From the IMG/VR virus record IMGVR_UViG_3300010938_000951, positions 186,001 through 250,000 of that record: a DNA stretch of 64,000 bases. One strand, written 5' to 3'. A model generated the notes under the pieces. It had not been told where the DNA came from. It worked only from the letters and a program-made list of their open reading frames with translations, and did not search any database. Made by a program: the position numbers and the translations under genes. How positions within the stretch are numbered: position 1 is the stretch's first letter; each line of letters starts with the position of its first letter. This document shows positions 1 through 64,000 of this stretch, piece by piece.

Positions 1-2
1 AT

Positions 3-92
3 TTAATCTTTCAAAGAAGGGTTGATGGTCAGAAGATAGCCGCACCCAAAGGTACCATCATTGTACCTATTTCAGACTTGAGGTTTTCATAA
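3..92 (+). CDS. 3' end of an upstream gene (partial, ...LIFQRRVDGQKIAAPKGTIIVPISDLRFS*)
   Basis: Open frame from the window edge to TAA 90-92, which overlaps the ATG of the next gene (TAATG coupling). Confidence 0.45.
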   Translation, partial: LIFQRRVDGQKIAAPKGTIIVPISDLRFS

Positions 93-442
93 TGAATAAA
101 ACGTTTCTTAAGAAAATGAAAGCTCTATTATTAGAGCAAAAAGTAGAATTATTGAAATCTACTGCACAAGATGTGGTTGTTGATAATGAGGGTGATGAGA
201 CCGATGAAATTCAGGCTAATCAATTGATTGAAATGAATCATCAATTAGCTGTGCGCTCGTCTGCTAAAATGTCTCAAATAGAATCAGCTTTGAAAAGAAT
301 TGAAGAGGGAACATATGGCTTATGTCAAGACTGTGAAGATCCAATTCCAGAAAAGAGACTGCTAAGTAATCCATATTTTCAAACATGTGTGTCTTGTGCT
401 GAAGAGCGTGAAGCGGAAGAAAAACAAAGAAAGAGGTTTTGA
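92..442 (+). CDS. dksA: DksA/TraR-family C4 zinc-finger RNAP secondary-channel factor
   Basis: Coiled coil with DxxD tip (GDETDEI), then ALKRIEEGTYGLCQDC...RL..NP....CVSC. Confidence 0.9.
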   Translation: MNKTFLKKMKALLLEQKVELLKSTAQDVVVDNEGDETDEIQANQLIEMNHQLAVRSSAKMSQIESALKRIEEGTYGLCQDCEDPIPEKRLLSNPYFQTCVSCAEEREAEEKQRKRF

Positions 443-1029
443 TCTTGAATACATTAGTACTTGAGCAAACTGAATATGGCGAAGTGCCCATCGATGTGTA
501 TCAGAAATTATCTAGTGATCGTATTCTGTTTCTAACAGAATCTTTAAATGACGAACTTGCGTCTGATATTGTGGCAACTCTACTGCTAAAGGACAGTGAA
601 GACTCTGATGAAAAGATTACACTTTTCATTAATTGTCATGGTGGTGATATTCGCAATGCATTCATGATTTATGATGTTATGACTATGATTAAAGCGCCTA
701 TTGAAACTATCTGTGTTGGCACCGCTATGGATGAGGCCGTTATTTTGTTGTCTGGTGGTACCAAGGGTATGAGATTTGCAACCCCACATGCAATTATTGC
801 AGCAACACAGTTGGTAGCTGGTTGGCATATGCATACAGATTTGCCGGGTGCCCAAGCTGTTTTTGAGCAAGAAAAGCAAGATAATCAGCGCCTAATGGAG
901 ATTCTATCAAAAACAACTGGTAAATCTTTAACTCAGGTCAAAAAAGATTTTGATCGTCGAGTGTTCTTTAATGCCAAAAGTGCTTTGAAGTATGGTTTTA
1001 TTGATAAAATTGTTTCTTATAGTAAGTAA
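439..1029 (+). CDS. ClpP-fold protein, catalytically dead (ClpR-like)
   Basis: PIDVYQKL..DRILFL, FINCHGG and YGFIDKI are ClpP motifs. The triad positions read D, T and R instead of S, H and D. TTG start with GAGG upstream. Confidence 0.85.
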   Translation: MILNTLVLEQTEYGEVPIDVYQKLSSDRILFLTESLNDELASDIVATLLLKDSEDSDEKITLFINCHGGDIRNAFMIYDVMTMIKAPIETICVGTAMDEAVILLSGGTKGMRFATPHAIIAATQLVAGWHMHTDLPGAQAVFEQEKQDNQRLMEILSKTTGKSLTQVKKDFDRRVFFNAKSALKYGFIDKIVSYSK

Positions 1030-1032
1030 GGT

Positions 1033-1632
1033 ATGAATATGAATAAGAAAGAACAGCCACATCAGCCTGATAATTTTCGCATGCAAATGCCATCAGGATA
1101 TGGTGAAAGTTATGTCAAAATGACAAAAAGCCGATCCTTATTCATTTCGGAAAATGTTTCCGATAGATTAGGTGCCGAGCTATCAGCCATGTTATTATAT
1201 TATGATAATCAAGATCCCGAAGCGGATATTAATATTTACATTCATACCAACGGGGGCGCTACTACTGGTATGGCTAATATTTATGATGTAATGCAGATGA
1301 TACATGCCCCAATCAAAACTATTCTTTTAGGTAAAGCATATTCTGCGGGGGCTTGGATTTTAGCTGGTGGTACGAAGGGTAAGCGATATGCCCTTCATAG
1401 CGCTAAAGTTATGATTCATGGCACTCAATTCACTTTTCCTATTCCTGGATTCGATTTCACAAACAGCAAAAATTATTTGGAATTTGTGAACGAAGAAAAT
1501 GATGCAATGTTGAAAGTTTTAGCAAAGCATACAGGTCAACCTTTTGAAAAAATTAAAGCTGACTGCCAGACTGAATATTGGATGGATGCTAAAGCTGCGA
1601 AAGAATATGGCATTATAGATCATATTTTATAA
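1033..1632 (+). CDS. clpP: ClpP protease subunit
   Basis: IYIHTNGG, GKAYSAG (Ser), MIHG (His) and EYGIIDHI; the catalytic Asp position is Glu. Confidence 0.9.
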   Translation: MNMNKKEQPHQPDNFRMQMPSGYGESYVKMTKSRSLFISENVSDRLGAELSAMLLYYDNQDPEADINIYIHTNGGATTGMANIYDVMQMIHAPIKTILLGKAYSAGAWILAGGTKGKRYALHSAKVMIHGTQFTFPIPGFDFTNSKNYLEFVNEENDAMLKVLAKHTGQPFEKIKADCQTEYWMDAKAAKEYGIIDHIL

Positions 1633-1633
1633 G

Positions 1634-2077
1634 ATGAGTGAAATCATTTTTGATTTGGTATATTCTGATTATGACTGGCAGGAGCATCATTTTGTTAAAG
1701 CTCCTGATGGTACTACTCTAGAAGATTTTCAAAAACTTTGTGATAGCCTTATGCCAAAGGCTGGTTACAAGGCCATTCTAAAAAGATCATCCCCTAAAGT
1801 TGGTGGATGGGTTTGTTGGAGTGATGTTGTGGAGTCGTTGGTATCTTTGTTAGAAGAACAGGGATACCAACGAATTATTTTGGGCTCTTATGTTGTAAAC
1901 GGTGGTGTTATTATTCGGCCAGATGACTATGAGGGCAAAGAAAAATTAGGCTTTTCTTGCCAAGCCATTTCATCTTATAATGGTAAATTAGAAAGAAAAT
2001 TGGCCGAGGAACGAAAGGCCAAGAAACAATTAAGAATTGGTCTTTTAAAGAAAAAGGTAGTTCAAATCATTAAATAG
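1634..2077 (+). CDS. hypothetical protein
   Basis: 147-aa ORF tiling between neighbours; no family recognised. Confidence 0.6.
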   Translation: MSEIIFDLVYSDYDWQEHHFVKAPDGTTLEDFQKLCDSLMPKAGYKAILKRSSPKVGGWVCWSDVVESLVSLLEEQGYQRIILGSYVVNGGVIIRPDDYEGKEKLGFSCQAISSYNGKLERKLAEERKAKKQLRIGLLKKKVVQIIK

Positions 2078-2091
2078 CAATAATAACATAT
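2078..2091 (+). promoter_or_regulatory. motif B candidate (late-type) promoter CAATAAT-AACA-TAT
   Basis: 7 nt upstream of ATG 2099, which has no SD; the same motif occurs at six other gene starts. Confidence 0.55.
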
Positions 2092-2098
2092 TTTTATT

Positions 2099-3517
2099 AT
2101 GGAAAAGACCGCCCGAAAACCATCTGCTGACCCAATTCAGGAGAAATTAAGACAAAATAAAGCCAATTGGAACAAAGATGTGTCTGCATTTGTGAATAAT
2201 CTTATTCATCTAAAAAAGATGATGAATGGCTGGCCATCCAAGTTTTTCAAAGAGCGCTCTCGTATTACCGATCCTATTCCGGCGGATCCAGCAACTATTA
2301 TTGGTTCATTGGCGGGTGATTTTCAAGAGTTAGCCCAGAGAGGCAATGCTCTTGTACAAGAACAAATTGACTACTCAAAAAATCGTCGTAAAAGACAACC
2401 AAAGCAATTAAATCTACCACTTCAACAACCAGAGCAATCTCCTCAAGCTCCGGAGGCGCCAAAACCTCCAACACCAGATTTATCAAAGCAACTTTCATTG
2501 GGACTAAATGCTTCAAGTGAAAATACTAAGTTATTTAAGTTAGCGTCTGAGATGGAAGAAAAATATTTTCTCGAATCACAGGCATCAAACCCATTTACTC
2601 GTTTTATTGCTAGATTATTTAATCCAAAGTTTGGGTTTGGTGAGGCAGCTCGTATGCGTCGTTTGCGCATGACAATGTTAGATGGTTGTGCAAAGACTTT
2701 CAAAACTCTTAAAGAATTGCAAGCTACAGTAGTTAAATCTTCAGATGCCAGCATAGAACAGTCTCATAAAATGATGACCATGGCATGGAACAATTGGAAC
2801 ATTGTTTATAGGCTTGTGTCTGCTTTTAAAGGACTTAAACCAGGAGATATTAAAGAGTCCGGCGGAGCTATTGAAGATCCCGAATTAAAACGTCAAAGAG
2901 CCATTGAAGAGGGCCGAGATCCAGATGAATCCACAGAATCTCCGGCCATACCATCATCTCAAATAGTTTCAACGCTAGCTAGTAAGATAAAAGATTTCCG
3001 TGGAAATGCTACTTTTATTGGCGCAACTGTAAGTAATCCACAATTTAGAAACATGGTTTCTTTAATGGAACGACTTGCTGCTATGCCAAAAGGTAAAAAT
3101 TTATCAGTTGATGAAATTGCTGAAATAGAGAAAAATTATAATGAAGCCTTAGTGGCTACTGCTAAAGAATTAGGATTTTCCAATATGAGTTCTTTTAGCC
3201 ATATAGCTCAAACGATGGTTACTGTGGCAAATTCTCCAAAGAAAGAAGCGCAAGAATTACGTGGCTATCTTGGTAAGACAAGACATCAATTAATTCCAGG
3301 ATCAACCTCCGGCTCTAGGTTAGAGATTTATAACCTTATTGGTCAAACCAAAAAAGACATAGATGCTTTAATGGATTTGCTTGAAAAAGGTTTTGAGCGT
3401 GAAAAAATTGAAACGTTAGTGGGCCAAATTCATCGTCAGATGTCTGCTTTGCGTACTATGATTCGTTCTCTATTATATTCTACGAAACCAGAGAAAGCAT
3501 CTTCTCCATTTTTCTGA
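2099..3517 (+). CDS. hypothetical multi-domain helical protein with two clamp-binding-like motifs and K-x-A sites
   Basis: 472 aa; Pro-rich linker containing QLNLPL and QLSLGL; EKTAR, FKLAS and KKEAQ at segment borders. Confidence 0.8.
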   Translation: MEKTARKPSADPIQEKLRQNKANWNKDVSAFVNNLIHLKKMMNGWPSKFFKERSRITDPIPADPATIIGSLAGDFQELAQRGNALVQEQIDYSKNRRKRQPKQLNLPLQQPEQSPQAPEAPKPPTPDLSKQLSLGLNASSENTKLFKLASEMEEKYFLESQASNPFTRFIARLFNPKFGFGEAARMRRLRMTMLDGCAKTFKTLKELQATVVKSSDASIEQSHKMMTMAWNNWNIVYRLVSAFKGLKPGDIKESGGAIEDPELKRQRAIEEGRDPDESTESPAIPSSQIVSTLASKIKDFRGNATFIGATVSNPQFRNMVSLMERLAAMPKGKNLSVDEIAEIEKNYNEALVATAKELGFSNMSSFSHIAQTMVTVANSPKKEAQELRGYLGKTRHQLIPGSTSGSRLEIYNLIGQTKKDIDALMDLLEKGFEREKIETLVGQIHRQMSALRTMIRSLLYSTKPEKASSPFF

Positions 3518-3524
3518 GGCAAAC

Positions 3525-3929
3525 ATGGAACAAGGATATGTTTATTTACATGATAATGTCTTTCCTACATTGCTTGCCATTTCACAGGATGAGCAGTCAC
3601 GTGGTCTAATGCATCAGGAATGGCCTCCACCAGTAATGTCGTTTGTATATGGCATGCCACAGTCTAATAGATTTTGGATGAAGAATACACCAAGCCCCTT
3701 AGATATTGTGTTTTGTCATAAAGGTAAAGTGGCAGAAATTTGTTTTGGTGAACCTCACTCAACTGAAATTATTGGCACTCAGATTAGTGATCTTGTAATT
3801 GAGCTACCATATGGAACAGTAGATTCGATAGGTTTGAAGGTTGGGCAAGCGGCCGGACTTATAAAGCCTACACAAGAAGACCTGCGCAAAATTTTTGCTA
3901 CAAAATACGGACTATTTGTAAAATTCTGA
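3525..3929 (+). CDS. DUF192 (UPF0127) family protein
   Basis: EQSRGLM, FWMKNTPSPLDIVF and VIELPYG motifs. Confidence 0.85.
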   Translation: MEQGYVYLHDNVFPTLLAISQDEQSRGLMHQEWPPPVMSFVYGMPQSNRFWMKNTPSPLDIVFCHKGKVAEICFGEPHSTEIIGTQISDLVIELPYGTVDSIGLKVGQAAGLIKPTQEDLRKIFATKYGLFVKF

Positions 3930-3935
3930 TACCCC

Positions 3936-3963
3936 TTGCATTATTAATTTGTAAGATTATATT
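3936..3963 (+). promoter_or_regulatory. sigma70-like promoter TTGCAT-16-TATATT
   Basis: Intergenic, 12 nt before ATG 3976; same geometry as the site upstream of dnaE. Confidence 0.4.
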
Positions 3964-3975
3964 GATGGGTACGAC

Positions 3976-4959
3976 ATGGATACCGTACAACATTTCAACC
4001 AGATTCTTAGCAGTTTTAATATCAAAGCTACCTGTCTAGATATGCATCAAGTCGATAACTATGTTTATTACGATCTGAAATTGCATCCACGAGCTAAGGT
4101 AAAAGATATTCAAAAGTATGCTGATGAGATTTCATTGACACTTAAGAAAAGTAAACCAAGTGTCAAAGTACTTCATGAACAAGGAGTAGTACGAGTTGAG
4201 TTTGCTTCTCCTCGTGAAACACCACTCAAATTGTTTGACCTGTTTACTAATGATGATGTGCCACAAGGCGGTCTAGTGTGTTTATTAGGACAAACGGTTG
4301 ATGGCAACAAGGTTTGGGTTGATTTACTAGATAATCCTCACTGTTTGGTTGCTGGAACAACTGGTTCTGGTAAAAGTACATTGCTTCATAATATTATTGC
4401 AAACGTATTTAATTATAATGATGCCGACTTATATTTAATTGATCCAAAACGTATTGAATTTTCTCAATATGAAGGTATGAGAAATACTCAAGTCTATAAT
4501 AATTACGATGATGTTGTAGAGTTTTTATCCAACATGATCGATATTATGGAAGACCGATTCATGAAATTGCGAGCTGGTTGGAGCATTCAAGATTTAAAAC
4601 CAGTTTTGATTATTATTGATGAGTTTTCCGATTTAGCAATGCAAGATAAAGGAGATGTGTTCTTTGAGCGACTATGTAGGTTGGCTCAGAAATGTCGTGC
4701 AGCTCGTATTTCTATTATGCTATCAACTCAACGACCATCTGTTAATATCATCAATGGTGCAATTAAGGCTAATTTTCCTGCTCGTATTGCATGTAAAGTT
4801 GCAAGCCATGTAGATTCTAAAGTAATTCTGGACGCGACCGGCGCTGAGAATTTGCTTGGTAAAGGTGATGCTCTATTACGCGATAATTATCGTAATATGG
4901 AACGGTTTCAGGTGGCATATACAGACGCAACAGAAGTTTGCGAAATTTTTAGGTCCTAA
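3976..4959 (+). CDS. FtsK/SpoIIIE-type ATPase (motor domain only)
   Basis: PHCLVAGTTGSGKS, IDPK, IIIDEF, STQRPS and AENLLGKGDAL; no TM or gamma domain. Confidence 0.9.
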   Translation: MDTVQHFNQILSSFNIKATCLDMHQVDNYVYYDLKLHPRAKVKDIQKYADEISLTLKKSKPSVKVLHEQGVVRVEFASPRETPLKLFDLFTNDDVPQGGLVCLLGQTVDGNKVWVDLLDNPHCLVAGTTGSGKSTLLHNIIANVFNYNDADLYLIDPKRIEFSQYEGMRNTQVYNNYDDVVEFLSNMIDIMEDRFMKLRAGWSIQDLKPVLIIIDEFSDLAMQDKGDVFFERLCRLAQKCRAARISIMLSTQRPSVNIINGAIKANFPARIACKVASHVDSKVILDATGAENLLGKGDALLRDNYRNMERFQVAYTDATEVCEIFRS

Positions 4960-6296
4960 TGGAAGCGGCTGTGAGTACATTAAATTTGATGGATGTTGAT
5001 TCGTTGGTAGAAGATTTTCTCCAAGAACGTGAACAAGGCATTACTACATTACATCGAATTTATTTTAAAAGCACTAATCAGCTTTCTTTGCGTGCGCTGA
5101 TTGAAAATCTTAGGGAAGAATTGCGTACAGGTTGTGTAACATTTATCAATAATGGATCGCCACTTGAAGAAATTAATGATTATCTTTTTTATATTGTAAA
5201 TGCTTTTTGTAAAAAACAAACTTCACCAGATGTAAGACACAAGGCCGAATATATTTGTCCCGGCTGTGTTTTTCTGGGTAAAGAATATAGTGTTTTATAC
5301 TTTAATAAAGTGCTGTATTGTGATGAATGCGAAGAGGAGTTTAAAAACTCTACTGATCCTAAAAGGATAACGTTTTTTAAAACCTTTTATCGACATAACA
5401 AAAATGGATATAGATGTCCCGATTGTGAAAGATTTATTCCTCATCCAATAGATAATTCTTATACAGTATCTTGTCCGTATTTTGATTGTATATTTTCTGG
5501 TTCTGTGAGCGATTTGAGTAAGATGCATCATCCTACATCTAAATCAAATCCTGAAAAGTTAATTCTTGATGCTTCTAAAGAAGGTTTTTCTTTAAAAGAT
5601 AATATTCAGACACAAGAAGTAGATGCCTATGCTCAATTAGAGTTTGCTGAAGAGCTACAAGAGAAAATAAAGTCTATTAAAGAAATTATTGAAACACAAA
5701 GCAATAATGCGGCGTACAGTAGCTCTAGTGCAACCGTAAAACATAAACAGTGCGTTTATCAGGCATTTTCCAATTTGTTGGATCGCTTTCCAGAAGAAAT
5801 GGTAGCTTATATACTTAATAGTACAAATAATCATATGGGGTTTCAGCATAAGATATTTCAAGAATATGTTTCTTTAATGGAAGCCTCGTTACCATTTGTG
5901 GTTTTTAAGAATAAAAAGCCAATTAAAATTGATAATATCATGGATGCCAATTTAGGTATTTTTGATGACATATCTATTTTTGAAGGTATTGTTAATGACA
6001 AGTTGATTATTAAGAATGAAACCAAAGAACTATATATTGGTAATAGAAAAAGCGTCTATACTAAACCATATTATATTGGCAAATTACTCAATGTTATTGA
6101 ACGAGATACGAAGAAACCACTTCTTTCTAATGTAAAAGAATATTCGTTTTCCAAAATTCATATGTCTGATGTAAAACCTGGTACATTAGTTACAGTTACT
6201 CATCTTAGAGTCCCACCACATTATCAAATGGGCGGAATGACGTATGTTAACAGAATACGAAAGAAAATTGTGGAAAGAGCAAGGAGCATGACATGA
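4959..6296 (+). CDS. zinc-finger protein, weakly sigma-factor-like
   Basis: Four Cys pairs (CPGC, CDEC, CPDC, CPYFDC) between segments loosely like sigma regions 2 and 3/4. Confidence 0.65.
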   Translation: MEAAVSTLNLMDVDSLVEDFLQEREQGITTLHRIYFKSTNQLSLRALIENLREELRTGCVTFINNGSPLEEINDYLFYIVNAFCKKQTSPDVRHKAEYICPGCVFLGKEYSVLYFNKVLYCDECEEEFKNSTDPKRITFFKTFYRHNKNGYRCPDCERFIPHPIDNSYTVSCPYFDCIFSGSVSDLSKMHHPTSKSNPEKLILDASKEGFSLKDNIQTQEVDAYAQLEFAEELQEKIKSIKEIIETQSNNAAYSSSSATVKHKQCVYQAFSNLLDRFPEEMVAYILNSTNNHMGFQHKIFQEYVSLMEASLPFVVFKNKKPIKIDNIMDANLGIFDDISIFEGIVNDKLIIKNETKELYIGNRKSVYTKPYYIGKLLNVIERDTKKPLLSNVKEYSFSKIHMSDVKPGTLVTVTHLRVPPHYQMGGMTYVNRIRKKIVERARSMT

Positions 6297-6757
6297 AATA
6301 TCCGACAATTAGGCTTCCACCAAAAACTGAAGTGATTAAGATAAATATTTCGGAATCTTTTATGACCCGTGCTCGCTGCAAAGAATGTGGTAAAGGGCCT
6401 GATTACTACTATGCAACTATGAAGCCTTTTATGTGGAAAGAAGTCAAATATTTTATGATCTTTTCTGAGTTTTCTAAAAAGTGGTTTTCGAAAAACTCTG
6501 GTTGGTTTAAAGATTTCGAACCTCGCTATTTTACAAAGGCTGGAGATTTCTCTCGTCGATTAGAAGATAAATCATATAATCCTATTGTACATAGAACAAA
6601 AGGTGCGGATATTAATGACCGCTATAATGTTGTAGAATATATTGGTTGTGGATGCGGCGCTACTATATGGGCATTTAATAATGTTTCAGTACAAAAACGT
6701 CCAGAAATTACGAGCCGAAAGGGTCGATATAAATACCCTCAGAAGTTTTCATATTGA
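6293..6757 (+). CDS. hypothetical protein with Cys pairs
   Basis: ATGA overlap with the previous gene; CKEC and CGC. Confidence 0.6.
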   Translation: MKYPTIRLPPKTEVIKINISESFMTRARCKECGKGPDYYYATMKPFMWKEVKYFMIFSEFSKKWFSKNSGWFKDFEPRYFTKAGDFSRRLEDKSYNPIVHRTKGADINDRYNVVEYIGCGCGATIWAFNNVSVQKRPEITSRKGRYKYPQKFSY

Positions 6758-7154
6758 GTTTTGGCAAGCGCTGGCGAACTTGTTCTTCGAGAAATAAGAA
6801 ATCATCAGCCAATTCTTCAAATAATTTCCATTCACGGTTAATAAGCTTGTAGCAAGAATAATAAGAAAGTCTAGCTACAGTATCATAATATTCTTTGCTT
6901 GCAAATTGAAGATGTTGCGGCGCAATTGTATTGGCAAAAAATATCCAATCTCCTAAATTTTGGTAGACCAAAAAATCTTGTTTGTCACGGGCTTGCGCAA
7001 ACAACAAAGTGACACTATCTTTGGATAAGTCGAACTCGGCGGTCTTAAATTTTCCATAAATGCTAACAATGTATGCTTTTGTATCACGTTGGCACTGGAG
7101 ATCGTTTAGTAGTTCTTCAAAGAAACTACTAATGTTTCTGTGAAATACATCCAT
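6708..7154 (-). CDS. conserved hypothetical protein of bacterial type
   Basis: LGDWIFF...EYYDTVARLSY...LFEELADDF resembles an uncharacterised bacterial family (from recall). ATG 7154 is preferred over TTG 7166 because motif B lies 6 nt upstream. Confidence 0.7.
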   Translation of the reverse strand: MDVFHRNISSFFEELLNDLQCQRDTKAYIVSIYGKFKTAEFDLSKDSVTLLFAQARDKQDFLVYQNLGDWIFFANTIAPQHLQFASKEYYDTVARLSYYSCYKLINREWKLFEELADDFLFLEEQVRQRLPKLNMKTSEGIYIDPFGS

Positions 7155-7160
7155 AAGATG

Positions 7161-7174
7161 ATACAAGAATATTG
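7161..7174 (-). promoter_or_regulatory. motif B candidate promoter CAATATT-CTTG-TAT
   Basis: Minus strand, 6 nt before ATG 7154, no SD. Confidence 0.55.
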
Positions 7175-7190
7175 AAAGACTCGGTGATAA

Positions 7191-8993
7191 ATGAAGACAT
7201 TAGTGATAGTAGAATCGCCAGCTAAGGCAGAAAAAATTCAAGGTTATTTAGGCAAAGACTATATTGTGTTGGCCAGTAAGGGTCACATTACTGATTTGGC
7301 TAAAGGCGGTCGATTTGGTTTGGGAGTTGATATTGATAAAGACTTTCGGCCACACTATGTTTTACAAGAAGATAAAATAGACACTTTAGACATGTTATTG
7401 AAAGCCACCAAGAAGTGCGATAACATTCTAATTGCAAGCGACCCCGATCGTGAGGGTGAAGCTATTGCTTGGCATCTTCAGGAGCGTTTAAAAGATACTG
7501 GATTACCAATTAAAAGAGTGGTTTTCAACGAAATCAAAAAAGATAAGGTTCAGAAGGCCATTAAATCTCCACGAGATGTAGATATTAATTTGTTTCATTC
7601 TCAAGAAGCCCGCCGCATACTAGATCGTTTAGTAGGATTTATGGCCTCACCATTTCTTATGAACTATTTTGGCCCGAAACTTTCTGCCGGTCGTGTTCAG
7701 TCTGTCGTTACTCGTATGGTTATTGACCGTGAGCGTGAGATTGAGGCTTTCGTTCCAGAAACTTTTTGGACTATCAGTGTTATGCTGGCTCCAGCTACAA
7801 ATATGAAGCACGGTTTCATGACTAAGTTTAATGGTCGCCCAACTGATGAAAAAATAGCCAAGTCAGTAAAAAGTACTTTGGATGTTGATCCGTATATTGT
7901 ATCAGAGGTTATTTCTGATGAGGAAGCAAAATATCCTCAACCACCTTTGGTAACTTCCACATTGCAACGAATTATGTCAAAACAGCATGGGTTTAGCGCT
8001 GATCGTACCATGAAAGCTGCGCAATCTCTATATGAAAATGGATATTGTACATATATTCGTACTGACTCTGTTCGAGTTGGCGATGAAGCCTTAGAAGATG
8101 TTCGTAAGTGGATCCAAGATCATAAGTACGGCCTACCTAAGAAGCCTTATTCTTATAAGAATAAGGATGCAGCACAAGATGCTCATGAATGTATTAGACC
8201 ATCGGATTTGACTTTAGAGCCTAATAATAACTATGCAATGGTTGATCCTGATGAAAAGTTGGTGTATGAGACTATTTGGAAGTATTTTGTTGCTAGTCAG
8301 ATGATGCCGGCCATCTATGATACAATGAAAGTTACTGCTCATATTAAAGGAGATCCAACTCATGAGGTGAAAGCATCTGGTAAAGCCCTTAAGAGTCAAG
8401 GATTTTTGGAAATCTTGGGCGTGCAAGATGATTCTAAAATTGATATCCCTGTACTTAAAGTCGGTGATATTCTAAATCGTTTTGGTAAAAATCCGGTTCA
8501 ACTAGAAAAGAAGCAGACACAGCCGCCACCAAGATATTCTGAAGATAAGCTTATTAAAGAATTAGTTACCAAGAATATCGGTCGTCCAGCCACTTATGCT
8601 GAATTGCTAAGTAAGATTAGTTCTCGCAATTATGTTGAGAAAAGGGGCAATGTCTTCCACGCTACAGATTTGGGCAAGAAAATTACCGATGAATTGATTC
8701 AGTTTTTTACTTTCATGGATTATGATTACACCGCAAAAATGGAACAACAACTTGACGAGATTGAAAGTGGAAAAGTTAATCATGTTGATATGTTGAAAAA
8801 GTTTTATCCTGAATTTAAAAAGGAGTTGGACAAGGCATATATTGGTCATGGCGCTAATATGTGCCCCAAATGTGGAAGTCCAATGTCTGTTCGTACAACC
8901 AAAACTGGTAAGTTTTGGGGATGCTCTGGATATCCTAAGTGTAAACACACTGTGAATATTACATCATCACAACCTGTAAATAATGTTGTTTAA
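7191..8993 (+). CDS. topA: DNA topoisomerase IA
   Basis: LVIVESPAKA, ASDPDREGEAIAWH, SAGRVQS, catalytic YIRTDS, GRPATY and a C-terminal CPKCG..C..YPKC ribbon. Confidence 0.97.
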   Translation: MKTLVIVESPAKAEKIQGYLGKDYIVLASKGHITDLAKGGRFGLGVDIDKDFRPHYVLQEDKIDTLDMLLKATKKCDNILIASDPDREGEAIAWHLQERLKDTGLPIKRVVFNEIKKDKVQKAIKSPRDVDINLFHSQEARRILDRLVGFMASPFLMNYFGPKLSAGRVQSVVTRMVIDREREIEAFVPETFWTISVMLAPATNMKHGFMTKFNGRPTDEKIAKSVKSTLDVDPYIVSEVISDEEAKYPQPPLVTSTLQRIMSKQHGFSADRTMKAAQSLYENGYCTYIRTDSVRVGDEALEDVRKWIQDHKYGLPKKPYSYKNKDAAQDAHECIRPSDLTLEPNNNYAMVDPDEKLVYETIWKYFVASQMMPAIYDTMKVTAHIKGDPTHEVKASGKALKSQGFLEILGVQDDSKIDIPVLKVGDILNRFGKNPVQLEKKQTQPPPRYSEDKLIKELVTKNIGRPATYAELLSKISSRNYVEKRGNVFHATDLGKKITDELIQFFTFMDYDYTAKMEQQLDEIESGKVNHVDMLKKFYPEFKKELDKAYIGHGANMCPKCGSPMSVRTTKTGKFWGCSGYPKCKHTVNITSSQPVNNVV

Positions 8994-9016
8994 AGAAAGA
9001 ACGAGTACCCTGATAC

Positions 9017-10327
9017 ATGACAACTAAAGAAGAACACTTGACTCCGGAAGTTTCGGAGGAACAGGAACATCTTTCTCTAGAAAGATTAATTCGACTCAGC
9101 CCGACTCATAGGGTTGGGCCATCAGGTAATGATCAAAGGCCGCCAGCTAATTTTATTGATCTAATGAATTGGACAGTAAAAAATTTTGGTGGTGCCCTTA
9201 AAGATACGGCCAACTTAGAAAAGTTTGTGCATAATCGCATTATTATTGATGGGCAATTTCTTCAGTTTGCCAAAGAGCATAATGTAACTATAGAGTGTTT
9301 GTACAAAGACTCGTCTATCTCGTGGACTACTGAACATGATTTTGAAAAATTCTTTGTACAAGGAGTTTTTTATATCAAGGCCAAAGGTTTAGAGTTTTTG
9401 CACGCCGCTTTGTTTCACAAGGGGAATCAACAAGAAGATGAGGTAAGCTTTTTTATTGTTGTTTCTCAAAAGAACTATGAGTCGTATATCAAATTCCGAA
9501 ATCAATTTGATGATTGGGTTCAGGAACGAGATCGTAGTAATTTACATATTCGTGTAATAGAGGGCGAAGATATTCCTTATACCAAAGATCATTCTTGGGA
9601 GGAATTGTTTTTACCAGAACCAATTAAGAATGAAATTAGGGGGTTAGTTGAAAATTTCTTAGCCTCAAAAGATTTCTATCTAGAAAATAGAATTCCTTGG
9701 AAGCGAGGTATTCTGTTATATGGTAAACCTGGTAACGGAAAAACCTCTATTATTCGTACTATCATCTCTAATTATAATTTTAAACCTGTAACTATTGTTG
9801 CCGGCGCTAATGATGAGGCAGTACGAGAGGCATTTTCTTATGCGGAAGAGCAAAGTCCTTCGTTGCTTTATTTTGAAGACTTAGATTCACTACTTGAAAA
9901 AAGTGTTGATATTTCCTCCTTCCTTAATCTAATGGATGGTATTTCAGCCAAGAATGGCTTATTAGTCATTGCTACGGCTAATGAAGTTAAAAAATTGAAG
10001 ACCAATATCACTGATAGACCTTCAAGATTTGATAGAAAATTCGAAATACCACTTCCAAATGCAGAAATGGCTTATATATATCTTAAAAGATGGTTTGGCA
10101 ATCTCATTACAGCAAAGAAATGTAAGGAACTTGCCAAATATGCTGCTAAGTACGAGTTTTCTTATGCTTACTTAAAAGAATTGTATATCTCTTCTATGTT
10201 TGAAGCTCTTGCACATAATCGCAAAAGCCCAACTGAAAAAGATATTCAAAATGCTCTTAACCGACTAGTTAAAGATAAAAATCTATTGAATGGCGGTTCT
10301 GTTAATATCGATAAGTATTTTAAGTGA
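9017..10327 (+). CDS. AAA+ ATPase (FtsH/BCS1-like AAA domain, soluble)
   Basis: GILLYGKPGNGKT, YFEDLD, ATAN and the SRH RPSRFD. Confidence 0.9.
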   Translation: MTTKEEHLTPEVSEEQEHLSLERLIRLSPTHRVGPSGNDQRPPANFIDLMNWTVKNFGGALKDTANLEKFVHNRIIIDGQFLQFAKEHNVTIECLYKDSSISWTTEHDFEKFFVQGVFYIKAKGLEFLHAALFHKGNQQEDEVSFFIVVSQKNYESYIKFRNQFDDWVQERDRSNLHIRVIEGEDIPYTKDHSWEELFLPEPIKNEIRGLVENFLASKDFYLENRIPWKRGILLYGKPGNGKTSIIRTIISNYNFKPVTIVAGANDEAVREAFSYAEEQSPSLLYFEDLDSLLEKSVDISSFLNLMDGISAKNGLLVIATANEVKKLKTNITDRPSRFDRKFEIPLPNAEMAYIYLKRWFGNLITAKKCKELAKYAAKYEFSYAYLKELYISSMFEALAHNRKSPTEKDIQNALNRLVKDKNLLNGGSVNIDKYFK

Positions 10328-10351
10328 TAAGGTTAAAACGGGTTTTTGAAA

Positions 10352-10726
10352 ATGAAAGACCATAATAGAAAAAACAAGAGGAATACCAAAAAGGCATCGA
10401 GAGGAGGTGAATCGCAGCCAGTCGCCGTCAACGACAAATTCGCACACATTGAACCAGTGCAAGCCCAACCCCTCGAAGTCAAAGTGTATGGGAACAATTT
10501 CGACAAAGCCTTAAGGGCTTTTCGAGCCCTCGTTCAAAAAGAACGTGTTCTCTCGTCATATAAAGAAAAGCAATCGTACGAGAAGCCATCTGACAAACGT
10601 AGGAGAAAGCGCAACGAATCCAAAAGGAAACAACTTGAACTTTGTAGCAAGGGAGACTGTAGACATACAGATCATGCTAAAAACCGTAAGGAAAGAAAGT
10701 TCAAGAGAGGCTCTTCTCCAGAATAA
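10352..10726 (+). CDS. rpsU: ribosomal protein bS21 with N- and C-terminal extensions
   Basis: VKVYGNNFDKALRAFRALVQKERVL..YKEKQSYEKPSDKRRRKR core; ATG 10352 or TTG 10346. Confidence 0.85.
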   Translation: MKDHNRKNKRNTKKASRGGESQPVAVNDKFAHIEPVQAQPLEVKVYGNNFDKALRAFRALVQKERVLSSYKEKQSYEKPSDKRRRKRNESKRKQLELCSKGDCRHTDHAKNRKERKFKRGSSPE

Positions 10727-10738
10727 TCTGGAAACAAC

Positions 10739-11461
10739 ATGTCTGATACTGAAGGTAAAGTTAAACTAATCAAAAATCCTGAGCGAAACAAGCCTGCGGC
10801 ATATAAACCATATGTGCCACAGTATCAGGTACATGGTAAAGAACCTCAAGAATATCATGGTGGTGCAGTGGCGCCTGGTCATCAATTGGCTAGGCCCACT
10901 TCGCTACCAAATGATAATCCAAGAGCCAGAAGAGCGCCGGTGCGTCAACCATATGCCGAAGCGGTTCCTTCACCCATTGGAAGAGGCCGAGGCCCGGTTC
11001 CCAATGTTGGGAATAATATGGAACATACTTGGTCTGGTGTAGATGGAGAAATTGTTGATGATTTATCTAATCCAGAATTTGATAATCAACAACAAATGAT
11101 TGATAATAATGATTTTGTGACCGAAGCGGCGCTAGGGTTCCAAAGTGGCCCAACCGCCGCTGATATTGCTCCAAATTATCAGGTTTTTCCGCCCTCAGCC
11201 ATTGAGCAGGAAATTGAAGCTATTCATCGGCCAGCCGATCCTAATGATTTATTGCCGGTTTTAGCAGAATTAGATGATGAATCTTATTTGTTAATTGTTG
11301 CTGGCGTTCCCGTTTGTTCGGGGCCTAAAGAGGAGATTGAGGATCAAGCAAGGGCTTTGGTATTTGGGGAGCATGAGTTAAGTGATGGAAATCCTGTTCC
11401 AGTTGATGATATAATTATTCTTAAGAGAGTCAAGGTAAAAGTTGGTTTATTCTTAGAATAA
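10739..11461 (+). CDS. hypothetical Pro-rich protein
   Basis: 240-aa ORF with a disordered N-terminus and a small folded C-terminal domain. Confidence 0.7.
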   Translation: MSDTEGKVKLIKNPERNKPAAYKPYVPQYQVHGKEPQEYHGGAVAPGHQLARPTSLPNDNPRARRAPVRQPYAEAVPSPIGRGRGPVPNVGNNMEHTWSGVDGEIVDDLSNPEFDNQQQMIDNNDFVTEAALGFQSGPTAADIAPNYQVFPPSAIEQEIEAIHRPADPNDLLPVLAELDDESYLLIVAGVPVCSGPKEEIEDQARALVFGEHELSDGNPVPVDDIIILKRVKVKVGLFLE

Positions 11462-11468
11462 GGGTATC

Positions 11469-12302
11469 ATGGGACAAGAACCAAGAAAAGCTACTGATGT
11501 ATTACTAGATGTAGAATCAAAAGTAAGTATGTTATTAGATATCATACGTGCTCAAGATTTAAATATTAAAGTATTATCTAACAAATTAAATGAGGTAATT
11601 GGGCGCTTAGATAAACAGCAAGCGGGTCCGCCTAAGATTGTTGTTGAGGCCGTCCAAACTACACCGACCCCACCATCAATGGTGCCTCCTGGATTTACAC
11701 AGCTTCCGGCGGGTGATCCAGAAAAAACTATTCCAGTAGTTGCTGAATCTAAGCTACCACAATCAGAAGTACCAAATGGTTTCCGTCGTAGTTCACGACC
11801 AGAAACTTATGCGGGCGATAACGCTTATTTGCCACATCCTGATCAAGAGTTGAAAATGCCGGTTCAACTTCCGAAAGGAATGAATCGGCAGCAGGCAATG
11901 CAGCCACCTCCGGGACGTTCTGAGGTAACTGTACCACCAGCTATCACTACAAATAAAAATGTAAAATCGCAACCACTACCTCCGCCACAATTAGAAGAAA
12001 GTGAACCTCAACCGCCACCCGCAGTTGGTCAAATTCCAGTCATGCAACGCTGTGTTGATAAGAATGGTAAGTCTATTTTCTTAGCTCCAGTAGAAATTGT
12101 GGATGCAATGAGCGGTCAGCCGGTTTTTAAAACAAGAACAAATGGAACTGGAAAATGGATGGCTTCCCTTGGTATAGGAAGATATCGAGTAACGATCACT
12201 AAGCAAGCTACTTTGAATAAAGAAAAGCTTGAAGCGGTACAAGATATTCAAGTGGATGGCACCCAATCACCACTCGAATTACCGATGATCATCATCAAGT
12301 AA
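11469..12302 (+). CDS. hypothetical protein: N-terminal coiled coil, Pro-rich linker, C-terminal beta-sandwich (carboxypeptidase-regulatory-like)
   Basis: VEIVD...KTRTNGTGKW....GRYRVTITK pattern. Confidence 0.7.
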   Translation: MGQEPRKATDVLLDVESKVSMLLDIIRAQDLNIKVLSNKLNEVIGRLDKQQAGPPKIVVEAVQTTPTPPSMVPPGFTQLPAGDPEKTIPVVAESKLPQSEVPNGFRRSSRPETYAGDNAYLPHPDQELKMPVQLPKGMNRQQAMQPPPGRSEVTVPPAITTNKNVKSQPLPPPQLEESEPQPPPAVGQIPVMQRCVDKNGKSIFLAPVEIVDAMSGQPVFKTRTNGTGKWMASLGIGRYRVTITKQATLNKEKLEAVQDIQVDGTQSPLELPMIIIK

Positions 12303-12314
12303 TTGCGAGGCCCT

Positions 12315-13013
12315 ATGGGTAAAAAATATTCTGTTATTGTAGCTGACCCTCCGTGGTCATTTAAAGATTCTCTAAAAATGTCTGATGTCAAGCGAGGCGC
12401 CCAGGCTAACTATGACACCATGACAATGCAACAAATTCGTGAGATGCCGGTCGAAAGGGTTTGCAATCCCGATGGGGCGGTCTTATGTTTATGGGTGCCA
12501 GGCTCTTTATTACAAGATGGTCTGGACACGATGAAAGCGTGGGGCTTTGAACATAAACAGACTTATGTATGGGTTAAAATTAAGAAACACAAATTCACAC
12601 GTTTCATTAAATGGATTAAGAAAAGCGTATTAAGACACCAGCAAATTGCTTATGATAAATTTGCTTACACTAGAGCGATAAACGCAATTATAAATAACCT
12701 ACCAAATATTGATTGGTCAGAAGAATTGGCATTTGGAATGGGTCGTTTGTTTAGACAAACACACGAGATTTGCTTAATTGGTACACGTGGAAAAATTCTT
12801 AATCAATTGGCTAACAAGTCACAGCGCTCTGTTAGTTTTGCTGAAAATTTGAGACATTCGGCTAAGCCGGATGCTCTCCAAGAATCATTGGAAACAATGT
12901 TTCCAATAGCTCGTAAACTAGAATTGTTCGCCAGGAGACTCCGACCCGGTTGGACTTGTCTAGGTAACGAGATTGATGGTAAAGACATATACGATGCTCT
13001 TGCCGAACTATAA
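12315..13013 (+). CDS. MT-A70 family adenine methyltransferase
   Basis: IVADPPWS, LCLWV, WGF...YVWVK, R..HEICLIGTRG, HSAKP and LELFAR; SD GAGG before ATG 12315. Confidence 0.92.
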   Translation: MGKKYSVIVADPPWSFKDSLKMSDVKRGAQANYDTMTMQQIREMPVERVCNPDGAVLCLWVPGSLLQDGLDTMKAWGFEHKQTYVWVKIKKHKFTRFIKWIKKSVLRHQQIAYDKFAYTRAINAIINNLPNIDWSEELAFGMGRLFRQTHEICLIGTRGKILNQLANKSQRSVSFAENLRHSAKPDALQESLETMFPIARKLELFARRLRPGWTCLGNEIDGKDIYDALAEL

Positions 13014-13028
13014 ACGGAGAATAGAACA

Positions 13029-13538
13029 ATGCCAAAGAAGACGCTATTACTAAACGCAAGTTATGAGGTGCTTTCGTTTATTCCAGAGAGGAAAGTTTTC
13101 AAGTTACTTTTCAAAGACAAAGTAGAAGTTGTTTCTAATTGGGACGAATTTATTGTCTGGGGTAACGGAAAAATTCAGCACCCTTCTATCTTGAGATTGA
13201 AGACTCACGTTAAAAGAAATTACTTCAACTCAAATTTTAGTCGTAAGGCTTTAGTTAAAAGAGATAGAAGTACCTGTCAGTATTGTGGTAAAAAGCTAAC
13301 CGCTTCTCAAATTACAATAGACCACGTGTTACCAAGGGCCCAAGGCGGAATTACTTCTTTCTTGAACTGTGTGGTTTCATGTCAAATTTGTAATAATTCC
13401 AAAGCTGACAAAACGCCTGAACAAGCAGGTATGAAGCTGCTTAAAAAGCCAACCCATCCGTCTTTTTCTGCTCATTATTATGTTGCAGATCCACAAGAAT
13501 ATTGGCATAAAGATTGGGATGACTTTTTACGAGGATAA
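13029..13538 (+). CDS. HNH endonuclease (McrA/HNH_5-like)
   Basis: LLLNASY, RD..CQYCG, TIDHVLPRAQGG and SCQICNNSK. Confidence 0.92.
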   Translation: MPKKTLLLNASYEVLSFIPERKVFKLLFKDKVEVVSNWDEFIVWGNGKIQHPSILRLKTHVKRNYFNSNFSRKALVKRDRSTCQYCGKKLTASQITIDHVLPRAQGGITSFLNCVVSCQICNNSKADKTPEQAGMKLLKKPTHPSFSAHYYVADPQEYWHKDWDDFLRG

Positions 13539-13552
13539 AACCTAGGTTGTCG

Positions 13553-13586
13553 GGAATGGGGATAATCAAAATATTATCCCCATTCC
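13553..13586. repeat. perfect 14-bp inverted repeat GGAATGGGGATAAT-caaaat-ATTATCCCCATTCC
   Basis: Read directly; extendable with TTGTC/GGCAA outer pairs; no U-tract on the + strand. Confidence 0.85.
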
Positions 13587-13623
13587 TTGGGCAATAATAT
13601 GGAATACCTATATACTTTCCCGT

Positions 13624-13630
13624 GATATAT
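13624..13630 (+). promoter_or_regulatory. motif A (T)GATATAT, extended -10-like
   Basis: 10 nt before ATG 13641, inside a CCTATATA/TATATAGG hairpin. Confidence 0.5.
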
Positions 13631-13640
13631 AGGAAGCACC

Positions 13641-13895
13641 ATGACCCAGGTAACATCTTGCAACTGCATTGTTTGTGCAAAAGAGTTCGATCCAGAAGAA
13701 CTTCAGAGCGTTGCTTTATCTAAAATCAATGTAACACGTTTTAAGATTTGCCAGTCATGCCTAGATCATTGTGATCCGGCCGAAGATTATCGTCAAGCTC
13801 GTGAAATTATTAGTTCATATTTGTGGTTTGCTGAGGCTAAGGGCTTGTTTAAAGAAGCCTCTGATCTCTTAGAAGATATTTCTAAGAAAAAATAA
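13641..13895 (+). CDS. small zinc-finger protein
   Basis: CIVC and CQSC pairs; SD AGGA. Confidence 0.7.
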   Translation: MTQVTSCNCIVCAKEFDPEELQSVALSKINVTRFKICQSCLDHCDPAEDYRQAREIISSYLWFAEAKGLFKEASDLLEDISKKK

Positions 13896-13897
13896 TA

Positions 13898-14050
13898 TTA
13901 TAATTCGATGATGATAACTCGTGGAGTTTCTTCATCACTTTTTTCTTGATATTGTGGTGGAGGCGGCTCTAACTCAACATAGAGCGGTTGTAACTCATCT
14001 TCTTTCTTCTTTTTTTCGATTTTGTGAATAAAAGGAAAGAACGTGTCCAT
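13898..14050 (-). CDS. 50-aa small protein not in the ORF track (MDTFFPFIHKIEKKKKEDELQPLYVELEPPPPQYQEKSDEETPRVIIIEL)
   Basis: Perfect GGAGG SD 4 nt before the ATG, motif B upstream, and it fills an otherwise empty gap. Confidence 0.8.
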   Translation of the reverse strand: MDTFFPFIHKIEKKKKEDELQPLYVELEPPPPQYQEKSDEETPRVIIIEL

Positions 14051-14070
14051 ATGGCCTCCGGTCTGTGTAT

Positions 14071-14084
14071 ATGTTGGAATATTG
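14071..14084 (-). promoter_or_regulatory. motif B candidate promoter CAATATT-CCAA-CAT
   Basis: Minus strand, 11 nt upstream of the GGAGG SD of the 50-aa ORF. Confidence 0.55.
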
Positions 14085-14086
14085 GT

Positions 14087-14287
14087 ATGATGTGCTCATC
14101 CTGTTCCAAGTTAGCTCTATTATTTATTAATAGCAAGCAATGCATGCGTTGTCAAGGGTCAGTCGTTATTAATATGGCTGTAATTTGTGAAGTTTGTTCT
14201 GCAAATGATAAAATTTGTACTGTTTGTTTGAAAAAATTAACTCCTTTGCAGCCTAAGCCGGGCGGTTGCAACTGTGGTAAAAAGTGA
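14087..14287 (+). CDS. small Cys-rich double zinc-ribbon protein
   Basis: CSSC, CMRC, CEVC and CTVC. Start moved from 14024 to ATG 14087 to avoid overlapping the divergent gene. Confidence 0.7.
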   Translation: MMCSSCSKLALLFINSKQCMRCQGSVVINMAVICEVCSANDKICTVCLKKLTPLQPKPGGCNCGKK

Positions 14288-14300
14288 TTACCCTTAGAAA

Positions 14301-14307
14301 GATATAT
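14301..14307 (+). promoter_or_regulatory. motif A GATATAT
   Basis: Exactly 8 nt before def ATG 14316. Confidence 0.5.
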
Positions 14308-14315
14308 AGGTAAGT

Positions 14316-14843
14316 ATGATAATCACAAATAATGAAGCAGCGCTCCGTGTGTTTTGCGAGCCTGTCACTATGGATGAAGTTGGCTCACTTATAGATACAC
14401 TAGAAAAAGAGCTAGAGTACGCTAATCGTTTGGGAAAAAACGGAATTGGATTAGCGGCACCACAAATAGGTATCGCAAAAGATATTGCTATTGTTAGGTT
14501 GCCAAAAATGAACTTTAATTTAGTTAATGCTAAATTAGTTCAAGGATATGATCCTGCTGTGTTTACAGACGAAGGTTGTTTGTCTTTCCCTGGTCGTCTA
14601 GAAAATACCACTAGATTTCAAGAGGTTCATATAACTAATAATTTGGTTGAACCGTATAGTTTTATTGCGACAGGTTTTGTGGCAGTTGTATGTCAACACG
14701 AATTGGATCATTTAAACTCTACACTATTTATGGATCGTAGTATCCCAAAACAGACACCAGTAGTTAGAAAAGCAAAAATCGGACCAAATGAGCCATGTGT
14801 TTGCGGATCTGGCAAAAAATATAAAAAGTGTTGTGGTCGATGA
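14316..14843 (+). CDS. def: peptide deformylase with C-terminal SEC-C motif
   Basis: [17 protein letters not shown] and QHELDH; ends [21 protein letters not shown]. Confidence 0.95.
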
Positions 14844-15025
14844 AATGTCCAAAATGTAAGAGTTCCCGAACGCGCAAAGTATGGGTACATGAATCTAATT
14901 GGCATGTTGGGCACCAAATATGTCAGGATTGTGGCCATCAGGATGATTGGCTTTTATTTTGTGACCCGCCAATAATTATTAAATCTGAACCTTATATTAT
15001 AGATCCGGGAGATTCAAATGAGTGA
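14840..15025 (+). CDS. small zinc-ribbon protein
   Basis: ATGA coupling with def; CPKC and CQDC. Confidence 0.6.
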
Positions 15026-15269
15026 TAAAAAAGAATTAAATACTGATATTTTAATAGCAGACATAATGCTACGCCTAACTGCTTTAGAAAAGCTTTTAAT
15101 TGAAAAGGGGCTATTAACACAAGCAGAATTAGCCACTACAACTGATGAGTTAGCTAAAAGAGTAGCTAAAGTTGTTTTAGAAAAGGTACAAGCATCAAAA
15201 CAAGTAGAAGAATTTGTTGCTGATTTAGAAAAATCAACAGGTACAGATAAAAAGGGCCTTGATAATTAA
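15018..15269 (+). CDS. hypothetical helical protein
   Basis: SD GGAG; tiles with neighbours. Confidence 0.65.
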   Translation: MSDKKELNTDILIADIMLRLTALEKLLIEKGLLTQAELATTTDELAKRVAKVVLEKVQASKQVEEFVADLEKSTGTDKKGLDN

Positions 15270-15568
15270 TGCAGTTCATTACTCAAGAAGATGAAATACA
15301 AATTAATTTACCATTACAAGCTTTGTATTTTTATGCATCTTGGATGCCGTACCATAGTAAATTTCTTACTATGATATCAAAAACAGAAGAAAAACACAAA
15401 AACATATCCTTTTTTGCTATTGATGTAGATGCTTTCCCTAATCAATGTAAGAGATTTTCTATTGATTCTATTCCTGAAGTAATAGTTTTAAAGGAAGGTA
15501 AAGAAATAAAGAGGATTAGCGGGCTTACTCTTACTAGTGCTTTTAGAAGCGCTTTTGCTGATATATAA
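15269..15568 (+). CDS. thioredoxin-fold protein lacking CxxC
   Basis: FYASWMPYH in place of FWAxWCxxC; IDVD; F.I.SIP....K.GK.I.R..G. Confidence 0.8.
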   Translation: MQFITQEDEIQINLPLQALYFYASWMPYHSKFLTMISKTEEKHKNISFFAIDVDAFPNQCKRFSIDSIPEVIVLKEGKEIKRISGLTLTSAFRSAFADI

Positions 15569-15593
15569 ATCTTGAAACCGAATGGAGCAAGTT

Positions 15594-15989
15594 ATGCCAA
15601 AAAAATCAAGCAAAAAGACCAAAGTAACTAAACCTGCAAAAAAGACAGTAAAGAAGACTAAGAAGGTAGAGCAAGTAACTACTCCTCCAGCAGTTGTTGC
15701 TCCGGTGCCCCTTCCTCCACCACCCCCTGTTAAAACAGAGGCCGAAAAAATTTGGGATGAGATTAAAGATCGTCCAATCGAAATGTTCGGTCTGCCAGAT
15801 CAATATGTATTCCAACATACAACTTTTGTAACTGTGGAGCCAAGTGCATTATATGTAACGATTCGATCAAGTGCCACTCTTCCATCTTTAGAAGCAGCAA
15901 TTGCTCCTCATTTTACCGTTGAGCTGGCTGATAAGTTTGTAGTTATTAGGCGCGTCCCAAAACCACTAATCCCATCTAAAAAGAGATAA
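15594..15989 (+). CDS. hypothetical protein with basic N-terminus
   Basis: GGAG SD before ATG 15594; motif A at 15560-15566. Confidence 0.7.
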   Translation: MPKKSSKKTKVTKPAKKTVKKTKKVEQVTTPPAVVAPVPLPPPPPVKTEAEKIWDEIKDRPIEMFGLPDQYVFQHTTFVTVEPSALYVTIRSSATLPSLEAAIAPHFTVELADKFVVIRRVPKPLIPSKKR

Positions 15990-15992
15990 TGT

Positions 15993-16523
15993 ATGACAAA
16001 TAGAAATGGACAGCCGCCACCACCAGGACAAAATACTTTACAGGGCCCAGACGAATATACGCCTAAAATTGGCGTGAAAGGTCAGGGACAATCTATGTTT
16101 GATAGTAGAAGGAAAAAACCTACTCAGCAAGAATTTCAACAACAAGTGCAGCAAACACAAGAAACTTTGTCTGGATATAAAAAACGTGCGGCTGATTTGT
16201 TTTTACAATTTCAAAAAGCAATGGCAGATAAAACTCTGCCGCAAAATCGTAATATATTCAATATAGAATCTGAAAAAGAACTTCTACAAAATATGATTGT
16301 TTTGGCGGCCGAGATTAACAGCGATCCTAATGAAAGAGAAAGTGAAGGATCGTTAACTTGGATTGTTTTGTTATTAAAGACTTGTTTTGCGCAGCGAGAT
16401 AGGTTAAATGAGCTAGAGTATACGCTGGCTCAACTTCAAAAGAAGATAGATCCAACTGCTATGGCCGACTTCATTAATAAAGAAATTATTAAGGCGCTTG
16501 ACAGTAAAAAAGGTAATGAATAA
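15993..16523 (+). CDS. hypothetical helical/coiled-coil protein
   Basis: 176-aa ORF tiling with neighbours. Confidence 0.7.
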   Translation: MTNRNGQPPPPGQNTLQGPDEYTPKIGVKGQGQSMFDSRRKKPTQQEFQQQVQQTQETLSGYKKRAADLFLQFQKAMADKTLPQNRNIFNIESEKELLQNMIVLAAEINSDPNERESEGSLTWIVLLLKTCFAQRDRLNELEYTLAQLQKKIDPTAMADFINKEIIKALDSKKGNE

Positions 16524-16710
16524 GTTGATTATGACACCCAAAGAGCTACTTTTATCTTTAATTTCCGAAGAAAAAGAGCGCTTCGGCCAATATTCACAAT
16601 TATGCGCACTATATCAAATACCTCCCGATCCAATAGCGATAGCAAGACACCAGGGGAAACTGGAAGTGTTGCAGCGGCTTTTGCAGGAAAAGATTATTAT
16701 CAAGAGCTAA
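16516..16710 (+). CDS. small hypothetical protein
   Basis: ATG overlapping the previous stop; amphipathic helical 64 aa; overlaps the next ORF by 109 nt. Confidence 0.5.
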   Translation: MNKLIMTPKELLLSLISEEKERFGQYSQLCALYQIPPDPIAIARHQGKLEVLQRLLQEKIIIKS

Positions 16711-17219
16711 TTGGTAAAGCCAATACGGTACCTATTATTAAGTTATTCCGTCATTATGGCGTGCGTTTAGATGCGTATAATAAGAAAACGACTTGCCCAT
16801 TTAAATCTCATGCAGGAGGGCGTGAGCGTTCACCTTCTTTTTGGTACTATCCGGATACCAATACATTCCATTGTTTTGGTTGTCACAAGGGGCCTTCTTG
16901 TTGTGATTTTGTAGCTGAAATGGAACAGTGTACAAAAGTACAAGCAGCACAGAAAATACTACAACTGTATGAATCAGATGTAGATGAGGATAATGTGTAT
17001 AACGCTCAAGATTTTGAGGCGCGCCTCAAAATAATGATGGATTTTTCTGACACCGTGCGTGATTTTTATCAGACTTATTCGACCGAAGAATCCAGGGTAT
17101 ATGTTGAGCAAGCGTGCAAAAAATTCGACACGCTGAACCATAAAAAGAAGCTTAATAATGAAGCGCTGAGTCGCATTGTTGAGCAACTTAAAGAATACAT
17201 AAACCTATATAAACCATGA
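16602..17219 (+). CDS. CHC2 zinc-finger protein (DnaG zinc-binding-domain-like)
   Basis: CPFKSH...ERSPSF...FHCFGC...DFV; true start uncertain. Confidence 0.85.
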   Translation: MRTISNTSRSNSDSKTPGETGSVAAAFAGKDYYQELIGKANTVPIIKLFRHYGVRLDAYNKKTTCPFKSHAGGRERSPSFWYYPDTNTFHCFGCHKGPSCCDFVAEMEQCTKVQAAQKILQLYESDVDEDNVYNAQDFEARLKIMMDFSDTVRDFYQTYSTEESRVYVEQACKKFDTLNHKKKLNNEALSRIVEQLKEYINLYKP

Positions 17220-18409
17220 CTAATGCCATAATTCTTGGCGATGTGCATCTGGGTAAAGGAACAAACATTGGCAAAGGCGGTGTTGGTTCTACTCTTAATA
17301 GCCGCATCGTTGATCAACTAAATTTATTAGACTGGACGTTAGATCGTGCAGTAGAGCATCATGCCGATCACATCATCATCACCGGAGACGTGTTTGAAGA
17401 GCCTAGACCACATCCAGGTCTGATTACATTATTTATCGCATGGCTAAAGAAATGTCAAGTCCATGATGTTAGCGTTCACATCATTGTTGGAAATCACGAT
17501 ATTTTACGCAATGGGCTTGTATCAAATTCCCCGCTCGATATCGTTAGCGAAGTCGAACTAGAAGGGATTAGTGTCTATAAAGACATTAACACCATCATAC
17601 TTGGCACAACAGCATTTACACTGGTGCCATTTCGTGATAGAAAATCATTTAGTGTCAATTCTAATGCGGAAGCAATTTCGCTTGTACGCGATAGCCTTGT
17701 CTATGAACTAGCTAGTATCCCAACTACCTATCGAAAAGTGTTAGTGGGACATTTGGCTATTGAGGGATCAATTCCTATCGGCGATGAAATTGATGATTTG
17801 ACCAATGAGTTGTTTTGTCCTTTGGATATGTTTCAAGGATATGACTATGTTTGGATGGGCCATGTTCATAAGCCGCAAGTAATGAAAAAGAAAAATCCTT
17901 ACATCGCCCATATTGGAAGTATGGATATTTCTAACTTTGGCGAAACTGATCATGCAAAGCATATTGTCATCTTCAATTGCGAAGAGGATAATTGGACAAG
18001 GGAATTTTTGCCCACTAGGCCCTTGCAAAAGATTGCCATCAGTGTTCCAAAAGATACAGAAGATACAACCTCCTATGTTTTAGATGAAATTAAGAAAGCG
18101 GGCGTTCAAGATAAAGCGATCGTTAAGGTCGAAGTGTCTCTAACTTCTCCAGACTTGAAATCAATCAATAAAGCCGCTATCGAGAAATATTTGACAGGTC
18201 ATGGTGCCTTTAATGTAAATGCCATTTACGAATCTAAAAAAGTTAATCTTATTAAAAAGGATAATACCAATACAATCGATTCAAAAATGGATGTGGCCGC
18301 TGCTATTAAGACCTATGCACAAACATATATAGAAGATGCTCTGCGTCCAGGTTTTATTGAATTGGCTATGGAAATTCATAATACCTATAAATCCGAGGGC
18401 AAAGAATGA
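17216..18409 (+). CDS. sbcD: SbcD/Mre11-like metallophosphoesterase nuclease
   Basis: GDVHLG, TGDVFE, VGNHD, GHL, GHVHKPQ and GSM. Confidence 0.92.
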   Translation: MTNAIILGDVHLGKGTNIGKGGVGSTLNSRIVDQLNLLDWTLDRAVEHHADHIIITGDVFEEPRPHPGLITLFIAWLKKCQVHDVSVHIIVGNHDILRNGLVSNSPLDIVSEVELEGISVYKDINTIILGTTAFTLVPFRDRKSFSVNSNAEAISLVRDSLVYELASIPTTYRKVLVGHLAIEGSIPIGDEIDDLTNELFCPLDMFQGYDYVWMGHVHKPQVMKKKNPYIAHIGSMDISNFGETDHAKHIVIFNCEEDNWTREFLPTRPLQKIAISVPKDTEDTTSYVLDEIKKAGVQDKAIVKVEVSLTSPDLKSINKAAIEKYLTGHGAFNVNAIYESKKVNLIKKDNTNTIDSKMDVAAAIKTYAQTYIEDALRPGFIELAMEIHNTYKSEGKE

Positions 18410-20631
18410 GACCATCTAGATTATATGTAAAAGATTTTATGTGCTATGATGACGCGTATATTGATTTCTCACAATTCAATTCGGCTCTTATCATAGGCAA
18501 ATCAGATAATCCAGATGTTTCCAATGGTGTTGGCAAGACTACGCTTTTTAGAGCAATTGAATATGTTCTTTTTAATTACTCGGATGTTAATCTGGAAGAT
18601 ATTATTCGTGATGATGCTGATAAGTGCAGTGTAACTCTTGATTTTATTGTAGGTAACGAGGAATACAGAGTCACGCGCACACGCACGCGCAAGGGTACAA
18701 CCGATCTTACTCTTTACAAACGTACTGCGTTGGATGGCGAAGAAACAGAAGTATTGCATTCTATTAATGGAGATCGTTACATTCCCTTATTAGATGATGT
18801 AGAAAAATACTGGAAAGACATATCTGGACGTCGTGCCGCTGACACTGACAAAGAGTTAGCAAAACTAGTTAAGGTGAATTTGAAATCCTTTAGGATATTT
18901 ATTCACTTCTTACAACGTGATTTTGGTGGGTTAACAACAGCTACACCTGAAACGCGTAAAAAGATTTTGAAAGATGCTTTGAATTTAATTGTGTATTCAA
19001 AATTAGAAAAGCTTGCTAAAGAGAAATCGTCCGCCCTTCAAAAAGAGTCGGACAAATTTCGCACACTCATCAACAGCTTAGGGGATCCTGATGCTACTAT
19101 GGCAGAAATCTCTAGCAAATTAATAGATGTGGAAAAAGAAATTTCTAGTCGTTCACTTAAAGTTGGAGATTTAGAAGTTCAGATAAACGCAGCTAATGAA
19201 AATGTCAATAGGCTTGTTAATGAGCACTCTAATTTAGAAAGTAAATTCTCTAATTTGGTCGAGAAAGAACAATCTCTTAACGTAGAGAAAACCAAAATAG
19301 AAACATCTATTAAAGAATATACTACTAAAAAATCTAATGTTATTAAGGTTGCCCATGAGGCCGTAGCTGAGCTTAAACAATTGGAAGAAACTCAAATCAA
19401 ACTAGTTGATTTAGATTATAATCAAATAGATGTTCTTTCCGAAAAGATTGTTTCAAATAAAGAAAAAATAGCCCAACTAAGCCTTACTATTCAAAATGAT
19501 TTGGCAAGAGTCGATAAGTTAAGAAAACCTATTCCTGAAGATGGCGAATGTGAAGAATGTCGCCAACCAATTACGGCAGAACATAGAAAAATTTGCCAAC
19601 AGAAACTTGATCAGGAGTTGCGTGAGAAGCAGGTTAATATTCAGTCTTGTAAGAAGGATATTGCTGCATTGAATGCTGAAAATGCCGTTCATCAGCAAAC
19701 CATTAATACATTAACGCTTTCTAAACAGCACCTAGAAAGTATTAACAACAAAATCTCTGCCAAGAAAAAAGAAGTTACTGATAAGCGTGCCATTCATGAT
19801 GAGTATAAGGTATTATTGGATAAGTTTACCTCTGAATTAGAAGATAAAATTAAAGAGATGGATGCTATTACTGAGCAGCTTCAAAACTCTTCTGCGATTA
19901 AAGAGGCAAAAATTCTTGAAAAACAAATTCAAGAAGAGAGGCAAAAAGCAAAATCTATTGAATCACAGATTCTTATCAATAATAAAGAACTGAATCATTT
20001 TAATAGCACCAAAGCTGTTTTACAACATGATTTAAATCAAAGAATAGATGAAAAGCGCAAGAAAATAGAATATACAAAGTTGCTAAAAGAAATTGAAGAC
20101 AAGTTAGGTATGTACCCAGCAGTTGTTCAAGCTTTTTCTAGTACTGGTATTCCTAATTTGATTATACAAAATGTTCTTGATGATTTACAAATTGAGGCCA
20201 ATACATTGCTAGCTCAATTAAAACCGGGTCTACAATTATCTTTCTCAGTTGAGAAAACCGTAGAAAAGACAGGCGATCAAGCAGATACATTAGATATTCA
20301 TTATACCGTTAATGGTAAGAAACGATATTATGAAAATATTTCTGGGGCCATGCAATTAGCAGTTAACTTTAGTTTAAAGTTAGGTCTATCTTTCTTGTTG
20401 CAAAAATTAAGTGGCGTAGATGTTCGCTTCTTGTTGTTAGATGAGATTGATCAATCTTTAGATAAAGCTAGTGTAGATTTCTTTGCTGATATAGTGAAGC
20501 TCTTTTCTAAAGACTATACTATATTGGTCATTACTCATAATGATCGTTTGAAAGATAAATTCTCACATGCAGTGTTAGTGGAACAAGATATAAATATGGT
20601 ATCACGTGCGAAGGTTGTATCTTCGTGGTGA
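18406..20631 (+). CDS. sbcC: SbcC/Rad50-like SMC ATPase
   Basis: NGVGKTT, Q-loop LQRD, coiled coil with zinc hook CEEC, signature ISGA and LLLDEID. Confidence 0.92.
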   Translation: MRPSRLYVKDFMCYDDAYIDFSQFNSALIIGKSDNPDVSNGVGKTTLFRAIEYVLFNYSDVNLEDIIRDDADKCSVTLDFIVGNEEYRVTRTRTRKGTTDLTLYKRTALDGEETEVLHSINGDRYIPLLDDVEKYWKDISGRRAADTDKELAKLVKVNLKSFRIFIHFLQRDFGGLTTATPETRKKILKDALNLIVYSKLEKLAKEKSSALQKESDKFRTLINSLGDPDATMAEISSKLIDVEKEISSRSLKVGDLEVQINAANENVNRLVNEHSNLESKFSNLVEKEQSLNVEKTKIETSIKEYTTKKSNVIKVAHEAVAELKQLEETQIKLVDLDYNQIDVLSEKIVSNKEKIAQLSLTIQNDLARVDKLRKPIPEDGECEECRQPITAEHRKICQQKLDQELREKQVNIQSCKKDIAALNAENAVHQQTINTLTLSKQHLESINNKISAKKKEVTDKRAIHDEYKVLLDKFTSELEDKIKEMDAITEQLQNSSAIKEAKILEKQIQEERQKAKSIESQILINNKELNHFNSTKAVLQHDLNQRIDEKRKKIEYTKLLKEIEDKLGMYPAVVQAFSSTGIPNLIIQNVLDDLQIEANTLLAQLKPGLQLSFSVEKTVEKTGDQADTLDIHYTVNGKKRYYENISGAMQLAVNFSLKLGLSFLLQKLSGVDVRFLLLDEIDQSLDKASVDFFADIVKLFSKDYTILVITHNDRLKDKFSHAVLVEQDINMVSRAKVVSSW

Positions 20632-20640
20632 GGAGGTTGG

Positions 20641-21267
20641 ATGTATAGAATTGCGATTTGCGGTAAAGCTAACACTGGCAAGAATACATTAGCTAACCTA
20701 CTTTATCAAGAAGCCTACGAAAAAGATAATGCGACATTGATATCCAATGGGGGACTAGGCTTGCAAGCTTATTCTGGGAAGTTTATGGCGTTTGCTGATC
20801 CAATCAAAGAAATTGTGATGACTATGTTTCCTAGAGCTAACAAGGAATGTTTATATGGCCCATCTCATTTGCGCGCAGAAATTATTCCTGGCGCTTTTAA
20901 AGATGGTAAACCGTTAACATATAGACAGGCTTTAATTGATATTGGTACAGAAGTAGGACGCAAATATAGTGATAGAATTTGGTTAGATAATTTTGATCAT
21001 CGTTTTGAAGAAATATCTAAAAAGAAATTGAACATTGTTGTAGTGACTGACGTTCGTTTTCGCAATGAATTTGACCACCTTAAGGAAAAGGGGTTTTTCC
21101 AAATCCGATTGTATCGAGATACAGGCGCTCCTGAGATCCAACATATTAGTGAAACTGGTCAAAGCTCTATTAAGGACGAAGAGTTTGACTATGTATTAAT
21201 CAACAATAAATCTCTGGAAGAATTAAAAGAGGAGGTTCGTTGTCAGATCATACCCAGAATTTCTTAA
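20641..21267 (+). CDS. deoxynucleoside monophosphate kinase
   Basis: CGKANTGKNT, FADPIK, IGTEVGR, VTDVRF.NE and HISE. Confidence 0.85.
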   Translation: MYRIAICGKANTGKNTLANLLYQEAYEKDNATLISNGGLGLQAYSGKFMAFADPIKEIVMTMFPRANKECLYGPSHLRAEIIPGAFKDGKPLTYRQALIDIGTEVGRKYSDRIWLDNFDHRFEEISKKKLNIVVVTDVRFRNEFDHLKEKGFFQIRLYRDTGAPEIQHISETGQSSIKDEEFDYVLINNKSLEELKEEVRCQIIPRIS

Positions 21268-21617
21268 TAGAAAAGGCTATTAATACTTTCGTATATGCTC
21301 AAATGAGCGTTGAAGCCCTGAAAAAGAATTTCGTACCTAAATACCTGGCGACAGGAGAGCAAAAATTCTATCGCTTTCTAATCCTCTACGCTCTAAATAA
21401 ACTAATATATATTGAAAAAGGCTCCTTCAAGGGTAAATCACCCGAGTTGGAGTTTTTAGATTATTATGACCAATTCATAATTTTGTATAGAAGAGAAGGT
21501 GAGGATGTTTATCTTGAGCTAGCCCGAGTATTTAGAAAGGCAGCGCATAAAGTTTATCGAGTTATGTTAAAAAAGAATATGACCGAGAGAAACGCAAAAT
21601 TCCTCAATTTGGTATAA
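21240..21617 (+). CDS. hypothetical protein (true start may be ATG 21303)
   Basis: ORF track; a motif-B-like TAATACT-TTCG-TAT lies 8 nt before ATG 21303. Confidence 0.6.
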   Translation: MSDHTQNFLIEKAINTFVYAQMSVEALKKNFVPKYLATGEQKFYRFLILYALNKLIYIEKGSFKGKSPELEFLDYYDQFIILYRREGEDVYLELARVFRKAAHKVYRVMLKKNMTERNAKFLNLV

Positions 21618-21618
21618 T

Positions 21619-22653
21619 ATGGCAGTTATCAGCGTTACAATTACACAATCATCAGAACAAATAGTCGCCGGAATTCCTAAAACAGTTTCTATAACTACTA
21701 ACATTCCAGCTACTATTGTTTATACATTGGATGGAACTGATCCGACCTTGTTTTCTACTATTTATACTGGTCCAATCTTTTTACCATTTGATGAATTATT
21801 AGTAACTCTCAAAGTACTAGCCACTAATGGTGTCGATTCTTCTCCAATAGTTGTTGAGCAGTATATGACTGATATAGTTAATAGTAATGCTCGTTTGCCA
21901 CATGCTAGTACTACCGCTCAAGCTGGAAGTGTAATTCCTGATGCATATCCTTTTGGTACTCCGCCTTTTCAACCTCGGCAAGGTTATTTGAATCCGGCTG
22001 ATGCTGGACCATATGGCGGGGCGGTTTATAATCCGGCTTTACCGGCCACCCCTACAGGTTTTGATGGCCAGGGTAACCCAACAGGCTATACTAACCAACC
22101 ATACAATATTACAAATTATCAGGTTACATATACAAATAGAGACGCCTCAGGTAATCAGGGCGGTAATATTGGGAACATACCCGGTAAAACTACGTTACCA
22201 TATCCAAGCGATGTGCAGCCAGATAGGGGACAAACTTCTGGACAGGGACCAGAAGAAAGCAGTCAGTTTACATCATTGTTTGATCCTAGGGCAATGGTTA
22301 TTTTTCAAGATTTTAGCAAAGAAGACCCTAACGATCCGCCACAAATTAATAGACAGTTTTTTACACTGGAAAACCCAGAAAGAGCAAGAGACGGCACATT
22401 TTATTTTAATACAGGACAAGATGCCTCTGCTCCAATTAGTGGTTCATTTGTAAGGGCACATTATAATCCACGCACAAATACTATTACGCACTATTATAGA
22501 GACTCTTGGTCGAATAAATGGATTATTTCAACGGCCCCATATCAACCTACGGGTACATTTGATGGGAACATGGCTCAAATGGCCATGGGAACCAAGAGTG
22601 GCGCTGGCGTTGTTTTTGAATGGCTTCCATTTGCAAGACGTGTTCTATTCTAA
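21619..22653 (+). CDS. protein with N-terminal chitobiase/Fn3-associated domain
   Basis: ATIVYTLDGTDPT..STIYTGPI....TLKVLA; the rest is low-complexity P/G/T/N. Confidence 0.75.
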   Translation: MAVISVTITQSSEQIVAGIPKTVSITTNIPATIVYTLDGTDPTLFSTIYTGPIFLPFDELLVTLKVLATNGVDSSPIVVEQYMTDIVNSNARLPHASTTAQAGSVIPDAYPFGTPPFQPRQGYLNPADAGPYGGAVYNPALPATPTGFDGQGNPTGYTNQPYNITNYQVTYTNRDASGNQGGNIGNIPGKTTLPYPSDVQPDRGQTSGQGPEESSQFTSLFDPRAMVIFQDFSKEDPNDPPQINRQFFTLENPERARDGTFYFNTGQDASAPISGSFVRAHYNPRTNTITHYYRDSWSNKWIISTAPYQPTGTFDGNMAQMAMGTKSGAGVVFEWLPFARRVLF

Positions 22654-22694
22654 ATCGATATATAGATTATTATACATTAAACGAAAGAATATTA

Positions 22695-23480
22695 ATGACA
22701 GAAGATTTACGTTTGTCGGTTAGCAAGACCAAGACCTTCTTGGATTGTAAAGCTAAGTATAAATTTTGCTACATTGAAAAGTTACCACGAAAAGATTGGG
22801 ATTTTCATATTTTTGGTAAGTTTTGCCATAGTGTTTTAGAGTATTTTCATAAACAATATATTGAGGGGTGCTTGTTACCATATAATGTTACTATGAATGA
22901 TGCTTTTAAGCATGCACTTTCTGAATTTAAAGATAAGATGACTCCTGAAATGAAAAAGGAATGTTGGCAAATTATTGACCAATATCTGCGTTTAATTACA
23001 AAAGATAAACAAAGTGGTATGCCAGCCAACGTAATTGCTGTGGAAAAAAGATTTGATTTTGCCATCGCAGAAAATCTTGTTTTAAACGGAGCAATTGACA
23101 GGATTCAATTAGATGACGATAATGTTATCCACGTGGCGGACTACAAGACCACCAAACATAAAAAATATTTGAAAAATGATTTCTTCCAACTTTTAACGTA
23201 TGCTTATGTTATAGTGTCCCAAGACCCAACTATAGAAAAAGTTAGAGCATCGTATATTTTACTCAGACACAATTTTGAATATGTAACAACTGAGTTTAAC
23301 AAGGAAGAAATTTTGGCAGTAAAAGATAAATATGAAGAATACGCAAAACAGATGCTTGCAGAAAAGGAGTTCCCTCCTAATCCAACCAACCTCTGTAATT
23401 ACTGCGATTATTTACAAGAATGTCCTGCCGGCAAGAGTAAAGCTTTTGATCAACAAGTTTACGGTGAAGTTAACTGGTAA
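22695..23480 (+). CDS. PD-(D/E)XK nuclease, Cas4/RecB-like with Fe-S staple cysteines
   Basis: LSVS...DC; G.F.H..LE; VEKRF; G.IDRI; DYKT; CNYC...ECP. Motif A at 22657. Confidence 0.88.
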   Translation: MTEDLRLSVSKTKTFLDCKAKYKFCYIEKLPRKDWDFHIFGKFCHSVLEYFHKQYIEGCLLPYNVTMNDAFKHALSEFKDKMTPEMKKECWQIIDQYLRLITKDKQSGMPANVIAVEKRFDFAIAENLVLNGAIDRIQLDDDNVIHVADYKTTKHKKYLKNDFFQLLTYAYVIVSQDPTIEKVRASYILLRHNFEYVTTEFNKEEILAVKDKYEEYAKQMLAEKEFPPNPTNLCNYCDYLQECPAGKSKAFDQQVYGEVNW

Positions 23481-23489
23481 GAGGAAACA

Positions 23490-24737
23490 ATGCAAATTGA
23501 AGTAACTGAATTAGAACCATGCAGACTGTCTGTTCACTATGAGGCTAACTTCCTGGAAATCTCTGATAAGAGAGCAGAAGTTGAAAGTGCTTTTAAGAAA
23601 GCTCCTGTACCAGGATTTAGACCAGGTAAAGTACCACCTGAAGCTATTAGAGTTCATTATCGTCAACAGATTGACGACTCTCTAAAGCGCGCGCTTGCAG
23701 AAGATGCATTTCACAATACTCTTTTCGAAAAGAAAATTAGACCACATGGTGCCCCACGTTTTAATAGTTTACTATTAGACGGCGGTAAGTTTACTTGTGA
23801 CTTTGAAATTCTAACCAAGCCCGATTTTGAAGTGCCTGCTTGGAAAGATATGGAAGTCGCAAAGCCACACGGGGAAATGGAAGCGTCTGTTCTAGCCGAG
23901 AAAATGATGCAAGAGTTGCGTGTTCGTTTAGGTGAAGTATCTCCTTATACCGATACTGATTTCGTTCAATCTGGAGACAATGTCATCATTGATTATAAAG
24001 GCACCGTAGATGGTCAAGTTGTTGATAGTCTAGTGGCTGAAGGAGAGATGATTACTATTGGTAATAGCCCATTAGCCGCTTTTGATAACAACTTATTAGG
24101 TATGTCCTTAGATGAAGTCCGTGAATTTGATTTCGTGGCACCTCCACAAGGATTACCATCTTTAGCTGGTAAAACTGTTCACTTTACAGTCACATTGAAG
24201 ATGGGCTCTAAGACCGTTCCATGTGCCCTAGATGATGAAATGGCAAAAAAGATGGGTAAAAATACGTTTGAAGAATTACAGGAAACTGTATCTCAAGCAG
24301 CTTTTGCTCGTGCAGCTAATATGAATAAGATGGCAGTTCAAGAAGCAGTAGCTAGAAAACTTATTACTAGTGTTGATATTAAAGTTCCAAATTGGATGTC
24401 TTTATCTGAAGCGCAATATCTAAGCCACCAATCCCAACTAGATTGGAATGCTATGCAAGATTCAGACAGAGAGAAAATGATTGAAATGGCCGAGCAAAAT
24501 GTTAAGTTATCTTTGATTCTAGATAAGATTAGAGAATCTGAGCCGGAAGCACAGCTAACTGACCAGGAAGTGTTTGAAATTATCAAACAAAATTTGGCCA
24601 ATACCAAAGTGACGCAAAGTTTAGATGAGGTCATTCAGCAAATGAATAAGACAGGTTATCTACAAATTTTGTTCCAGCGCATTAAAGATGAAAATACTAT
24701 GGATTACATAGTAAAGTCAGTAAAGTTGATTGATTAA
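23490..24737 (+). CDS. tig: trigger factor
   Basis: Ribosome-binding loop PGFRPGKVP; FKBP segment GDNVIIDY.G..DG...FD..L.GM; C-terminal KLSLILDKI. Confidence 0.93.
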   Translation: MQIEVTELEPCRLSVHYEANFLEISDKRAEVESAFKKAPVPGFRPGKVPPEAIRVHYRQQIDDSLKRALAEDAFHNTLFEKKIRPHGAPRFNSLLLDGGKFTCDFEILTKPDFEVPAWKDMEVAKPHGEMEASVLAEKMMQELRVRLGEVSPYTDTDFVQSGDNVIIDYKGTVDGQVVDSLVAEGEMITIGNSPLAAFDNNLLGMSLDEVREFDFVAPPQGLPSLAGKTVHFTVTLKMGSKTVPCALDDEMAKKMGKNTFEELQETVSQAAFARAANMNKMAVQEAVARKLITSVDIKVPNWMSLSEAQYLSHQSQLDWNAMQDSDREKMIEMAEQNVKLSLILDKIRESEPEAQLTDQEVFEIIKQNLANTKVTQSLDEVIQQMNKTGYLQILFQRIKDENTMDYIVKSVKLID

Positions 24738-24753
24738 TATAGGAGAAAGTATA

Positions 24754-25074
24754 ATGGGAAAGAAAGATAATGGTCCGCTAACTTCATTACCAAAGAAGTG
24801 GGATGATCTCATTAAAAAGATGCCAGAGTTCAAAGACACCGCTGATGCTGCTAGTGTCGAAGAGCTAAAGAAAATTATTGTTGACTGTGAAGGAAATATT
24901 TACACAGTTAGTAGAGAAGAAGAAGCTGATGATAAACTCACTGCTGCCAGAGAAATGGCCAAAGAATTATCAGCACCTTATCGCGATGCAAAGAAAGTAC
25001 AACAAGCAAAAATTCAATATGCTCTACTTTGCTTGGAGAGTAAGGGAGTAGACTTAGATAATAAAGGCGACTAA
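24754..25074 (+). CDS. hypothetical helical protein
   Basis: AGGAG SD before ATG 24754. Confidence 0.7.
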   Translation: MGKKDNGPLTSLPKKWDDLIKKMPEFKDTADAASVEELKKIIVDCEGNIYTVSREEEADDKLTAAREMAKELSAPYRDAKKVQQAKIQYALLCLESKGVDLDNKGD

Positions 25075-25352
25075 TGAAGGTCGAAAGGTTCCTAATTCAA
25101 GCATGCTGTAATAAAAAGCAGATTGTCTTTAAATTAGACAAAACTGTTGATCAAAGTTTGCTTGAAGTTCTGAAAAGTAATGGGTTCACAGAAGCTGCCC
25201 ACTTTACTAAAGCAGGAATGCTATATGCCGATAATCTGGACTTAATAGTGACGGGTCCATTTGGTGGCGATAAGCTCAATGCTAAGTGTAAAAAAGCAGA
25301 TTGTGACCAAATCCTCAATGATTTTGAGGCTTTACTTGTCAGAACGGGGTGA
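25074..25352 (+). CDS. hypothetical protein
   Basis: TAATG coupling. Confidence 0.65.
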   Translation: MKVERFLIQACCNKKQIVFKLDKTVDQSLLEVLKSNGFTEAAHFTKAGMLYADNLDLIVTGPFGGDKLNAKCKKADCDQILNDFEALLVRTG

Positions 25353-26020
25353 TAATGGCAAAGGGTAAAGGTTCTATCGCTGAAATCAGAAAGAAAGTTA
25401 CCAAAACCCACGAATTCATTTCGACTTCTTATCATGAGGCTGGACACACGGTTTTTGCGTTGTTGCACCTTATGAAAGTCAGCTCTGTGTCTGTTTTTGA
25501 AAATAAACATTTTAAAAGAGTTCATGGAATTTGTTATTATGATTATCCTAGTGATTTTGATGAAATTCAAGATCCTGATTTGTTAAATACTTTACTTAAA
25601 GCCGAAATTGGTGTTAGTTATGCTGGTTTAATTGCAGAAACTTCTTTGTTTAGAAGTATTTCTGGTTCTAAGCAGACGCCAACTTTTATCAGTTACGGTT
25701 CGGCCGATGATAATAAATCAGCCCGAGAGGTGATTAAAAAATATAATCTAGCACCTCCTGGGCCTAAAAGAACAGCTTATAAAAGAAAAATTATGAATGA
25801 AGTTCAATCTGAGCTTCATTCTCACTGGGACGCGGTAATGGTTATAGCTCATGCGCTATTTCGCCATCGCCGTTTGTCCTTTGTTGATCTTCAAGACTTG
25901 CTTACTAAAAAAACACATAATAAAAAGTTTTGGAAAGATCAATTCAAAAAGATTAGTTATTTTTACGATAATAGCCAAAACCTTGACGAAAAAGATTTAA
26001 AATCTATATTGTCAAGGTAA
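25349..26020 (+). CDS. stand-alone peptidase M41 (FtsH protease domain)-like metalloprotease
   Basis: SYHEAGH, YAGLIAE, GSADD and the terminal helices IAHAL...L...DL.DLL. Confidence 0.8.
   Translation: MIMAKGKGSIAEIRKKVTKTHEFISTSYHEAGHTVFALLHLMKVSSVSVFENKHFKRVHGICYYDYPSDFDEIQDPDLLNTLLKAEIGVSYAGLIAETSLFRSISGSKQTPTFISYGSADDNKSAREVIKKYNLAPPGPKRTAYKRKIMNEVQSELHSHWDAVMVIAHALFRHRRLSFVDLQDLLTKKTHNKKFWKDQFKKISYFYDNSQNLDEKDLKSILSR
25980..26018 (+). promoter_or_regulatory. 39-bp interrupted palindrome overlapping sigma70-like promoter TTGACG-16-TATATT
   Basis: ACCTTGAC-N5-AGATTT-A-AAATCT-N5-GTCAAGGT, about 125 nt upstream of dnaE. Confidence 0.55.
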
Positions 26021-26142
26021 TGTAAGACCCACACCGTATTCCCTGGCACAGTACACGCAGTCTATCCTTAGATTGAAAATTCCCCTGAGATTGGGTAAGA
26101 TGTACACACGTGTTACAATACACAACCATATCAGGAGGTCAT

Positions 26143-29100
26143 ATGACCGACTTTGTTTCTCTGCATAATCAGACGCAGTTTTCTATTCTTGATTCAATTA
26201 TTACACCAAAGGCCCTTTTCAAACGAGCAAAAGAGTTAGGACAAACAGCGATTGCAGTTACTGATCATGGCTCTTTAGCTGGAGCCTGGGATGCCTGGAA
26301 AGCTTCAAAAGAAACTGGTGTCAAACTTATTATTGGATGCGAGTGTTATTTTCAAGATGATGCATCTAATGTTAATGAAAAGTTCCGCCATATTGTATTG
26401 TTGGCGAAGAATGCCGTTGGATATCGTAATCTTTTGACGTTAAATAAGAAAGGTTTCGATCAGAGTTCTTTTGTAGGTAAGCGCGTTTATTCTGTACTTG
26501 ATTGGAAGTTGCTGGAGCAGCATGCTGAGGGTTTAATTTGTTTAACAGCATGTGGTAATGGTATCATCAGCCAACCTATTATGAAGGGTAAAATGGATGA
26601 AGCAGAGAAAACTCTATTGCGACTTAAAGATTTGTTCGGTGATAATTTAGGTATTGAAATTCAGCCTAACAATATGAAGCGCGGTTCAAATATTTTTAAT
26701 GATGAAATCGATCAAGATTTTTTGAACAGACAATTAGTGAAGCTTGGCAAGAAACACAATGTTCGTGTTGTGGCTGCCTGTAATGCTCATTATCTAACTA
26801 AAGAAGATGCGGATGTACATGATGCATTCCTTGCTATTGGTGCGCATCAACCAAAGCATTCTGGTTTTCGTTTAAAGTATCCTGTACCAGAATTTTATCT
26901 CAAAACTGGCGATGAAGTTAAAGAGTTTTTTGCCAGAGTGTATCGCGATGACGCACAAACATTCGTTGACAATTCTGTATATTTTGCTAATCTGTGTGAA
27001 AAGCCTGAGTGGATTGATCCAAAGTTTTCCAATCCATCTGGCAAAGAGCTTCCTGTATTTCCTGTTAAAGATGAACCAGATTATCTGGAATTCCGTGACT
27101 GGGTTATTCAGCAATCAGAAAGCATTCAAAAATTAGAGGAAGACAAGCTTTTCTTACGTTATCGTTGTATTAAACGTTTTGATTCTCGTGTAAAGAACCT
27201 TACTCCAGAGCAGCGTGAACAATATAATAAACGCATAGAAGAAGAGTTAGATGTTTTAGAGTACCACGGATTCTCCAGCTATATGCTCATTGTAGCAGAT
27301 TTTATAGAATGGGCTAGAAAAAATGAAATTGCTGTTGGTGAAGGCCGCGGCTCTGTTGGTGGTTCACTAGTAGCGTATTTGCTAGGAATCCATCAAGCAG
27401 ATCCGATTAAATATAATTTGATTTTTGCTAGATTCCACAACAAAGAGAAGTCCAGCTTCCCTGATATTGATACCGACTTTGCACCGTCTGGTCGTGAAAA
27501 AGTACAAAACTATCTACGCCAGAAATATGGTGAAGATCATGTGGCGCACGTTAGTAACGTAAATACTATTACACCAAAAGTGTATGTTAAAGACATTGCT
27601 CGTATTTTTGAATTTGGCGGCTCTAAAGAGGAGGCGTTTAAGATTGGTAATGAAATCGCTAATTGTATTCCGGCGGAAATTCATTCTATTGAGGATGCAT
27701 TGGCAAAAGTTCCGCTATTTGCGGAATACGCCAAGAAATATCCAGAGTTCGAAAGATACAAGGATATCTGTGGAAAGTACCGTGCTTGGTCCACTCACGC
27801 CGGTGGTATTATCATCTCCGCTCGTCCCCTGACTGGACTTGTTCCACTCAGAAAGGATAAGGATGGAGCACTAGCTATTGAGTATGATAAGGATAAGGCC
27901 GAAGAAAATGGTCTAGTCAAAATGGATACCTTGGGCCTTTCAACTTTAGATATTATTGGCCAAGCTATGAAGCTGATCAAAGAGTCTGGAAAGACTCTTC
28001 CGGAAGATATTAATTATGACGAGTACGATCAAAGTGCTTACGATGTAATTTCAAATGGCGACACTTTCTGTGTCTTTCAGCTTGGAACATCTGGTGGAAC
28101 TATTGATTTGTGCAAACAAATCAAGCCAAGGTCTATCAATGATATTAGTTATATTAACTCACTTGCTCGCCCATCTGCTCGCGATATGAGAAAAGATTTT
28201 ATCTTAACCAAAGATGGCAAGAAACCATTCGCACTACTACATCCTACTTTGGGTCGAGCATTTAATAATACATTTGGATTTGGTCTCTACGAAGAGTCTC
28301 TAATGTATTTAGCTCAAGATGTAGCTGGTTGGAGTTTGCACTCTGCTGACCGTTTGCGAAAACTTACGAAGGAAAAAGGTAAGAATCCCAAGAAAGCTCA
28401 AGAATGGCGCGCGGAATTTATTAAAGATGCCATTGCCAACAATGTTAATGAAAATATTGCTAAACGCATTTGGGATGAGGTCGTAGATAAATTCCAGGGT
28501 TATGGTTTTAATATGTCTCACTCTATCTTGTATTCTATGACAAGTTACAAGACAGCATACTTAAAAGCACACTACCCAATTGAATTTTTAATGGCCAACT
28601 TAATGGCTGAAGTTAAGTCTAATGCACCAGATGCAAAAGGCAATATTGAGAAAATCAAAAAGGAAATTCGTAAACGTAGAGTTAAAATTGTTCCGCCTGA
28701 TATCAATAAATCACAACTCGCTTATACTATCGAAGATGGTAACAAACTAATTACTGGGCTAGATGCTATTAAATTTGTTGGTATTGATGCCATTAAGGAT
28801 ATTATTGAGAAACGACCATTTACTAGCTTCTTTGATTTTATGTCTAGAGTTAGTTCGAAAACAGTACGTGCGAATAGTATTCAGGCTTTGGCGGCATGTG
28901 GCGCGCTTGATTCCTTCGGAATTTCTCGTAAGCTAATGTATCTGTATTGTTCAGATTACCGCAAGAAACTACAAGTGTGGCTTAAAAAGCACGATCCAAC
29001 TAAAGAAGAGTTTATTTATCCTTGGCCAGCAGAACCCAATTGGTCTATGCCGGAAATATATGCTTTAGAGCATTATTACCTTGGTGAATCATTTACTTGT

Positions 29101-29655
29101 AAACCTGCGTTAGCGTATGGTAAATTTTTTGATGGTGATGCTGTGACTGTTCAAGAAATTAAACGCATGAAAGATAAGGCCAATGTATCATCAGTGAAAG
29201 GTATTATTCGCGATTTCTTTGAATTCCGTGTTAAAAAAGAGGGCAAGTATTATGGTCAAGCCATGATCAAGGCTGTCATTGAAGACAAGAATGGCGATCA
29301 ATGTACTTTAACTATTTTCCCGGATCGTTGGAAAATCGTACAAGAACGAATTCAAGAACTTAACAAAAAAGCCGAATTCGATATAGGTATAGCATTGTTC
29401 TTCTCTGGTAACACGAATTCTTATGAAGACGACATGGGAATCATATTGGATCAATTATACCACATTGCATTACCGCCCTCTCTTCCGGCCGATCTAAAAG
29501 CTAAGAAAATAAACCTTAAAGAGGCAAAAGCTAAGCTTTTCGGAGAAGTACCCGAGGAAAAACCTAAGAGTCCTCAAGAGATACTTGATCAAATAGAGGA
29601 TACTTTATATGATGAGGGTCTTATCGACTTGGATGACGAATCTGAGGATGACTGA
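26143..29655 (+). CDS. dnaE: DNA polymerase III alpha subunit (family C)
   Basis: PHP domain (TDHG, HIVLLAKN), GRGS.GGSLVAY, PDIDTDF, STHAGG, KMD.LGL and YGFN.SH; AGGAGG SD before ATG 26143. Confidence 0.97.
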   Translation: MTDFVSLHNQTQFSILDSIITPKALFKRAKELGQTAIAVTDHGSLAGAWDAWKASKETGVKLIIGCECYFQDDASNVNEKFRHIVLLAKNAVGYRNLLTLNKKGFDQSSFVGKRVYSVLDWKLLEQHAEGLICLTACGNGIISQPIMKGKMDEAEKTLLRLKDLFGDNLGIEIQPNNMKRGSNIFNDEIDQDFLNRQLVKLGKKHNVRVVAACNAHYLTKEDADVHDAFLAIGAHQPKHSGFRLKYPVPEFYLKTGDEVKEFFARVYRDDAQTFVDNSVYFANLCEKPEWIDPKFSNPSGKELPVFPVKDEPDYLEFRDWVIQQSESIQKLEEDKLFLRYRCIKRFDSRVKNLTPEQREQYNKRIEEELDVLEYHGFSSYMLIVADFIEWARKNEIAVGEGRGSVGGSLVAYLLGIHQADPIKYNLIFARFHNKEKSSFPDIDTDFAPSGREKVQNYLRQKYGEDHVAHVSNVNTITPKVYVKDIARIFEFGGSKEEAFKIGNEIANCIPAEIHSIEDALAKVPLFAEYAKKYPEFERYKDICGKYRAWSTHAGGIIISARPLTGLVPLRKDKDGALAIEYDKDKAEENGLVKMDTLGLSTLDIIGQAMKLIKESGKTLPEDINYDEYDQSAYDVISNGDTFCVFQLGTSGGTIDLCKQIKPRSINDISYINSLARPSARDMRKDFILTKDGKKPFALLHPTLGRAFNNTFGFGLYEESLMYLAQDVAGWSLHSADRLRKLTKEKGKNPKKAQEWRAEFIKDAIANNVNENIAKRIWDEVVDKFQGYGFNMSHSILYSMTSYKTAYLKAHYPIEFLMANLMAEVKSNAPDAKGNIEKIKKEIRKRRVKIVPPDINKSQLAYTIEDGNKLITGLDAIKFVGIDAIKDIIEKRPFTSFFDFMSRVSSKTVRANSIQALAACGALDSFGISRKLMYLYCSDYRKKLQVWLKKHDPTKEEFIYPWPAEPNWSMPEIYALEHYYLGESFTCKPALAYGKFFDGDAVTVQEIKRMKDKANVSSVKGIIRDFFEFRVKKEGKYYGQAMIKAVIEDKNGDQCTLTIFPDRWKIVQERIQELNKKAEFDIGIALFFSGNTNSYEDDMGIILDQLYHIALPPSLPADLKAKKINLKEAKAKLFGEVPEEKPKSPQEILDQIEDTLYDEGLIDLDDESEDD

Positions 29656-29684
29656 TATATAAGACATTAGTTGATAATAAAATG

Positions 29685-29743
29685 CCCGACAAATCGGGAA
29701 AATGATATAGATGATATCATTTGTATACAAAATCTATGCATAG
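29685..29743. repeat. cluster of short palindromes
   Basis: CCCGA-caaa-TCGGG, ATGATATCAT, TTTGTATACAAA and CTATGCATAG, read directly. Confidence 0.8.
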
Positions 29744-29757
29744 TAAGGAATGAAGTT

Positions 29758-30702
29758 ATGCCAAAGATAAAGCTAAAGGAATGGGCCGATAGACACAATC
29801 TGTCTTACATTACCGCAAATAGACATTTCCACGCAGGATTAATTCCTGGGGCTAGTCAGCTTGACTCTGGCACAATTCTTGTAGAGGATGACTCACCGGA
29901 GCAAACTATGGCTGGAACTGCTAGCACAAATGATGCAATGTCTCTCTTTTTAAAGAAAACGGTTGAATTTAGTAAGAATAATTCTTCTGTAGAGGATTTT
30001 GCAGCTTATGTTATCTCGAATTTTAGACTACAATTGAATAATACCACTGAACATTCTCCTAGATATTCAAAAAATAGACCGAAATCAGAAGATGTACAAA
30101 AGCATTTCCAGCAATTTTTGCCAGATAAAGAGTCTCAAGAAAGATTAAAGGAAGTTAAAAACCTTATCAAGGAGGGCAAGCCTGCTGGTGAAGTTATCCC
30201 AGCCGGCCTGTCTCAACAGGCATCTGAACTATCTCAAGTATTAGGAAACGCTCCTCCATTTGAAAGAATTCATCCTGATCCAGATGGTTTAGGAGATGAA
30301 TTTAGACTTATGCTTTCTGAAGCAGCCGCAGGGATGGCTTCAGATGGAAGAACGCCTACTGAAGGTTTGGTATCACGAAGTGTTGATTTTAACACAACTC
30401 CACAACAAATCAACTATACCGGCTCTACAAGCCAAACCTTCAGTAGCACCTCTTCTATAATTGGTGGCATGTCTGTTAATGCTAGTCATTTAGCTGGGGG
30501 CGCCCCATTTGGAGAGGTTAGCACGAATGGAATATTTTTAGCAGCAACGCCAGCATCAGTTTCTGTTCCAGTTACTTTCCAGCCAACTCAAAAAGAATTA
30601 CTATCAGCCACTCAAGTTATAGAAACTGCCGAAGCTGATGATCTTAGTGAAACCAACGAATTCCCACGTAAGCGTGGCAGAAAACCATCCAAGAAGAGAT
30701 AA
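29758..30702 (+). CDS. DNA-binding protein: IS607-TnpA-like/MerR-type HTH, low-complexity middle, AT-hook-like tail
   Basis: IKLKEWADRHNLSYITANRHFHAGLIPGASQLDSGTILV; ends RKRGRKPSKKR; SD AAGGA before ATG 29758. Confidence 0.75.
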   Translation: MPKIKLKEWADRHNLSYITANRHFHAGLIPGASQLDSGTILVEDDSPEQTMAGTASTNDAMSLFLKKTVEFSKNNSSVEDFAAYVISNFRLQLNNTTEHSPRYSKNRPKSEDVQKHFQQFLPDKESQERLKEVKNLIKEGKPAGEVIPAGLSQQASELSQVLGNAPPFERIHPDPDGLGDEFRLMLSEAAAGMASDGRTPTEGLVSRSVDFNTTPQQINYTGSTSQTFSSTSSIIGGMSVNASHLAGGAPFGEVSTNGIFLAATPASVSVPVTFQPTQKELLSATQVIETAEADDLSETNEFPRKRGRKPSKKR

Positions 30703-30704
30703 GA

Positions 30705-31724
30705 ATGCAATTACCTAATCGTTTATCTCAGTTGTTACAGAAACAAACTGATAGATTATTAAAAGACCTATTGTCTGAGAATCCTGATGTTCTTAAGAGT
30801 TATGTTAATGGTGGTCTTGCTGCCGTCGGTGCAGTATTAGCGCCAATTAATGTGTTTATGAGGCATTTATTAACAGTTCAGGGACTAGATCCTGATGCTG
30901 TGCCAGGAGAGAAACAAAGGGCATTGATACGGGCAGCTTTCAATAGTACATTTGAAAATAATCACGAAAAAGATTATGATGATGATTATGATGTTTCTTG
31001 GGTTCATAAAAAGTATAATTCTATAAAAGACAAATTCAATGTCACAGAAGATAAGTTTATGGCCCTAACTGATTTGTCAAAATTAGATAATGCCCCTCCA
31101 GTTTTGACAAAAGTAAAATTTGATGAGCTGGTTCAAGATATTAATCCAGTAGCTCCCGAGTCTGAGAAGCGCGAATTGCCTTTAGTTAAAACATATATGC
31201 AAGATGAAATTCAGGCGCTTAAAGAATTTGTGGAGACTATGGATAAACACAGCCAAAAGGCTGGAATTAAAACATCTACTAAAAAAGCCAATAAGGGTAA
31301 GAGGCCAGGCGCTAGAGTTCGTAGGGTAACCAGCTCTACAACCATCAAAGATGAACCAACAACATTAGAAGTGAAGTCTGATCGTGTTGTGCGACCATCA
31401 TCTAAGAAATTGCCAGCTCGTAATTTGAAAGATTTAACCGCACAAAAGAAAGAGAAAGTTAAAGCTATTAAAGAAGCAACCCCTGAATTTCAAGCAGAAT
31501 TAAAAGCAAAATTAGCAAAAGCAACAGAACTAACTAGTCTTATGATAGAAAAGGGACTTTGCAGAGCAGATGATCAATCTCGTAAAGATCAAATTGAATC
31601 AATGTTGTCTTGGACAGATAATAATTTTGATGCACTAGAAAGAGTAATTAACAAATATTCTCCTACTAAAGATGCAGTGGCTGAGAATAAATTCAAGGGC
31701 TCTTTTAGAAGAGTTCAGAAATAA
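30705..31724 (+). CDS. hypothetical protein with a C-terminal domain paralogous to the scaffold C-terminus
   Basis: 20/52 gapless identity with aa 1134-1185 of the 59151 protein. Confidence 0.8.
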   Translation: MQLPNRLSQLLQKQTDRLLKDLLSENPDVLKSYVNGGLAAVGAVLAPINVFMRHLLTVQGLDPDAVPGEKQRALIRAAFNSTFENNHEKDYDDDYDVSWVHKKYNSIKDKFNVTEDKFMALTDLSKLDNAPPVLTKVKFDELVQDINPVAPESEKRELPLVKTYMQDEIQALKEFVETMDKHSQKAGIKTSTKKANKGKRPGARVRRVTSSTTIKDEPTTLEVKSDRVVRPSSKKLPARNLKDLTAQKKEKVKAIKEATPEFQAELKAKLAKATELTSLMIEKGLCRADDQSRKDQIESMLSWTDNNFDALERVINKYSPTKDAVAENKFKGSFRRVQK

Positions 31725-31731
31725 GGTACAA

Positions 31732-32187
31732 ATGCCAATTAGACGTGTTCAACAACAATCAGACAGAGGAAGTATTCGTGATTTGCAAAATGGAGATGAC
31801 GAAAAGTATCCTCCAACTGACTACGAATTACGCGTAAAAGAATTGTATGAACACGCTTTGGTTACTAAAAATCAAGCCTTAGTTGACTCCCTGGGCTTGA
31901 TTCCAATTAATGGTTCTGCTAATGATCCAGTTTCTATTTTTAGACACCGTGAATATATAAAGTCTCTTAGTTCAGAACTGGCGGATAAAATACAACAGAC
32001 AGCTAAAGAGATTGAAGGTTGTTTACATGTGGATGAAACGTCTTTGCCACAAGAAGTTAAGTGGTCTAGATATAAACAGGCTCATTCTTTGGCGGCTATT
32101 TGTGAGGATATTGATATAGTTAAAGTGGCAAGTGCTGATGGTGGTACTTATACTAGAGCGAAAAGAAGTTTTAGAAGGGTAATCTAA
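31732..32187 (+). CDS. hypothetical protein
   Basis: AAGGT SD before ATG 31732; ends KRSFRRVI. Confidence 0.7.
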   Translation: MPIRRVQQQSDRGSIRDLQNGDDEKYPPTDYELRVKELYEHALVTKNQALVDSLGLIPINGSANDPVSIFRHREYIKSLSSELADKIQQTAKEIEGCLHVDETSLPQEVKWSRYKQAHSLAAICEDIDIVKVASADGGTYTRAKRSFRRVI

Positions 32188-33020
32188 TGAAGTGTGTATC
32201 CTGCGAAACAGAAATTAATCCAAAATGGAAGCATGCGATAGACATAAATGTGTGTCCATTCTGTGGTAAACATATCATGGAAGAGCATCTTAAAAATTGT
32301 CTAACTACTTTGGCTGCTGCCATGGATGCTATGTTAAAATATCCTGAGCAGTTAGATGATTGGCTATTGTCAAATCATAATTATATCAAAACGGATTCTC
32401 CTAATCTGAAACAGTTTCTTCCCAAAGAGGCTTTTAAAGAAATTCGTAAAGAGCTTGATGAGCAAGAGTTTCAGGAAAAGAAAAAATCTATCGTCAAAAT
32501 TAAAGTACCTACTGACGACGGTGATATTGTGGAACAAGAAGTGGTTGTCGAGAAGATGGTTACTGATGACAGGACTCAAACATTCCATGATCGCGCAAAC
32601 AATATGTTGAAGCAAGAGAAAGCCGTGGATGGTGACCCTAAAAGTGTCGCCGCAAAAACTAGGGATCTTAAAGCGATGGCAGAAAAAATCAAGCGAGAAG
32701 TTGCCGCGCAAGCGGAAGGTGGTATGGCACCTATGATCAGCAAAGAGATGATGGCCGAAGCAGATCCAGAAGCTGTACGAGAATTTCAGTCCATGATTGC
32801 TTCTGGTGATATAGTGTCTTCAAGTTTGCCTGCTGCCGCTGATGGTGATGATGACGATATTCCAGATGTTGTATTGGCTATGGCTAATATGAAAAAATCT
32901 GGATCTAAAGATGGTGGGGCTAACGAAAAAGATTTACATGCATTAGCAAAAATGCAAGCTAAAGCGCAGGGAGCTTCTAAACGATTGGGTTCTGGTAAAG
33001 GAAGTTTTTCAAGGGGATAA
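32187..33020 (+). CDS. hypothetical protein with N-terminal zinc ribbon
   Basis: CVSC and CPFC; ends KGSFSRG. Confidence 0.75.
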   Translation: MKCVSCETEINPKWKHAIDINVCPFCGKHIMEEHLKNCLTTLAAAMDAMLKYPEQLDDWLLSNHNYIKTDSPNLKQFLPKEAFKEIRKELDEQEFQEKKKSIVKIKVPTDDGDIVEQEVVVEKMVTDDRTQTFHDRANNMLKQEKAVDGDPKSVAAKTRDLKAMAEKIKREVAAQAEGGMAPMISKEMMAEADPEAVREFQSMIASGDIVSSSLPAAADGDDDDIPDVVLAMANMKKSGSKDGGANEKDLHALAKMQAKAQGASKRLGSGKGSFSRG

Positions 33021-33023
33021 ACC

Positions 33024-33329
33024 ATGGCAGTCAGAGTCGTTGACAATAAGAAACTGGAAATGACAGATGATGAATGGGATATGTACCAAAAAATCTGCAA
33101 ATCATATACAGATATGACGGGTAAGGGCGAAGACCTTTTCATGGATCTTTTTGAGACTAACGATGATGGAATTATTGTTTTTCTAAAGCCGCCCTCTAAA
33201 AGAAGAACGAGCTTAGAAGTATTTTTATTTTTGATGTCATTAATGCAACACCAACATTTACGATTAATGCACCAACAAATTGATGAAGCAGTGGCCGAAA
33301 TAAAGAAAAACAATAAGGCCACTAAATAA
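33024..33329 (+). CDS. hypothetical protein
   Basis: AGGGG SD; tiles with neighbours. Confidence 0.7.
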   Translation: MAVRVVDNKKLEMTDDEWDMYQKICKSYTDMTGKGEDLFMDLFETNDDGIIVFLKPPSKRRTSLEVFLFLMSLMQHQHLRLMHQQIDEAVAEIKKNNKATK

Positions 33330-33383
33330 TTATTTGTCGAGAAAAAGTTCGCATAATTCAATTTAACAGGGAGAAAGACAAAC

Positions 33384-33893
33384 ATGAGCCAACCAGTAAG
33401 ACTAGGCGATGTTTTAGGTTCTAACCTTGAGGAAGATTTCAAGAATTTCGACCTCACGGAAATTCAAAAAGTATTAGAACAGCTAAGGGATGCAGATGCT
33501 ATTGATTTGGCACATGCAGAGCTTTTACAACAACAAGCATTAAGGGGAGCAGATATCTTAGCAGATTATCTAGCTAAGATGGTAAAGACAGTAGCGTATC
33601 TAGAATCGAAAGTGAATAGTACGAAGAATAAAGTGTCCTTAGATTATGTTGCGCCAGATGGCTCAAGAACGACAGTGGACATGAAGAAATGGGCAGGAGA
33701 ATCATCGCCCGAAGTCGAAGCAGTACAAATAAAATTAGCAGAAGCCAAGGGCGGTAAGATGGCCCTGGACCGAAAATACGAGATTTTAATCAAAGCTCAC
33801 CACCATTTTAAAGATATTGCGGGCGGGCTTCGAAAGACGATCCTCGGTTATAGTTCAGGGGCTGGCAACGCACCTGGCGAAGGCTACGAATAA
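33384..33893 (+). CDS. coiled-coil protein, possibly a UvsY-like recombination mediator
   Basis: All-helical heptad pattern and position directly upstream of recA; the function is inferred. Confidence 0.55.
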   Translation: MSQPVRLGDVLGSNLEEDFKNFDLTEIQKVLEQLRDADAIDLAHAELLQQQALRGADILADYLAKMVKTVAYLESKVNSTKNKVSLDYVAPDGSRTTVDMKKWAGESSPEVEAVQIKLAEAKGGKMALDRKYEILIKAHHHFKDIAGGLRKTILGYSSGAGNAPGEGYE

Positions 33894-33904
33894 GAGGAGA
33901 AAAA

Positions 33905-35104
33905 ATGTCAGATGATAAGAAAAAGAAAGCCGATAAGCTAACCGCATTTTTCCGAAGTTTCGCAGATGCAGACGCTCAGCTAGACGTTAGACTTGCCCAT
34001 GAAACCGTGGGAGAAAAGTTGCCAGTCATTTCGACGGGCTCATTAGCTCTTGATGATGCACTTTCATCCGGTGGATTGCCAAAAGGTAGATTAATTCAAT
34101 ATTATGGCGCTCCTGGTAGCGGTAAAACTTTGATGACCATGTTGGCAATCAAAGAAGCACAACTTCAAGATCCAACATCTCAACAAATGTTTATTGATGC
34201 TGAAGGTACTTTTGATGCCAAATGGGCAGAGACTTTAGGGTTAGATTCATCTAGAATTATTGTTGTTGACGGTGAAACGGCTGTTATTGGTCGTAACTGT
34301 TTTGAGATGATTCTTGGCGTTCCAAAAGAAGACAAAAAGACTCATGAGCTAGTCGGCAAATCGAAACAAGGCTTGCTCGATATGATTATGGCAGGAGAGT
34401 TTAATATCAATATGGTTGTATTAGACTCACTTGGTGCCATTATTCCACCAGGCGAAGATGTTTCGGTTGTTGGAAAGATGAATATGGCCTTATTGGCAAG
34501 GTTCTTAACTACTACTTTCCGTAAGCTTTCTCTTGATGCAAATAGAGCGCAAGTGCCATTTATTTTCATCAATCACAAGAAAGCTAATATGGATCCTTAT
34601 GGTGTGGACCATTCGTTCTCTGGCGGAAATACTTATGCTCACTTCTTGAGCGCTAACGTTTACTTTGAAGCGGTAGCACGTGCAGATGCACAAATCTTGG
34701 ATGAAAAAGAGCAAAAGGTCGGACATACGATGCGTGCAACCATTGAAAAATCGAAGTTTGGCCCTTACCCACGTAAGTGCGAATTCAAAGTTAACTTCGG
34801 AATCGGCGTTATAGATAAGCACGAAGAAATCGCACAATTAGCTGTTGATTACAATGTAATTGTAAAGACCTCTACTGTAACCCATGAATATGGCGATCAG
34901 AAATGGGTCGGATTCAACAAAGTGTGTGAAGCTATTAAAGACAATCCTGCATTAGCTGAGGAGTTGGTTGTTAAAATTGGCCAAGCTCGTGAAGCAAAGT
35001 GGGATGCAGCCCGCAAGGAACAAGAGGCAAAAAAAGCCAGTGTAACTGCCAGTGATGATGCTGGTCTTGAAGTAGAATCAAAAAAGAGTAAGAAAGGTAA
35101 GTAA
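33905..35104 (+). CDS. recA: RecA recombinase
   Basis: ISTGSLALD..L..GGLPKGR, YGAPGSGKT, FIDAE, VLDSL and KSKFG. Confidence 0.95.
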   Translation: MSDDKKKKADKLTAFFRSFADADAQLDVRLAHETVGEKLPVISTGSLALDDALSSGGLPKGRLIQYYGAPGSGKTLMTMLAIKEAQLQDPTSQQMFIDAEGTFDAKWAETLGLDSSRIIVVDGETAVIGRNCFEMILGVPKEDKKTHELVGKSKQGLLDMIMAGEFNINMVVLDSLGAIIPPGEDVSVVGKMNMALLARFLTTTFRKLSLDANRAQVPFIFINHKKANMDPYGVDHSFSGGNTYAHFLSANVYFEAVARADAQILDEKEQKVGHTMRATIEKSKFGPYPRKCEFKVNFGIGVIDKHEEIAQLAVDYNVIVKTSTVTHEYGDQKWVGFNKVCEAIKDNPALAEELVVKIGQAREAKWDAARKEQEAKKASVTASDDAGLEVESKKSKKGK

Positions 35105-35106
35105 TT

Positions 35107-35457
35107 ATGCCAATTGATTTGGGCCCTAATAGTCTTTTAGGTGCACAAGCACCTTCGCTCAAGAAACCTCCATTTCTAATTACATTAGAAGATGGTGTTT
35201 CAGGGAAGACTCGTAATTTTCAGAGATTTATTTCTTTGGATAAGCCTGAATCTGTAAACGGCTTTGTCCAAGTCAAAGGAATTTTCTGTGATAAAGACGA
35301 AGACGAAATAATCAAAAGCTTTGCGGACATCTTGACAAATACTTCTAAAGAATTAATTTTGGAGATGATGTTTCCGCTACACAGAATTCATAGCATTAGA
35401 AGTTTAGTATTTAATGCAGTGAAATCTGTAACAACCCCCAATAAAGAATCTAAGTAA
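35107..35457 (+). CDS. hypothetical protein
   Basis: 116-aa ORF tiling after recA. Confidence 0.65.
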   Translation: MPIDLGPNSLLGAQAPSLKKPPFLITLEDGVSGKTRNFQRFISLDKPESVNGFVQVKGIFCDKDEDEIIKSFADILTNTSKELILEMMFPLHRIHSIRSLVFNAVKSVTTPNKESK

Positions 35458-35486
35458 GATATTATGGTTATGAAAGCGAGTAATAG

Positions 35487-35807
35487 ATGAAAAGGAATGT
35501 TCGTAAAGTTTATCTAGGTACTGTTTGGCCAGACCCAGCAGACATAGATGAGTTGGTCTTTACAAAGATCAATACGGTATTAAGTGGCCAATCTGGTAGC
35601 AACTGGACTGGAACAATGTCAAAACTGATGACTGCTATTAACAGAGTTTCTAGCAGGCGTCAGAGAGATCAATTGCCCGGTTCCCCTGGTGCTCTCAGAG
35701 TGGTAATCAATAGAATAGCCAATAGGCTACGTAACAGAGGTATTGGAGTAAGATTTGGCCGTACCACTGACCACGCCCGCACTCGTTACGTAAGATTTAC
35801 ACAATAA
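35487..35807 (+). CDS. basic hypothetical protein, possibly winged-helix DNA-binding
   Basis: Arg-rich helix-helix-beta-hairpin pattern (W.GTMS.L...RLR..GI.V.F.R). Confidence 0.55.
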   Translation: MKRNVRKVYLGTVWPDPADIDELVFTKINTVLSGQSGSNWTGTMSKLMTAINRVSSRRQRDQLPGSPGALRVVINRIANRLRNRGIGVRFGRTTDHARTRYVRFTQ

Positions 35808-35892
35808 TGTGATAGAGCTACGATCGATTGTTTTGTTAAGTAGATAAACGTACTAGAAAAGTACAAAGAAGAAATAACATTTGGAGATCAAA

Positions 35893-36612
35893 ATGAGTAC
35901 ATTCGGTGAAGTATCTTGGAATGATGATGTGTTCCCAGGCGATAACAAGAAGCAAACAAACAGCAAAGACCTCTTTCTTCGTTTAGATGAGGGTCCGAAC
36001 GAAATCCGTATTCTGACCCAGCCACACCAGTACTTGGTACACAAGTACAAGAAAGAAGGTGACAACGGTTTCGGACAGAAAGTTCAGTGCTCCGCAATCC
36101 ACGGAAGCTGCCCTCTCTGTGCGGATGGCGATAAGGCCAAGCCACGTTGGTTGTTAGGTGTCATTAGTCGTAAGACTAACACCTACAAGATTTTGGATAT
36201 CTCTTTCGCTGTGTTTTCACAGATTAGAAAGTATAACAAGAATCCAAGATTTGGTGATCCAACCAAATATGACATCAACATTGAAGTTGATAAGAACGGT
36301 GGTGCCACTGGATATTACAGTGTTCAAGCCTTACCAAAGGAACCACTATCAGCCGCTGACCAAGTAATTAAGGACAGCATTGATTTTGATGACCTGAAGC
36401 GCAGAGTCACTCCTCCTACCCCTGAAAAAGTTCAGGCTAGATTGGACAAGATCAATGGTGTAACGACCAACGGTGCACCAGCTCCTTCCGCATCGGCCCC
36501 AGCCGCTGCTAAGAAAAGCACCAAGGCTGCCGCTCCAGCCGTCAGCATGACTGATGATGAGGAACTAGATAAGTCCTTTCCTAACTATGAAGGTGACGAA
36601 GCTCAGTCCTAA
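35893..36612 (+). CDS. single-stranded DNA-binding protein, T4 gp32-like
   Basis: FLRL..G.N.IRIL, H..C..CPLC zinc site, GDP..YDI.I and an acidic C-tail; GGAG SD before ATG 35893. Confidence 0.8.
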   Translation: MSTFGEVSWNDDVFPGDNKKQTNSKDLFLRLDEGPNEIRILTQPHQYLVHKYKKEGDNGFGQKVQCSAIHGSCPLCADGDKAKPRWLLGVISRKTNTYKILDISFAVFSQIRKYNKNPRFGDPTKYDINIEVDKNGGATGYYSVQALPKEPLSAADQVIKDSIDFDDLKRRVTPPTPEKVQARLDKINGVTTNGAPAPSASAPAAAKKSTKAAAPAVSMTDDEELDKSFPNYEGDEAQS

Positions 36613-36635
36613 ATCTATCACTCCCTAGATAGTCA

Positions 36636-36675
36636 AAAGGCCCATAACCTATTTGGTTATGGGCCTTTCTGTTTT
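36636..36675 (+). terminator. intrinsic terminator after ssb
   Basis: AAAGGCCCATAACC-tattt-GGTTATGGGCCTTT (14-bp perfect stem) followed by a T-rich run. Confidence 0.85.
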
Positions 36676-36679
36676 ATTT

Positions 36680-36686
36680 GATATAT
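36680..36686 (+). promoter_or_regulatory. motif A TGATATAT(T)
   Basis: Immediately after the terminator and exactly 8 nt before ruvC ATG 36695; no usable SD. Confidence 0.55.
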
Positions 36687-36694
36687 TACCAGGT

Positions 36695-37267
36695 ATGGTT
36701 AAAACGGTCTTAGGATTCGACGCATCGAGTACGACTATTGGTTATTCTATATTAAGTTGGGACGAAACAACAAATAATATAGCCTTTGTCAAAGCCGGCT
36801 ACATTAAACCAAAGAAGACAGGATCTATTATTGAAAGAATAGTAGATACTAGAAATCAGGTTCAAAAAGTTATTGTTGATGCTAAACCTGATTATATTTC
36901 AATTGAAGAGATTATTCAATTTATGAAAGGCAAAAGCACAGCAAAAACTATTATTATGTTGACTACATTTAATAGGATGATTTGTTTAACGGCTTATGAT
37001 TATCTTGGTAAAGAACCTACTCTTTATAGTGTTATGACTATTCGTCATGGATTAAAGACCACCAAAGATTTACCAAAAAAAGAAGATATGCCGGCCCTTG
37101 TCGCCCAACATTTAGGAATTACGTTTCCCTACGAGTATAATAAGAAGGGCGGCATTAAAATCGAAAGCTATGACAAAGCTGACGGTGTTGCAGTGGCCCT
37201 TTATCACGCATTGGCCTTATCGGGCAAGGTGAAATCTAAAGGAAAGTCTAAAGGCAAGAAGAAATGA
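36695..37267 (+). CDS. ruvC: RuvC-like Holliday junction resolvase
   Basis: VLGFDASS..GY, ISIEE and DKADG.AVA. Confidence 0.85.
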   Translation: MVKTVLGFDASSTTIGYSILSWDETTNNIAFVKAGYIKPKKTGSIIERIVDTRNQVQKVIVDAKPDYISIEEIIQFMKGKSTAKTIIMLTTFNRMICLTAYDYLGKEPTLYSVMTIRHGLKTTKDLPKKEDMPALVAQHLGITFPYEYNKKGGIKIESYDKADGVAVALYHALALSGKVKSKGKSKGKKK

Positions 37268-38193
37268 ATTTAAAGGAAGCCTACGCAATTTTAGAATTGT
37301 CTCCCGGTGCCACGCCAGAGGAAGTCAAGAAGAAGTACCGAGAACTTACTAAAAAATATCACCCTGACATAAATAAAGAGCCGGGAGCAGAAGAGAAGTT
37401 CAAGAAAATTAATGAAGCTCATGAAGTTGTCAAGACTGGTAAAAGTACTGATTTACAGGATCGTATGCCAAGACAGGGAGGGTTTCATCGTCAACAGCAA
37501 TTCATTCAATTAGAAAATGTTGAAATGTTTACAACTATTTCTTTCAAGGAATCTGTTTTAGGTTGTAAGAAAGAGATTAAATATGATCGTCAAACCAAAT
37601 GCCAAAATTGTAATGGTCAAGGTGAAATAAGACTCCATAATGGCTGCAAAAAATGTGGTGGGCGAGGGCAGATTACTACTCGGCAAGGAAATATGATAGT
37701 TATGACCACTTGTGATGAGTGTTATGGTCGTTCTAATGTATCAACCTGTGATGTATGTAGTGGTAATGGTACCGTCCAGGCGCACGCATCTGTGCACGTG
37801 TCTATACCTGCGGGTATTGTAAATGGCAATACATTGCGATTGCAGGGTATGGGAAATTTTGCCGGCTCTTTTATGGGTCTAGCTGATCAATATACAGATG
37901 CATTTTTGCATGTAGCAGTTACTCCAGAGCCTGGATTATCTTTAGATGGGCAAAATGTAATAAGTACGCTTACTATTTCGTTATTAGATGCATTGCGTGG
38001 CTGTAAACGTATGGTGAAAACCATTCATGGTGAAAAAGAAATTCAAATTAAACCGCAATCCAGAAATCATGATGAGGTAATTATTCCTCATCATGGGGTA
38101 AATAATATGGGTAATCAAAAGGTTATTTTGGATGTAGAATACCCTAAGAATACTGATAAATTGATTAGTGTTCTATTAGATGAGGTAGTATAA
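37264..38193 (+). CDS. dnaJ: DnaJ (type I-like: J domain, four Cys repeats, C-terminal domain; G/F region short)
   Basis: YHPD, CQNCNGQG, CKKCGGRG, CDEC and CDVCSGNG. Confidence 0.93.
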   Translation: MNLKEAYAILELSPGATPEEVKKKYRELTKKYHPDINKEPGAEEKFKKINEAHEVVKTGKSTDLQDRMPRQGGFHRQQQFIQLENVEMFTTISFKESVLGCKKEIKYDRQTKCQNCNGQGEIRLHNGCKKCGGRGQITTRQGNMIVMTTCDECYGRSNVSTCDVCSGNGTVQAHASVHVSIPAGIVNGNTLRLQGMGNFAGSFMGLADQYTDAFLHVAVTPEPGLSLDGQNVISTLTISLLDALRGCKRMVKTIHGEKEIQIKPQSRNHDEVIIPHHGVNNMGNQKVILDVEYPKNTDKLISVLLDEVV

Positions 38194-38555
38194 TGCCACT
38201 TGCATTACATTGTACGAATACGCACATAGATAAATTTGGAAAAAAGAAAACTTGCGGTCAAGTTGAGCCATATATGGATCCAAAGACTGAACAGGTATTT
38301 TGTCCGTTATGCGATAATGAAATGCCGAATGTGACGCATTTTACAAAAGTTACCTTAAAAAATCTTAAACAATTTCGTACTAAACCACAAATTCCATTTG
38401 GCGTTAAGTGCCAAAATTGCGGGAAAGAAGCACAACCACAAATTGTAGGCGACGATATAGTGTGTCCTGGGTGTGCAAAACCTCATTCTCATTTAAGCGA
38501 GCCTTTCAAGCTTATGTTGAAAGATAAGCTACGAACCGTAAATAAAGACGTATAA
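38193..38555 (+). CDS. multi-zinc-ribbon protein
   Basis: CPLC, CQNC and CPGC plus N-terminal Cys residues; coupled to the primase core. Confidence 0.75.
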   Translation: MPLALHCTNTHIDKFGKKKTCGQVEPYMDPKTEQVFCPLCDNEMPNVTHFTKVTLKNLKQFRTKPQIPFGVKCQNCGKEAQPQIVGDDIVCPGCAKPHSHLSEPFKLMLKDKLRTVNKDV

Positions 38556-39319
38556 TGCTGGAAAAGATAGTTGAATCTTGCCGATTTTTGCTAAATAGCT
38601 ATCCGGACGCGCGGCCTAGCAAGTCCTATCTTGATTCGCGCCTTAGTGATAAAAGCCAAGAGCTTTTTCAGTTTGGCTATTTTCCTGGCGTACAAAATAT
38701 GTCGGTGTTAACAGATTTAGTAGGTGAAGAGGCCCTTGCCAAAGAAAAGCTTCTATTTTCTAAGGAAATAGAAGATTCGTTATTTCCACGTAAAGTGCAG
38801 TATTGTTATTTTGAGGATTATCCCTTGGTAATGCCTTTTAAAGATCCTTATGGTAAGGTTGTTGGCCTAGTAGGTAGGACACTTTTGCCCGATAAGGAAC
38901 AAAAGGAAAAGGGAATTTCTAAATACAAAAATACTAAATTTGAAAAGGGTAATTTTCTTTTTGGTCTTTATGAAAACAAACAGTCTATTTTAGACCGGGG
39001 ATTTGTTTATATTGTAGAGGGTCAAATAGATGTAATTAAGGCTTCAGAAGTAGGATTAAGAAATATTGTAGCTTTAGGAAATTCTAATATGACTTCCTAT
39101 CAATTTTCAGTCATTAGCAGATACTCTAATAACATATTTTTGCTATTAGATAATGACGAAGCGGGTCAAAAAGGGAGGAAACGGATCGTTAATAAGTTTG
39201 GGCAATTTGCCAATATTCGTAATTTTTACTTACCTGACGACTACAAAGATATAGATGAATACATCACTAAACGAGGAATTAGTGATCAGGGAGAGCTATC
39301 TTTTGGTGTCAAAGATTGA
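38555..39319 (+). CDS. dnaG: DNA primase catalytic core (no zinc-binding domain, no helicase-binding domain)
   Basis: P..D..G.VVG..GR, KYKNT, LFGL, VEG..DV and toprim LDNDEAG. Confidence 0.92.
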   Translation: MLEKIVESCRFLLNSYPDARPSKSYLDSRLSDKSQELFQFGYFPGVQNMSVLTDLVGEEALAKEKLLFSKEIEDSLFPRKVQYCYFEDYPLVMPFKDPYGKVVGLVGRTLLPDKEQKEKGISKYKNTKFEKGNFLFGLYENKQSILDRGFVYIVEGQIDVIKASEVGLRNIVALGNSNMTSYQFSVISRYSNNIFLLLDNDEAGQKGRKRIVNKFGQFANIRNFYLPDDYKDIDEYITKRGISDQGELSFGVKD

Positions 39320-39351
39320 AATTTCTTAGAAATTTTCATCTTTCCTCTATT

Positions 39352-39358
39352 GATATAT
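39352..39358 (+). promoter_or_regulatory. motif A TGATATAT(T)
   Basis: Intergenic, 35 nt before ATG 39394. Confidence 0.45.
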
Positions 39359-39393
39359 TGTGATTGTATCTTTTCTTTATCTAGGGGTCAAAG

Positions 39394-39834
39394 ATGGAAC
39401 GTAGAAAAAATCGCAGTGACAAATACCAGTGGGTTTTGCTTGAAACAGTTTGTTCAAATGATATGATGGAGGCGTTTTGCAATGAGGATAGTATCTCAGC
39501 AAGACTTAATCCGTTTGAATACAATGAGGACTTAATTGAATTAGAAGAGCAGCTCAAAAAAGAGTTTTGGAGGGTGGTTGATACTTTATTGACTCCAAGA
39601 CAAAGAGAAGTAATTAGACTTTATGCTGATGGCTATACCCAGATGGAGATAGCTAAAATGCTGAATGTAAATCAAAGCAGCATTACAAAAAGCCTTAACG
39701 GAAACGTAGATTATAAGAATGGAAAGAAAATCTATGGCGGGGCTAGAAAGAAAATCCGTAAGATAATTGAAAATGATGAGAAAATCAAGGATATTCTCAG
39801 CAAAATGGCAGAGTGTCGTGATGAAAAGTGGTAA
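39394..39834 (+). CDS. sigma-70 region-4-like HTH protein
   Basis: LTPRQREVIRLY..GYTQMEIAKMLNVNQSSI. Confidence 0.85.
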   Translation: MERRKNRSDKYQWVLLETVCSNDMMEAFCNEDSISARLNPFEYNEDLIELEEQLKKEFWRVVDTLLTPRQREVIRLYADGYTQMEIAKMLNVNQSSITKSLNGNVDYKNGKKIYGGARKKIRKIIENDEKIKDILSKMAECRDEKW

Positions 39835-39887
39835 TATTCTGAAATCTACGTAGTAGGTATATTGCCAATAAAGTACAGAATTAGTAT

Positions 39888-39901
39888 CAATATTACTCTA
39901 T
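39888..39901 (+). promoter_or_regulatory. motif B candidate promoter CAATATT-ACTC-TAT
   Basis: Marks the start of the head module, upstream of ATG 39938. Confidence 0.55.
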
Positions 39902-39937
39902 TTAAGATAGGGTACGTTCTGTTCAACGGGAGACATA

Positions 39938-40402
39938 ATGCCAAAATTTAATATAGATTACTCAGGTTTGGCCAATCAGATTACAAAGAGGGCTTATCGT
40001 CTTTCTGATGTAAAAGATCAGTTAGAAACTGTGGCTTTTGATGTGGTTAGATTTAAGGATGGCGACAAGGGTGCTGAACTTTGGCAAGTTCAAAGCGCAG
40101 ATGATGGAGATTACATCGTTGCCTTATATGATGAAGAAGAGGTTGAAAAAACTGCTTCTGCTAATCCTTGGGGCGTTTACGTTTCTAAGAATGGACATGA
40201 TTTACAAGTTTCTTACAAGGGAGATCCTCTTGTAAGATTTGCTGCTTCCAAGCTTGGAATTCCAAGTTCAGAGCTACATAAGGCTGAACAGTACCTACCA
40301 GAAAAGCTTGCCACAAATAAGAAGCTCGTCAAAGCACTTTTGAGTGAGCTAAGTGAAACAGCTAGACTAGAGGTATCCAAGAGATACCCGGAACTGGTAT
40401 AA
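39938..40402 (+). CDS. hypothetical (putative head-associated) protein
   Basis: GGGAG SD; KRAY and EKTAS sites. Confidence 0.75.
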   Translation: MPKFNIDYSGLANQITKRAYRLSDVKDQLETVAFDVVRFKDGDKGAELWQVQSADDGDYIVALYDEEEVEKTASANPWGVYVSKNGHDLQVSYKGDPLVRFAASKLGIPSSELHKAEQYLPEKLATNKKLVKALLSELSETARLEVSKRYPELV

Positions 40403-40417
40403 TAGAATAGGTGTTCA

Positions 40418-42016
40418 ATGAGCCTTGATAAAATACATCAACTAGTAGGTACCTTAGCTAAAGCAGTAGATGACAATCAGAAGATTGCCACTCCAATTTT
40501 AGCTGCCAAATTAGCAAGATATGTTGAAGCCTATCCTCAAGATAAAACCATCGGCGCAATGTCTCGTGTTATCGACAAGATGGCTAGCAACAATACAAAC
40601 TTTATTCGTAAAGCAGAACTAAAGTCCCTTTACGCAAAACTGTATCAGCATGGCACAAAATTTGCTGAGTTATTTACAGATGAGCTAGGCGAAACAGCCG
40701 AGCCAGAAATTACTACTTATCAACGTGATGAGGCTGTCAAAGCTGTTGATTACCGTGCAGGCGATCAGGTTTTGGCTAATGCATTGGAAAGCGTATTTGA
40801 TAAACATGCTCCGCTTAAGATGTATTCACAGCCGGTAGCTGAAAAAGCTATGAGATCCGTAGGTACTACCTTGGACGCTTGGAACTTGAAACCATCTCAT
40901 TTAACTGTTAGTGATGGTAATGACAAATTTATTGTTATTAAAGCTGATTATGAAACTCCAAAAGGAGTTACATCTTTCTACGTCCCAGTAGAAGTAAATA
41001 AAAATGATGTGGTTGAACCTCAGGTTTTTATGGGCAATACTGGTCCAGAAGATTTGAATCATACAACTATTAAGGCTTATCTAAGACAACAAGCAGGCAC
41101 CAAAACTAAGATTGGAGCTACTGATATTCTAACTGCATTGACACATGCAACTAGCAGTAAGCGTGAAATTTCTGCGGCTGAATTAGCTGTTACCAGAATG
41201 AATGCAGAGCGTGCTGGTCAATCAGAATTTTTCCAAGGACAAGTTGTTGGGTTGAAAGTAGAAGCCGCTCCAAAGAGCGATGTTTCTCTTCCTAAGTCTG
41301 ATGAATTTGTGTCTTTTGAAGATAAGTTTACTACTCCACAAGGGCTTGCTTCTTGGAGATTTGGTGCTGAAAAAGTAGGTACTGCTAAGGCGCATATCTC
41401 TCGTGAACTACAATCCATGGGATTTGCAAATCACCAAGTAGTTATCACTGGCAATGATGAAAATACCATTTTCTGTGGCGTTTCTCTAGATACTGGTAAA
41501 GTTGCTTTTACTGTTCCAGTAAAAGTTGCTAATAACAAGCTACAAAAACCAACTATTATGTTATGTAATGGTTCTATTGCTACATTTGATAGAAAAGGTA
41601 TTAATAGCTTAGTTTCTGAAAATAAAACAGATGTTAAAGTTGCTGCTGTAGCTTCTAATATGGCATCTCTCAAGCCAAGCGAAGTTGTTAATAATTTACG
41701 TCAGGCTTTGGCAGAAGAAAATTATGCAAAGGCAGAAGATGCTCTCAATGTATTAGCTAATGCTGGTGATGAGAAGGCATATGCACTTGCGTTCCAGTTA
41801 TATATGACAGGGTTAGCTGGTGTCAAAACTGCTGAAACTAAGTGCTCTAAGATGATTAAGAGCGCTAATAGTGAATATCCGATCTGTTCGCATACGGGGC
41901 TACCTGTCAACAAGGTATACCAAGATAAGAATGGATATTGTCGCCCATTATATCGTAAAGGTATGGACGAGACTTACGAGGGAGCTTCCTTTATTAACGC
42001 CAAGATTTTCGGGTGA
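40418..42016 (+). CDS. hypothetical (putative head-associated) protein with two similar alpha/beta segments and a C-terminal Cys motif
   Basis: 532 aa; FYVPVEV and FTVPVKV segments; C..CSHTG..C. Confidence 0.8.
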   Translation: MSLDKIHQLVGTLAKAVDDNQKIATPILAAKLARYVEAYPQDKTIGAMSRVIDKMASNNTNFIRKAELKSLYAKLYQHGTKFAELFTDELGETAEPEITTYQRDEAVKAVDYRAGDQVLANALESVFDKHAPLKMYSQPVAEKAMRSVGTTLDAWNLKPSHLTVSDGNDKFIVIKADYETPKGVTSFYVPVEVNKNDVVEPQVFMGNTGPEDLNHTTIKAYLRQQAGTKTKIGATDILTALTHATSSKREISAAELAVTRMNAERAGQSEFFQGQVVGLKVEAAPKSDVSLPKSDEFVSFEDKFTTPQGLASWRFGAEKVGTAKAHISRELQSMGFANHQVVITGNDENTIFCGVSLDTGKVAFTVPVKVANNKLQKPTIMLCNGSIATFDRKGINSLVSENKTDVKVAAVASNMASLKPSEVVNNLRQALAEENYAKAEDALNVLANAGDEKAYALAFQLYMTGLAGVKTAETKCSKMIKSANSEYPICSHTGLPVNKVYQDKNGYCRPLYRKGMDETYEGASFINAKIFG

Positions 42017-42019
42017 CCC

Positions 42020-42847
42020 ATGAGTGTAATTAGGTTGGCAGACCTCTTAGCGCATAAATATGAGCTGGCGTCTGAGGGAGCCGCCTCATTGCAGAGCGTC
42101 ATGCGTGATGTTGAGACTAAGATAAAAGACGCTTACAGAAATTATATTGACCTTAAGACTATTACGTCTAAAGCGTACAATGCTATTCCTATTATGGCTC
42201 ATCAGGGCGAGCCACATAGTCAAAAAATAGTAGGTCATATGCAGATTATTACTGCAAATATTAATGACCTTATCAAGCATCCCGCACGTTTATTTAAAGC
42301 TATTAATAAAGTTTTAGCTCTAATTTCTTCTTTAGACGAAGCCATTAAGAATACTAAAAAGAAGTCACCAGAGCATTTACCAACTCAACAAGTTCTTAAC
42401 GCTACATTAAGTGATTTAAGTAGACTAGAAAATTCATTAAAAAGGTTCTCTTCATTAATGGTAGGCGCTGCTAAATTACTTAAGCCATTTGTTCCGCCTG
42501 ACGAAGAAGGTAAAGGCGCAGAACTTGAAGGTGATGTAGTTGTACCAGAAGCTTTACCATTAACTAAGAATGAAAGAAGACAATTCTTTTTAATGTATCC
42601 AAATGAAGCTGCAGCTTATGGATTTACTGGACCATCTTTGATCGACAATCTAGATATTGTTCTTCAGATTTTGGAAGAGCCCGGAATGTCTAAAGAATTT
42701 GATAAATTTGTTAGAGCAATCAAGCAACAAGAGATACCTAGAAATGGTGCTTTAATTAAGGGATTAGCTGATAAAATTAGACAATTAATAGAGCGCAGAC
42801 AGACTAATGTTTCTGCATTAGAGAACAAACCAACTTTTGAGGAATAA
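42020..42847 (+). CDS. hypothetical helical protein
   Basis: 275-aa ORF in the module. Confidence 0.7.
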   Translation: MSVIRLADLLAHKYELASEGAASLQSVMRDVETKIKDAYRNYIDLKTITSKAYNAIPIMAHQGEPHSQKIVGHMQIITANINDLIKHPARLFKAINKVLALISSLDEAIKNTKKKSPEHLPTQQVLNATLSDLSRLENSLKRFSSLMVGAAKLLKPFVPPDEEGKGAELEGDVVVPEALPLTKNERRQFFLMYPNEAAAYGFTGPSLIDNLDIVLQILEEPGMSKEFDKFVRAIKQQEIPRNGALIKGLADKIRQLIERRQTNVSALENKPTFEE

Positions 42848-42858
42848 GAGGCTACACT

Positions 42859-43572
42859 ATGAGAATTTCTGAACTATTGAATGCAATGGCTTCTTGGCTA
42901 GAAAGCCCAAACAACGAAGCTCTGTTGCTTGCTGAAGCTGATGAAAAGTGCATGCAAGTAGTAGCAGAATCTTGTGTTCTAGCTGCTGCTCTGTTAAAGA
43001 AGGCGGCTGATGAAGTGGATGTTCTTGAGCCACCAAGCGCTTCTGCAATTACTCCAGAGTCAGTAGAAGAGACTGCTGCTTTAGCGCAAGCTTTAGATGA
43101 GTCCGGTGATCCACAACTTAAGAGAGTTGCGTCTGTATTAGATGAGCTTCTTTTAACTATTGCTGCCCCACCAAATGCTTACGCTGAGCGTAAAGATTTA
43201 GTCGATTCAAGAGCAGAAGAAATTAGAAAAAAGTATGAAGGGCCTCGCAAAGATTTGCACAAATATAACCAAATTGAGAAATCAGAAAAGGCCATTGAGA
43301 ACAGTGGTTTTACCAAAGAATATAAAATTCTAGAAGCCCCTCTCAGTTCACGTTACTGCCCAGACCATCCAGGTGCGCAAATTGCACGTGTAGGCGAGCA
43401 CGTATGGCAATGTGAGCTTGATAAAAAAACTTACAATTTTGAAACTGGTTTTGAATTAGCTAATGGCTCAAAGGTTCCTGGTGGAGATGTATCACAACAA
43501 ACTAATGGCTTAGATACTCCATTCCATGCAATCTTTGATACACGTGAGGGAAGACTGGGCTATAACAAGTGA
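42859..43572 (+). CDS. hypothetical protein with helical module and CPDH..C motif
   Basis: GAGG SD; LAQALDESGD; RYCPDHPG..WQCELD. Confidence 0.75.
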   Translation: MRISELLNAMASWLESPNNEALLLAEADEKCMQVVAESCVLAAALLKKAADEVDVLEPPSASAITPESVEETAALAQALDESGDPQLKRVASVLDELLLTIAAPPNAYAERKDLVDSRAEEIRKKYEGPRKDLHKYNQIEKSEKAIENSGFTKEYKILEAPLSSRYCPDHPGAQIARVGEHVWQCELDKKTYNFETGFELANGSKVPGGDVSQQTNGLDTPFHAIFDTREGRLGYNK

Positions 43573-43721
43573 TTGACCAAGAAATTGAAAACTTCACAAA
43601 GGTCATAAGAGAGGTTTTGTTACAGTTAGATCCGGAGGCGGCTCGGCTTTTCTTAGACCGTTTCACGGAGAAATTGAATGAACAAAAACGCACTCAAAAA
43701 AATTCTGGAACATCCAGATAA
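43569..43721 (+). CDS. 50-aa mini-protein not in the ORF track, paralogous to the C-terminus of the next gene
   Basis: GTGA coupling with the previous stop; MIDQEIENFTKVIREVLLQLDPEAARLFLDRFTEKLNEQKRTQKNSGTSR; 17/36 identity. Confidence 0.7.
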   Translation: MIDQEIENFTKVIREVLLQLDPEAARLFLDRFTEKLNEQKRTQKNSGTSR

Positions 43722-44436
43722 AGATGAGATTATTGCTAAATTAGTTTTGGATTATCCTCCAAAAGATATTCATGAATGGCTTGCTGGCAAATATACAAAT
43801 GTCAGTGAAGCTAAATTTGTTGTTGCTGAAAAATCAATTAAAGTATTCAAAGATAACTATCTAGACGTCTATTCCATGATCCGAGAAGACATGATGAAGA
43901 CGAAACAAGCTGTGGCTACCAGCACAGAAGAACAGCTTGAATTAGCTGTTAAAAACAACTCTACTTATAAGAGTAAGATGTTAGAATTAGCTGGTAAAGA
44001 AATAGATGTACGTCAAATGGTTGCCCATTTGTGCATTGCTATCGAAACGCGCTTAGGTCAAGTATTTGATGAAATTCAAGAGGACCCACGCAATATCAAT
44101 ACAAAGATTGATCGTGTTTTGATTGAGTATGGTGAGTTATTAGGGGGCCTTTTGGAAAAATACTATAAATTCACAGAGAACCCGGCAGATATGGTTATCC
44201 AGCACAACGTGACTTTGCAGGCTGTGGATCAGCATATTTCGGTATTTCATGATGTAATCCGAGATGTTTTGTCTCAATTAGATTTGGAAAGCTCTATGTT
44301 ATTTATGGAACTTTTTCAAGCTAAAATGGCTAAGCTAAAGGCTCCAACTCAGGAAAAACCTCTAAATACGGACATGAAATTAGCCGAAGCCAAGCTACTT
44401 AATGAAACAATTAACCAAAAGTTAAACAATCAATAA
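43678..44436 (+). CDS. possible terminase small subunit
   Basis: N-terminal HTH-like segment (HPDKDEI..KL..D..PKDI.EWL), long helices and a C-terminal IQHNVTLQ segment; upstream of TerL. The function is inferred. Confidence 0.5.
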   Translation: MNKNALKKILEHPDKDEIIAKLVLDYPPKDIHEWLAGKYTNVSEAKFVVAEKSIKVFKDNYLDVYSMIREDMMKTKQAVATSTEEQLELAVKNNSTYKSKMLELAGKEIDVRQMVAHLCIAIETRLGQVFDEIQEDPRNINTKIDRVLIEYGELLGGLLEKYYKFTENPADMVIQHNVTLQAVDQHISVFHDVIRDVLSQLDLESSMLFMELFQAKMAKLKAPTQEKPLNTDMKLAEAKLLNETINQKLNNQ

Positions 44437-46274
44437 TGCCAGAAAATAAACCTTCTAAAACTCCAATTATCGATATGCCTTCCAAAAAGCAATTGGCAAA
44501 GGTTATTGGACCTTATTCTGATAAAGAATTAGAGCTTACTCCAGAAATGGAAGAGAAGATGAAGAAGCTTATGGAGTTTTTTGATTTCTATGGAATAGAT
44601 TATAGTAAATTCAAACCAGAGTTTCTGTCATTTATAACAGATAAGAAGGCTTATCCTAATTATGATCAGTATCAATATATTGCCGGCCAACATGATTTAA
44701 AAAAATGGATGTATGCTCTGAAAGATATCCACTACAAACAAAAAGCGGGATTCCCATATCGTGAGGCTATTAAACGAGCAACTCAAGGTTGGGCGAAGAT
44801 GGAAATTTATGATTTCCTAAATTGGCTAAGGTTTTACGAAGAAGGGGCTCACATGAAATATAAGTTTGCACAAGTCTGGTATGAAAATGGTCAGCCAGGT
44901 TACTTCTTACATATAAAGCCAGATGCTCCTAAGGAGCCAGCACCTCATTACGATGCTAATGCTGTCAATGACGCTCGTGAAGAGGCAGAGCGCAGAGAAG
45001 AAAAAAGACAGCTTATTGAAAAACAACGTTCTAAGATTATAGGACGTTTGGATTCTGCGGAAAAACTTTTGCGCTCTCAAGAGGGTCAAGAGTTTGCTGG
45101 TAAAGAGTTAGAAAATTTGATGGAAGCTATTTACACTCTTAAAAAGAAAGTGCAGCTTGTTAATAAACTTAGCGTCTCTACTCGTTTGTATGAAGACATG
45201 ATCGTTCGTGAAGGAAATGTTCTTAAGCGTAATGGTTTTACCAAAGCTGCTGAAGTTTTATATTCTTTGGCTCAAACTCCTGGTGCGTCTGGAGAATCTG
45301 CTCAAGGCACACCAGAGGCTGGTGCTGTTCCACCACCATCCCCACCAGCAGATCCATCAGGAGCAGGTAATCCTGGTGCTCCCGGAGGATTACCAATGCC
45401 ACCTCCGCCAGGCGCCCCAAATATACAGACCCCTGTGGGTGGTGACCAAAATGATCCCCCTCAACCAAAAGGCATTAAAGAATTCATTGATAATATGAAT
45501 GAGGGCAATAAGACAGATGCTTCAGAATCTGATGATGAATTAGAAGTAGAAGATTCTGAAGATACATTAATGGTAACAGAAGCTCAAGCTGTTGCGCCTG
45601 TAACTCCACCGCCTCCCCCGGCCGCATTGGAAGATGTTCCAATGACAGACGCCCCTCCACCAGATAGAAATCCTCCCGCATTCGTCCCAGAGGCTACCCC
45701 TAAAGAACCAACCAAAACAGAAGAAGAGCCATTAGAAGTAACTGAAGAAGATTTGCCACCACCAGGCGGAGATACTCCTTCTGGCGGCGCTGGTGCCAGC
45801 ATAGATAGTAAAATCGATAGTGCATTTCAAAATGTAACAATGGAAGAAATTGTATCTGAATTGGAAGATATCTCTACATATTTTAAAGTGCGTGAGATAC
45901 CAAGACGTTTAGCACGTTTAGATATGATGTTTGATGCTAAGGGAATTTCAGCTTATTTCCCAAGTTTAGCTGAAGCTCAAAACAGAGCTTTGGATGCTAA
46001 CAACTATATTGCTACTCGTATTGATGATATTCTAGCCAAAGTACGTGGAGCTATGGCTACATCTGATATCGCCACCAAATTAAAAACAGATCAAGAAAAA
46101 GAAAAACAGCGCAAACAGATGAGAAAAGAGCAAGAAAATGCTGAACTTGAGGGAGCAACTCCAACAGAAAAAGAAACGCCAACAGTAGAATTAGGTGAGC
46201 TAGGAACTCCTCCGGCTCCTCCAGCAGCCCCAGCAGCTCCTCCAGCGGCCCCACCAAGACCACCAGCAGTCTAA
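44436..46274 (+). CDS. hypothetical (putative internal head) protein with long Pro/acidic linkers
   Basis: 612 aa; KKAY, KFAQ, SLAQ and TEAQ borders. Confidence 0.8.
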   Translation: MPENKPSKTPIIDMPSKKQLAKVIGPYSDKELELTPEMEEKMKKLMEFFDFYGIDYSKFKPEFLSFITDKKAYPNYDQYQYIAGQHDLKKWMYALKDIHYKQKAGFPYREAIKRATQGWAKMEIYDFLNWLRFYEEGAHMKYKFAQVWYENGQPGYFLHIKPDAPKEPAPHYDANAVNDAREEAERREEKRQLIEKQRSKIIGRLDSAEKLLRSQEGQEFAGKELENLMEAIYTLKKKVQLVNKLSVSTRLYEDMIVREGNVLKRNGFTKAAEVLYSLAQTPGASGESAQGTPEAGAVPPPSPPADPSGAGNPGAPGGLPMPPPPGAPNIQTPVGGDQNDPPQPKGIKEFIDNMNEGNKTDASESDDELEVEDSEDTLMVTEAQAVAPVTPPPPPAALEDVPMTDAPPPDRNPPAFVPEATPKEPTKTEEEPLEVTEEDLPPPGGDTPSGGAGASIDSKIDSAFQNVTMEEIVSELEDISTYFKVREIPRRLARLDMMFDAKGISAYFPSLAEAQNRALDANNYIATRIDDILAKVRGAMATSDIATKLKTDQEKEKQRKQMRKEQENAELEGATPTEKETPTVELGELGTPPAPPAAPAAPPAAPPRPPAV

Positions 46275-46282
46275 GGAGATAA

Positions 46283-47053
46283 ATGAAACTCCGTGAACTG
46301 CTTCAAGAAATGAAGAGAGTCCAGGTAAATATAGGCGCATCTACGCCGTATATTTGCGGAGGTACGCCCAGAGATAAATACATGGGCAAATTAGAAAATA
46401 TTGCAGACATAGATATGACTACTGGAGATAAAACTGTAGACTATCTATCTCAAGAATTTTATTTAACATTACGTAAAAGGTATAACGTTACTAGAAAAAC
46501 TATGGATGATGGACATAGTACGATTTTCATTGGCAGTTTGAAAATTGATTTCTCTTCAAATTTTATTGTACCAAATATTGATCAAGAGCTGGCAAAATTA
46601 GGAATTACTAAACCAACAGATATGCAACGCGAAATGTTTAGTCGTGATTTTACTTGCAACTCATTATTGCTTACTACAGATTTAAAACAAGTTTTAGACC
46701 CAACCAAAAGAGGATTCAAAGATATTAAAGATAAGAAAATACGTACTTGTTTATCACCAGAAATTACATTAACATCTAATAGAAATAGGGTGGTAAGGGC
46801 TATTTATTTAGCTTGTAAATTGGATTTCGATATAGACGATTCAATTATAGATTTTGTGCGCCAACATCCAGATTCTGTAAAAATCTCAACTGAGAAATCT
46901 ATGAATGATAAGTTGAATGAAGCGTTCTCTAGAAATCCAGAGAAGGCTGCAGCACTTATTACACAAATGAATCTCTGGAGCTATATTCCAATTACAGAAA
47001 AAGTTTATCCATATTATATAAAACAAATTAAAGGTAAAACTAATGTCGGTTAA
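46283..47053 (+). CDS. class II CCA/poly(A)-type nucleotidyltransferase (head-neck domains) with variant templating motif
   Basis: GGTPRD, DID, SRDFT.N and DP..G..D; SNRNR in place of EDxxR. Confidence 0.88.
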   Translation: MKLRELLQEMKRVQVNIGASTPYICGGTPRDKYMGKLENIADIDMTTGDKTVDYLSQEFYLTLRKRYNVTRKTMDDGHSTIFIGSLKIDFSSNFIVPNIDQELAKLGITKPTDMQREMFSRDFTCNSLLLTTDLKQVLDPTKRGFKDIKDKKIRTCLSPEITLTSNRNRVVRAIYLACKLDFDIDDSIIDFVRQHPDSVKISTEKSMNDKLNEAFSRNPEKAAALITQMNLWSYIPITEKVYPYYIKQIKGKTNVG

Positions 47054-47795
47054 TAAGCAAGCCTATTTTCAGGGTGGTGGCGGTGTAAATGAGCCAAAAC
47101 CAAAGAAGAAGAAATATAAATCTGATCCTGCTATTGTAGTTCAGCCAAGGTTCAAAGAGCCGTTTTATCGCAATTACGATTTATACAATGTTCCGGGCGA
47201 GCACGGCCCAGGCGCCGGTTGGCACGACATGAAAAAGTATAAATCGGTTTCAGAATTTCTAAAAGCCAAAAGAAAGAAGCTGAAGGACAAGTACAAAGCC
47301 GACGACTCTTGGATTTTGGATGATAATTCAAAAACGAAGAAAAATCCAAATATTGAAGCTCGTGCCGCCGTTTTTGAGGAAATTATTAAAAACGCTATCG
47401 ATTTTCCAATTGATGATCAGATTGATGAGGGGTTGGGCGGACCATTTGAGACAGATACTGTTAATGATAATCCAGTAGGATATGCTAATTTAACAGGCGG
47501 AAAATTAGATGAATATTTGCCAAAAAATGATTTTGAAGGTAAATTACCAACTAATTTAGATTTTGGTAGGGACTATGTTGAGAGGCAAGAGCCTGGTCGT
47601 GGGCTATTAGATGATATTATTGAAAAACTTTTCAATAAGTATTTACCAGCATCGGAAACAGATTTATTTGGATTACCAGATGGTATTGAACCAAATTCTG
47701 ATTTAGATGCAGAACAGACAATGGATGTAGAAGAGCCATTTACTGGAACATCCGATATTGGCACTGATATGTATAAGGATAATTGGATCGTCTAA
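47043..47795 (+). CDS. hypothetical protein, largely disordered, sharing an N-terminal peptide with the scaffold repeats
   Basis: NKQAYFQGGGGVNEP is identical to a 59151-protein segment. Confidence 0.8.
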   Translation: MSVNKQAYFQGGGGVNEPKPKKKKYKSDPAIVVQPRFKEPFYRNYDLYNVPGEHGPGAGWHDMKKYKSVSEFLKAKRKKLKDKYKADDSWILDDNSKTKKNPNIEARAAVFEEIIKNAIDFPIDDQIDEGLGGPFETDTVNDNPVGYANLTGGKLDEYLPKNDFEGKLPTNLDFGRDYVERQEPGRGLLDDIIEKLFNKYLPASETDLFGLPDGIEPNSDLDAEQTMDVEEPFTGTSDIGTDMYKDNWIV

Positions 47796-47810
47796 AACCA
47801 ATCATTATCA

Positions 47811-47839
47811 TTGCATACAACCGCATATTATCATATAAA
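47811..47839 (+). promoter_or_regulatory. sigma70-like TTGCAT-17-TATAAA overlapping motif-B variant GCATATT-ATCA-TAT (47823-47836)
   Basis: Intergenic, upstream of the GAGGT SD and ATG 47863. Confidence 0.5.
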
Positions 47840-47862
47840 GAAAGCACTCTAGAGGTACCTAA

Positions 47863-48939
47863 ATGACTTTACAATCGACAGCACAACAGCTATACGTCAT
47901 AGACCCGGTTTCCCCAGCGTCACAACTACCAGCTCATGACGAACATTCAGTTATAGCTATACCTCCACACCTACACCATGGTGGCGAGGAAGAGCTTATG
48001 AGTGGGCCTATTGAAGTGTCCGAGCCGGGGGAAATTGAAATTCTTATAGAAGACATTCCAGGCGCTCCTCCAGGAACTAAGGATCCAGAAATTGAAGTTG
48101 TTGATGAATCATTGCAAGTTGAAGATAACAATGAAGCAAAAAAGGAAACCGAAAAAGACGAAAAGGGTAGTAAATGGAATTGGTCAAAGCACGGTCCACA
48201 TGGCTTTGTAGCTTGGGTCAAGGAAAGACTTGATTCTGTTCCAAAACACTCAGGATACGATTCTGCCGGACTAGAGCGCGCCATGGCTTACATGGAAAAA
48301 TTAGACAATGAAATTTCTAAGGCCATGAGAATGGATCTTGATTCTGAATTAGACGCCAATCAGGTCGAGAAGATTCGCTCTCAATTAGATGAAGGTTTAG
48401 CTCGTTTGCGTGATCGTCTTGATAAGGTTAAAGAATCCAAAAAGTCTTCTCGTAAAAAGAAGAAGACCGCTGCCGATTTGAAGTCTCAAATTGACAAAGT
48501 GCTTGAAAAATATGCAGATGAAGATTTACAAGCATGGGTAGAGGATACTGGTGTTCCAGGCGAAGAATGGAGCGCAGAAAAAGTAATTGTACAACTCGCT
48601 AATGAAGGCTTTGAACCTGGTTTTGAAGGCACTAACATCGTTAAAGAGGCTCAAAAAATTACTGGTGTGCAAGGTGTTTATGTAACCGTTCCTCTTTTAA
48701 TCTCTAGGGTGGCTCGTGTTTGCATTAATGGTACTGTATCTGCGGGACATGATATTGAAGATTTATACAGACGCCAAGTAGCTAAGTATAAATTAGATGA
48801 TCGTGAGCAGGCTGAAGTAAGACAATTACTATGGGATATGGGCTATCCACTTCGTGAAGACCGTGGATTCTTCCCAGAAGATGACCTAGAAGTATACGAT
48901 ACTGATAACATGGATTGGGCAGCTAACTACAGGGCATAA
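47863..48939 (+). CDS. hypothetical (putative head) protein
   Basis: 358 aa; STAQ, KKTAA and VKEAQ borders. Confidence 0.8.
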   Translation: MTLQSTAQQLYVIDPVSPASQLPAHDEHSVIAIPPHLHHGGEEELMSGPIEVSEPGEIEILIEDIPGAPPGTKDPEIEVVDESLQVEDNNEAKKETEKDEKGSKWNWSKHGPHGFVAWVKERLDSVPKHSGYDSAGLERAMAYMEKLDNEISKAMRMDLDSELDANQVEKIRSQLDEGLARLRDRLDKVKESKKSSRKKKKTAADLKSQIDKVLEKYADEDLQAWVEDTGVPGEEWSAEKVIVQLANEGFEPGFEGTNIVKEAQKITGVQGVYVTVPLLISRVARVCINGTVSAGHDIEDLYRRQVAKYKLDDREQAEVRQLLWDMGYPLREDRGFFPEDDLEVYDTDNMDWAANYRA

Positions 48940-48940
48940 T

Positions 48941-49573
48941 ATGGTTAAAAATTCTAGACACCAAGGTGTCATTAGTAGACAATCTGATGAATCTTATAGC
49001 GAAGATCATTGGTTGAAGGAGTTTGAAAACAAACTTCAAAAAACCAGCGTACAGCCTCGTGGTCATAGCCTATTTGATCAGATTAGCTCCATCATGAATA
49101 CTAAATCCAAATATCCATCAGTACAAGCTGCAGTTGATGATATGATGCAGCGCAGTGGATTAACAGCTTATTTGGATAATGTTAAAACATCTACAGAAGA
49201 AACTTCAGGCAAACCAAAGAAAACCGCTCAATTAAAAGAAGACTCTAAAATTCCTGATGTAATTAAAGCTAAACCAAGCATCAAACACACTCTAGAGAAT
49301 ATTATCAGGGAAACAAGAGGAAATATTCCAGTTCCAGCTATAATTAGTCGTTTGCGAGCCCTTCATGCGGCTGATATTAGTGATGAAAGTGCTTGGGAAG
49401 ATGAGAAACTCATTCGTTTAGTTAGCAGTTGTAATCTACAAGCCAAGAAGGACAATCCTGGAAACTATGATCATTTTGATGATCTAGGTAGAGGAGACCA
49501 TTCTACTGCTGATTCTGATATTGATGCGTCCAATACTGATGCATTTAACGCTTTAATGCCTGCAAAAATTTAA
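48941..49573 (+). CDS. hypothetical (putative head) protein
   Basis: 210 aa; KKTAQ. Confidence 0.75.
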   Translation: MVKNSRHQGVISRQSDESYSEDHWLKEFENKLQKTSVQPRGHSLFDQISSIMNTKSKYPSVQAAVDDMMQRSGLTAYLDNVKTSTEETSGKPKKTAQLKEDSKIPDVIKAKPSIKHTLENIIRETRGNIPVPAIISRLRALHAADISDESAWEDEKLIRLVSSCNLQAKKDNPGNYDHFDDLGRGDHSTADSDIDASNTDAFNALMPAKI

Positions 49574-49587
49574 GTGCTTTGCACTTA
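49571..49587. repeat. palindrome TAAGTGC-ttt-GCACTTA containing both convergent stop codons
   Basis: TAA 49571-73 (+ gene) mirrors TAA 49585-87 (- gene). Confidence 0.85.
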
Positions 49588-50091
49588 CCCAGCCTGTTTT
49601 TGAGTATTTCTAGTGGGCCTAATTACTATTTCAGGCTTATCATGTGGACAATATCCAAAAAATCCTTTAGCACAGTTGCAATTATAGCATAATAATTGAT
49701 ATTCTTCTTTAGGAAAGTTATTTTTAATTAGCCAACGGTATAATTTACCACCAGATTTCTTACCATTTTGTCGTCGATCTTCTGCACCATCATTATTTAT
49801 GTGATCAATAGTTAGAAATTCTAAGGTAGTTTCCCCACAACAAGTGCATTTGCCACCATAGGCTTCTATAATTTTTTGTTTAACACTAAGATCATAAACT
49901 CTTTGTTGTTCTCTTATTATTTCTTTTCTATTTGTATATCTTCTTTTGCTATATTCTTTACAACAAAAGATACACATATATTTAGCCTGTTTAATATCGG
50001 AAGGTCTAGTATTATCTTTAGTTAGGCTTTTGAAGCATACAGTGCAGCTTTTGCCTTCAAAACTATATTGTCGTTTTTTCTTATCTGTCAT
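49585..50091 (-). CDS. His-Me finger (HNH-like) endonuclease with N-terminal zinc finger, inverted
   Basis: CTVC and CIFC; YGGKCTCCGE..LTIDHINNDG..YQLLCYNCNCAK. Confidence 0.88.
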   Translation of the reverse strand: MTDKKKRQYSFEGKSCTVCFKSLTKDNTRPSDIKQAKYMCIFCCKEYSKRRYTNRKEIIREQQRVYDLSVKQKIIEAYGGKCTCCGETTLEFLTIDHINNDGAEDRRQNGKKSGGKLYRWLIKNNFPKEEYQLLCYNCNCAKGFFGYCPHDKPEIVIRPTRNTQKQAG

Positions 50092-50117
50092 GGGTATATT
50101 TCAGAATATATCCATGA
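50088..50117. promoter_or_regulatory. palindrome TCATGGGTATATT-tcag-AATATATCCATGA containing both divergent start codons; candidate bidirectional promoter
   Basis: 13-bp arms with one mismatch; G(A/G)TATAT lies 14 nt before each ATG. Confidence 0.7.
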
Positions 50118-51991
50118 ACAATGATACTTATAAAGAAATGTTTTATAGGTTTAAGGATAAGCTAGCTAATCTTGATCCGGTAGAATTTTGCCAGAAACAT
50201 TTAACACTTGAAGGAGAGCCATTTTCTCTCGTAGGCAACGGGTATAAACCTTTCAGCGATATCTATAGATACATTGGAATTAAGGCATTAGAAAAAGATT
50301 CTAAACCAGTTATTCTAGTAAAGGGACGTCAGGTAGGTGCTACTACCATGGCAAGCGCCCTTGAAATGTATTTCATGGGCTCTGGTTTATTTGGAGATGG
50401 ATTCCGTCCACCAATTCGTGTTATTCATGCTTTTCCTCAATTAGAATTAGCGGCAGCTTATTCAAAAACTAAACTCAATCAAATGATTTCTCAGGCTAAA
50501 ATCCCTGAGGGAGCCGTAGAAAATAAAGCATCTCGTCCAAAGTCTTTCATGCAGCAATTGCTTGATACTACGACTGCTACTAATGACTCTTTACATTTTA
50601 AACAATTCTTGGGCGGAAATCACTTGTGGATTGAATCTACTGGTGTAGATGCCGACAGAATCATGGGTCGTACCGCTGATATCATATTTTTTGACGAGGT
50701 ACAGAAAACTACCAGTGTAGCTATTGGAAACGCGCTTAAAATTTTAACCAACGCCAAATATGGTAAGCCAACTAAAGGCGTACAAGTATTTTTTGGAACG
50801 CCACGTCGTAAGGGATCTGATTATCATAAGATGTGGCAATCATCATCTCAGCAGTATTATTATCTTGGATGCGAAAAATGCGAAAAGCATTTTCCTCTTT
50901 ATACTCCAGGTTCTGATGATTGGGAAAAAGTTTGGATTCACGGTATGATTGTTAAATGTACCCATTGTGGTCATGAACAAGATAAACTACAAGCACAAGA
51001 ACGTGGTAAGTGGGTTCCGCTAAAAGATCCAAACGATCCAGATTGCGCAATGGTTGGGTTTCATATTAACCAACTTTACATGCCAAAATTTACACGAGAA
51101 GATATTGAAAAAGAAAAGCCTGGTAAACATCCGATCAACACAGAGCGCGTTTTTCAAAATGAGGTTCTTGGAGAGTTTTATCAAGGTGATGCTACCCCAA
51201 TGTCTCCAGAAGACATTCGTGTAAATTGTGCCGATTTCGAAAGAAAATTTAGCCCTCGTATTTTGCCAGCTAAAGGTGTAACGCAACAATTAACTGTACT
51301 TGGAATCGACTACGGTGCACGTTCAGATTTGGAACAACTAGCAGACCCAGAAAGAGTAAGACCAGCAGGACAATCTTATAGTACAGCAGTTGTATTACAA
51401 ACAAAAGGCCCAAGTATACTATCAATTGAGTTTGCTACCAAATTTAAACGAAATGACATAGAAAGCAAAAAAGGTATAATTGATCAGTTGATGAGACAGT
51501 ACAGTATACAATTGGCTATTGGAGACATTGGTTATTCTAATGACTTCTCATCTCTATTGCATAATACATACGGAGATAGATACTTAGTGTCTCGTGCTCA
51601 TAATAAAGTTAATGAGCATGTTAAGTTCAATCATGAAGCTTTTCCAAAAGAAATTGTTTTTGAAAGAGATTTTTATATTAGTGAACTTTACGATCAAATG
51701 AAAAAAGGATTAGTTAGGTTTCCATATGGCGATTATGAGAAAATCGCATGGCTTATTGATCATTGTTGTAGTATGGAATTAAAACCATCTATTTCTAAAT
51801 ATGGAGATCATACAGTACATTATGTTAAAGGCGGCACTCCAAACGATGGATTTATGGCATTATTAAATGCTTATTTGGCCTATAAATTCCTGGTAAGTCG
51901 AGGGTTTACAAATAATAATCCAACATTACACAATACTAAAAACTTGACGAAACCTATGGTAATTACTGGCTATGTACCTAGGAAGTTCTAA
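50114..51991 (+). CDS. terL: terminase large subunit
   Basis: VKGRQVGATT, FFDEVQ, FGTP, CEKC/CTHC, GIDYG, DIGY and NDG..ALLNAY. The start is ATG 50114, not 49946. Confidence 0.92.
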   Translation: MNNDTYKEMFYRFKDKLANLDPVEFCQKHLTLEGEPFSLVGNGYKPFSDIYRYIGIKALEKDSKPVILVKGRQVGATTMASALEMYFMGSGLFGDGFRPPIRVIHAFPQLELAAAYSKTKLNQMISQAKIPEGAVENKASRPKSFMQQLLDTTTATNDSLHFKQFLGGNHLWIESTGVDADRIMGRTADIIFFDEVQKTTSVAIGNALKILTNAKYGKPTKGVQVFFGTPRRKGSDYHKMWQSSSQQYYYLGCEKCEKHFPLYTPGSDDWEKVWIHGMIVKCTHCGHEQDKLQAQERGKWVPLKDPNDPDCAMVGFHINQLYMPKFTREDIEKEKPGKHPINTERVFQNEVLGEFYQGDATPMSPEDIRVNCADFERKFSPRILPAKGVTQQLTVLGIDYGARSDLEQLADPERVRPAGQSYSTAVVLQTKGPSILSIEFATKFKRNDIESKKGIIDQLMRQYSIQLAIGDIGYSNDFSSLLHNTYGDRYLVSRAHNKVNEHVKFNHEAFPKEIVFERDFYISELYDQMKKGLVRFPYGDYEKIAWLIDHCCSMELKPSISKYGDHTVHYVKGGTPNDGFMALLNAYLAYKFLVSRGFTNNNPTLHNTKNLTKPMVITGYVPRKF

Positions 51992-52015
51992 AGCGCCTAA
52001 ATACTGAGCTTTACT

Positions 52016-52022
52016 GATATAT
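52016..52022 (+). promoter_or_regulatory. motif A TGATATAT
   Basis: Intergenic between TerL and portal. Confidence 0.4.
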
Positions 52023-52068
52023 CATATTTTGTGTATTCTAGTAGAGGGTATAGTGGAACAGAGGTTAC

Positions 52069-53943
52069 ATGGCTGGTATTAAAAAATCGGGATTAGGAGA
52101 TCATCCGTCCTTTTCAGCAAAGTTCTTACAGGGCAGATCCACCACCCCTCAAGTAAGTGCTATTATGGCTCAGGGTGTTTCTGGAGAAAGAAGAGTTATT
52201 CTTTCAGACGAAGTAGACCAAGGATATTTTAGAGACGGTTCTGGGCCAAGTTTAAATAAAATGGCACTAAATTCTCCCACAAGTGCTTCAAATGTAGTCT
52301 CTTCAGTGGGTTTCAAGAAAAATGCTCAAGTAGTTTCTTCAGTTGGAGGAATGTTTCGTGGTATTCATGGAGATTCCGTTAAGCAAACTCCTGAAGTATA
52401 TTCCCCTCTTTGGCTTAATAGTAATCTAAACCTTCCCAGGGACCGTGCAACAATCAATGCATGGTGTCGTAGCTTTTTTGCTTTAAATCCATTTGTACAC
52501 AATGCTATTAGTTTACATAGCACTTATCCTATTAGCAAGCTTTCTATTAAATGTCCAAACAAAGATATTGAAAAATTCTTTGATGATATGATTGAAGAAA
52601 TTGATTTAATGAATATTTGCGTACAAATTGCCCAAGAATATTGGCTTTTAGGAGAAGCATTTGTTTATGCAGAATTAGATGAAGGTAAAGGCAAGTGGAG
52701 TCGCCTACACATTCAGAATCCAGATTTTATGCTTGTCAAACGTACGGTTGTAGCAAGCGAACCAATCATCATGCTTCGTCCTGATGAAAACCTCAAAAAA
52801 ATTATTTTCTCAAATCGTCCAACTGATATTGAACAACGTAAACAATTAAATCAACACATCATTGATTCTGTTAGACGTGGTGAAAATATTCCACTAGACA
52901 ATTTCCACGTATCACATTTGGCTCGTCGTATTAGTCCATACGAAATCAGAGGCACAGGATTACCTGTTTGTATTTTCCGTCAGTTAATGTTATTCGACAA
53001 ATTGCGTGAATCTAAATATGCACAGTCTGATAATATGATCAATCCATTGACTTTGGTTAAGATTGGTTCGGCTGATTATAAGCCAACTTTTGCTGACCTA
53101 GAAGCTTGGAGAAGTGTATTTGAAGAAGCGCAGTACGATAAAGACTTTAAGATATTTACCCATGAAGGAGTAGCGGTTGAAAGAGTAGGTTGGGGACAGG
53201 GAATCTATGATATCTCTGGAGATATTACTCAGCTACTTAAAGAAATTTTTATTGGGTTATTCGTACCACCTGTTATGATGGATGGTGGCGATACTACCAC
53301 TTATGCTAATGCTGGTGTAGCTTTGGACGTTCTTCGTCAGAGGTACATGCAGTTCCGTAACATGATGTCCATTTGGTTAAAGAATAAGATTTTTGCTCCA
53401 ATCTCCAAAATTCAAGGGTTTTATGACTACTCTGGTGGAGAGAAACAACTTATTGTTCCTGAAATTGATTGGAATCACATGTCATTATTTGATGCTGGAG
53501 ATTATATCAATAGTTTAATGACATTATCTCAAGGACAAGCGGATCAAAAGAGAGTATCTATTCATACTCTTTATCGTTCATTGGGTCTTGAGTACGAAGA
53601 TGAAGTACGTAAAATGCGTAAAGAAAATATTCAAAATGCAATTGCTAAGAAAGAAATTGCCGCGTTAGATCAAATGGATCTAAATGCTCTTCGTGCTTTG
53701 GATGATGAGGATGAAATTCCAGAACCAAAACAACCGGGTGCTGGACAAGAACAACCAGTACCAGGAGAGATGCCAGGAGGAGCACCGGGTGGATTACCAG
53801 ATTTGGGTCTACCAGGCGGTGGCCCTCCACCACCTCCACCACCAGGTGGCGGTGGACCTCCACCACCACCTCCTCCGCCACCAGAAGGCGGTCCACCAGG
53901 CGGTGGACCTCCAGCAGGCGGAGCACCTCCACCAGCTCCATAA
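52069..53943 (+). CDS. portal protein with Pro/Gly-rich C-terminal tail
   Basis: Follows TerL; WCRSFF..NP.V.NAI, HLARR.SPYE.RG..LP and PLTLVKIG portal-type motifs; GAGG SD. Confidence 0.85.
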   Translation: MAGIKKSGLGDHPSFSAKFLQGRSTTPQVSAIMAQGVSGERRVILSDEVDQGYFRDGSGPSLNKMALNSPTSASNVVSSVGFKKNAQVVSSVGGMFRGIHGDSVKQTPEVYSPLWLNSNLNLPRDRATINAWCRSFFALNPFVHNAISLHSTYPISKLSIKCPNKDIEKFFDDMIEEIDLMNICVQIAQEYWLLGEAFVYAELDEGKGKWSRLHIQNPDFMLVKRTVVASEPIIMLRPDENLKKIIFSNRPTDIEQRKQLNQHIIDSVRRGENIPLDNFHVSHLARRISPYEIRGTGLPVCIFRQLMLFDKLRESKYAQSDNMINPLTLVKIGSADYKPTFADLEAWRSVFEEAQYDKDFKIFTHEGVAVERVGWGQGIYDISGDITQLLKEIFIGLFVPPVMMDGGDTTTYANAGVALDVLRQRYMQFRNMMSIWLKNKIFAPISKIQGFYDYSGGEKQLIVPEIDWNHMSLFDAGDYINSLMTLSQGQADQKRVSIHTLYRSLGLEYEDEVRKMRKENIQNAIAKKEIAALDQMDLNALRALDDEDEIPEPKQPGAGQEQPVPGEMPGGAPGGLPDLGLPGGGPPPPPPPGGGGPPPPPPPPPEGGPPGGGPPAGGAPPPAP

Positions 53944-53962
53944 TCTTTTAATTCAATTGAAT

Positions 53963-54020
53963 AACCCTCTCTTGTGAATAATCCAGCATTGTTTTAGCTA
54001 TTACGCACAAGTAGAGGGTT
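53963..54020 (+). promoter_or_regulatory. long hairpin occluding the SD of the 54025 gene and enclosing motif B (GAATAAT-CCAG-CAT, 53976-53989)
   Basis: AACCCTCT-CTTGTG pairs with CACAAG-t-AGAGGGTT (14 bp, one bulge). Confidence 0.65.
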
Positions 54021-54024
54021 TTCC

Positions 54025-55281
54025 ATGGATAAATTAGCTCAAAGTAAAAGACAAACGGGTCGTGGCTTTTTCAATAAATTGAGAGAGCAAGTTAATAGAC
54101 CAGGTGCCATTTTAGAAGGTATTTTCAAACCAGAGCTAGATAGAGTTATGAAATCTCTAGGCGAGCTAGATGACCGTGTTCGTTCTGAAATTACTGGTAC
54201 TAAAATTGGTAATGCTGAAGAGCCAGCTATTAAAATGTCTGGCAAAGACCTATTAAAGGAAGCTCGTAAAGCTTTTAATCGTCGAGAATATATGAGTGGA
54301 GTTTCTGATTTGGCTATGTTCCACAAGAAACTTCAAAATATGGCAAATGATATCGACAAGTTTTTTGTTGATGTTAATAAAATCCATCATAAATTTTTAT
54401 TCCAAGGAGTTGACGAAGAAAAGTTAAAGAGACTTCGTGAACATATGGAGCCAAAAGCGGCTTCTGTAATTGCAGACCAATTACTTAAAGAAGCTGGCCT
54501 TATTGATGAGATCGTTAATATTGTTTCTAGACGTGGTCGTGGTTTAGCTGCTTGGGAAAAGAAGTATCCAAAGGAAACTAAAGCATTACGTGAAGGTGGT
54601 TCTCGTTTGATTGATCAGGCAGAAGCTACTTTAGAGAGTGTTATTTCTGCTTTGAAAGAAATGGCTACAGCTCGCGCCATTCGCAGACCAGATGATTATA
54701 TGGATGCAGCCGCTAAAATTAAAGCAGCTTTTAATAAGTTTGATTCCGGCGATAAAGGATTTAGATCGTTTTATCAAAATGCAGTAATGCCTTGGATGAA
54801 AATTAAAGATGAAATTGAAAAGCAACAACAAGCTCAACAGCCAACCGTACCAACTACCACCGGGCCAAAACCAGGACAAGTAGAATTGGGTGGGCAACCT
54901 CCAACACCACCAATGCCACCGCCTCCTCCAACCACTCCAGGCGGAACACCTGCTCCTGTGCCGGCACAATCTCCTCCAGCAACACCTCCATCCAAGCCAG
55001 TTTTACAATTAATGCCAGAAGAGGATGAAGCCGCTCCAGATACTGAAAAGACGCCACCACCTCCACCAGAACCTCCTGTTAAAGTTCGTGTTGCGCCTTC
55101 AGTTAATCCTCCAAAGGTTAGAGTTGCTCATTCTAGTTTTTATAAATCATTAGAGGCAATGAGTAATGAAGATCCTCGTATTGTCTGCGCATATGTTACC
55201 AAGTATGCTAAATCTATTCAAGGAGATGATCCAGAAACAGCTATTAAATTGTTTTCTATTGTTAAGCAAATAAAGGGCTAA
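54025..55281 (+). CDS. hypothetical helical protein with Pro-rich linker (putative internal head protein)
   Basis: MDKLAQ, LKEAG and RVAHS borders. Confidence 0.8.
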   Translation: MDKLAQSKRQTGRGFFNKLREQVNRPGAILEGIFKPELDRVMKSLGELDDRVRSEITGTKIGNAEEPAIKMSGKDLLKEARKAFNRREYMSGVSDLAMFHKKLQNMANDIDKFFVDVNKIHHKFLFQGVDEEKLKRLREHMEPKAASVIADQLLKEAGLIDEIVNIVSRRGRGLAAWEKKYPKETKALREGGSRLIDQAEATLESVISALKEMATARAIRRPDDYMDAAAKIKAAFNKFDSGDKGFRSFYQNAVMPWMKIKDEIEKQQQAQQPTVPTTTGPKPGQVELGGQPPTPPMPPPPPTTPGGTPAPVPAQSPPATPPSKPVLQLMPEEDEAAPDTEKTPPPPPEPPVKVRVAPSVNPPKVRVAHSSFYKSLEAMSNEDPRIVCAYVTKYAKSIQGDDPETAIKLFSIVKQIKG

Positions 55282-55285
55282 AAAT

Positions 55286-56305
55286 ATGGGAAAACAGGTG
55301 CCAAAGACAAATACACCAGTCTCAGACGCACAAATGGCACAGGCAATTGTAAATGTCTGGCAGCGTTTGTTTGGCACAGCTCCGTCTAAAGAGCAGGTGT
55401 ATATGATTATGGCACAAAACGCTATTGAAACTGGTCGTGATAGAAAATCTATGCACAATTATAATGTTGGCAATATTATAGTTGGAACTACCGATCATGA
55501 TTATTTTCTTGGCGGAGATTGGATGTATGCCGACAAAGCGCAAACCGTAAAAAAACCAATCACTCAAAAATTTCGCGCCTACAATACCCTAGAGGAAGGT
55601 GTATCTGATTATCTTAATTTGTTAAGTAAAAGTAGAAGATATGCAACAGCTTGGCAGCATATTTTACATCCAGATATTCGTGCTTATTCTAAAGCACTTC
55701 ATGATGCTGGATATTATGGAGCCAAGGAAGAAGATTACACAAAAGGACTGCTCGGACAATTTAAAAGTTTCGATAAAGGTAATTCTTACTCGGTTGCTAT
55801 GTCTGGTAGCCGTAATCAACCATCTACAATGGTTGCTAAACAGGAAACGCAAGATATGGGCGAGTTAAATCAAGTTATACAAAATCTAATGAATGAGTTT
55901 AGATTATCTGCCACCAATTATAATTTGAAAAAATTATATAAAGCAGCTTTACCTACTCATAATATACTGATTACAATCAAAGCTAGCGATCGTGTTAGTG
56001 CAATTGAATTCTCTCAAGTTCTTTGTGCCGCTTTGGATGAAGATTTACTTTCTACTTCATATCCTCATACTGATGGCAATGAAGTAGAAGTAGAATGTTC
56101 CATTTCTGGCCCTGAGCAAGAATGTTTTGCGGCCGTTAAACAAATGACAGAAGCTGTTGCTGAAACATTTAAAGATGCTACAACGAAAATTGGTGGAATT
56201 ACTGTTAAAACACAGTTAATTATGAATAAAAAATCATCTTATCAACCCATCAGTCCTAGAAGCGCTGATACTAACCACAGGAATTTCCTGCTTAAATTCA
56301 TTTGA
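55286..56305 (+). CDS. GH73 glucosaminidase-like peptidoglycan hydrolase fused to an unknown C-terminal domain
   Basis: AQNAIETG, YNVGNI, FRAY.TLEEG..DY..LL...RY and AL..AGYY. Confidence 0.82.
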   Translation: MGKQVPKTNTPVSDAQMAQAIVNVWQRLFGTAPSKEQVYMIMAQNAIETGRDRKSMHNYNVGNIIVGTTDHDYFLGGDWMYADKAQTVKKPITQKFRAYNTLEEGVSDYLNLLSKSRRYATAWQHILHPDIRAYSKALHDAGYYGAKEEDYTKGLLGQFKSFDKGNSYSVAMSGSRNQPSTMVAKQETQDMGELNQVIQNLMNEFRLSATNYNLKKLYKAALPTHNILITIKASDRVSAIEFSQVLCAALDEDLLSTSYPHTDGNEVEVECSISGPEQECFAAVKQMTEAVAETFKDATTKIGGITVKTQLIMNKKSSYQPISPRSADTNHRNFLLKFI

Positions 56306-56314
56306 GGAAACACA

Positions 56315-56710
56315 ATGCCAACTGAACAACAAATTTTGGATGCGGTGCAGAATCATCAAGGTTCAGGAAAGACTTTTGCTGAATTTCTAGCTGAAGTATT
56401 CAAGGACAAGTTCATTGAGATTTACGTTGGTGACTCTTATGAAGACGTCAGTACAGAACAAATTTCTACTACTTATCCTGCCGTATTTTGTGGAAAAGTA
56501 ATAGCTGCTTATCGAGAGTGTTTAATTATTAATTGCGCTTTTGTGACTAGGAATAAAACTCTAGCTCTTGGAAATATAATGTTTATTAATGAAAGAGCAA
56601 TAAGAGCACTTAATGAAATTGATGGTAATGGCACATTAGAAGAAATGATGCTTAGAAGTAAAGAGTCTTTAGAGATTAGAGAAAGATTTATACTTAACAA
56701 AACGAAGTGA
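56315..56710 (+). CDS. hypothetical beta-rich protein
   Basis: GAGGA SD; 131 aa. Confidence 0.7.
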   Translation: MPTEQQILDAVQNHQGSGKTFAEFLAEVFKDKFIEIYVGDSYEDVSTEQISTTYPAVFCGKVIAAYRECLIINCAFVTRNKTLALGNIMFINERAIRALNEIDGNGTLEEMMLRSKESLEIRERFILNKTK

Positions 56711-56713
56711 GCA

Positions 56714-57466
56714 ATGAGAAACCTAGATGATATTTTACAGCTTGCTAGCACTTATGAAGAACAGTGCATACAAGATTTGGTAAAAGTGGCGAAGATTCGT
56801 CAATTACCAGATGGTAAGTATCGTGTGCTTTCTCAAAAGGGCAAAGATTTAGGTACATATAAATCTAGAAAAGCTGCCGAAAAGCGTCTTCGTCAGGTAG
56901 AGTTTTTTAAACACTTAGACAAGTCTAAAGCTGATGATCAGGGCAATGCAATTGCTCCAATTGATTTAACTAGTGCTGATGAATTTAGTTACTCTGCTCT
57001 TATGAGAAAACTACGTCAAGAAGCCTCTCCAGAACAAGTTAGAGTATTTCTTACTATTTTTAAATCACAATTTGATAAAGCTGTCAAAAGTAAAGTTCAT
57101 AAACCAGAGAGAATAGCTTTACAAAATGCTATTATCAAGTTTCATAAGATACATCCAGTAAAACTTGATAAAAAGATGGTTAAATGTGCTGCTGTGGCTG
57201 AATTAGGAGATCCTGACAGTGTTGGTAGATATTTAGCTGATATTGTTAAATTCATGTTAGCTAGATTGCCACCTCAAAAGCGCCCAAGAGCAGCACAAGT
57301 ATTGAAACAAAAATTCACTGTAATGAGCGAGAATGCAATTGCAGGTAAAAACATGCCGCCAGCCGCTGTGTATGGTCAGGCAATTACTTTCGTTAAACAC
57401 GTTCTTTTCAACCAAGATGCCACATACATTAGAAATGTGTTGAATAGTTTGTCGAGGAACCTATGA
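56714..57466 (+). CDS. hypothetical protein with a basic domain of phage head-gene type
   Basis: KIRQLPDGKYRVLS.KGK.LGTY.S...A.KRLRQVEFFKH. Confidence 0.75.
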   Translation: MRNLDDILQLASTYEEQCIQDLVKVAKIRQLPDGKYRVLSQKGKDLGTYKSRKAAEKRLRQVEFFKHLDKSKADDQGNAIAPIDLTSADEFSYSALMRKLRQEASPEQVRVFLTIFKSQFDKAVKSKVHKPERIALQNAIIKFHKIHPVKLDKKMVKCAAVAELGDPDSVGRYLADIVKFMLARLPPQKRPRAAQVLKQKFTVMSENAIAGKNMPPAAVYGQAITFVKHVLFNQDATYIRNVLNSLSRNL

Positions 57467-58233
57467 TCAAAAGATTTCGCCCAGTAATTCCTGGGGTTTT
57501 GTATCGTGGGTCAGCTCCAACTCCACAAGATGTGTTAGAGTTAAAAGATAAACTAGGAATCAAAAAAATTGTCAGTTTAGATAAAAAAGCTGGTGAAGCT
57601 ATTTCTCGTGCTTGTAAAATGTTGGGTATTGATCAGGTAAAATTATATATTGAACATGATAGAAAAACACTTTACGATTTCCTGTCTCAAAATATGAGAA
57701 AATTATTTTTAGAAGACGGTCCTACATTTGTACATTGTCAAGAAGGAAAAGATCGAACAGGATTAGCTTGCGCAATGGTAAAGTGCAAATTTTTAGGAAT
57801 GAATCCAGAAAAAGCAATACAAGAAGCAAAATCACTAGGGTTTGGTATAGGTTTACCTCTTAATATAACGAATACTTACGAAAAGATAATACGTCATTGT
57901 AAGCCAGAGAAAGACACAAATAGTGCTGATATAGTGTCAAATGAAAGAGAATATAAGGGTGATAATCGCGACTCTTTTCTAGACGAAGCACATCAAGGAT
58001 CTTTTGCTCCTCACCTAGATCATACGCGCCAAAACCCAATGGACGCCGTCTACACTTATATAAATGATCAGTCGCCTACTCGTCAAAATTATCCAGATAC
58101 ATCATTATTTCGGTATGATCCTGAGAAGGGTGATGTAATTCCTAATGTTGGCGAATTTGATAATGATGCTGGACAAAGGGGATTCGGTCCAACAGAAAAC
58201 TACAATGGTTTCTTTTCAGAGGTAGGGCACTGA
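57463..58233 (+). CDS. Cys-dependent (dual-specificity/tyrosine) phosphatase with acidic tail
   Basis: LYRGSAP and HCQEGKDRTG (CX5R). Confidence 0.9.
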   Translation: MIKRFRPVIPGVLYRGSAPTPQDVLELKDKLGIKKIVSLDKKAGEAISRACKMLGIDQVKLYIEHDRKTLYDFLSQNMRKLFLEDGPTFVHCQEGKDRTGLACAMVKCKFLGMNPEKAIQEAKSLGFGIGLPLNITNTYEKIIRHCKPEKDTNSADIVSNEREYKGDNRDSFLDEAHQGSFAPHLDHTRQNPMDAVYTYINDQSPTRQNYPDTSLFRYDPEKGDVIPNVGEFDNDAGQRGFGPTENYNGFFSEVGH

Positions 58234-58896
58234 ATGATTAAAAAGTCTTATTCTGTACAAATGAGCTATGACGTGACTGATAGTGAAAGACATCAGGCAG
58301 AGAGAGCGCTTGTGTATTTTAAGGCCGCTGAAAAGTATTTGACACAAGCATCTGATCATTTGAACATTATGAAGACCCCTTTTAAAGATAATCCTGATAT
58401 GACACCAGATGATGTAATGAAAGCTCGTGCTGTTATTAGGCGTTTTCGTGATAAAGCCATTGAAAATTTTGATAGATTTAAGAAGGTCGCATTTGATTGT
58501 GTAAATTTAATGCAAACATTTTCTAGTGATACACAAACACTCAAATTGATGAAATCATTCATTTCATCAGTTGATGATTTAGAAGTTAGTGTTAATCAAT
58601 TTGCTGATTTATTTAATGATTTACAATCAAAGGATTTTGTCAAAGATGTAGTTTCTGCTATTGAATCTATTCAAAAACAGTGTGATGAGATTGATGAAAT
58701 CATTGATGAAAGAATAAAATCTCATATTCAAACAAATATCTTAGCTACTAGTTGGGTAGATTCAATTAGTAATGACTTGCAAATGAAAATAGAGAAGAAA
58801 ACCCCATTAATTGTGGATCTTTATAATCAAAGGCAAGAACAATTAAATGAAGCGGTGGAGGAAAGAAGCACAGGTTCAAGCCAAGAAAAATGGTAA
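58234..58896 (+). CDS. hypothetical helical-bundle protein
   Basis: 220 aa, all-helical pattern. Confidence 0.75.
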   Translation: MIKKSYSVQMSYDVTDSERHQAERALVYFKAAEKYLTQASDHLNIMKTPFKDNPDMTPDDVMKARAVIRRFRDKAIENFDRFKKVAFDCVNLMQTFSSDTQTLKLMKSFISSVDDLEVSVNQFADLFNDLQSKDFVKDVVSAIESIQKQCDEIDEIIDERIKSHIQTNILATSWVDSISNDLQMKIEKKTPLIVDLYNQRQEQLNEAVEERSTGSSQEKW

Positions 58897-58946
58897 TATC
58901 TCTGTATAATAGATAAAGTTTTCGGTTTTAAACCGGAAATTTGTAG

Positions 58947-58960
58947 CAATATTACATTAT
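58947..58960 (+). promoter_or_regulatory. motif B candidate promoter CAATATT-ACAT-TAT
   Basis: Upstream of the 58990 ORF and the protease gene. Confidence 0.55.
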
Positions 58961-58989
58961 ACCTGTGTGGTCTCCCATTTGGAGAGTTT

Positions 58990-59145
58990 ATGTTTATTAA
59001 ACACGGTGATGGAAAAATACTAAACGTTGTTGATAGCGAAGAATTAACTGAAGAACAAAAGAACGCTGTCAAGAAGGTTTCTAAAGAGTTCGTCAAGCAA
59101 TCTGACGAGTCAACTGATTCTTCTAAAAAGAAGTCAGGGAGCTAA
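58990..59145 (+). CDS. 51-aa small protein not in the ORF track (MFIKHGDGKILNVVDSEELTEEQKNAVKKVSKEFVKQSDESTDSSKKKSGS)
   Basis: GGAGAG SD; ends 5 nt before the protease ATG. Confidence 0.7.
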   Translation: MFIKHGDGKILNVVDSEELTEEQKNAVKKVSKEFVKQSDESTDSSKKKSGS

Positions 59146-59150
59146 TATAC

Positions 59151-62100
59151 ATGACCATTATTAAATTAGGCGAAGCTCACGAGATTAAATTGGAAAGCAT
59201 GGAATCATGTCTTCCAGAATTGAGTGCTGATGTCTTAGAGAACTTTAGGAAATTTGCTGCTAATCTAAAGAAGATTGCACCTAAAGCAGAAGACTTTCTT
59301 TATTTTTCTGCTGTCATGATGCATGCCGCAGAAGCATCTGCATTAAACGAAGATGGTACACCAAAATTAACACTTAAAGGTGAGCCAGTACAAGTTGGAT
59401 GGGATACTAGCGGAGGCACATGGAAGTGGATTAGCAATGATCCAAGTATTCGACCATATAAAAATTCTAATGGCGATATATTTCCAGAAGCCGAATTAAC
59501 CAAAGCTTATAAAAAATGGAAGCACAAGCCTCTTTGCGTGGATCATAAATCAAGTTCAGTAGACCACGTTAGAGGCTTTATTGTTGATACTTATTATGAT
59601 CGCAATCTCAAGAGAGTAATTGCATTATGTGCCTTAGATAAGGCCGGATTCCCTCAATTAGCCAGACAAGTAGCTACTGGCGTTTCAACTTGCGTATCAA
59701 TGGGTACAGCAGTTGGTAGGGCAATTTGCTACGATTGTGGTAGAGTCGCTCGTGCAGAGCAGGACTTCTGCAATCATATGAAAAACAAGACTTGCTACGG
59801 CGAAATCAACGTAGACCTTAATCCAATTGAGTTGTCTATCGTTGTAAATGGTGCTGATCCTAGAGCCAACATCAAAAACATCATCGCCGCAGCTAACACC
59901 ATGAATACGTACCTTGAAAATCGTGCTAAGGAACTAGAAAAACTTGCCGATCTCAAGTTTCATGCTACTATTGGTGTAGATGACCCACAAGGTCATGAGG
60001 GTGGCGGTTCTGCAACTTTCAATGTTCAAGCAAATGACATTGACAAGTTCAAAACTGATTTAGATGAAGCATTTAGGAAAGTTCAAGAGTTTAAAAACGT
60101 AAAAATTTCTGAACTAGATACTAATTCTTCAGCATCTAATCAATCGTCGGGTTCGATTGCCATGGATGAAGGCGCACCCACGGATTCTGGATTGGCTCTC
60201 CAAACTCCGCAAACTAACAGGTTTGCATCCGCAGATGTAGAGGCGGAATCATTGGCTGAGCTTCAGCAAGTTACTGCATCAATTGAAGCAACGTTAAGTC
60301 AAATGAAAAAGAGCTTGGATAAGTTAGCTAAAACTACTTCTACAAAAACACAAGAGGAAAATATGTCTGGATCAAAAGAAATTAATAAGCAAGCTTATTT
60401 CCAGGGCGGCGGTGGCGTAAATGAGCCAACTCCAGGTCAAGTTAAGTATCCAAAAGACGGACTCAATGAGCAGCTTCGTGAGAACGAGGATAAGCACATG
60501 GTGGGTCAGCCTCCTTTCCCTGAGGTAGGTCCAGTCGATGGTATGCACCCTTCACCAGCTTCGGCTGATCCTTCTGGGGAGTTAGAGCGTAAGAAGATGC
60601 TCGCTCGTGCAGAAGCAGAAGAGCGTGCTCTTAAGCGTAATGCCATTGTAAATATGGTTAAGGATACACTAAAGAACAAAGAAGCCTACTGGCAAGGTGG
60701 TGGCGGTGTTAACGAGCCAACTCCAGGTAAGGCAAAGTATCCAAAGGATAAACTAAACGAAGAACTTCGTGATTACGAAGATAAGCAGATGGTTGGTCAA
60801 CCACCATTCCCTGGCGTTGGTCCAGTTGATGGTTTGCATCCATCTCCATCTTCAGCAGATCCAAAAGACGAATTAAAGCGCAAGCAAATGCTCGCACGCG
60901 CACAACTACGTGCAAGATTCGTTAAGGCTGCAAATAATGATGGAACTCAAAACAAAGCAAAGAGCGCTTGGGAAGTATTCCTAGGTGATAAGCTATTGTT
61001 AACTGCTTCTGTTGATGAACTATCCGGAGGCAATACTGCAGTTCTATATGATTCAATTGCAACCAAAGAATTTGGTACTAAGTTAATTGAAAAAGTTAAG
61101 GTACAAGGCGCTGATGCTGTATCTAAACTAATCAAGAAGGCACAAGGCGCTCCTCCAGCTCCTCCTCCAGGTGACCCATCTAGCGCAGCTCCTCCAGCCG
61201 ATCCAGGCGCAGGCGCTCCAGATGCTGGTCCTCCAGCAGAAGATACGGGTGGTTCTGGCGATCCAAAGCAAACTGCCGTCGAACTTTCTGAAAAAGTAAG
61301 AGACCTAAGCTCTGATCTAGTCGAAGCTGTTCGTGCTTTAACTGGCGAACAAGCTGAGATGGGTGGTCCAGAAGCTGGTGGTGTTGGTGGTCCTGCTGGT
61401 GGTCCAATGGCCGCTGATGACCAAGATGCTCGTAAGAAGAAGGATGACAAAGAATCTACCGCTTCTGATAGCTTCAGTGCTAATACTCTTAACACTTTAA
61501 GAAAAGAACTTAATGGCGCACTAACTCATGCCATGAAAGAATCTATTGCGGAACTTGCTGAGCACAAGCAAGAACTAGATATGATTGCTGGTATGTATGA
61601 CAAGGGTGCTGTAACTCCATCTAACCAGGAGTTTGTGGGTACTATCGTAGAAGATGCATTAAATGAAGCTAAAACTGCCGTAGCAGATGGTTTCAAACTA
61701 ATGACAGCTTTTGTTAAGTATGCTCGTGGTACTAAGGCCATTGTCAAGCGTGCTGAAATTGAATCAGAATTGCAAGCACTAGCCGAAGGAGATACCGAAA
61801 TGAGCGACAAAGAAGATAGTCACTCCGCAGACGGCGGTGACTTGATGGGACTAATTAACGACACCAATGCAGATTTGGATGCCGTTCAAGAGATGATGGG
61901 TGATGACCAAAGCCACGAAGGCAGTTTAGATGAACTTCTAGACGAACCAGTAGGCGAAGAATCACTAGGAGGTCTTGAAGGAGAGGATCTACTAACAGGT
62001 TTGGCTGACGATAACGACCTTACTTTCGAACAAGGTGAGAAAGTTCCACCAGAGTTGGCCGGAAAGAAGTTAACTATGGCATCTTATGATGATAGAGCTG

Positions 62101-62846
62101 GTCGTGCAGCCCTCAGAGCCAAGTTGGCCGCTGATGCTCTCGGCAAGGAAGAGGATGGAGAAGTCCAAGATATGTCTAAACAAAAGTTTAGTGATATGTT
62201 AGACGCTTCTCAGAAGCACACTGATGGTCAAACTGAGTTGGATGTTAAACCATCTGATAGTCTTGGATTAGTTGAAACTGTTCAAGAAGTAAACAAGGCC
62301 ATGATGGATGTTGCTAAGGCTCCACCAAAGGTTCGTAAAGAAGCAGAAGTTATTCAGAGACTTGTTTCTGAAGGTAAGCTTGATCCAAAGGACGTAGATG
62401 CTCTAGCATCCTACGGATTAGATGGCGAAGCAGTTGCTTACTGGAAGAAGTATTATGGTGAAGTTGATGGCGGAAGTGAATTTGCTAGTGAATTGGTAAA
62501 GGAACACGTCAAGTCAGCAATGGAAGAAGAGCTTAACAAGTTCCGCGTCAAGTTAGCTCGCGCATACGAACTTACCTATGACATGGTTGATCGTGGACTA
62601 TGCCGTCATGACAGAGCAACTATCTCTGATCAAGTTGACCAAATTATGAAGTTTAATGATGATGCATTCGAATCTCTAAAGAAGGTTGTTGCCCGTCATG
62701 AACCAGGTGCCCTCCGCAAGGCAGCAGGTACCATTCCACAAGTTGGTCTTAGAGTTGATGGAGAATTCTCTCCAGCTCAAGCAGTAGAGGATGACTCTTA
62801 CGCCCAGTTGTCAGCCCTCTTTGGTAACAAAAAGGGTGTGTTCTAA
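59151..62846 (+). CDS. prohead maturation protease (HK97/assemblin-fold) fused to a long scaffold
   Basis: KPLCVDH..RGFIVD, VSMG, CYDC..CNH insertion and ELSIV..GADP.A; followed by acidic/helical repeats and a hydrophobic C-terminal tail. Confidence 0.82.
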   Translation: MTIIKLGEAHEIKLESMESCLPELSADVLENFRKFAANLKKIAPKAEDFLYFSAVMMHAAEASALNEDGTPKLTLKGEPVQVGWDTSGGTWKWISNDPSIRPYKNSNGDIFPEAELTKAYKKWKHKPLCVDHKSSSVDHVRGFIVDTYYDRNLKRVIALCALDKAGFPQLARQVATGVSTCVSMGTAVGRAICYDCGRVARAEQDFCNHMKNKTCYGEINVDLNPIELSIVVNGADPRANIKNIIAAANTMNTYLENRAKELEKLADLKFHATIGVDDPQGHEGGGSATFNVQANDIDKFKTDLDEAFRKVQEFKNVKISELDTNSSASNQSSGSIAMDEGAPTDSGLALQTPQTNRFASADVEAESLAELQQVTASIEATLSQMKKSLDKLAKTTSTKTQEENMSGSKEINKQAYFQGGGGVNEPTPGQVKYPKDGLNEQLRENEDKHMVGQPPFPEVGPVDGMHPSPASADPSGELERKKMLARAEAEERALKRNAIVNMVKDTLKNKEAYWQGGGGVNEPTPGKAKYPKDKLNEELRDYEDKQMVGQPPFPGVGPVDGLHPSPSSADPKDELKRKQMLARAQLRARFVKAANNDGTQNKAKSAWEVFLGDKLLLTASVDELSGGNTAVLYDSIATKEFGTKLIEKVKVQGADAVSKLIKKAQGAPPAPPPGDPSSAAPPADPGAGAPDAGPPAEDTGGSGDPKQTAVELSEKVRDLSSDLVEAVRALTGEQAEMGGPEAGGVGGPAGGPMAADDQDARKKKDDKESTASDSFSANTLNTLRKELNGALTHAMKESIAELAEHKQELDMIAGMYDKGAVTPSNQEFVGTIVEDALNEAKTAVADGFKLMTAFVKYARGTKAIVKRAEIESELQALAEGDTEMSDKEDSHSADGGDLMGLINDTNADLDAVQEMMGDDQSHEGSLDELLDEPVGEESLGGLEGEDLLTGLADDNDLTFEQGEKVPPELAGKKLTMASYDDRAGRAALRAKLAADALGKEEDGEVQDMSKQKFSDMLDASQKHTDGQTELDVKPSDSLGLVETVQEVNKAMMDVAKAPPKVRKEAEVIQRLVSEGKLDPKDVDALASYGLDGEAVAYWKKYYGEVDGGSEFASELVKEHVKSAMEEELNKFRVKLARAYELTYDMVDRGLCRHDRATISDQVDQIMKFNDDAFESLKKVVARHEPGALRKAAGTIPQVGLRVDGEFSPAQAVEDDSYAQLSALFGNKKGVF
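60384..60902 (+). repeat. two ~76-aa coding repeats with 97-aa (291-nt) period in the scaffold
   Basis: NK(Q/E)AY(F/W)QGGGGVNEPTPG..KYPKD.LNE.LR..EDK.MVGQPPFP.VGPVDG.HPSP.SADP..EL.RK.MLARA. Confidence 0.95.
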
Positions 62847-62872
62847 AGCTTAAACCTAGAACGAGGATACAA

Positions 62873-63559
62873 ATGAAAAACCAAAGCGTATCAGATTTTG
62901 TAGCTGCAACAATGAATGCAGTTCTAAACAGCAAAGAACACAAATCGCTGTTTGATGTCCAGTACAAGTATGCTCAAGACATGAATGATGCAAAGCATAA
63001 GAAAGATTCTATGTGCGCCGAGCACGGTAAGATGGATTCATGTGAGGCAGATGATAACGATGCTCGCAAGGCAAAGAAGGATTCTGACGAAGACGAATCT
63101 TCTGCATGGGATGATAATGATGCTCGCAAGAAGAAGGATCCTGATGATGACGATTCTTGCATGGCCGATGATGATAATGATGCACGCAAGAAGAAGGATT
63201 CTGACGAAGACGACTCTTCTGCCGATGATGGTCTAGAGACTTCTGCCGCATTTGATGTTGCTATTGATAGTCTTCTAACTGCATCTGCCGCCCTTGATTC
63301 TGTTGGTCTTGGACGTGGTTCTGCTCTTACTTTGAAGATTGCCTCTCTAGTTGTTGAAGCTAAGAAGAAGGACAAGGATTCTAAGAAGAAGGATTCTAAG
63401 AAAGATTCTAAGAAGGACTCACAGTCTGCTAAAGACAAGAAGTCTGACAAGAAGGACTCCAAGAAGGATTCTAAGAAAGACTCACAGTCTGCCAAGGATA
63501 AGAAGTCTTCTGATAAGAAAGACTCTAAGAAGGACGACAAGAAGTCTTCTAAGAAATAA
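62873..63559 (+). CDS. low-complexity K/D/S-rich protein (putative internal head/DNA-binding)
   Basis: GAGGA SD; DDNDARKKKD x3 and KKDS repeats. Confidence 0.8.
   Translation: MKNQSVSDFVAATMNAVLNSKEHKSLFDVQYKYAQDMNDAKHKKDSMCAEHGKMDSCEADDNDARKAKKDSDEDESSAWDDNDARKKKDPDDDDSCMADDDNDARKKKDSDEDDSSADDGLETSAAFDVAIDSLLTASAALDSVGLGRGSALTLKIASLVVEAKKKDKDSKKKDSKKDSKKDSQSAKDKKSDKKDSKKDSKKDSQSAKDKKSSDKKDSKKDDKKSSKK
63050..63230 (+). repeat. three degenerate 60-nt coding repeats (DDNDARK..KD)
   Basis: Copies begin at 63050, 63110 and 63170. Confidence 0.85.
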
Positions 63560-63573
63560 TTATCAGAGGAATA

Positions 63574-64000
63574 ATGTTCAAACAAGGCAGCTTTGAGGAC
63601 GAACTCTATCGTTCGATGGAGAAGACTTTAGTCAAAAACCAAACCGAAAATAGACACGGATTCAATAAGCTAGCCAAAGCTACTGATCTTTTGAATACTG
63701 CGGCCGATATTTTCGACCGTGCAGGCATGCGCAAAGAATCAGAAGAAGTTACAAAAGTCTTGCGATCAGTTGCTATTGATCAATTGATCAGCGAGGCTTT
63801 TTCTTTGTCTGATTTAATGAGTAAAATCGATGTTTTAGGCATCAATGAGCATGATTTGCATAATATGTTAGAAATGTCTACGCCAGCTCAATTGATTACT
63901 TTGGCAAAGAAAATTGCTAGTGTTCTTAAAGGAGATAGCTCTCTATCCGAAGAGGCAGAGAAGTTAGCTAAAGAACATGATATTACTGATCCAGAAGTTA
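63574..64000 (+). CDS. hypothetical protein, 3'-truncated by the window (MFKQGSFEDELYRSMEKTL...)
   Basis: GAGGA SD; open to the window end. Confidence 0.75.
   Translation, partial: MFKQGSFEDELYRSMEKTLVKNQTENRHGFNKLAKATDLLNTAADIFDRAGMRKESEEVTKVLRSVAIDQLISEAFSLSDLMSKIDVLGINEHDLHNMLEMSTPAQLITLAKKIASVLKGDSSLSEEAEKLAKEHDITDPEV

What the first reader, a model, noticed from the sequence alone, without database searches (positions are those of the whole stretch)
31697..33020. Three consecutive genes end in the same short motif K-[GR]-S-F-[RS]-R
Seen: C-termini FKGSFRRVQK* (30705 gene), AKRSFRRVI* (31732 gene) and GKGSFSRG* (32187 gene). The Ser uses TCT in one and AGT in two, pointing to protein-level selection. 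Related [FIV]RRV words occur at the start of the 31732 protein (MPIRRVQ) and inside the 30705 protein (VRRVT). Inference: a shared docking tag or degron linking otherwise unrelated proteins to one partner such as a Clp adaptor, kinase or assembly hub. Caveat: SD constraints for the next gene could explain the final R/G in two cases, but not S-F.
Basis: partly seen in the sequence, partly recalled or inferred. Interest (0 to 1): 0.6.

Follow-up and report, generated by a model that had tools for sequence, protein, structure and literature searches.

The report
Conserved C-terminal tag in huge phage
Several unrelated proteins of an uncultivated, roughly 450-kb bacteriophage end in the same few amino acids (small-small-Phe-x-Arg), and hundreds of relatives keep this tail, so it is most likely a plug that ties them to one shared partner, which I could not identify.

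Summary
Genes A (30705-31724), B (31732-32187) and C (32187-33020) end in KGSFRRVQK, KRSFRRVI and GKGSFSRG.

- **Conservation:** 118 of 120 database relatives of C end G-[SG]-F-S-R plus 1-3 residues. 116 of 120 relatives of B end S-F-x-R-[VIA] plus 1-2 residues.
- **Variable slot:** the fast-evolving genes upstream of C keep the tail even when the rest of the protein is unrecognisable.
- **Selection level:** synonymous codons vary freely, so selection acts on the protein, not on the next gene's ribosome-binding site.
- **Structure:** the tails are conservation peaks at the end of disordered linkers.
- **Other carriers:** an unlinked family (F) and a 68-aa protein in a relative also carry the tail.
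- **Context:** the replication-recombination module of a huge phage (Pol III alpha, RecA-like, SSB, Mre11/Rad50, RuvC, primase). The phage also encodes two ClpP, a Cdc48/YjoB-like AAA, a stand-alone FtsH-type protease domain, trigger factor and DnaJ.

Best reading: a short linear docking motif for one common partner. The partner is unresolved. A resemblance to the RecA N-terminal oligomerisation strand (GKGSIMRL) is suggestive but weak, and one complex prediction gave no verdict. A degron and a nucleic-acid-binding tail remain open. A kinase site is unlikely.

The parts
30705..31724 (+). Gene A, 339 aa orphan protein. It has a conserved N-terminal ~100 aa and a Lys-rich, poorly conserved middle, and ends ..NKFKGSFRRVQK.
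   Evidence: Orthologues end F[KT]G[SNT]FRR...
31695..31721 (+). Tag of A: K-G-S-F-R-R-V-Q-K, then the stop codon.
   Evidence: It is a conservation peak after a low-conservation stretch.
31732..32187 (+). Gene B, 151 aa orphan helical protein. Both termini are disordered in the model. It starts MPIRRV and ends KRSFRRVI.
31732..31749 (+). N-terminal M-P-I-R-R-V of B, a second hydrophobic-R-x-V word. It is followed by the invariant S-D-R-G-S-I.
   Evidence: 97/120 relatives start M-P-[IFY]-[RK]-x-[VIA]. S10, D11 and G13 are invariant.
32161..32184 (+). Tag of B: K-R-S-F-R-R-V-I, then the stop codon.
   Evidence: 116/120 relatives end SF.R[VIA] plus 1-2 aa. pLDDT is below 50 for residues 145-151.
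32187..33020 (+). Gene C, 277 aa. It has an N-terminal C4 zinc ribbon plus helical domain (residues 1-80, pLDDT ~80) and a long low-confidence region, then a helix at 246-268 followed by the tail GKGSFSRG. It is present in every related genome examined.
32994..33017 (+). Tag of C: G-K-G-S-F-S-R-G, then the stop codon. G270, F274, S275 and R276 are invariant.
   Evidence: Synonymous codon variation is shown.
29758..30702 (+). Gene X (probable ATG at 29758). It is the conserved left border of the variable slot and carries a different conserved tail, the AT-hook-like PRKRGRKPSKKR.
33024..33329 (+). Gene D, 101 aa. It is highly conserved, acidic in its N-terminal half, and its start lies 3 nt after the stop of C. 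It is a candidate partner but was not tested.
33384..33893 (+). Gene E, 169 aa, highly conserved, immediately upstream of the recombinase. I take it as a possible UvsY-like mediator from its position and from memory of T4 UvsY only.
   Evidence: No family hit.
33905..35104 (+). RecA-like recombinase, 399 aa. It was the candidate partner tested once.
   Evidence: Pfam RecA 1.5e-32 and PDB RecA about 1e-30. Complex prediction with the C tail gave ipSAE 0.02, no verdict.
26110..29655 (+). DNA polymerase III alpha-like protein, 1181 aa. It gives the context of the module and carries its own conserved acidic tail ..LYDEGLIDLD..
25349..26020 (+). Stand-alone FtsH-type (M41) zinc-peptidase domain, 223 aa. 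It bears on the degron rival.
   Evidence: Invariant HEAGH, YAGL.AE and GS.DD. The profile hits E. coli FtsH residues 399-501 at E = 2e-5.

Best explanation
The tails are a short linear docking motif. The core is [G/K/R]-[S/G/N/T]-Phe-x-Arg followed by only 1-3 (rarely up to 5) residues, at the end of a disordered C-terminal linker. Through this motif, several otherwise unrelated proteins of this huge-phage clade attach to one common partner.

The carriers are the universal zinc-ribbon protein C, the fast-evolving 'slot' proteins A and B next to it, and the unlinked family F.

Inferred mechanism: the peptide folds on binding, probably as an added beta-strand or an extended peptide in a groove. 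The invariant Phe goes into a hydrophobic pocket. The invariant Arg, two residues on and therefore on the same face, forms a salt bridge. The small residues before Phe allow close backbone approach.

Given where A, B and C sit, the partner is most likely a component of the phage or host replication-recombination machinery.

Shown: existence, conservation, protein-level selection, disorder, and spread over unrelated proteins. Inferred: that it binds a protein, and which one.
For: - **Conservation island at the extreme C-terminus.** It follows poorly conserved or low-confidence sequence in A, B and C.
- **Breadth of conservation.** Near-invariance over 40-100% identity in 120 cluster representatives each of C and B.
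- **Protein-level selection.** Synonymous codon turnover occurs at every motif position.
- **Independent carriers.** A, B, C and F share no detectable similarity outside the tag.
- **Retention in the variable slot.** The slot between X and C holds 0-3 genes of 95-389 aa. In about 20 of 30 loci (my reading of the tails listed) at least one of them keeps a hydrophobic-x-Arg tail, even where HMMs no longer recognise the body.
- **Family F.** It keeps G[SV]FRR and ends [FY]-x-R-[FVI].
- **Position.** The distance from Arg to the end is fixed: 1-2 residues in C, 2-3 in B.
- **Context.** The genes lie inside a Pol III alpha / RecA / SSB / RuvC / primase module with conserved synteny in 33 loci.
- **Precedent (established knowledge).** Clamp-binding tails, SSB tips, and RecA-NT/BRC motifs (PMC6511836, PMC11791011) work in this way.
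Against: - No partner was identified.
- The only complex prediction allowed (phage RecA core plus C residues 238-277) scored 0.02, which the tool rates as no evidence either way.
- A lineage seen in three samples (L004-L006) has lost C's stop codon and carries 10 extra residues after the Arg. A free end right after the motif is therefore not absolutely required.
- C-termini of this phage are mildly enriched for aromatic-x-Arg in general, about 2-3 fold, so part of the signal could be compositional.
- A conserved C-terminal micro-motif in the neighbouring gene X is an AT-hook. This shows that a DNA-binding tail can be just as conserved.
Confidence: 0.5

Rival explanations
1. Specific form of the docking idea: the tails imitate the N-terminal oligomerisation strand of RecA (E. 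coli ..F-G-K-G-S-I-M-R-L..). They would occupy the site on a RecA-family recombinase where the neighbouring protomer normally binds, as the RecA-NT motif of UmuC/ImuB and the BRC FxxA motif do. The target would be host RecA or the phage RecA-like protein.
For: - The E. coli RecA N-terminus was read from the genome, and 78 RecAs keep FGKG[SAT][IV]M[RK][LM]G.
- G(-2), small(-1), hydrophobic(0) and Arg(+2) of the tag coincide with RecA G-S-I-x-R.
- hhalign of the C-tail profile against a RecA-NT profile aligns GKGSFSR with GKGSIMR, with P = 0.0098.
- Against a RecA-strand PSSM, the tails lie in the top 0.01% (C), 0.06% (A), 0.2% (F) and 0.4% (B) of 362,086 8-mers from three phage proteomes.
- C has a helix directly before the strand, as RecA-NT does.
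- The genes sit just upstream of the phage recA-like gene.
- Precedent: PMC6511836 and PMC11791011.
Against: - hhalign probability is only 4%, and the A and B profiles do not align.
- In the window's own genome the C tail ranks only 8th of 80,263 8-mer windows; across three phage proteomes 36 of 362,086 windows score as high.
- I compared the tag with many remembered motifs, so the P values need correction.
- There is no Pfam DUF4113 or RecA hit on the tails.
- The phage RecA's own N-terminal strand (..QLD[FYV][RK][LM]AHE) does not look like the tag.
- Complex prediction with phage RecA gave no verdict.
- The tag is unchanged in loci where the recombinase is replaced by a divergent 334-aa RecA.
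- A beta-strand mimic would not need to sit 1-3 residues from the C-terminus.
Confidence: 0.13
2. The tail is a degradation or unfoldase-recognition tag. It would be read from the free C-terminus by an AAA+ machine, either the phage's Cdc48/YjoB-like AAA working with the stand-alone FtsH-type peptidase or the two ClpP, or host ClpXP/FtsH. This would keep these proteins short-lived.
For: - Position is strictly C-terminal, with few residues after Arg.
- The tail is disordered.
- The clade universally encodes two ClpP and the AAA protein.
- The M41 peptidase domain lies in the same gene block, just before Pol III alpha.
- Aromatic-plus-basic peptides are the preferred signature of several chaperones and AAA+ proteins, and MuA's basic C-terminal ClpX signal is a precedent (both from my own knowledge).
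Against: - Known C-terminal degrons depend on the last residues, and most of them are non-polar. Here the last 1-2 residues vary while Phe(-4/-5) and Arg(-2/-3) are invariant.
- The L004-L006 lineage tolerates a 10-residue extension.
- B also carries a related word at its N-terminus.
- There is no evidence that the AAA pairs with either peptidase. No ClpP-docking loop was evident by eye in its sequence.
Confidence: 0.17
3. The tail is a small nucleic-acid-binding element: an aromatic residue stacking on a base plus Arg on phosphate, RGG-like in C (..RGKGGFSRSG). It would tether these proteins to phage DNA, ssDNA or RNA rather than to a protein.
For: - The Gly-rich, Arg- and Phe-containing context in C relatives resembles RGG boxes.
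- The neighbouring proteins have basic DNA-binding-type tails: the X AT-hook, and the Lys-rich tails of RecA and RuvC.
- C has a zinc ribbon, and the module handles DNA.
Against: - Single-residue invariance (F, R) and a fixed distance to the end over hundreds of sequences are tighter than expected for a non-specific basic tail.
- The position between Phe and Arg varies between families (Arg in A and B, Ser in C, Asp/Glu/Ser at the end of F).
Confidence: 0.13
4. Coincidence or a DNA-level constraint: the shared residues arise from ribosome-binding sites or coupling signals for the next gene, or from composition.
For: In B-to-C and C-to-D, the Arg/Gly codons AGAAGGG and AAGGGGA lie 7-12 nt before the next ATG.
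Against: - Arg is also CGA/CGC/CGG, Ser switches between TCN and AGT, and the spacing to the next start varies from overlap to more than 20 nt.
- The A tail is about 20 nt upstream of a separate TAAGGT site.
- Family F carries the tag elsewhere in the genome.
Confidence: 0.02
5. Basophilic Ser/Thr-kinase phosphorylation site. K-G-S-F-R-R resembles PKC-type optimal peptides (from memory), and a small kinase-like gene lies at G000:23997-24623.
For: The sequence resemblance in A, and a kinase-like gene seen.
Against: The Ser before Phe is G in about half of C relatives, and N, T, V or A elsewhere. The Ser after Phe is Arg in A, B and F. No phospho-acceptor is shared.
Confidence: 0.02

Closest known systems
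Sliding-clamp-binding tails (bacterial QL[SD]LF; T4/RB69 gp45-binding tails on polymerase, gp33 and gp55)
   Same: A 5-8 residue motif, usually at the extreme C-terminus of a flexible tail. It is shared by unrelated replication and repair proteins, with an aromatic anchor going into a pocket of one hub.
   Different: The tag lacks the defining Gln and the Leu before Phe, and it adds an invariant Arg. No clamp gene was found in five related genomes. One other protein of the clade (G000:118470-118991) does end ..QPSLFPRK, which fits both patterns.
RecA-NT motif (Pfam DUF4113) of UmuC/ImuB and the BRC FxxA motif of BRCA2
   Same: Unrelated proteins dock on a recombinase by copying its own oligomerisation strand. 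The G-S-hydrophobic-x-R register of the tag matches RecA G-S-I-M-R, and the genes neighbour a recA-like gene.
   Different: The similarity is statistically weak. There is no Pfam hit. RecA-NT is defined mostly by the helix and the Gly that ends it. Binding is untested (one search gave no verdict).
SSB C-terminal tip (..DDDIPF) and T7 gp2.5/gp4 acidic tails
   Same: A strictly C-terminal peptide with a terminal-region Phe, read together with the chain end, that organises many partners around one protein.
   Different: The charge is opposite (basic rather than acidic), and the topology is reversed: many proteins carry the tag and one partner reads it.
C-terminal degrons (ssrA ..LAA; MuA ..RRKKAI for ClpX; non-polar tails for FtsH)
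   Same: A disordered C-terminal tag on unrelated proteins, in a phage that encodes ClpP, AAA and FtsH-type peptidase genes.
   Different: The last residues are variable here, and the invariant residues lie 2-5 positions in from the end.
Encapsulin cargo-loading peptides (..GSL[KR][KRG]) and the phage scaffold/CpmB C-terminal capsid-binding tails
   Same: A C-terminal G-S-hydrophobic-basic tail on unrelated cargo proteins that binds the inside of an HK97-fold shell. The pairing of variable cargo with a constant tail resembles the variable slot genes.
   Different: Those peptides use two or three aliphatic anchors. The carriers here lie in a replication module. There is no evidence that they are virion proteins. 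This was not tested.

Membership tests
Short linear motif (SLiM) in the general sense | 3-10 residues with a few fixed positions, lying in intrinsically disordered sequence | tested here: met
   F and R are invariant and small residues precede them. pLDDT is below 50-60 and there is no regular structure at the tails.
Short linear motif (SLiM) in the general sense | A conservation island flanked by fast-evolving sequence | tested here: met
   Per-column conservation profiles.
Short linear motif (SLiM) in the general sense | Occurs in proteins that are otherwise unrelated | tested here: met
   A, B, C and F share nothing else. A C-tail HMM finds only C, and there are no shared families.
Short linear motif (SLiM) in the general sense | Binds a defined domain of a partner | not testable with these tools
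   One complex job was allowed and it gave no verdict.
Bacterial beta-clamp-binding motif | Gln at position 1 and Leu/Met-Phe at positions 4-5 (QL[SD]LF) | tested here: not met
   The A, B and C tails have no Gln at -4 and have Ser/Gly at -1.
RecA-NT-like motif (DUF4113) | Detectable profile similarity to the RecA N-terminal helix-Gly-strand | tested here: inconclusive
   hhalign for C gives P = 0.0098 at 4% probability, and A and B give nothing. There is no Pfam hit. PSSM percentiles are 0.01-0.4%.
RecA-NT-like motif (DUF4113) | Binds the oligomerisation surface of a RecA-family protein | tested here: inconclusive
   Complex prediction ipSAE was 0.02, rated by the tool as no evidence for or against. 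Host RecA was not tested.
ClpX/FtsH C-terminal degron | The last 2-3 residues (non-polar, or MuA-like basic plus aliphatic) are the conserved determinants | tested here: not met
   The terminal residues vary (G/S/A/T/V/I in C; I/S/K/R/E in B), whereas -4 and -2 are fixed.
Basophilic kinase substrate site | An invariant phospho-acceptor Ser/Thr at a fixed position | tested here: not met
   Position -1 is S/G/N/T/A/V and position +1 is R/S/W/K/T.
Encapsulin-type cargo-loading peptide | The carriers are packaged inside an HK97-fold shell | not tested
   No proteomic data exist, and the major capsid protein was not identified in the window.

The most novel reading that the evidence does not exclude
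Huge phages carry a family of BRC-like 'RecA caps'. Fast-evolving proteins, together with the universal zinc-ribbon protein C, would end in a copy of the bacterial RecA oligomerisation strand. With it they would dock on, or cap, host RecA, and so block or redirect host recombination and SOS signalling. The phage's own RecA-like enzyme has a divergent strand and would escape. This would be the first viral use of recombinase-interface mimicry as a portable tag.
Probability: 0.1. Interest if true: 0.8.

Novelty: new variant of a known kind. Interest (0 to 1): 0.5.

Why it matters
Huge phages are known almost only from metagenomes, and most of their genes are orphans. A portable, strictly conserved tail gives a handle on that dark matter. 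It groups at least four or five orphan families into one interaction network, and it marks which residues to mutate. It also offers a bait of about 8 residues for fishing out the hub, whether that is a replisome or recombination component, a protease, or a host factor. If the hub is a host protein such as RecA or the clamp, the tag would be a new route of host take-over and a possible peptide inhibitor lead. If the hub is the phage's own AAA/protease set, the tag would define a virus-encoded degron system.

Tried and rejected
**Family, homology and fold searches**
- Pfam and PHROG scans of A, B, C, D, E, F and their neighbours gave no family for A, B, D, E or F. C gave only a weak zinc-ribbon PHROG hit.
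- Profile searches against PDB sequences for C and B found nothing significant.
- The 25-aa tails searched against PDB gave nothing.
- Tail segments searched against Pfam at E up to 10 gave nothing relevant.
- AlphaFold2 models of C and B followed by Foldseek against PDB gave no match.
- ESM Atlas look-alikes of C and F were only hypothetical phage proteins.
- No cultured phage relative was found by DNA or protein search.

**Complex prediction**
- Complex prediction with phage RecA core 31-365 and C 238-277 scored 0.02, 'no support, no evidence against'. I report it only here. No further complex or fold jobs were available, so host RecA, D, E, SSB, the AAA protein and the clamp could not be tried.

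**RecA-strand similarity**
- PSSM and hhalign tests showed suggestive but not compelling similarity.

**Candidate readers of C-termini**
- No PDZ domain or tail-specific protease is conserved in the clade.
- No beta-clamp or gp45 clamp was found.

**Look-alike tails I rejected**
- G000:25000-25290 ends ..RDSLGRFSRV, but its G003 orthologue ends ..GRFKKA, so it is a different motif.
- The 106-aa protein at 35487-35807 ends ..RYVRFTQ, which looks like the last strand of a folded wing rather than a free tail (my judgement).
- The polynucleotide kinase-phosphatase ends ..DQAEFFK, which is part of the HAD fold.
- [KRQ]GS[hydrophobic] words are common, 20-30 per genome, and mean nothing on their own.

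**Literature**
- Literature searches found no description of this tag.

Full report
**What the window is.** The window lies in a 266,899-bp virus record, G+C 39%, estimated 62% complete. Relatives in IMG/VR are complete genomes of 433-481 kb. No cultured phage is similar. This is therefore an uncultivated huge phage.

Around the finding, on the + strand:
- a DksA-like protein and two ClpP (92-1632)
- an FtsK-like ATPase
- a YjoB/Cdc48-like AAA (9017-10327)
- Mre11/Rad50 (17216-20631)
- trigger factor (23490-24737)
- a stand-alone FtsH-type peptidase domain (25349-26020)
- Pol III alpha (26110-29655)
- gene X with an AT-hook tail (29758-30702)
- genes A, B and C, then D and E
- a RecA-like recombinase (33905-35104)
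- a gp32-like SSB (35881-36612)
- RuvC, DnaJ and primase, then terminase and portal

**The observation.** A, B and C end KGSFRRVQK, KRSFRRVI and GKGSFSRG. The pattern [KR].S[FYW].R occurs five times in all six-frame ORFs of the window, and three of these are the tails. In the whole record [SG]F[RS]R occurs six times, five of them within ten residues of a C-terminus.

**Conservation.** Searching with C found 33 syntenic loci at 30-85% identity.
- *C family.* In all loci C ends G-x-F-S-R plus 1-3 residues. Among 120 cluster representatives from 414 database homologues, 118 end G[SG]FSR and the other two end NGFSRSG.
- *B family.* 116 of 120 relatives end S-F-x-R-[VIA] plus 1-2 residues, and 97 begin M-P-[IFY]-[RK]-x-[VIA].
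- *A family.* A evolves fast, but most orthologues keep G[SNT]FRR.
- *The slot.* The region between X and C holds 0-3 genes of very different length. In about 20 of 30 loci, by my reading, at least one carries the tail, including bodies that HMMs no longer link to A or B (for example ..WNGSFRRVAHKE..KFKGSFKRV..FGGIFNRVTVK).

**Protein-level or DNA-level selection.** At the five motif codons of C, every position shows synonymous alternatives, including a TCN/AGT switch for Ser and AGR/CGN for Arg. The distance to the next start codon varies. Selection is on the protein. The Shine-Dalgarno explanation fails.

**Structural setting.** Conservation profiles show a peak at the tail after poorly conserved sequence.
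- The AlphaFold2 model of C has a confident N-terminal zinc-ribbon/helical domain (residues 1-80), a low-confidence middle, a helix at 246-268 and then an unstructured tail.
- B is a helical bundle with disordered ends.
- Neither model matches a solved fold.

**Other carriers.**
- Family F (G000:92370-93320), 125 kb away, has ..GSFRRVEQPQVFDRF. Its relatives keep G[SV]FRR and end [FY]-x-R-[FVI].
- A 68-aa protein of the complete relative G001 ends ..RGTFRRVT.
- In the distant complete genome G003, C still carries the G-x-F-x-R tag. A and B are absent there, and F ends only ..AYARF. C is therefore the ancestral, universal carrier.
- Aromatic-x-Arg within four residues of the end is enriched 2-3 fold over internal positions in three genomes.
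- Two further conserved tails fit the loose pattern..QPSLFPRK on a 173-aa protein with a long Pro/Thr/Ala linker, and ..LFERLS on a ligase-like protein. I do not count them as established members.

**What it is.** All general criteria of a short linear motif are met. The fixed residues Gly(-2), Phe(0) and Arg(+2) lie on one face of an extended strand. This pattern is what strand addition or groove binding predicts. That step is inference.

**Which partner.**
- *RecA mimicry.* The best sequence lead is the RecA N-terminal oligomerisation strand. The E. coli sequence ..FGKGSIMRLG.. was read from the genome, and 78 RecAs keep it. Bacterial Y-family polymerases are known to copy this element, called RecA-NT, to bind RecA (PMC6511836, PMC11791011). 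hhalign aligns GKGSFSR of C with GKGSIMR at P = 0.0098 but only 4% probability, and A and B do not align. On a RecA-strand PSSM the tags lie in the top 0.01-0.4% of 362,086 phage 8-mers, but the C tail ranks only 8th of 80,263 windows in its own genome. The phage RecA's own strand is different. The tag does not change where the recombinase is replaced by another type. The single complex prediction allowed gave no verdict. I rate this case at about 0.1-0.15.
- *Degron.* This is plausible because the clade always encodes two ClpP and the AAA protein, and because an FtsH-type peptidase domain lies in the same block. However, the variable last residues and a natural 10-residue extension (L004-L006) do not fit known end-read degrons.
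- *Nucleic-acid binding.* An RGG-like tail cannot be excluded. The AT-hook tail of X shows that such tails can be equally conserved.
- *Clamp motif.* The canonical form is not met for A, B and C. No clamp gene was found.
- *Kinase site.* This is excluded by the substitutions at both Ser positions.

**Verdict.**
- The finding is real, non-trivial and, as far as I could find, not described.
- The kind of feature is familiar: a hub-docking or recognition tail.
- The motif, its carriers and its partner are new and unresolved.
- I place it as a new variant of a known kind, interest 0.5.

Noticed in passing
window 25349-26020 (+): A 223-aa protein just upstream of Pol III alpha is a stand-alone FtsH-type (M41) zinc-peptidase domain with no AAA or membrane part. 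HEAGH, YAGL.AE and GS.DD are invariant. Its profile hits E. coli FtsH residues 399-501 at E = 2e-5. Pfam missed it at E <= 0.001.
   Followed up: partly
window 92-1632, 9017-10327, 23490-24737, 37264-38193 (+): The phage carries a large proteostasis set: a DksA-like zinc finger, two tandem ClpP, a YjoB/VAT/Cdc48-like AAA, a full trigger factor and a DnaJ, plus a GroES-like gene at G000:86676-86981. ClpP and the AAA are core genes in five related genomes.
   Followed up: partly
window 26110-29655, 29758-30702, 33905-35104, 35881-36612, 36653-37267: Other conserved C-terminal tails occur in the same module:
- Pol III alpha ends ..LYDEGLIDLD plus an acidic run.
- X ends ..PRKRGRKPSKKR (AT-hook).
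- RecA ends ..KKSKKGK.
- SSB ends ..[DE].SFP.YE...
- RuvC ends ..GKVK.KGKKK.
The module seems to be wired together by tails.
   Followed up: no
G000:C1:118470-118991 (outside the window); orthologues at G001:116656 and G003:175605: A 173-aa protein has a folded N-domain, a Pro/Thr/Ala-rich linker and an invariant end, LW.Q..Q.QPSLFPRK. QPSLF resembles the bacterial clamp-binding motif, and F-P-R-K also fits the aromatic-x-Arg rule.
   Followed up: partly
G000-G005 whole records: No beta-clamp or gp45-type clamp is detectable by Pfam in five genomes that all encode a Pol III alpha. The phage may depend on the host clamp or have an unrecognisable one.
   Followed up: partly
L004, L005, L006 (one lineage, three samples), positions 4518-6813: In this lineage gene A is split into two ORFs (240 and 127 aa). 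C has lost its stop, so its tail reads GSFSRVNHGNQSR and overlaps the start of D.
   Followed up: no
L012, L013, L014, L029, about 7200-8700: The E plus RecA-like pair is replaced by a 140-aa protein plus a divergent 334-aa RecA-family protein (Pfam RecA 1.6e-12). C and its tail stay unchanged.
   Followed up: partly
G000:C1:25000-25290 and G003:88023-88304: A small coiled-coil protein ends ..NYHNVRDSLGRF plus basic residues (SRV or KKA). This is a separate conserved C-terminal word (RD..GRF), next to a kinase-like gene at G000:23997-24623.
   Followed up: partly
window 59151-62846 (+): A 1231-aa protein has N-terminal residues 105-213 that match head-maturation-protease PHROGs. This is an unusually large protease-containing protein near the portal and terminase.
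   Followed up: no
window 38193-39319 (+): The primase appears split. A 120-aa zinc-ribbon protein is followed by a 254-aa DnaG catalytic core/Toprim protein that has neither the zinc-binding nor the helicase-binding domain.
   Followed up: no

What the first reader, a model, noticed from the sequence alone, without database searches (positions are those of the whole stretch)
31509..31664. A copy of the scaffold C-terminal domain in a gene of the replication region
Seen: KLAKATELTSLMIEKGLCRADDQSRKDQIESMLSWTDNNFDALERVINKYSP (31509-31664) aligns without gaps to KLARAYELTYDMVDRGLCRHDRATISDQVDQIMKFNDDAFESLKKVVARHEP of the protease/scaffold (62550-62705), 20/52 identical. The paralog lacks the K-x-A site and the hydrophobic YAQLSALF tail that follow in the scaffold, and has a long basic linker before the domain. 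Inference: a scaffold mimic that co-polymerises with the core to load cargo, couple replication to assembly, or delay or resize head assembly.
Basis: partly seen in the sequence, partly recalled or inferred. Interest (0 to 1): 0.75.

Follow-up and report, generated by a model that had tools for sequence, protein, structure and literature searches.

The report
Scaffold module copied into replication-operon protein
A roughly 60-residue helical module from the tail end of a huge soil phage's head protease-scaffold protein really has a second copy in a fast-evolving protein of the DNA-replication operon; it may be an address tag that brings that protein to the assembling head, but this is untested.

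Summary
Residues 255-320 of the 339-aa protein (30705-31724) align without gaps to residues 1120-1185 of the 1231-aa head protease-scaffold protein (59151-62846). BLASTP gives E 7e-12 and profile-profile comparison gives 99.3% probability, E 4e-20. The module ('B') occurs twice in this genome and twice in a complete 481-kb relative.

The carrier is not a scaffold paralogue. It is the local member of a modular family: a helical N-domain, a basic linker and a near-C-terminal GxFRR motif. The family holds a fixed place between DNA polymerase III alpha and RecA in a clade of 400-500-kb soil phages. About a quarter of complete orthologues lack B. Its presence needs at least 4 (parsimony: 11) gains or losses. 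Some members also carry the neighbouring scaffold module 'A', in either order.

In more distant complete genomes B sits only in the scaffold protein, so it was probably copied from scaffold to this family.

The 'scaffold mimic' function is plausible but unproven. Scaffold-invariant residues that are probably exposed are not kept in the copies. B is dispensable. The gene shares a terminator-free stretch with the replication genes. The complex prediction gave no verdict.

I judge a procapsid docking or cargo tag the most likely role (about 0.4).

The parts
30705..31724 (+). Gene of the 339-aa modular protein (the finding's carrier). It is a member of an unannotated family with 269 representatives at E<=1e-3.
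   Evidence: ORF; homologues; no Pfam, PHROG or NCBIfam family.
30705..31094 (+). Conserved all-helical N-domain (res 1-130), the family's defining part.
   Evidence: Alignments A1 and A3. AF2 model has pLDDT 90. No structural relative: Foldseek E>6, VIA Z<=5.
31095..31253 (+). Variable region (res 131-183) holding a short conserved motif, VAPExxKRExPL, with E157 invariant.
31254..31466 (+). Basic, low-confidence linker (res 184-254; 22 K+R against 6 D+E) holding the conserved motifs KKxxNKG and (K/R)VxRV.
31467..31664 (+). Module B (res 255-320): compact helical domain, homologous to scaffold res 1120-1185.
   Evidence: AF2 pLDDT is 84-91 for helices 260-282, 290-300 and 305-318.
31692..31715 (+). 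Near-C-terminal motif F-K-G-S-F-R-R-V (G332, F334 and R336 invariant in the close family).
   Evidence: The motif starts 5-14 residues from the C-terminus in nearly all members.
31732..32187 (+). Next gene (151 aa). It starts M-P-I-R-R-V and ends K-R-S-F-R-R-V-I, so it shares the SFxR tail.
32187..33020 (+). Next gene (277 aa, N-terminal zinc-ribbon-like CxxC...CxxC). It ends G-K-G-S-F-S-R-G, a tail conserved even in distant relatives.
26110..29655 (+). DNA polymerase III alpha gene, upstream anchor of the conserved operon.
   Evidence: Pfam families on the orthologues.
33905..35104 (+). RecA-like recombinase gene, downstream anchor of the operon.
   Evidence: PF00154, E 1.5e-32.
36636..36668 (+). 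The only strong intrinsic-terminator-like hairpin (14-bp stem) between 25000 and 37000, just after the SSB gene (35881-36612).
59151..62846 (+). Gene of the 1231-aa head-maturation protease fused to a long scaffold-like body.
   Evidence: PHROG 18299, E 1e-11, res 105-213. 36% identical to phage G gp19 over res 34-236. More than 370 homologues on contigs up to 511 kb.
62319..62480 (+). Scaffold module A (res 1057-1110). It is absent from the window's paralogue but present in 14 family members and in a 149-aa protein at G000 81571-82020.
62508..62705 (+). Scaffold module B (res 1120-1185), the original of the copy.
62706..62843 (+). Scaffold tail: invariant RKxAGxxPQVG, a variable stretch, then invariant QLSxxF-G-x-K-K-G-(V/S)-F at the very end.

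Best explanation
Shown: the 339-aa protein is the local orthologue of a fast-evolving, modular family that is a fixed member of the PolIII-alpha to RecA operon in a clade of roughly 400-500-kb soil phages. It consists of a helical N-domain, a disordered basic linker studded with short motifs, and a GxFRR motif near the C-terminus. In this lineage the family has taken up module B, a compact helical unit of about 60 residues. B is otherwise the penultimate conserved module of the head protease-scaffold protein. Distant complete genomes have B only in that scaffold protein, so the direction of copying was most likely scaffold to family.

Inferred: B works as a portable docking (address) module. 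It brings the N-domain and basic linker to the place where the scaffold's own C-terminal end docks, the inside of the assembling prohead (shell or core). The protein would then be loaded as internal or ejected cargo, or held at the head during assembly. This is the natural counterpart of engineered P22 cargo fusions, which have cargo at the N-terminus and a scaffold fragment at the C-terminus. It is not a competitive inhibitor of the scaffold.
For: Homology of B is firm. There are exactly two copies in this genome and two in a complete relative, G005. B is single and sits only in the scaffold protein in the complete genomes G001-G004. The scaffold region is under strong constraint: A is 72-85% and B 66-95% identical across the clade. 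The target, by contrast, is the fastest-evolving gene of its operon: 49% identity where PolIII-alpha, RecA and SSB keep 83-89%. Even so, B keeps a scaffold-like consensus in very distant members, with E down to 2e-20 against the scaffold HMM. A second scaffold module, A, appears in 14 family members, in either order relative to B, and in a third protein of this genome (53% identity over 43 residues, E 6e-10). So the scaffold's C-terminal modules behave as portable units. The architecture, with cargo domain, linker and a C-terminal scaffold piece, is the one that suffices for encapsidation in P22 (PMC9962691). Sharing a scaffold C-terminus is how SaPI1 CpmB reaches the 80alpha capsid protein (PMC5644958). 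A packaged, basic, DNA-binding ejection protein has a precedent in 80alpha gp44 (PMC7290940).
Against: No proteomic or binding data exist. That the scaffold's C-terminal region docks on the capsid is assumed from other phages, not shown here. B is facultative: 33 of 115 complete orthologues lack it, with at least 4 and by parsimony 11 gains or losses. In three contigs of one close relative it is cut off by a frameshift. The residues invariant in scaffold B, which by their polar or aromatic nature are probably exposed (Y1139, E1140, Y1143, D1144, K1177, A1181), are kept in only 0-25% of the copies. The gene lies in a stretch with no strong intrinsic terminator from PolIII-alpha to SSB, which suggests replication-phase rather than late expression. 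The complex prediction gave no verdict.
Confidence: 0.4

Rival explanations
1. B (and A) are generic, mobile helical folding or self-association modules that huge phages reuse in unrelated proteins. The copy in the replication-operon protein has no functional link to head assembly. It may, for example, dimerise the protein or bind a replication partner.
For: B is gained and lost freely among orthologues. It occurs as three tandem copies in an unrelated protein in another context (P0316). The modules shuffle in order. The copies conserve mostly hydrophobic, probably core positions plus one Gln, not the scaffold-specific polar and aromatic residues. The operon context is replication.
Against: The modules have been seen only in this phage clade, and at most two or three times per genome. 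One of those copies is always the scaffold C-terminus. Two different neighbouring scaffold modules were recruited into the same family. That is hard to explain without a shared use.
Confidence: 0.3
2. The protein is a physical coupler. The N-domain, basic linker and GxFRR motif hold replicating or recombining DNA, or a replication hub shared with the two downstream proteins. B (and A) hold the prohead, portal or scaffold, so that newly made DNA is handed on to packaging.
For: The position between PolIII-alpha and RecA is fixed. Three consecutive genes share a conserved SFxR tail, which points to a common partner. The protein has an adaptor-like string of short motifs. Links between recombination and packaging proteins are known in T4 (endonuclease VII with the portal; this is my own knowledge, not checked here).
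Against: No partner of the tail motif was identified. In the complete genome G005 the tail occurs on only four or five unannotated proteins. B is dispensable. No expression or binding data exist.
Confidence: 0.15
3. The protein is a competitive scaffold mimic that occupies scaffold sites on the capsid protein to delay, limit or resize head assembly (CpmB-like).
For: Homology to a scaffold C-terminal module. The CpmB precedent. The end of the tail, K-G-S-F, resembles the scaffold's terminal K-K-G-V/S-F.
Against: It is encoded by the phage itself as a conserved operon member, not by a satellite. The scaffold's invariant terminal motifs (QLSxxF, RKxAG) are missing and the scaffold-specific residues of B are not kept. 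B is absent from about a quarter of complete orthologues with no sign of a different scaffold.
Confidence: 0.08
4. The similarity is a chance or compositional match between two helical segments.
For: The segments are short and helical. One 18-residue helix also resembles the PPR consensus.
Against: Pairwise E is 7e-12, profile-profile E 4e-20, the alignment is ungapped over 58-66 residues, and the signal recurs across about 100 family members.
Confidence: 0.01

Closest known systems
Staphylococcal phage 80alpha scaffolding protein and SaPI1 CpmB (PMC5644958)
   Same: A second protein shares sequence with the scaffold's C-terminal end, and that shared end is what contacts the capsid protein. 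This is the clearest precedent for a scaffold C-terminus being reused by another protein.
   Different: CpmB is encoded by a satellite and shares the terminal 16-residue helix-and-hook (RIIK), which it uses to compete with the scaffold. Here the gene belongs to the phage's own replication operon. The shared part is an internal folded module of about 60 residues, not the scaffold's terminal motif. The scaffold-specific residues are not kept.
Engineered P22 cargo fusions to truncated scaffolding protein (residues 141-303 or 238-303; PMC9962691)
   Same: The layout is the same: a cargo domain at the N-terminus and a scaffold C-terminal fragment at the C-terminus. In P22 this layout is sufficient for loading into procapsids in vivo.
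   Different: That system is man-made. The P22 fragment includes the proven coat-binding helix-turn-helix. There is no sequence or fold match between that domain and module B.
Protease-scaffold fusion proteins (P2 gpO, lambda C/Nu3, herpesvirus UL26/UL26.5); my own knowledge, not checked here
   Same: The 1231-aa protein has an N-terminal head-maturation protease and a long C-terminal body with a conserved end, and it lies in the head module between portal and capsid genes.
   Different: In those systems the second, protease-free product is a nested in-frame product of the same gene. Here the second carrier of the module is a separate gene 27 kb away with an unrelated N-domain.
T4 capsid-targeting sequences on internal proteins, and long propeptides of giant-phage head proteins (PMC5694885)
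   Same: The idea is the same: a short portable part addresses otherwise unrelated proteins to the prohead core.
   Different: Those tags are N-terminal propeptides removed by the prohead protease. Here the candidate tag is a C-terminal folded module. No cleavage site could be inferred.
80alpha gp44 ejection protein (PMC7290940)
   Same: It is a helical N-terminal part joined to a basic DNA-binding C-terminal part, packaged in low copy and needed after injection. This is a possible model for what a loaded N-domain and basic-linker protein could do.
   Different: No sequence relation. gp44 is encoded between the portal and scaffold genes, not in a replication operon.

Membership tests
CpmB-type scaffold C-terminal mimic | Detectable homology between the second protein and the scaffold's C-terminal region | tested here: met
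   BLASTP E 7e-12 over 66 residues; hhalign 99.3%, E 4.4e-20.
CpmB-type scaffold C-terminal mimic | The scaffold's terminal capsid-contact motif and its conserved contact residues are retained | tested here: not met
   The scaffold-invariant QLSxxF and RKxAGxxPQVG motifs are absent from the paralogue. Scaffold-invariant Y1139, E1140, Y1143, D1144 and K1177 are kept in only 0-25% of copies. Only a loose N-K-x-K-G-S/V-F resemblance remains at the end.
CpmB-type scaffold C-terminal mimic | Encoded by a satellite or parasite that redirects the helper's assembly | tested here: not met
   The gene is a positional orthologue in the phage's own PolIII-alpha to RecA operon in every relative examined.
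CpmB-type scaffold C-terminal mimic | Binds the capsid protein at the scaffold's site | not testable with these tools
   The one complex job (scaffold C-terminus against paralogue C-terminus) gave no verdict. Capsid protein was not tried.
Protease-scaffold fusion protein (for 59151-62846) | N-terminal head-maturation protease domain | tested here: met
   PHROG 18299, E 1e-11. tblastn hits to phage G gp19 and to annotated head-maturation proteases of phiRSL1 and BcepSaruman.
Protease-scaffold fusion protein (for 59151-62846) | Lies in the head module between portal and major capsid protein | tested here: met
   Terminase 49946-51991 and portal 52069-53943 lie upstream. The major head protein lies about 10 kb downstream at G000 259031-260044.
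Protease-scaffold fusion protein (for 59151-62846) | The C-terminal region docks on the capsid protein and is released by cleavage | not testable with these tools
   Only conservation is seen: invariant RKxAG and a terminal motif.
T4-type capsid-targeting-sequence proteins | Short N-terminal propeptide that targets the protein to the core and is removed | tested here: not met
   The N-terminus is a conserved folded helical domain (pLDDT 90). The shared module is C-terminal.
PPR/TPR-like helical repeat | A single repeat matches significantly and repeats are arrayed | tested here: not met
   Each PPR unit gives only 7.3 bits (independent E about 42) over 18 residues. The high total score comes from ten identical designer repeats. 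No Pfam PPR or TPR hit.
Clamp- or hub-binding C-terminal peptide (for the GxFRR / SFxR tail) | A known consensus and a cognate hub encoded or available | tested here: inconclusive
   No beta-clamp N-domain (PF00712) is found in the 62%-complete record. The motif matches no consensus I know. Its partner is unknown.

The most novel reading that the evidence does not exclude
Huge soil phages of this clade have a natural, modular address-tag system. The two small helical modules (A and B) at the C-terminal end of the protease-scaffold protein act as portable prohead-docking tags. They have been grafted repeatedly onto non-structural proteins: a DNA-associated adaptor in the replication operon, a 149-aa protein next to an EF-Ts homologue, and a triple-B protein in another phage. 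The grafts either load these proteins as ejected cargo or tie replicated DNA to the assembling head.
Probability: 0.2. Interest if true: 0.8.

Novelty: new variant of a known kind. Interest (0 to 1): 0.5.

Why it matters
How giant phages get dozens of non-structural proteins into their heads is poorly understood. For T4 the answer is a short N-terminal tag. For phiKZ-like phages long propeptides are suspected, and no scaffold has been confirmed (PMC5694885). If modules A and B are docking tags, this uncultivated clade would show a third solution: folded C-terminal modules borrowed from the scaffold itself. That would give a sequence-based way to predict head cargo in metagenomic huge phages. 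It would also provide a compact natural tag for loading proteins into large capsids. If the modules are only generic helical units, the finding still defines two new domain families and a conserved, fast-evolving three-gene cluster with a shared terminal peptide in the replication operon.

Tried and rejected
1. Complex prediction of the scaffold C-terminus (192 aa, alignment A2) with the paralogue C-terminus (100 aa, alignment A4) scored 0.01 and gave no verdict. It counts neither for nor against binding.

2. Fold searches found nothing specific. The full model against PDB (Foldseek) gave nothing with E<2.8. The N-domain model (pLDDT 90) against PDB, AFDB clusters and the VIA wide search matched only generic long helices, Z<=5. 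For module B the VIA wide best was Z 5.9; the matches were KIX, the MntR and RecA C-terminal domains and similar, all within the noise for helical bundles.

3. Sequence libraries gave nothing. Pfam, PHROGs and NCBIfam have no family for the target, its tail-sharing neighbours, or module B taken alone. PDB sequence searches gave nothing, apart from inflated hits to designer PPR proteins that rest on one 18-residue helix. The ESM Atlas returned only viral hypotheticals and scores below 0.9.

4. The isolated-phage collection has no relative of the target. Only the protease domain of the scaffold protein finds relatives there.

5. Modules A and B are not detectably related to each other.

6. I tried to identify a hub for the GxFRR/SFxR tail. 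No beta-clamp domain is present in the partial genome. A frame-blind DNA pattern search was uninformative. A full ORF scan of the complete relative G005 found the tail on only four or five unannotated proteins.

7. No RNA run holding the gene was listed, so expression timing could not be read.

8. I considered the idea that the scaffold's QLSxxF is a beta-clamp motif. I dropped it as an untested look-alike.

Full report
OBSERVATION. The first lies near the C-terminus of a 339-aa ORF (30705-31724, + strand). The second lies near the C-terminus of a 1231-aa ORF (59151-62846, + strand). BLASTP extends the ungapped match to 66 residues (res 255-320 against 1120-1185), with 35% identity and E 7e-12. 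The window is bases 186001-250000 of a 266.9-kb viral record estimated to be 62% complete. In that record the 52-mer finds only these two places. Comparing a profile of 29 paralogue C-termini with a profile of 16 scaffold C-termini gives 99.3% probability, E 4.4e-20 over 58 columns. The shared domain, here called module B, is therefore real homology.

THE TWO CARRIERS. The N-terminal part of the 1231-aa protein matches head-maturation proteases. It hits PHROG 18299 at E 1e-11. It is 36% identical to phage G gp19 over res 34-236, and it matches annotated proteases of phiRSL1 and BcepSaruman. The gene lies downstream of the large terminase (49946-51991) and portal (52069-53943), and about 10 kb upstream of the major head protein (G000 259031-260044; PHROG 2522, E 3e-81). 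The remainder has no family assignment. It holds a 92-residue tandem repeat, P/G/A-rich and acidic stretches, and a conserved C-terminal region. 'Scaffold' is thus an inference from architecture. The protein has more than 370 homologues on contigs up to 511 kb. Its last 192 residues are 64-95% identical across them, and the whole protein is strongly conserved. The C-terminal region reads: module A (res 1057-1110), a linker, module B (1120-1185), an invariant RKxAGxxPQVG, a variable stretch, and an invariant QLSxxF-G-x-K-K-G-(V/S)-F at the very end.

The 339-aa protein has no Pfam, PHROG or NCBIfam family. It has 69 close homologues, and a profile search finds 269 cluster representatives. Its layout is as follows:
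- a conserved N-domain (res 1-130);
- a variable part with a VAPExxKRExPL motif;
- a basic linker (res 184-254; 22 K+R against 6 D+E) with KKxxNKG and (K/R)VxRV motifs;
- module B;
- a tail ending F-K-G-S-F-R-R-V-x-K.

AF2 models B as a compact helical unit (pLDDT 84-91) and the linker as disordered. With a 149-sequence alignment the N-domain is modelled at pLDDT 90 as all-helical. Neither part has a recognisable structural relative.

THE FAMILY IS AN OPERON FIXTURE THAT GAINS AND LOSES B. In every relative examined the gene holds the same place. The order is: trigger factor, an M41-like peptidase domain, DNA polymerase III alpha, a 312-316-aa protein with an HTH-like N-terminus and a basic RKRGRK end, the family member, a ~140-aa protein, a ~285-aa zinc-ribbon protein, a ~100-aa protein, a 169-aa protein, RecA, SSB, RuvC, DnaJ and primase.

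Short members of 202 and 237 aa, which have the N-domain, linker and tail but no B, are positional orthologues. In a 394-kb genome the orthologue is only 163 aa, with neither B nor the tail motif. HMMs of the scaffold modules, run against 208 family sequences, find B in about 103 and A in 14. The architectures are N-B-tail (76), N-tail (33), N-A-B-tail (4), N-B-A-tail (3), N-B-tail-A (2) and N-A-tail (2). On a tree of the N-domain (115 complete sequences) the presence of B needs 11 changes by parsimony, and at least 4 are forced by well-supported branches.

Among complete IMG/VR genomes, a close relative (G005, 481 kb) has B exactly twice, in the same two genes. Three more distant genomes (433-448 kb) and a fourth (394 kb) have B once, in the protease-scaffold ORF only. 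The simplest reading is that B, and separately A, are ancestral in the scaffold protein and were copied into the operon family. A is not detectably related to B. A also has a second copy in this genome, at the N-terminus of a 149-aa protein (G000 81571-82020) that follows an EF-Ts homologue: 53% identity over 43 residues, E 6e-10. Another phage encodes a protein made of three tandem B modules without the N-domain.

WHAT BEARS ON FUNCTION. In favour of a link to head assembly:
- The modules have been seen only in this clade, and one copy is always the conserved C-terminal end of the head protease-scaffold protein.
- Two different neighbouring scaffold modules were recruited into the same family.
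- B keeps a scaffold-like consensus even in members whose other parts have diverged beyond recognition, although the target is the fastest-evolving gene of its operon. It is 49% identical to the L005 orthologue, where PolIII-alpha, RecA, SSB and the 169-aa protein keep 83-95%. Against L010 it keeps 17%, where the others keep 42-74%.
- The layout, with cargo at the N-terminus and a scaffold piece at the C-terminus, is the one that suffices for encapsidation in P22 (PMC9962691). Sharing a scaffold C-terminus is how CpmB reaches the 80alpha capsid protein (PMC5644958).

Against, or limiting:
- B is dispensable among orthologues.
- The residues that are invariant in scaffold B and, being polar or aromatic, are probably exposed (Y1139, E1140, Y1143, D1144, K1177, A1181) are kept in only 0-25% of the copies. 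The positions kept are mostly hydrophobic, plus one Gln. So the copy has the fold but not obviously the scaffold's interaction surface.
- The scaffold's terminal motifs are absent from the paralogue.
- The gene lies in a stretch from PolIII-alpha to SSB that shows no strong intrinsic terminator before 36636-36668. This suggests co-expression with replication genes. No RNA data could be found.
- The one complex prediction allowed gave no verdict.

THE TAIL MOTIF. The G-x-F-R-R motif starts 5-14 residues from the C-terminus in almost all family members, with or without B. The products of the next two genes end in (R/P)-S-F-(R/W)-R-V and G-(K)-G-S-F-S-R-(G/S). These tails are conserved in distant relatives. 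A fourth protein (G000 92370-93320) has K-Q-G-S-F-R-R-V 11 residues from its end. In the complete genome G005 the tail is confined to these four proteins plus possibly a 68-aa ORF. Short family members ending K-K-G-V-F-R-R-V match the scaffold's last five residues, K-K-G-V-F. However, the core shared with the neighbours (F-x-R) lies beyond the scaffold's end, so a link between this motif and the scaffold is weak. The partner of the motif is unknown.

CONCLUSION. The carrier is better described as a modular adaptor of the replication/recombination operon that has borrowed a scaffold C-terminal module than as a scaffold paralogue. I rate the explanations as follows:
- B is a portable docking tag that brings the protein to the assembling prohead as cargo, or holds it there: most likely, 0.4.
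- B is a generic mobile helical module with no assembly link: 0.3.
- The protein couples replication to packaging: 0.15.
- The protein is a CpmB-like competitor of the scaffold: 0.08.

None of these can be settled without prohead proteomics or binding assays.

Noticed in passing
window 31692-31715, 32161-32184, 32994-33017; G000 92370-93320 (locus L007 4371-5321): Three consecutive genes, and a fourth gene 124 kb away, carry a conserved (G/S)-S-F-(R/S/W)-R peptide. It lies at or within about 6 residues of the C-terminus in the three neighbours and 11 residues from the end in the fourth. The 151-aa protein also starts M-P-I-R-R-V. The tails are kept in relatives whose proteins are otherwise only 17-44% identical. 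The partner is unknown.
   Followed up: partly
G000 81571-82020 (locus L132 1571-2020), outside the window: A 149-aa protein directly after an EF-Ts homologue begins with a copy of scaffold module A (53% identity over 43 residues to scaffold res 1060-1102, E 6e-10). It is a second gene in this genome that borrows a scaffold C-terminal module.
   Followed up: partly
L011 2209-2214 (also L012 and L013): In three IMG/VR contigs of one close relative the orthologue is split at a run of six C. The result is a 240-aa product (N-domain plus linker), with B and the tail in the +1 frame. It could be a real mutation, slippage or an assembly error. All three contigs are identical there.
   Followed up: partly
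window 60360-60926: The protease-scaffold protein holds a tandem repeat of about 92 residues (res 404-495 and 501-592), 70% identical, rich in G/P, with a conserved QGGGGVNEPTPG motif.
   Followed up: partly
window 62873-63559: The ORF just after the scaffold gene encodes a 228-aa, extremely charged low-complexity protein with repeated DDNDARKKKD and KKDSKKDS units. No family was found. It may be an internal head polyelectrolyte.
   Followed up: no
window 63574-63999 and beyond (G000 249574-250903): Two adjacent ORFs after the scaffold region look like paralogues. Their N-termini read F-K-Q-G-S-F-E-D-E-L and A-K-S-L-F-E-D-E-L. The first carries the K-x-G-S-F element at its N-terminus.
   Followed up: no
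window 23490-24737, 25349-26020, 37264-38193: The phage encodes a trigger factor, a 223-aa HExxH protein whose orthologue shows a faint Peptidase_M41 (FtsH-type) hit and which has no AAA domain, and a full DnaJ. All lie inside the replication operon.
   Followed up: partly
proteins P0173 and P0185; L105 1787-3040: Some homologues of the protease-scaffold protein are about 1570 aa and carry intein and homing-endonuclease Pfam domains. The PolIII-alpha ORF of genome G004 also appears to begin within an intein-like insertion.
   Followed up: no
G000 88248-97526 (locus L007): A cluster with an AAA ATPase, glycosyltransferases and NAD salvage genes (NAMPT-like, NMN adenylyltransferase/Nudix-like, NAD synthetase-like, judged by eye). 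It flanks the fourth tail-motif protein, which has a run of six histidines.
   Followed up: no
whole window: Runs that hold this sequence are mostly soil metagenomes. No tRNA genes lie in the 64-kb window. Almost all genes are on the + strand.
   Followed up: partly

What the first reader, a model, noticed from the sequence alone, without database searches (positions are those of the whole stretch)
43569..44436. Unannotated 50-aa mini-paralog of the putative TerS C-terminus, overlapping its start
Seen: the apparent gap between two genes is an open frame starting at GTG 43569 (GTGA coupling). IDQEIENFTKVIREVLLQLDPEAARLFLDRFTEKLN aligns with VDQHISVFHDVIRDVLSQLDLESSMLFMELFQAKMA near the end of the 43678 protein, 17/36 identical, with hydrophobic positions kept and DNA well diverged. 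It runs 44 nt into the parent gene. Inference: a stand-alone oligomerisation or TerL-docking helix pair acting as a dominant-negative or stoichiometry regulator of packaging.
Basis: partly seen in the sequence, partly recalled or inferred. Interest (0 to 1): 0.7.

Follow-up and report, generated by a model that had tools for sequence, protein, structure and literature searches.

The report
Small copy of neighbour gene's helix pair
A 50-codon gene in a huge soil phage is a real, evolutionarily maintained but dispensable mini-copy of a two-helix module of the gene it overlaps; that larger gene could not be shown to be a small terminase, and what the mini-protein does is still inferred rather than shown.

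Summary
ORF 43569..43721 (50 aa, GTG inside the GTGA stop/start overlap with the upstream gene) matches residues 183-221 of the downstream 252-aa protein (18/39 identical, E 4e-9). A profile of 21 minis finds only those two places in the 267-kb genome. The ORF is not a decayed relic. It is intact in 9 distinct related loci and 13 gene-called clusters. Indels are in frame, start codons differ, and third codon positions vary most. In deep comparisons synonymous sites are saturated while pN is 0.18-0.42. All minis form one clade, so a single old duplication is the simplest origin. The gene is accessory: 11 of 59 related loci carry it. Elsewhere the slot holds a short spacer or homing-endonuclease genes. 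The TerS label is not supported. There is no Pfam, PHROG or PDB match, and hhalign against Mu gp27 is negative. In every locus whose flank reaches TerL, five genes lie between the parent and TerL. Only language-model features hint at a TerS-like HTH. The binding or dominant-negative idea stays untested: the complex prediction gave no verdict. One unexplained point remains. Among close relatives the mini core is nearly identical in DNA, while the flanking genes are close to synonymous saturation.

The parts
43569..43721 (+). Mini-ORF, 50 aa. Predicted two-helix hairpin plus a tail whose sequence is dictated by the overlapping parent codons.
   Evidence: Intact homologues in 9 distinct loci and 13 protein clusters (alignment A2).
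43569..43572 (+). GTGA: the mini start codon overlaps the stop codon of upstream gene 42859..43572, an arrangement known to allow translational coupling.
   Evidence: In relatives the mini start likewise abuts, overlaps or lies within about 20 nt of the preceding ORF's stop (GTGA, TAATG, ATGA, or a start inside the preceding ORF's last codons; in L008 an ATG follows 18 nt downstream).
43572..43679 (+). Region homologous to the parent helix pair (mini residues 2-37).
   Evidence: BLASTP; alignment A2; profile hit.
43608..43727 (+). Stretch of unusually high DNA identity (90-100% to L001 and L007; 87-93% to L057, 77-93% to L008) spanning the mini core and the first codons of the parent.
   Evidence: Sliding identity. 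Mini core pS 0-0.13 against 0.6-0.7 in flanking genes.
43667..43670 (+). GGAG Shine-Dalgarno-like motif for the parent gene, lying inside the mini coding sequence.
   Evidence: Read directly from the sequence.
43678..43721 (+). 44-nt overlap of mini and parent in different frames. The mini stop TAA lies within the parent's conserved D14-K15 codons.
   Evidence: The overlap is 44 nt in 8 of 9 loci and 47 nt in L025.
43678..44436 (+). Parent gene, 252 aa. All-helical: a small N-terminal HTH-like domain, a long antiparallel helical hairpin (95-166), a helix pair (180-218) and a C-terminal helix. Function unknown.
   Evidence: Model m909083cbbf46, pLDDT 87. Family of 246 representatives.
44224..44331 (+). 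Parent helix pair (residues 183-218), the segment the mini duplicates. It is conserved across the whole family.
42859..43572 (+). Upstream gene (237 aa, unknown function) whose stop overlaps the mini start.
48941..49573 (+). 210-aa gene that sits directly upstream of TerL wherever both are within the fetched locus. By position it is a better TerS candidate than the parent, but it has no family hit.
49946..51991 (+). Terminase large subunit.
   Evidence: PF05876 at 7.7e-14; phrog_675 at 3.9e-59.

Best explanation
The ORF is a real, protein-coding accessory gene of a clade of huge soil and groundwater phages. It came from a single old partial duplication of the conserved helix pair (residues about 183-218) of the 252-aa HTH/coiled-coil protein encoded just downstream. 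Its start abuts or overlaps the stop of the preceding ORF and its end lies 44 nt inside the parent, an arrangement that would allow coupled translation; no + strand promoter or terminator signal lies between them. Shown: homology, intactness, protein-level constraint over deep divergence, single origin, patchy distribution. Inferred: the roughly 35-residue helical hairpin acts like a microProtein. It would occupy the surface that the parent's own helix pair normally contacts, either within the parent oligomer or on the parent's partner, and so tune assembly or partner binding. As a side effect, its translation runs through the parent's ribosome-binding site and start codon.
For: Homology: E 4e-9; profile E 8e-11, the only second hit in the genome. 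Coding: zero stops in the mini frame against 0-6 in the other two frames in 9 loci, with at least one stop in one of them in every locus; pairwise differences by codon position 0.33/0.26/0.48. Indels are all in frame and starts vary between GTG, ATG and TTG. Thirteen further intact versions exist in public gene calls. Selection: in deep pairs pS is 0.75-1.0 and pN 0.18-0.42. Single origin: 9 minis against 39 parent segments split at support 98/97; 21 minis against 128 family segments at SH-aLRT 100. The duplicated segment is one of the best-predicted parts of the parent (pLDDT about 96) and is conserved family-wide. Start/stop abutment with the preceding ORF is kept in nearly every context. 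No + strand promoter or terminator signal lies in 42700-44600.
Against: There is no direct evidence of translation or of binding; the complex prediction gave no verdict. The gene is missing from about 48 of 59 relatives, including ones with 92-94% identical parents, so it is dispensable. Among the closest relatives nonsynonymous changes are not depleted: 3-6 nonsynonymous against 0 synonymous in the core, and pN 0.34-0.5 in the first 12 codons. The near-identity of core DNA among close relatives could instead reflect a nucleotide-level element. The parent's function is unknown, so 'what is being tuned' is undefined.
Confidence: 0.45

Rival explanations
1. The ORF acts in cis as an upstream coupling ORF. 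Its translation, started by coupling to the upstream gene and running across the parent's Shine-Dalgarno motif and ATG, sets how much parent protein is made. On this view the peptide itself is unimportant.
For: Stop/start abutment with the preceding ORF is kept in nearly every context, and the mini always ends 44-47 nt inside the parent. Relatives without the mini carry a different spacer with an AGAGG ribosome-binding motif and a TATAAT-like box (read by eye in the sequences printed), which implies a different regulation of the parent.
Against: The amino-acid pattern is conserved where synonymous sites are saturated, and that pattern is the parent's own domain. The conserved end point is forced by the parent's invariant P13-D14 and K15 codons, so it is not independent evidence. 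No significant RNA structure was found (z -0.85).
Confidence: 0.2
2. The ORF is a leftover of a partial tandem duplication or a recombination scar at a recombination hotspot. It is open by chance or only weakly selected and has no function of its own.
For: Patchy distribution: at least 7 changes on the parent tree, 2 of them forced by well-supported branches. The same junction carries homing-endonuclease genes or other inserts in other relatives. The first 12 codons evolve fast, and omega is about 1 or higher among the closest relatives.
Against: 22 distinct versions are all intact and all indels are in frame. New start codons have been acquired in different contexts. pN is well below pS in deep comparisons, and stops are present in at least one other frame in every locus.
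Confidence: 0.12
3. The conserved 43608-43727 stretch is mainly a nucleic-acid element, such as an operator for the HTH parent, a promoter or 5' leader, or a packaging site. It would have derived from an internal parent segment, and the open frame would be secondary.
For: Core DNA is 90-100% identical to L001 and L007 (87-93% to L057), with pS of about 0, in relatives whose flanking genes have pS 0.6-0.7. The changes seen there (3-6 nonsynonymous, 0 synonymous) fit a uniform low rate.
Against: In the divergent mini lineages (L010, L016, L025, L047) the DNA is only 37-67% identical but the protein pattern is kept. No promoter-like site on the + strand and no significant RNA fold were found. A recent recombinational spread of the cassette explains the same data.
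Confidence: 0.1
4. Mini and parent are joined by a programmed +1 frameshift, or by a homopolymer sequencing error, at the A7 run 43698-43704. That would give the parent an N-terminal copy of its own helix pair.
For: An A7 run lies in the overlap in the window, and removing one A would fuse the frames.
Against: In most mini-bearing relatives the run is interrupted (CTCAAGAAAAT). The parent's ATG and its MNKNALKKIL N-terminus are conserved in relatives without the mini. No relative shows a fused frame.
Confidence: 0.03

Closest known systems
microProteins (miPs) of plants and animals (e.g. Id, LITTLE ZIPPER, miP1a/b; PMC9638782, PMC4807768)
   Same: A small single-domain protein that is evolutionarily derived from one domain of a larger multi-domain protein, and so could pair with that protein or its partners.
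   Different: Those are eukaryotic, their domain is a proven interaction domain, and binding is shown. Here the setting is a phage, the mini is encoded directly upstream of and overlapping its parent, and neither the interaction role of the helix pair nor any binding has been shown.
Nested in-frame phage products (Mu protease I / scaffold Z as annotated in AF083977; lambda C/Nu3, from my own knowledge)
   Same: The phage makes both a full-length protein and a separate polypeptide corresponding to part of it.
   Different: Those arise from an internal in-frame start within one gene. Here a diverged duplicate (about 46% identical) lies upstream in another frame, and it is present in only some relatives.
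Rpp of E. coli PICIs, a small protein that binds phage TerS and redirects packaging (PMC6739421)
   Different: Rpp is encoded by a satellite and is not reported as a TerS paralog (my reading of the abstract only). Here the parent is not shown to be TerS, and the mini belongs to the phage itself.
Terminase small subunits with an N-terminal HTH and a helical-hairpin oligomerisation core (architecture from my own knowledge; Mu gp27 / PF11985 used as the test case)
   Same: The parent model has a small N-terminal helical domain followed by a long antiparallel hairpin. Language-model features of residues 1-95 point to the Mu_Gp27, Terminase_5 and DUF2280 families.
   Different: No profile or fold match, and the gene is not adjacent to TerL in any locus that reaches TerL.

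Membership tests
Terminase small subunit (TerS) | Sequence or profile membership in a described TerS family (Pfam or PHROG terminase-small families, e.g. Phage_Mu_Gp27) | tested here: not met
   No Pfam or PHROG hit for the parent or for 33 and 90 family members. PF11985 is absent from the genome. hhalign of the family against the Mu gp27 family gives probability 0.15%.
Terminase small subunit (TerS) | N-terminal helix-turn-helix DNA-binding domain | tested here: inconclusive
   The model shows five short helices in residues 3-61 with pLDDT 87-98. 5 of 90 members give weak HTH_38 or HTH_28 hits. Language-model features score 0.81-0.90 to the Mu_Gp27, Terminase_5 and DUF2280 clusters, which the tool rates as leads only.
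Terminase small subunit (TerS) | Fold match to solved TerS structures or ring-forming oligomerisation core | tested here: not met
   Foldseek against PDB, BFVD and AFDB, and VIA-align wide, return only generic helical hairpins (best Z 9.4, below the level the tool calls meaningful for helical proteins). One 'Terminase' row in AFDB has E 0.88. Oligomeric state was not modelled.
Terminase small subunit (TerS) | Gene adjacent to the large terminase gene (usual, not universal) | tested here: not met
   Five genes and 5.5 kb lie between the parent and TerL. The gene order is the same in all 59 loci, and this spacing holds in every locus whose flank reaches TerL; g210 sits directly upstream of TerL wherever both are present.
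Terminase small subunit (TerS) | Binds TerL and recognises the packaging site | not testable with these tools
   Needs biochemistry.
microProtein-type regulator | Small single-domain protein homologous to one domain of a larger protein | tested here: met
   46-65 aa. The homologous region matches parent residues 183-221.
microProtein-type regulator | The shared domain mediates protein-protein contacts, and the small protein binds the large one or its partners | tested here: inconclusive
   The complex prediction of parent plus mini gave no verdict (score 0.14, mark 0.32). No experimental data exist.
Leader or upstream ORF acting only in cis | The peptide sequence is unconstrained; only the act of translation matters | tested here: not met
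   The peptide core is conserved with pN 0.18-0.42 where pS is saturated. A cis effect in addition to the peptide's own role is not excluded.
Nested in-frame C-terminal product | Internal in-frame start within the parent gene | tested here: not met
   The mini lies upstream of the parent, in another frame, and its DNA has diverged from the parent segment.

The most novel reading that the evidence does not exclude
The mini is a phage-encoded microProtein that travels as a small recombining cassette among related huge phages. It would interfere with the helix-pair contacts of the conserved HTH/coiled-coil protein. That could serve either to self-tune packaging or DNA handling, or as a weapon against the homologous protein of co-infecting relatives. 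The second idea is prompted by two observations: the mini keeps the family-typical 'AIRE..L..DPE' sequence while the resident parents carry a derived 'VIRDVLSQLDLESS' form, and the cassette core is far younger or more conserved than its flanks.
Probability: 0.1. Interest if true: 0.75.

Novelty: new variant of a known kind. Interest (0 to 1): 0.45.

Why it matters
Small phage genes are routinely missed or dismissed. Here comparative data show that a 50-codon ORF overlapping two neighbours is a maintained gene, and that it is a stand-alone copy of one module of the adjacent protein. If the mimicry mechanism holds, it would extend the microProtein principle, in which a truncated paralog titrates its parent, to phages. 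It would also give a handle on a conserved but uncharacterised 250-aa protein family of huge phages. The case also shows how a homing-endonuclease hotspot can hold alternative small cassettes in otherwise collinear genomes. It does not at present say anything about terminase biology.

Tried and rejected
1. Complex prediction of parent plus mini: no verdict (score 0.14 against a mark of 0.32). I do not use it as evidence either way.
2. First parent model from 33 close sequences (pLDDT 68): Foldseek against PDB and BFVD and VIA-align wide were uninformative.
3. Deeper model (pLDDT 87): PDB, AFDB clusters, ESM atlas and VIA-align wide gave only family members or generic hairpins.
4. Pfam on 33 and 90 family members and profile searches of PDB sequences gave only noise, including CHMP1a at E 0.004 over a helical stretch.
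5. hhalign against the Mu gp27 family was negative.
6. A recurrent weak tblastn hit of the mini about 4.4 kb upstream in relatives did not reproduce in the window, where that position falls in or near the primase gene. I dropped it as chance.
7. Frameshift extension of the upstream gene is rejected. The mini's frame relative to g237 differs between loci (-1 in the window, +1 in L025), and in L010 another ORF lies between them.
8. Short 'C-terminal fragment' proteins in the family search (P0157 and others) look like gene calls on broken contigs, not further minis.
9. RNA fold and promoter/terminator scans of the region showed nothing above shuffles.
10. Laying public runs on the region showed both alleles (mini, and a replacement spacer) in metagenomes, and one contig from an RNA library spanning the mini. 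That cannot prove transcription.
11. My first parent dN/dS run used a wrong frame offset. I corrected it; only the g237 values are used.

Full report
**Setting**

The window is part of a 267-kb virus record. Its relatives are IMG/VR contigs of up to 480 kb. Reads matching this stretch come mainly from soil and groundwater metagenomes. Genes run on the + strand and are tightly packed. Around the finding the order is: primase (38555), g146, g154, g532, g275, g237 (42859..43572), the mini-ORF, the 252-aa 'parent' (43678..44436), g612, a CCA-adding-type nucleotidyltransferase, g250, g358, g210, TerL (49946..51991), and portal (52069..53943). This order is the same in all 59 related loci.

**The observation**

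- The ORF 43569..43721 is there as described.
- Its GTG shares bases with the TGA of g237 (GTGA).
- It ends at a TAA 44 nt inside the parent, in the frame one base ahead of the parent's.
- BLASTP gives 18/39 identities to parent residues 183-221, E 4e-9.
- A profile built from 21 mini sequences finds only two places in the whole genome: the mini itself (2.9e-31) and the parent helix pair (8e-11).

The homology is therefore real.

**Is it a gene?**

The search for related loci returned 59 loci. tblastn and direct reading show the mini in 11 of them, 9 distinct: L001-3, L007, L008, L010, L016, L025, L047/48 and L057.

- In every one the frame is open. The other two frames carry 0-6 stops, with at least one stop in one of them in every locus.
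- Length differences are in-frame.
- The start is a GTG in GTGA, an ATG in TAATG or ATGA, an ATG inside the end of an inserted 83-aa ORF (L010), or a TTG/GTG inside the end of g237 (L025).
- A search of 5.8 billion proteins found 13 more clusters of 46-65 aa, all intact.
- Pairwise differences per site by codon position are 0.33, 0.26 and 0.48.
- Between the deep lineages (window against L010, L016, L025), synonymous sites are saturated (pS 0.75-1.0) while pN is 0.18-0.42.

This is the signature of a protein-coding sequence kept by selection over a long time, not of a decaying fragment. The conserved core reads IREVLSQLDPEAAQLFLDRFTEKLNEQK (A2). The last 14 residues are dictated by the parent's conserved MNKNALKKILEHPDK codons. 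The mini's stop lies in the parent's D14-K15 codons.

**Origin**

In a tree of the 36-residue segment, 9 minis separate from 39 parent segments at support 98/97. With 21 minis and 128 segments from the wider family, the minis are one clade at SH-aLRT 100. One duplication is therefore the simplest history.

The sister group is not resolved (AU p 0.23 for minis plus local parents). The mini consensus is about as close (47-53%) to distant family members, which read 'EAIRE.L.E.DPE', as to the local parent, which reads 'VIRDVLSQLDLESS'.

**Distribution**

- The mini is absent from about 48 of 59 loci, including L004/5/6/9 whose parents are 92-94% identical to the window's.
- On the parent tree its presence needs at least 7 changes, 2 of them forced by well-supported branches.
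- Where it is absent, the g237|parent junction holds one of three things. Some loci have a 19-67-nt spacer with an AGAGG ribosome-binding motif and a TATAAT-like box (my reading of the sequences). Others have a longer unrelated spacer. L017-20, L023, L035 and L051 have free-standing endonuclease genes (phrog_559 and phrog_681, E down to 5e-45, with DUF4379 zinc fingers), and L024 has what looks like a short remnant of one.
- Public metagenome contigs show both alleles. Some replace 43547/43570/43575..43678 by 47-67 other letters, and others span the mini.

The mini is thus one of several alternative occupants of a recombination hotspot.

**An unexplained pattern**

Among the window, L001, L007, L008 and L057, the flanking genes are close to synonymous saturation (g237 pS 0.55-0.67, parent 0.61-0.72). 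Yet codons 13-36 of the mini show pS 0-0.13, with 3-6 (11 for L008) nonsynonymous changes. DNA identity peaks at 43608-43727. The first 12 codons are the opposite: pS 0.27-0.88 and pN 0.34-0.48, and in the protein clusters this part varies widely in length and sequence.

Either the core was spread recently by recombination among these phages, or it also carries a nucleotide-level function. No promoter, terminator or significant RNA fold was detected. I cannot decide between the two explanations.

**What is the parent?**

- It belongs to a family of 246 representatives, almost all about 250 aa.
- With 90 sequences AlphaFold gives pLDDT 87. The model has five short helices (3-61), a helix 64-81, a long antiparallel hairpin (95-135, 142-166), the helix pair (180-200, 203-218; pLDDT about 96) and a last helix (231-251).
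- Nothing in Pfam, PHROGs or PDB sequences matches.
- Fold searches return only family members or generic hairpins.
- Language-model features of the whole protein, and more clearly of residues 1-95, point to Phage_Mu_Gp27, Terminase_5 and DUF2280 clusters at 0.81-0.90. The tool itself rates these as leads.
- I tested the lead. PF11985 does not hit the genome. A profile-profile comparison of the family with 21 Mu gp27 relatives gives probability 0.15%.
- By position, g210, not the parent, is the gene directly upstream of TerL wherever the locus reaches it.

The architecture (HTH, hairpin, C-terminal helices) is compatible with a small terminase, from my own knowledge of TerS structures. It is equally compatible with other DNA-binding oligomers. 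I put TerS at roughly 0.3.

**Mechanism**

Shown:
- The mini is a selected, separately encoded copy of a well-folded, family-wide conserved helix pair.
- Its start abuts the preceding ORF's stop, it overlaps the parent, and no + strand promoter or terminator signal separates the three genes.

Inferred:
- It works by mimicry of that helix pair, as microProteins do (PMC9638782, PMC4807768). That would compete for the surface the pair contacts in the parent oligomer or in a partner.
- Because its translation passes over the parent's GGAG (43667-43670) and ATG, it probably also affects how much parent is made.

The single complex prediction gave no verdict and counts for nothing either way.

Rivals, in order of my estimate:
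1. A purely cis-acting coupling ORF (0.2).
2. A functionless scar (0.12).
3. A nucleic-acid element with an incidental frame (0.1).
4. A frameshift fusion at the A7 run (0.03). The run is interrupted in most relatives and the parent's own start is conserved.

**Novelty and verdict**

Its headline label (TerS) is not supported and its function remains a hypothesis.

Truncated paralogs that regulate their parents are known in eukaryotes, and phages are known to make nested partial products. A diverged, stand-alone, overlapping mini-copy that is polymorphic in a phage population is a new variant of that theme. I did not find a described phage example in a limited literature search. Interest is moderate.

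Noticed in passing
L017:4990-5721, L023:4037-4987, L035:5103-6008, L051:5032-5949; possible remnant L024:5843-5953: The junction between g237 and the parent gene carries free-standing endonuclease genes (phrog_559 'HNH endonuclease', phrog_681, repeated DUF4379 treble-clef zinc fingers) in several relatives. It is therefore a homing-endonuclease insertion hotspot. The L024 remnant was recognised by eye only.
   Followed up: partly
window 42020-42847 (g275): This gene is hypervariable. Relatives whose neighbouring genes are 80-98% identical have only 25-30% identity here, or no detectable match. It has a weak phiKZ internal-head-protein hit (E 0.02).
   Followed up: no
window 39394-39834 (g146): Unusually conserved small protein: 80-98% identity in most relatives (53-72% in the four most distant loci), clearly higher than its neighbours in nearly all of them.
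   Followed up: no
window 44238-44267: A 30-nt stretch inside the parent's helix pair is 100% identical in L001, L007, L008 and L010, although the gene's synonymous sites are otherwise near saturation. pS of the helix-pair codons is 0.22-0.58 against 0.6-0.78 for the whole gene.
   Followed up: partly
L010:5766-6017: An extra 83-aa ORF with no family hit lies between g237 and the mini. The mini's ATG overlaps its end.
   Followed up: partly
window 44436-46274 (g612): A 612-aa protein with long proline-, alanine- and glycine-rich low-complexity linkers and acidic stretches. Its start overlaps the parent's stop (ATAATG). It has no family hit, and its length is variable across relatives.
   Followed up: no
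window 43698-43704: An A7 homopolymer lies in the mini/parent overlap. It is present in the window and in a few relatives, but is interrupted by G in most mini-bearing relatives.
   Followed up: yes
window 46283-47053; 26110-29655; 7191-8993; 18406-20631: The phage encodes a CCA-adding-type nucleotidyltransferase, a DNA polymerase III alpha subunit, a type IA topoisomerase and an SbcC/Rad50-like ATPase. This fits a very large phage genome.
   Followed up: no
G000 (whole record): IMG/VR classes the 267-kb record as 'provirus' with 62% completeness, whereas collinear relatives are 340-480-kb contigs. The label may be an artefact.
   Followed up: no
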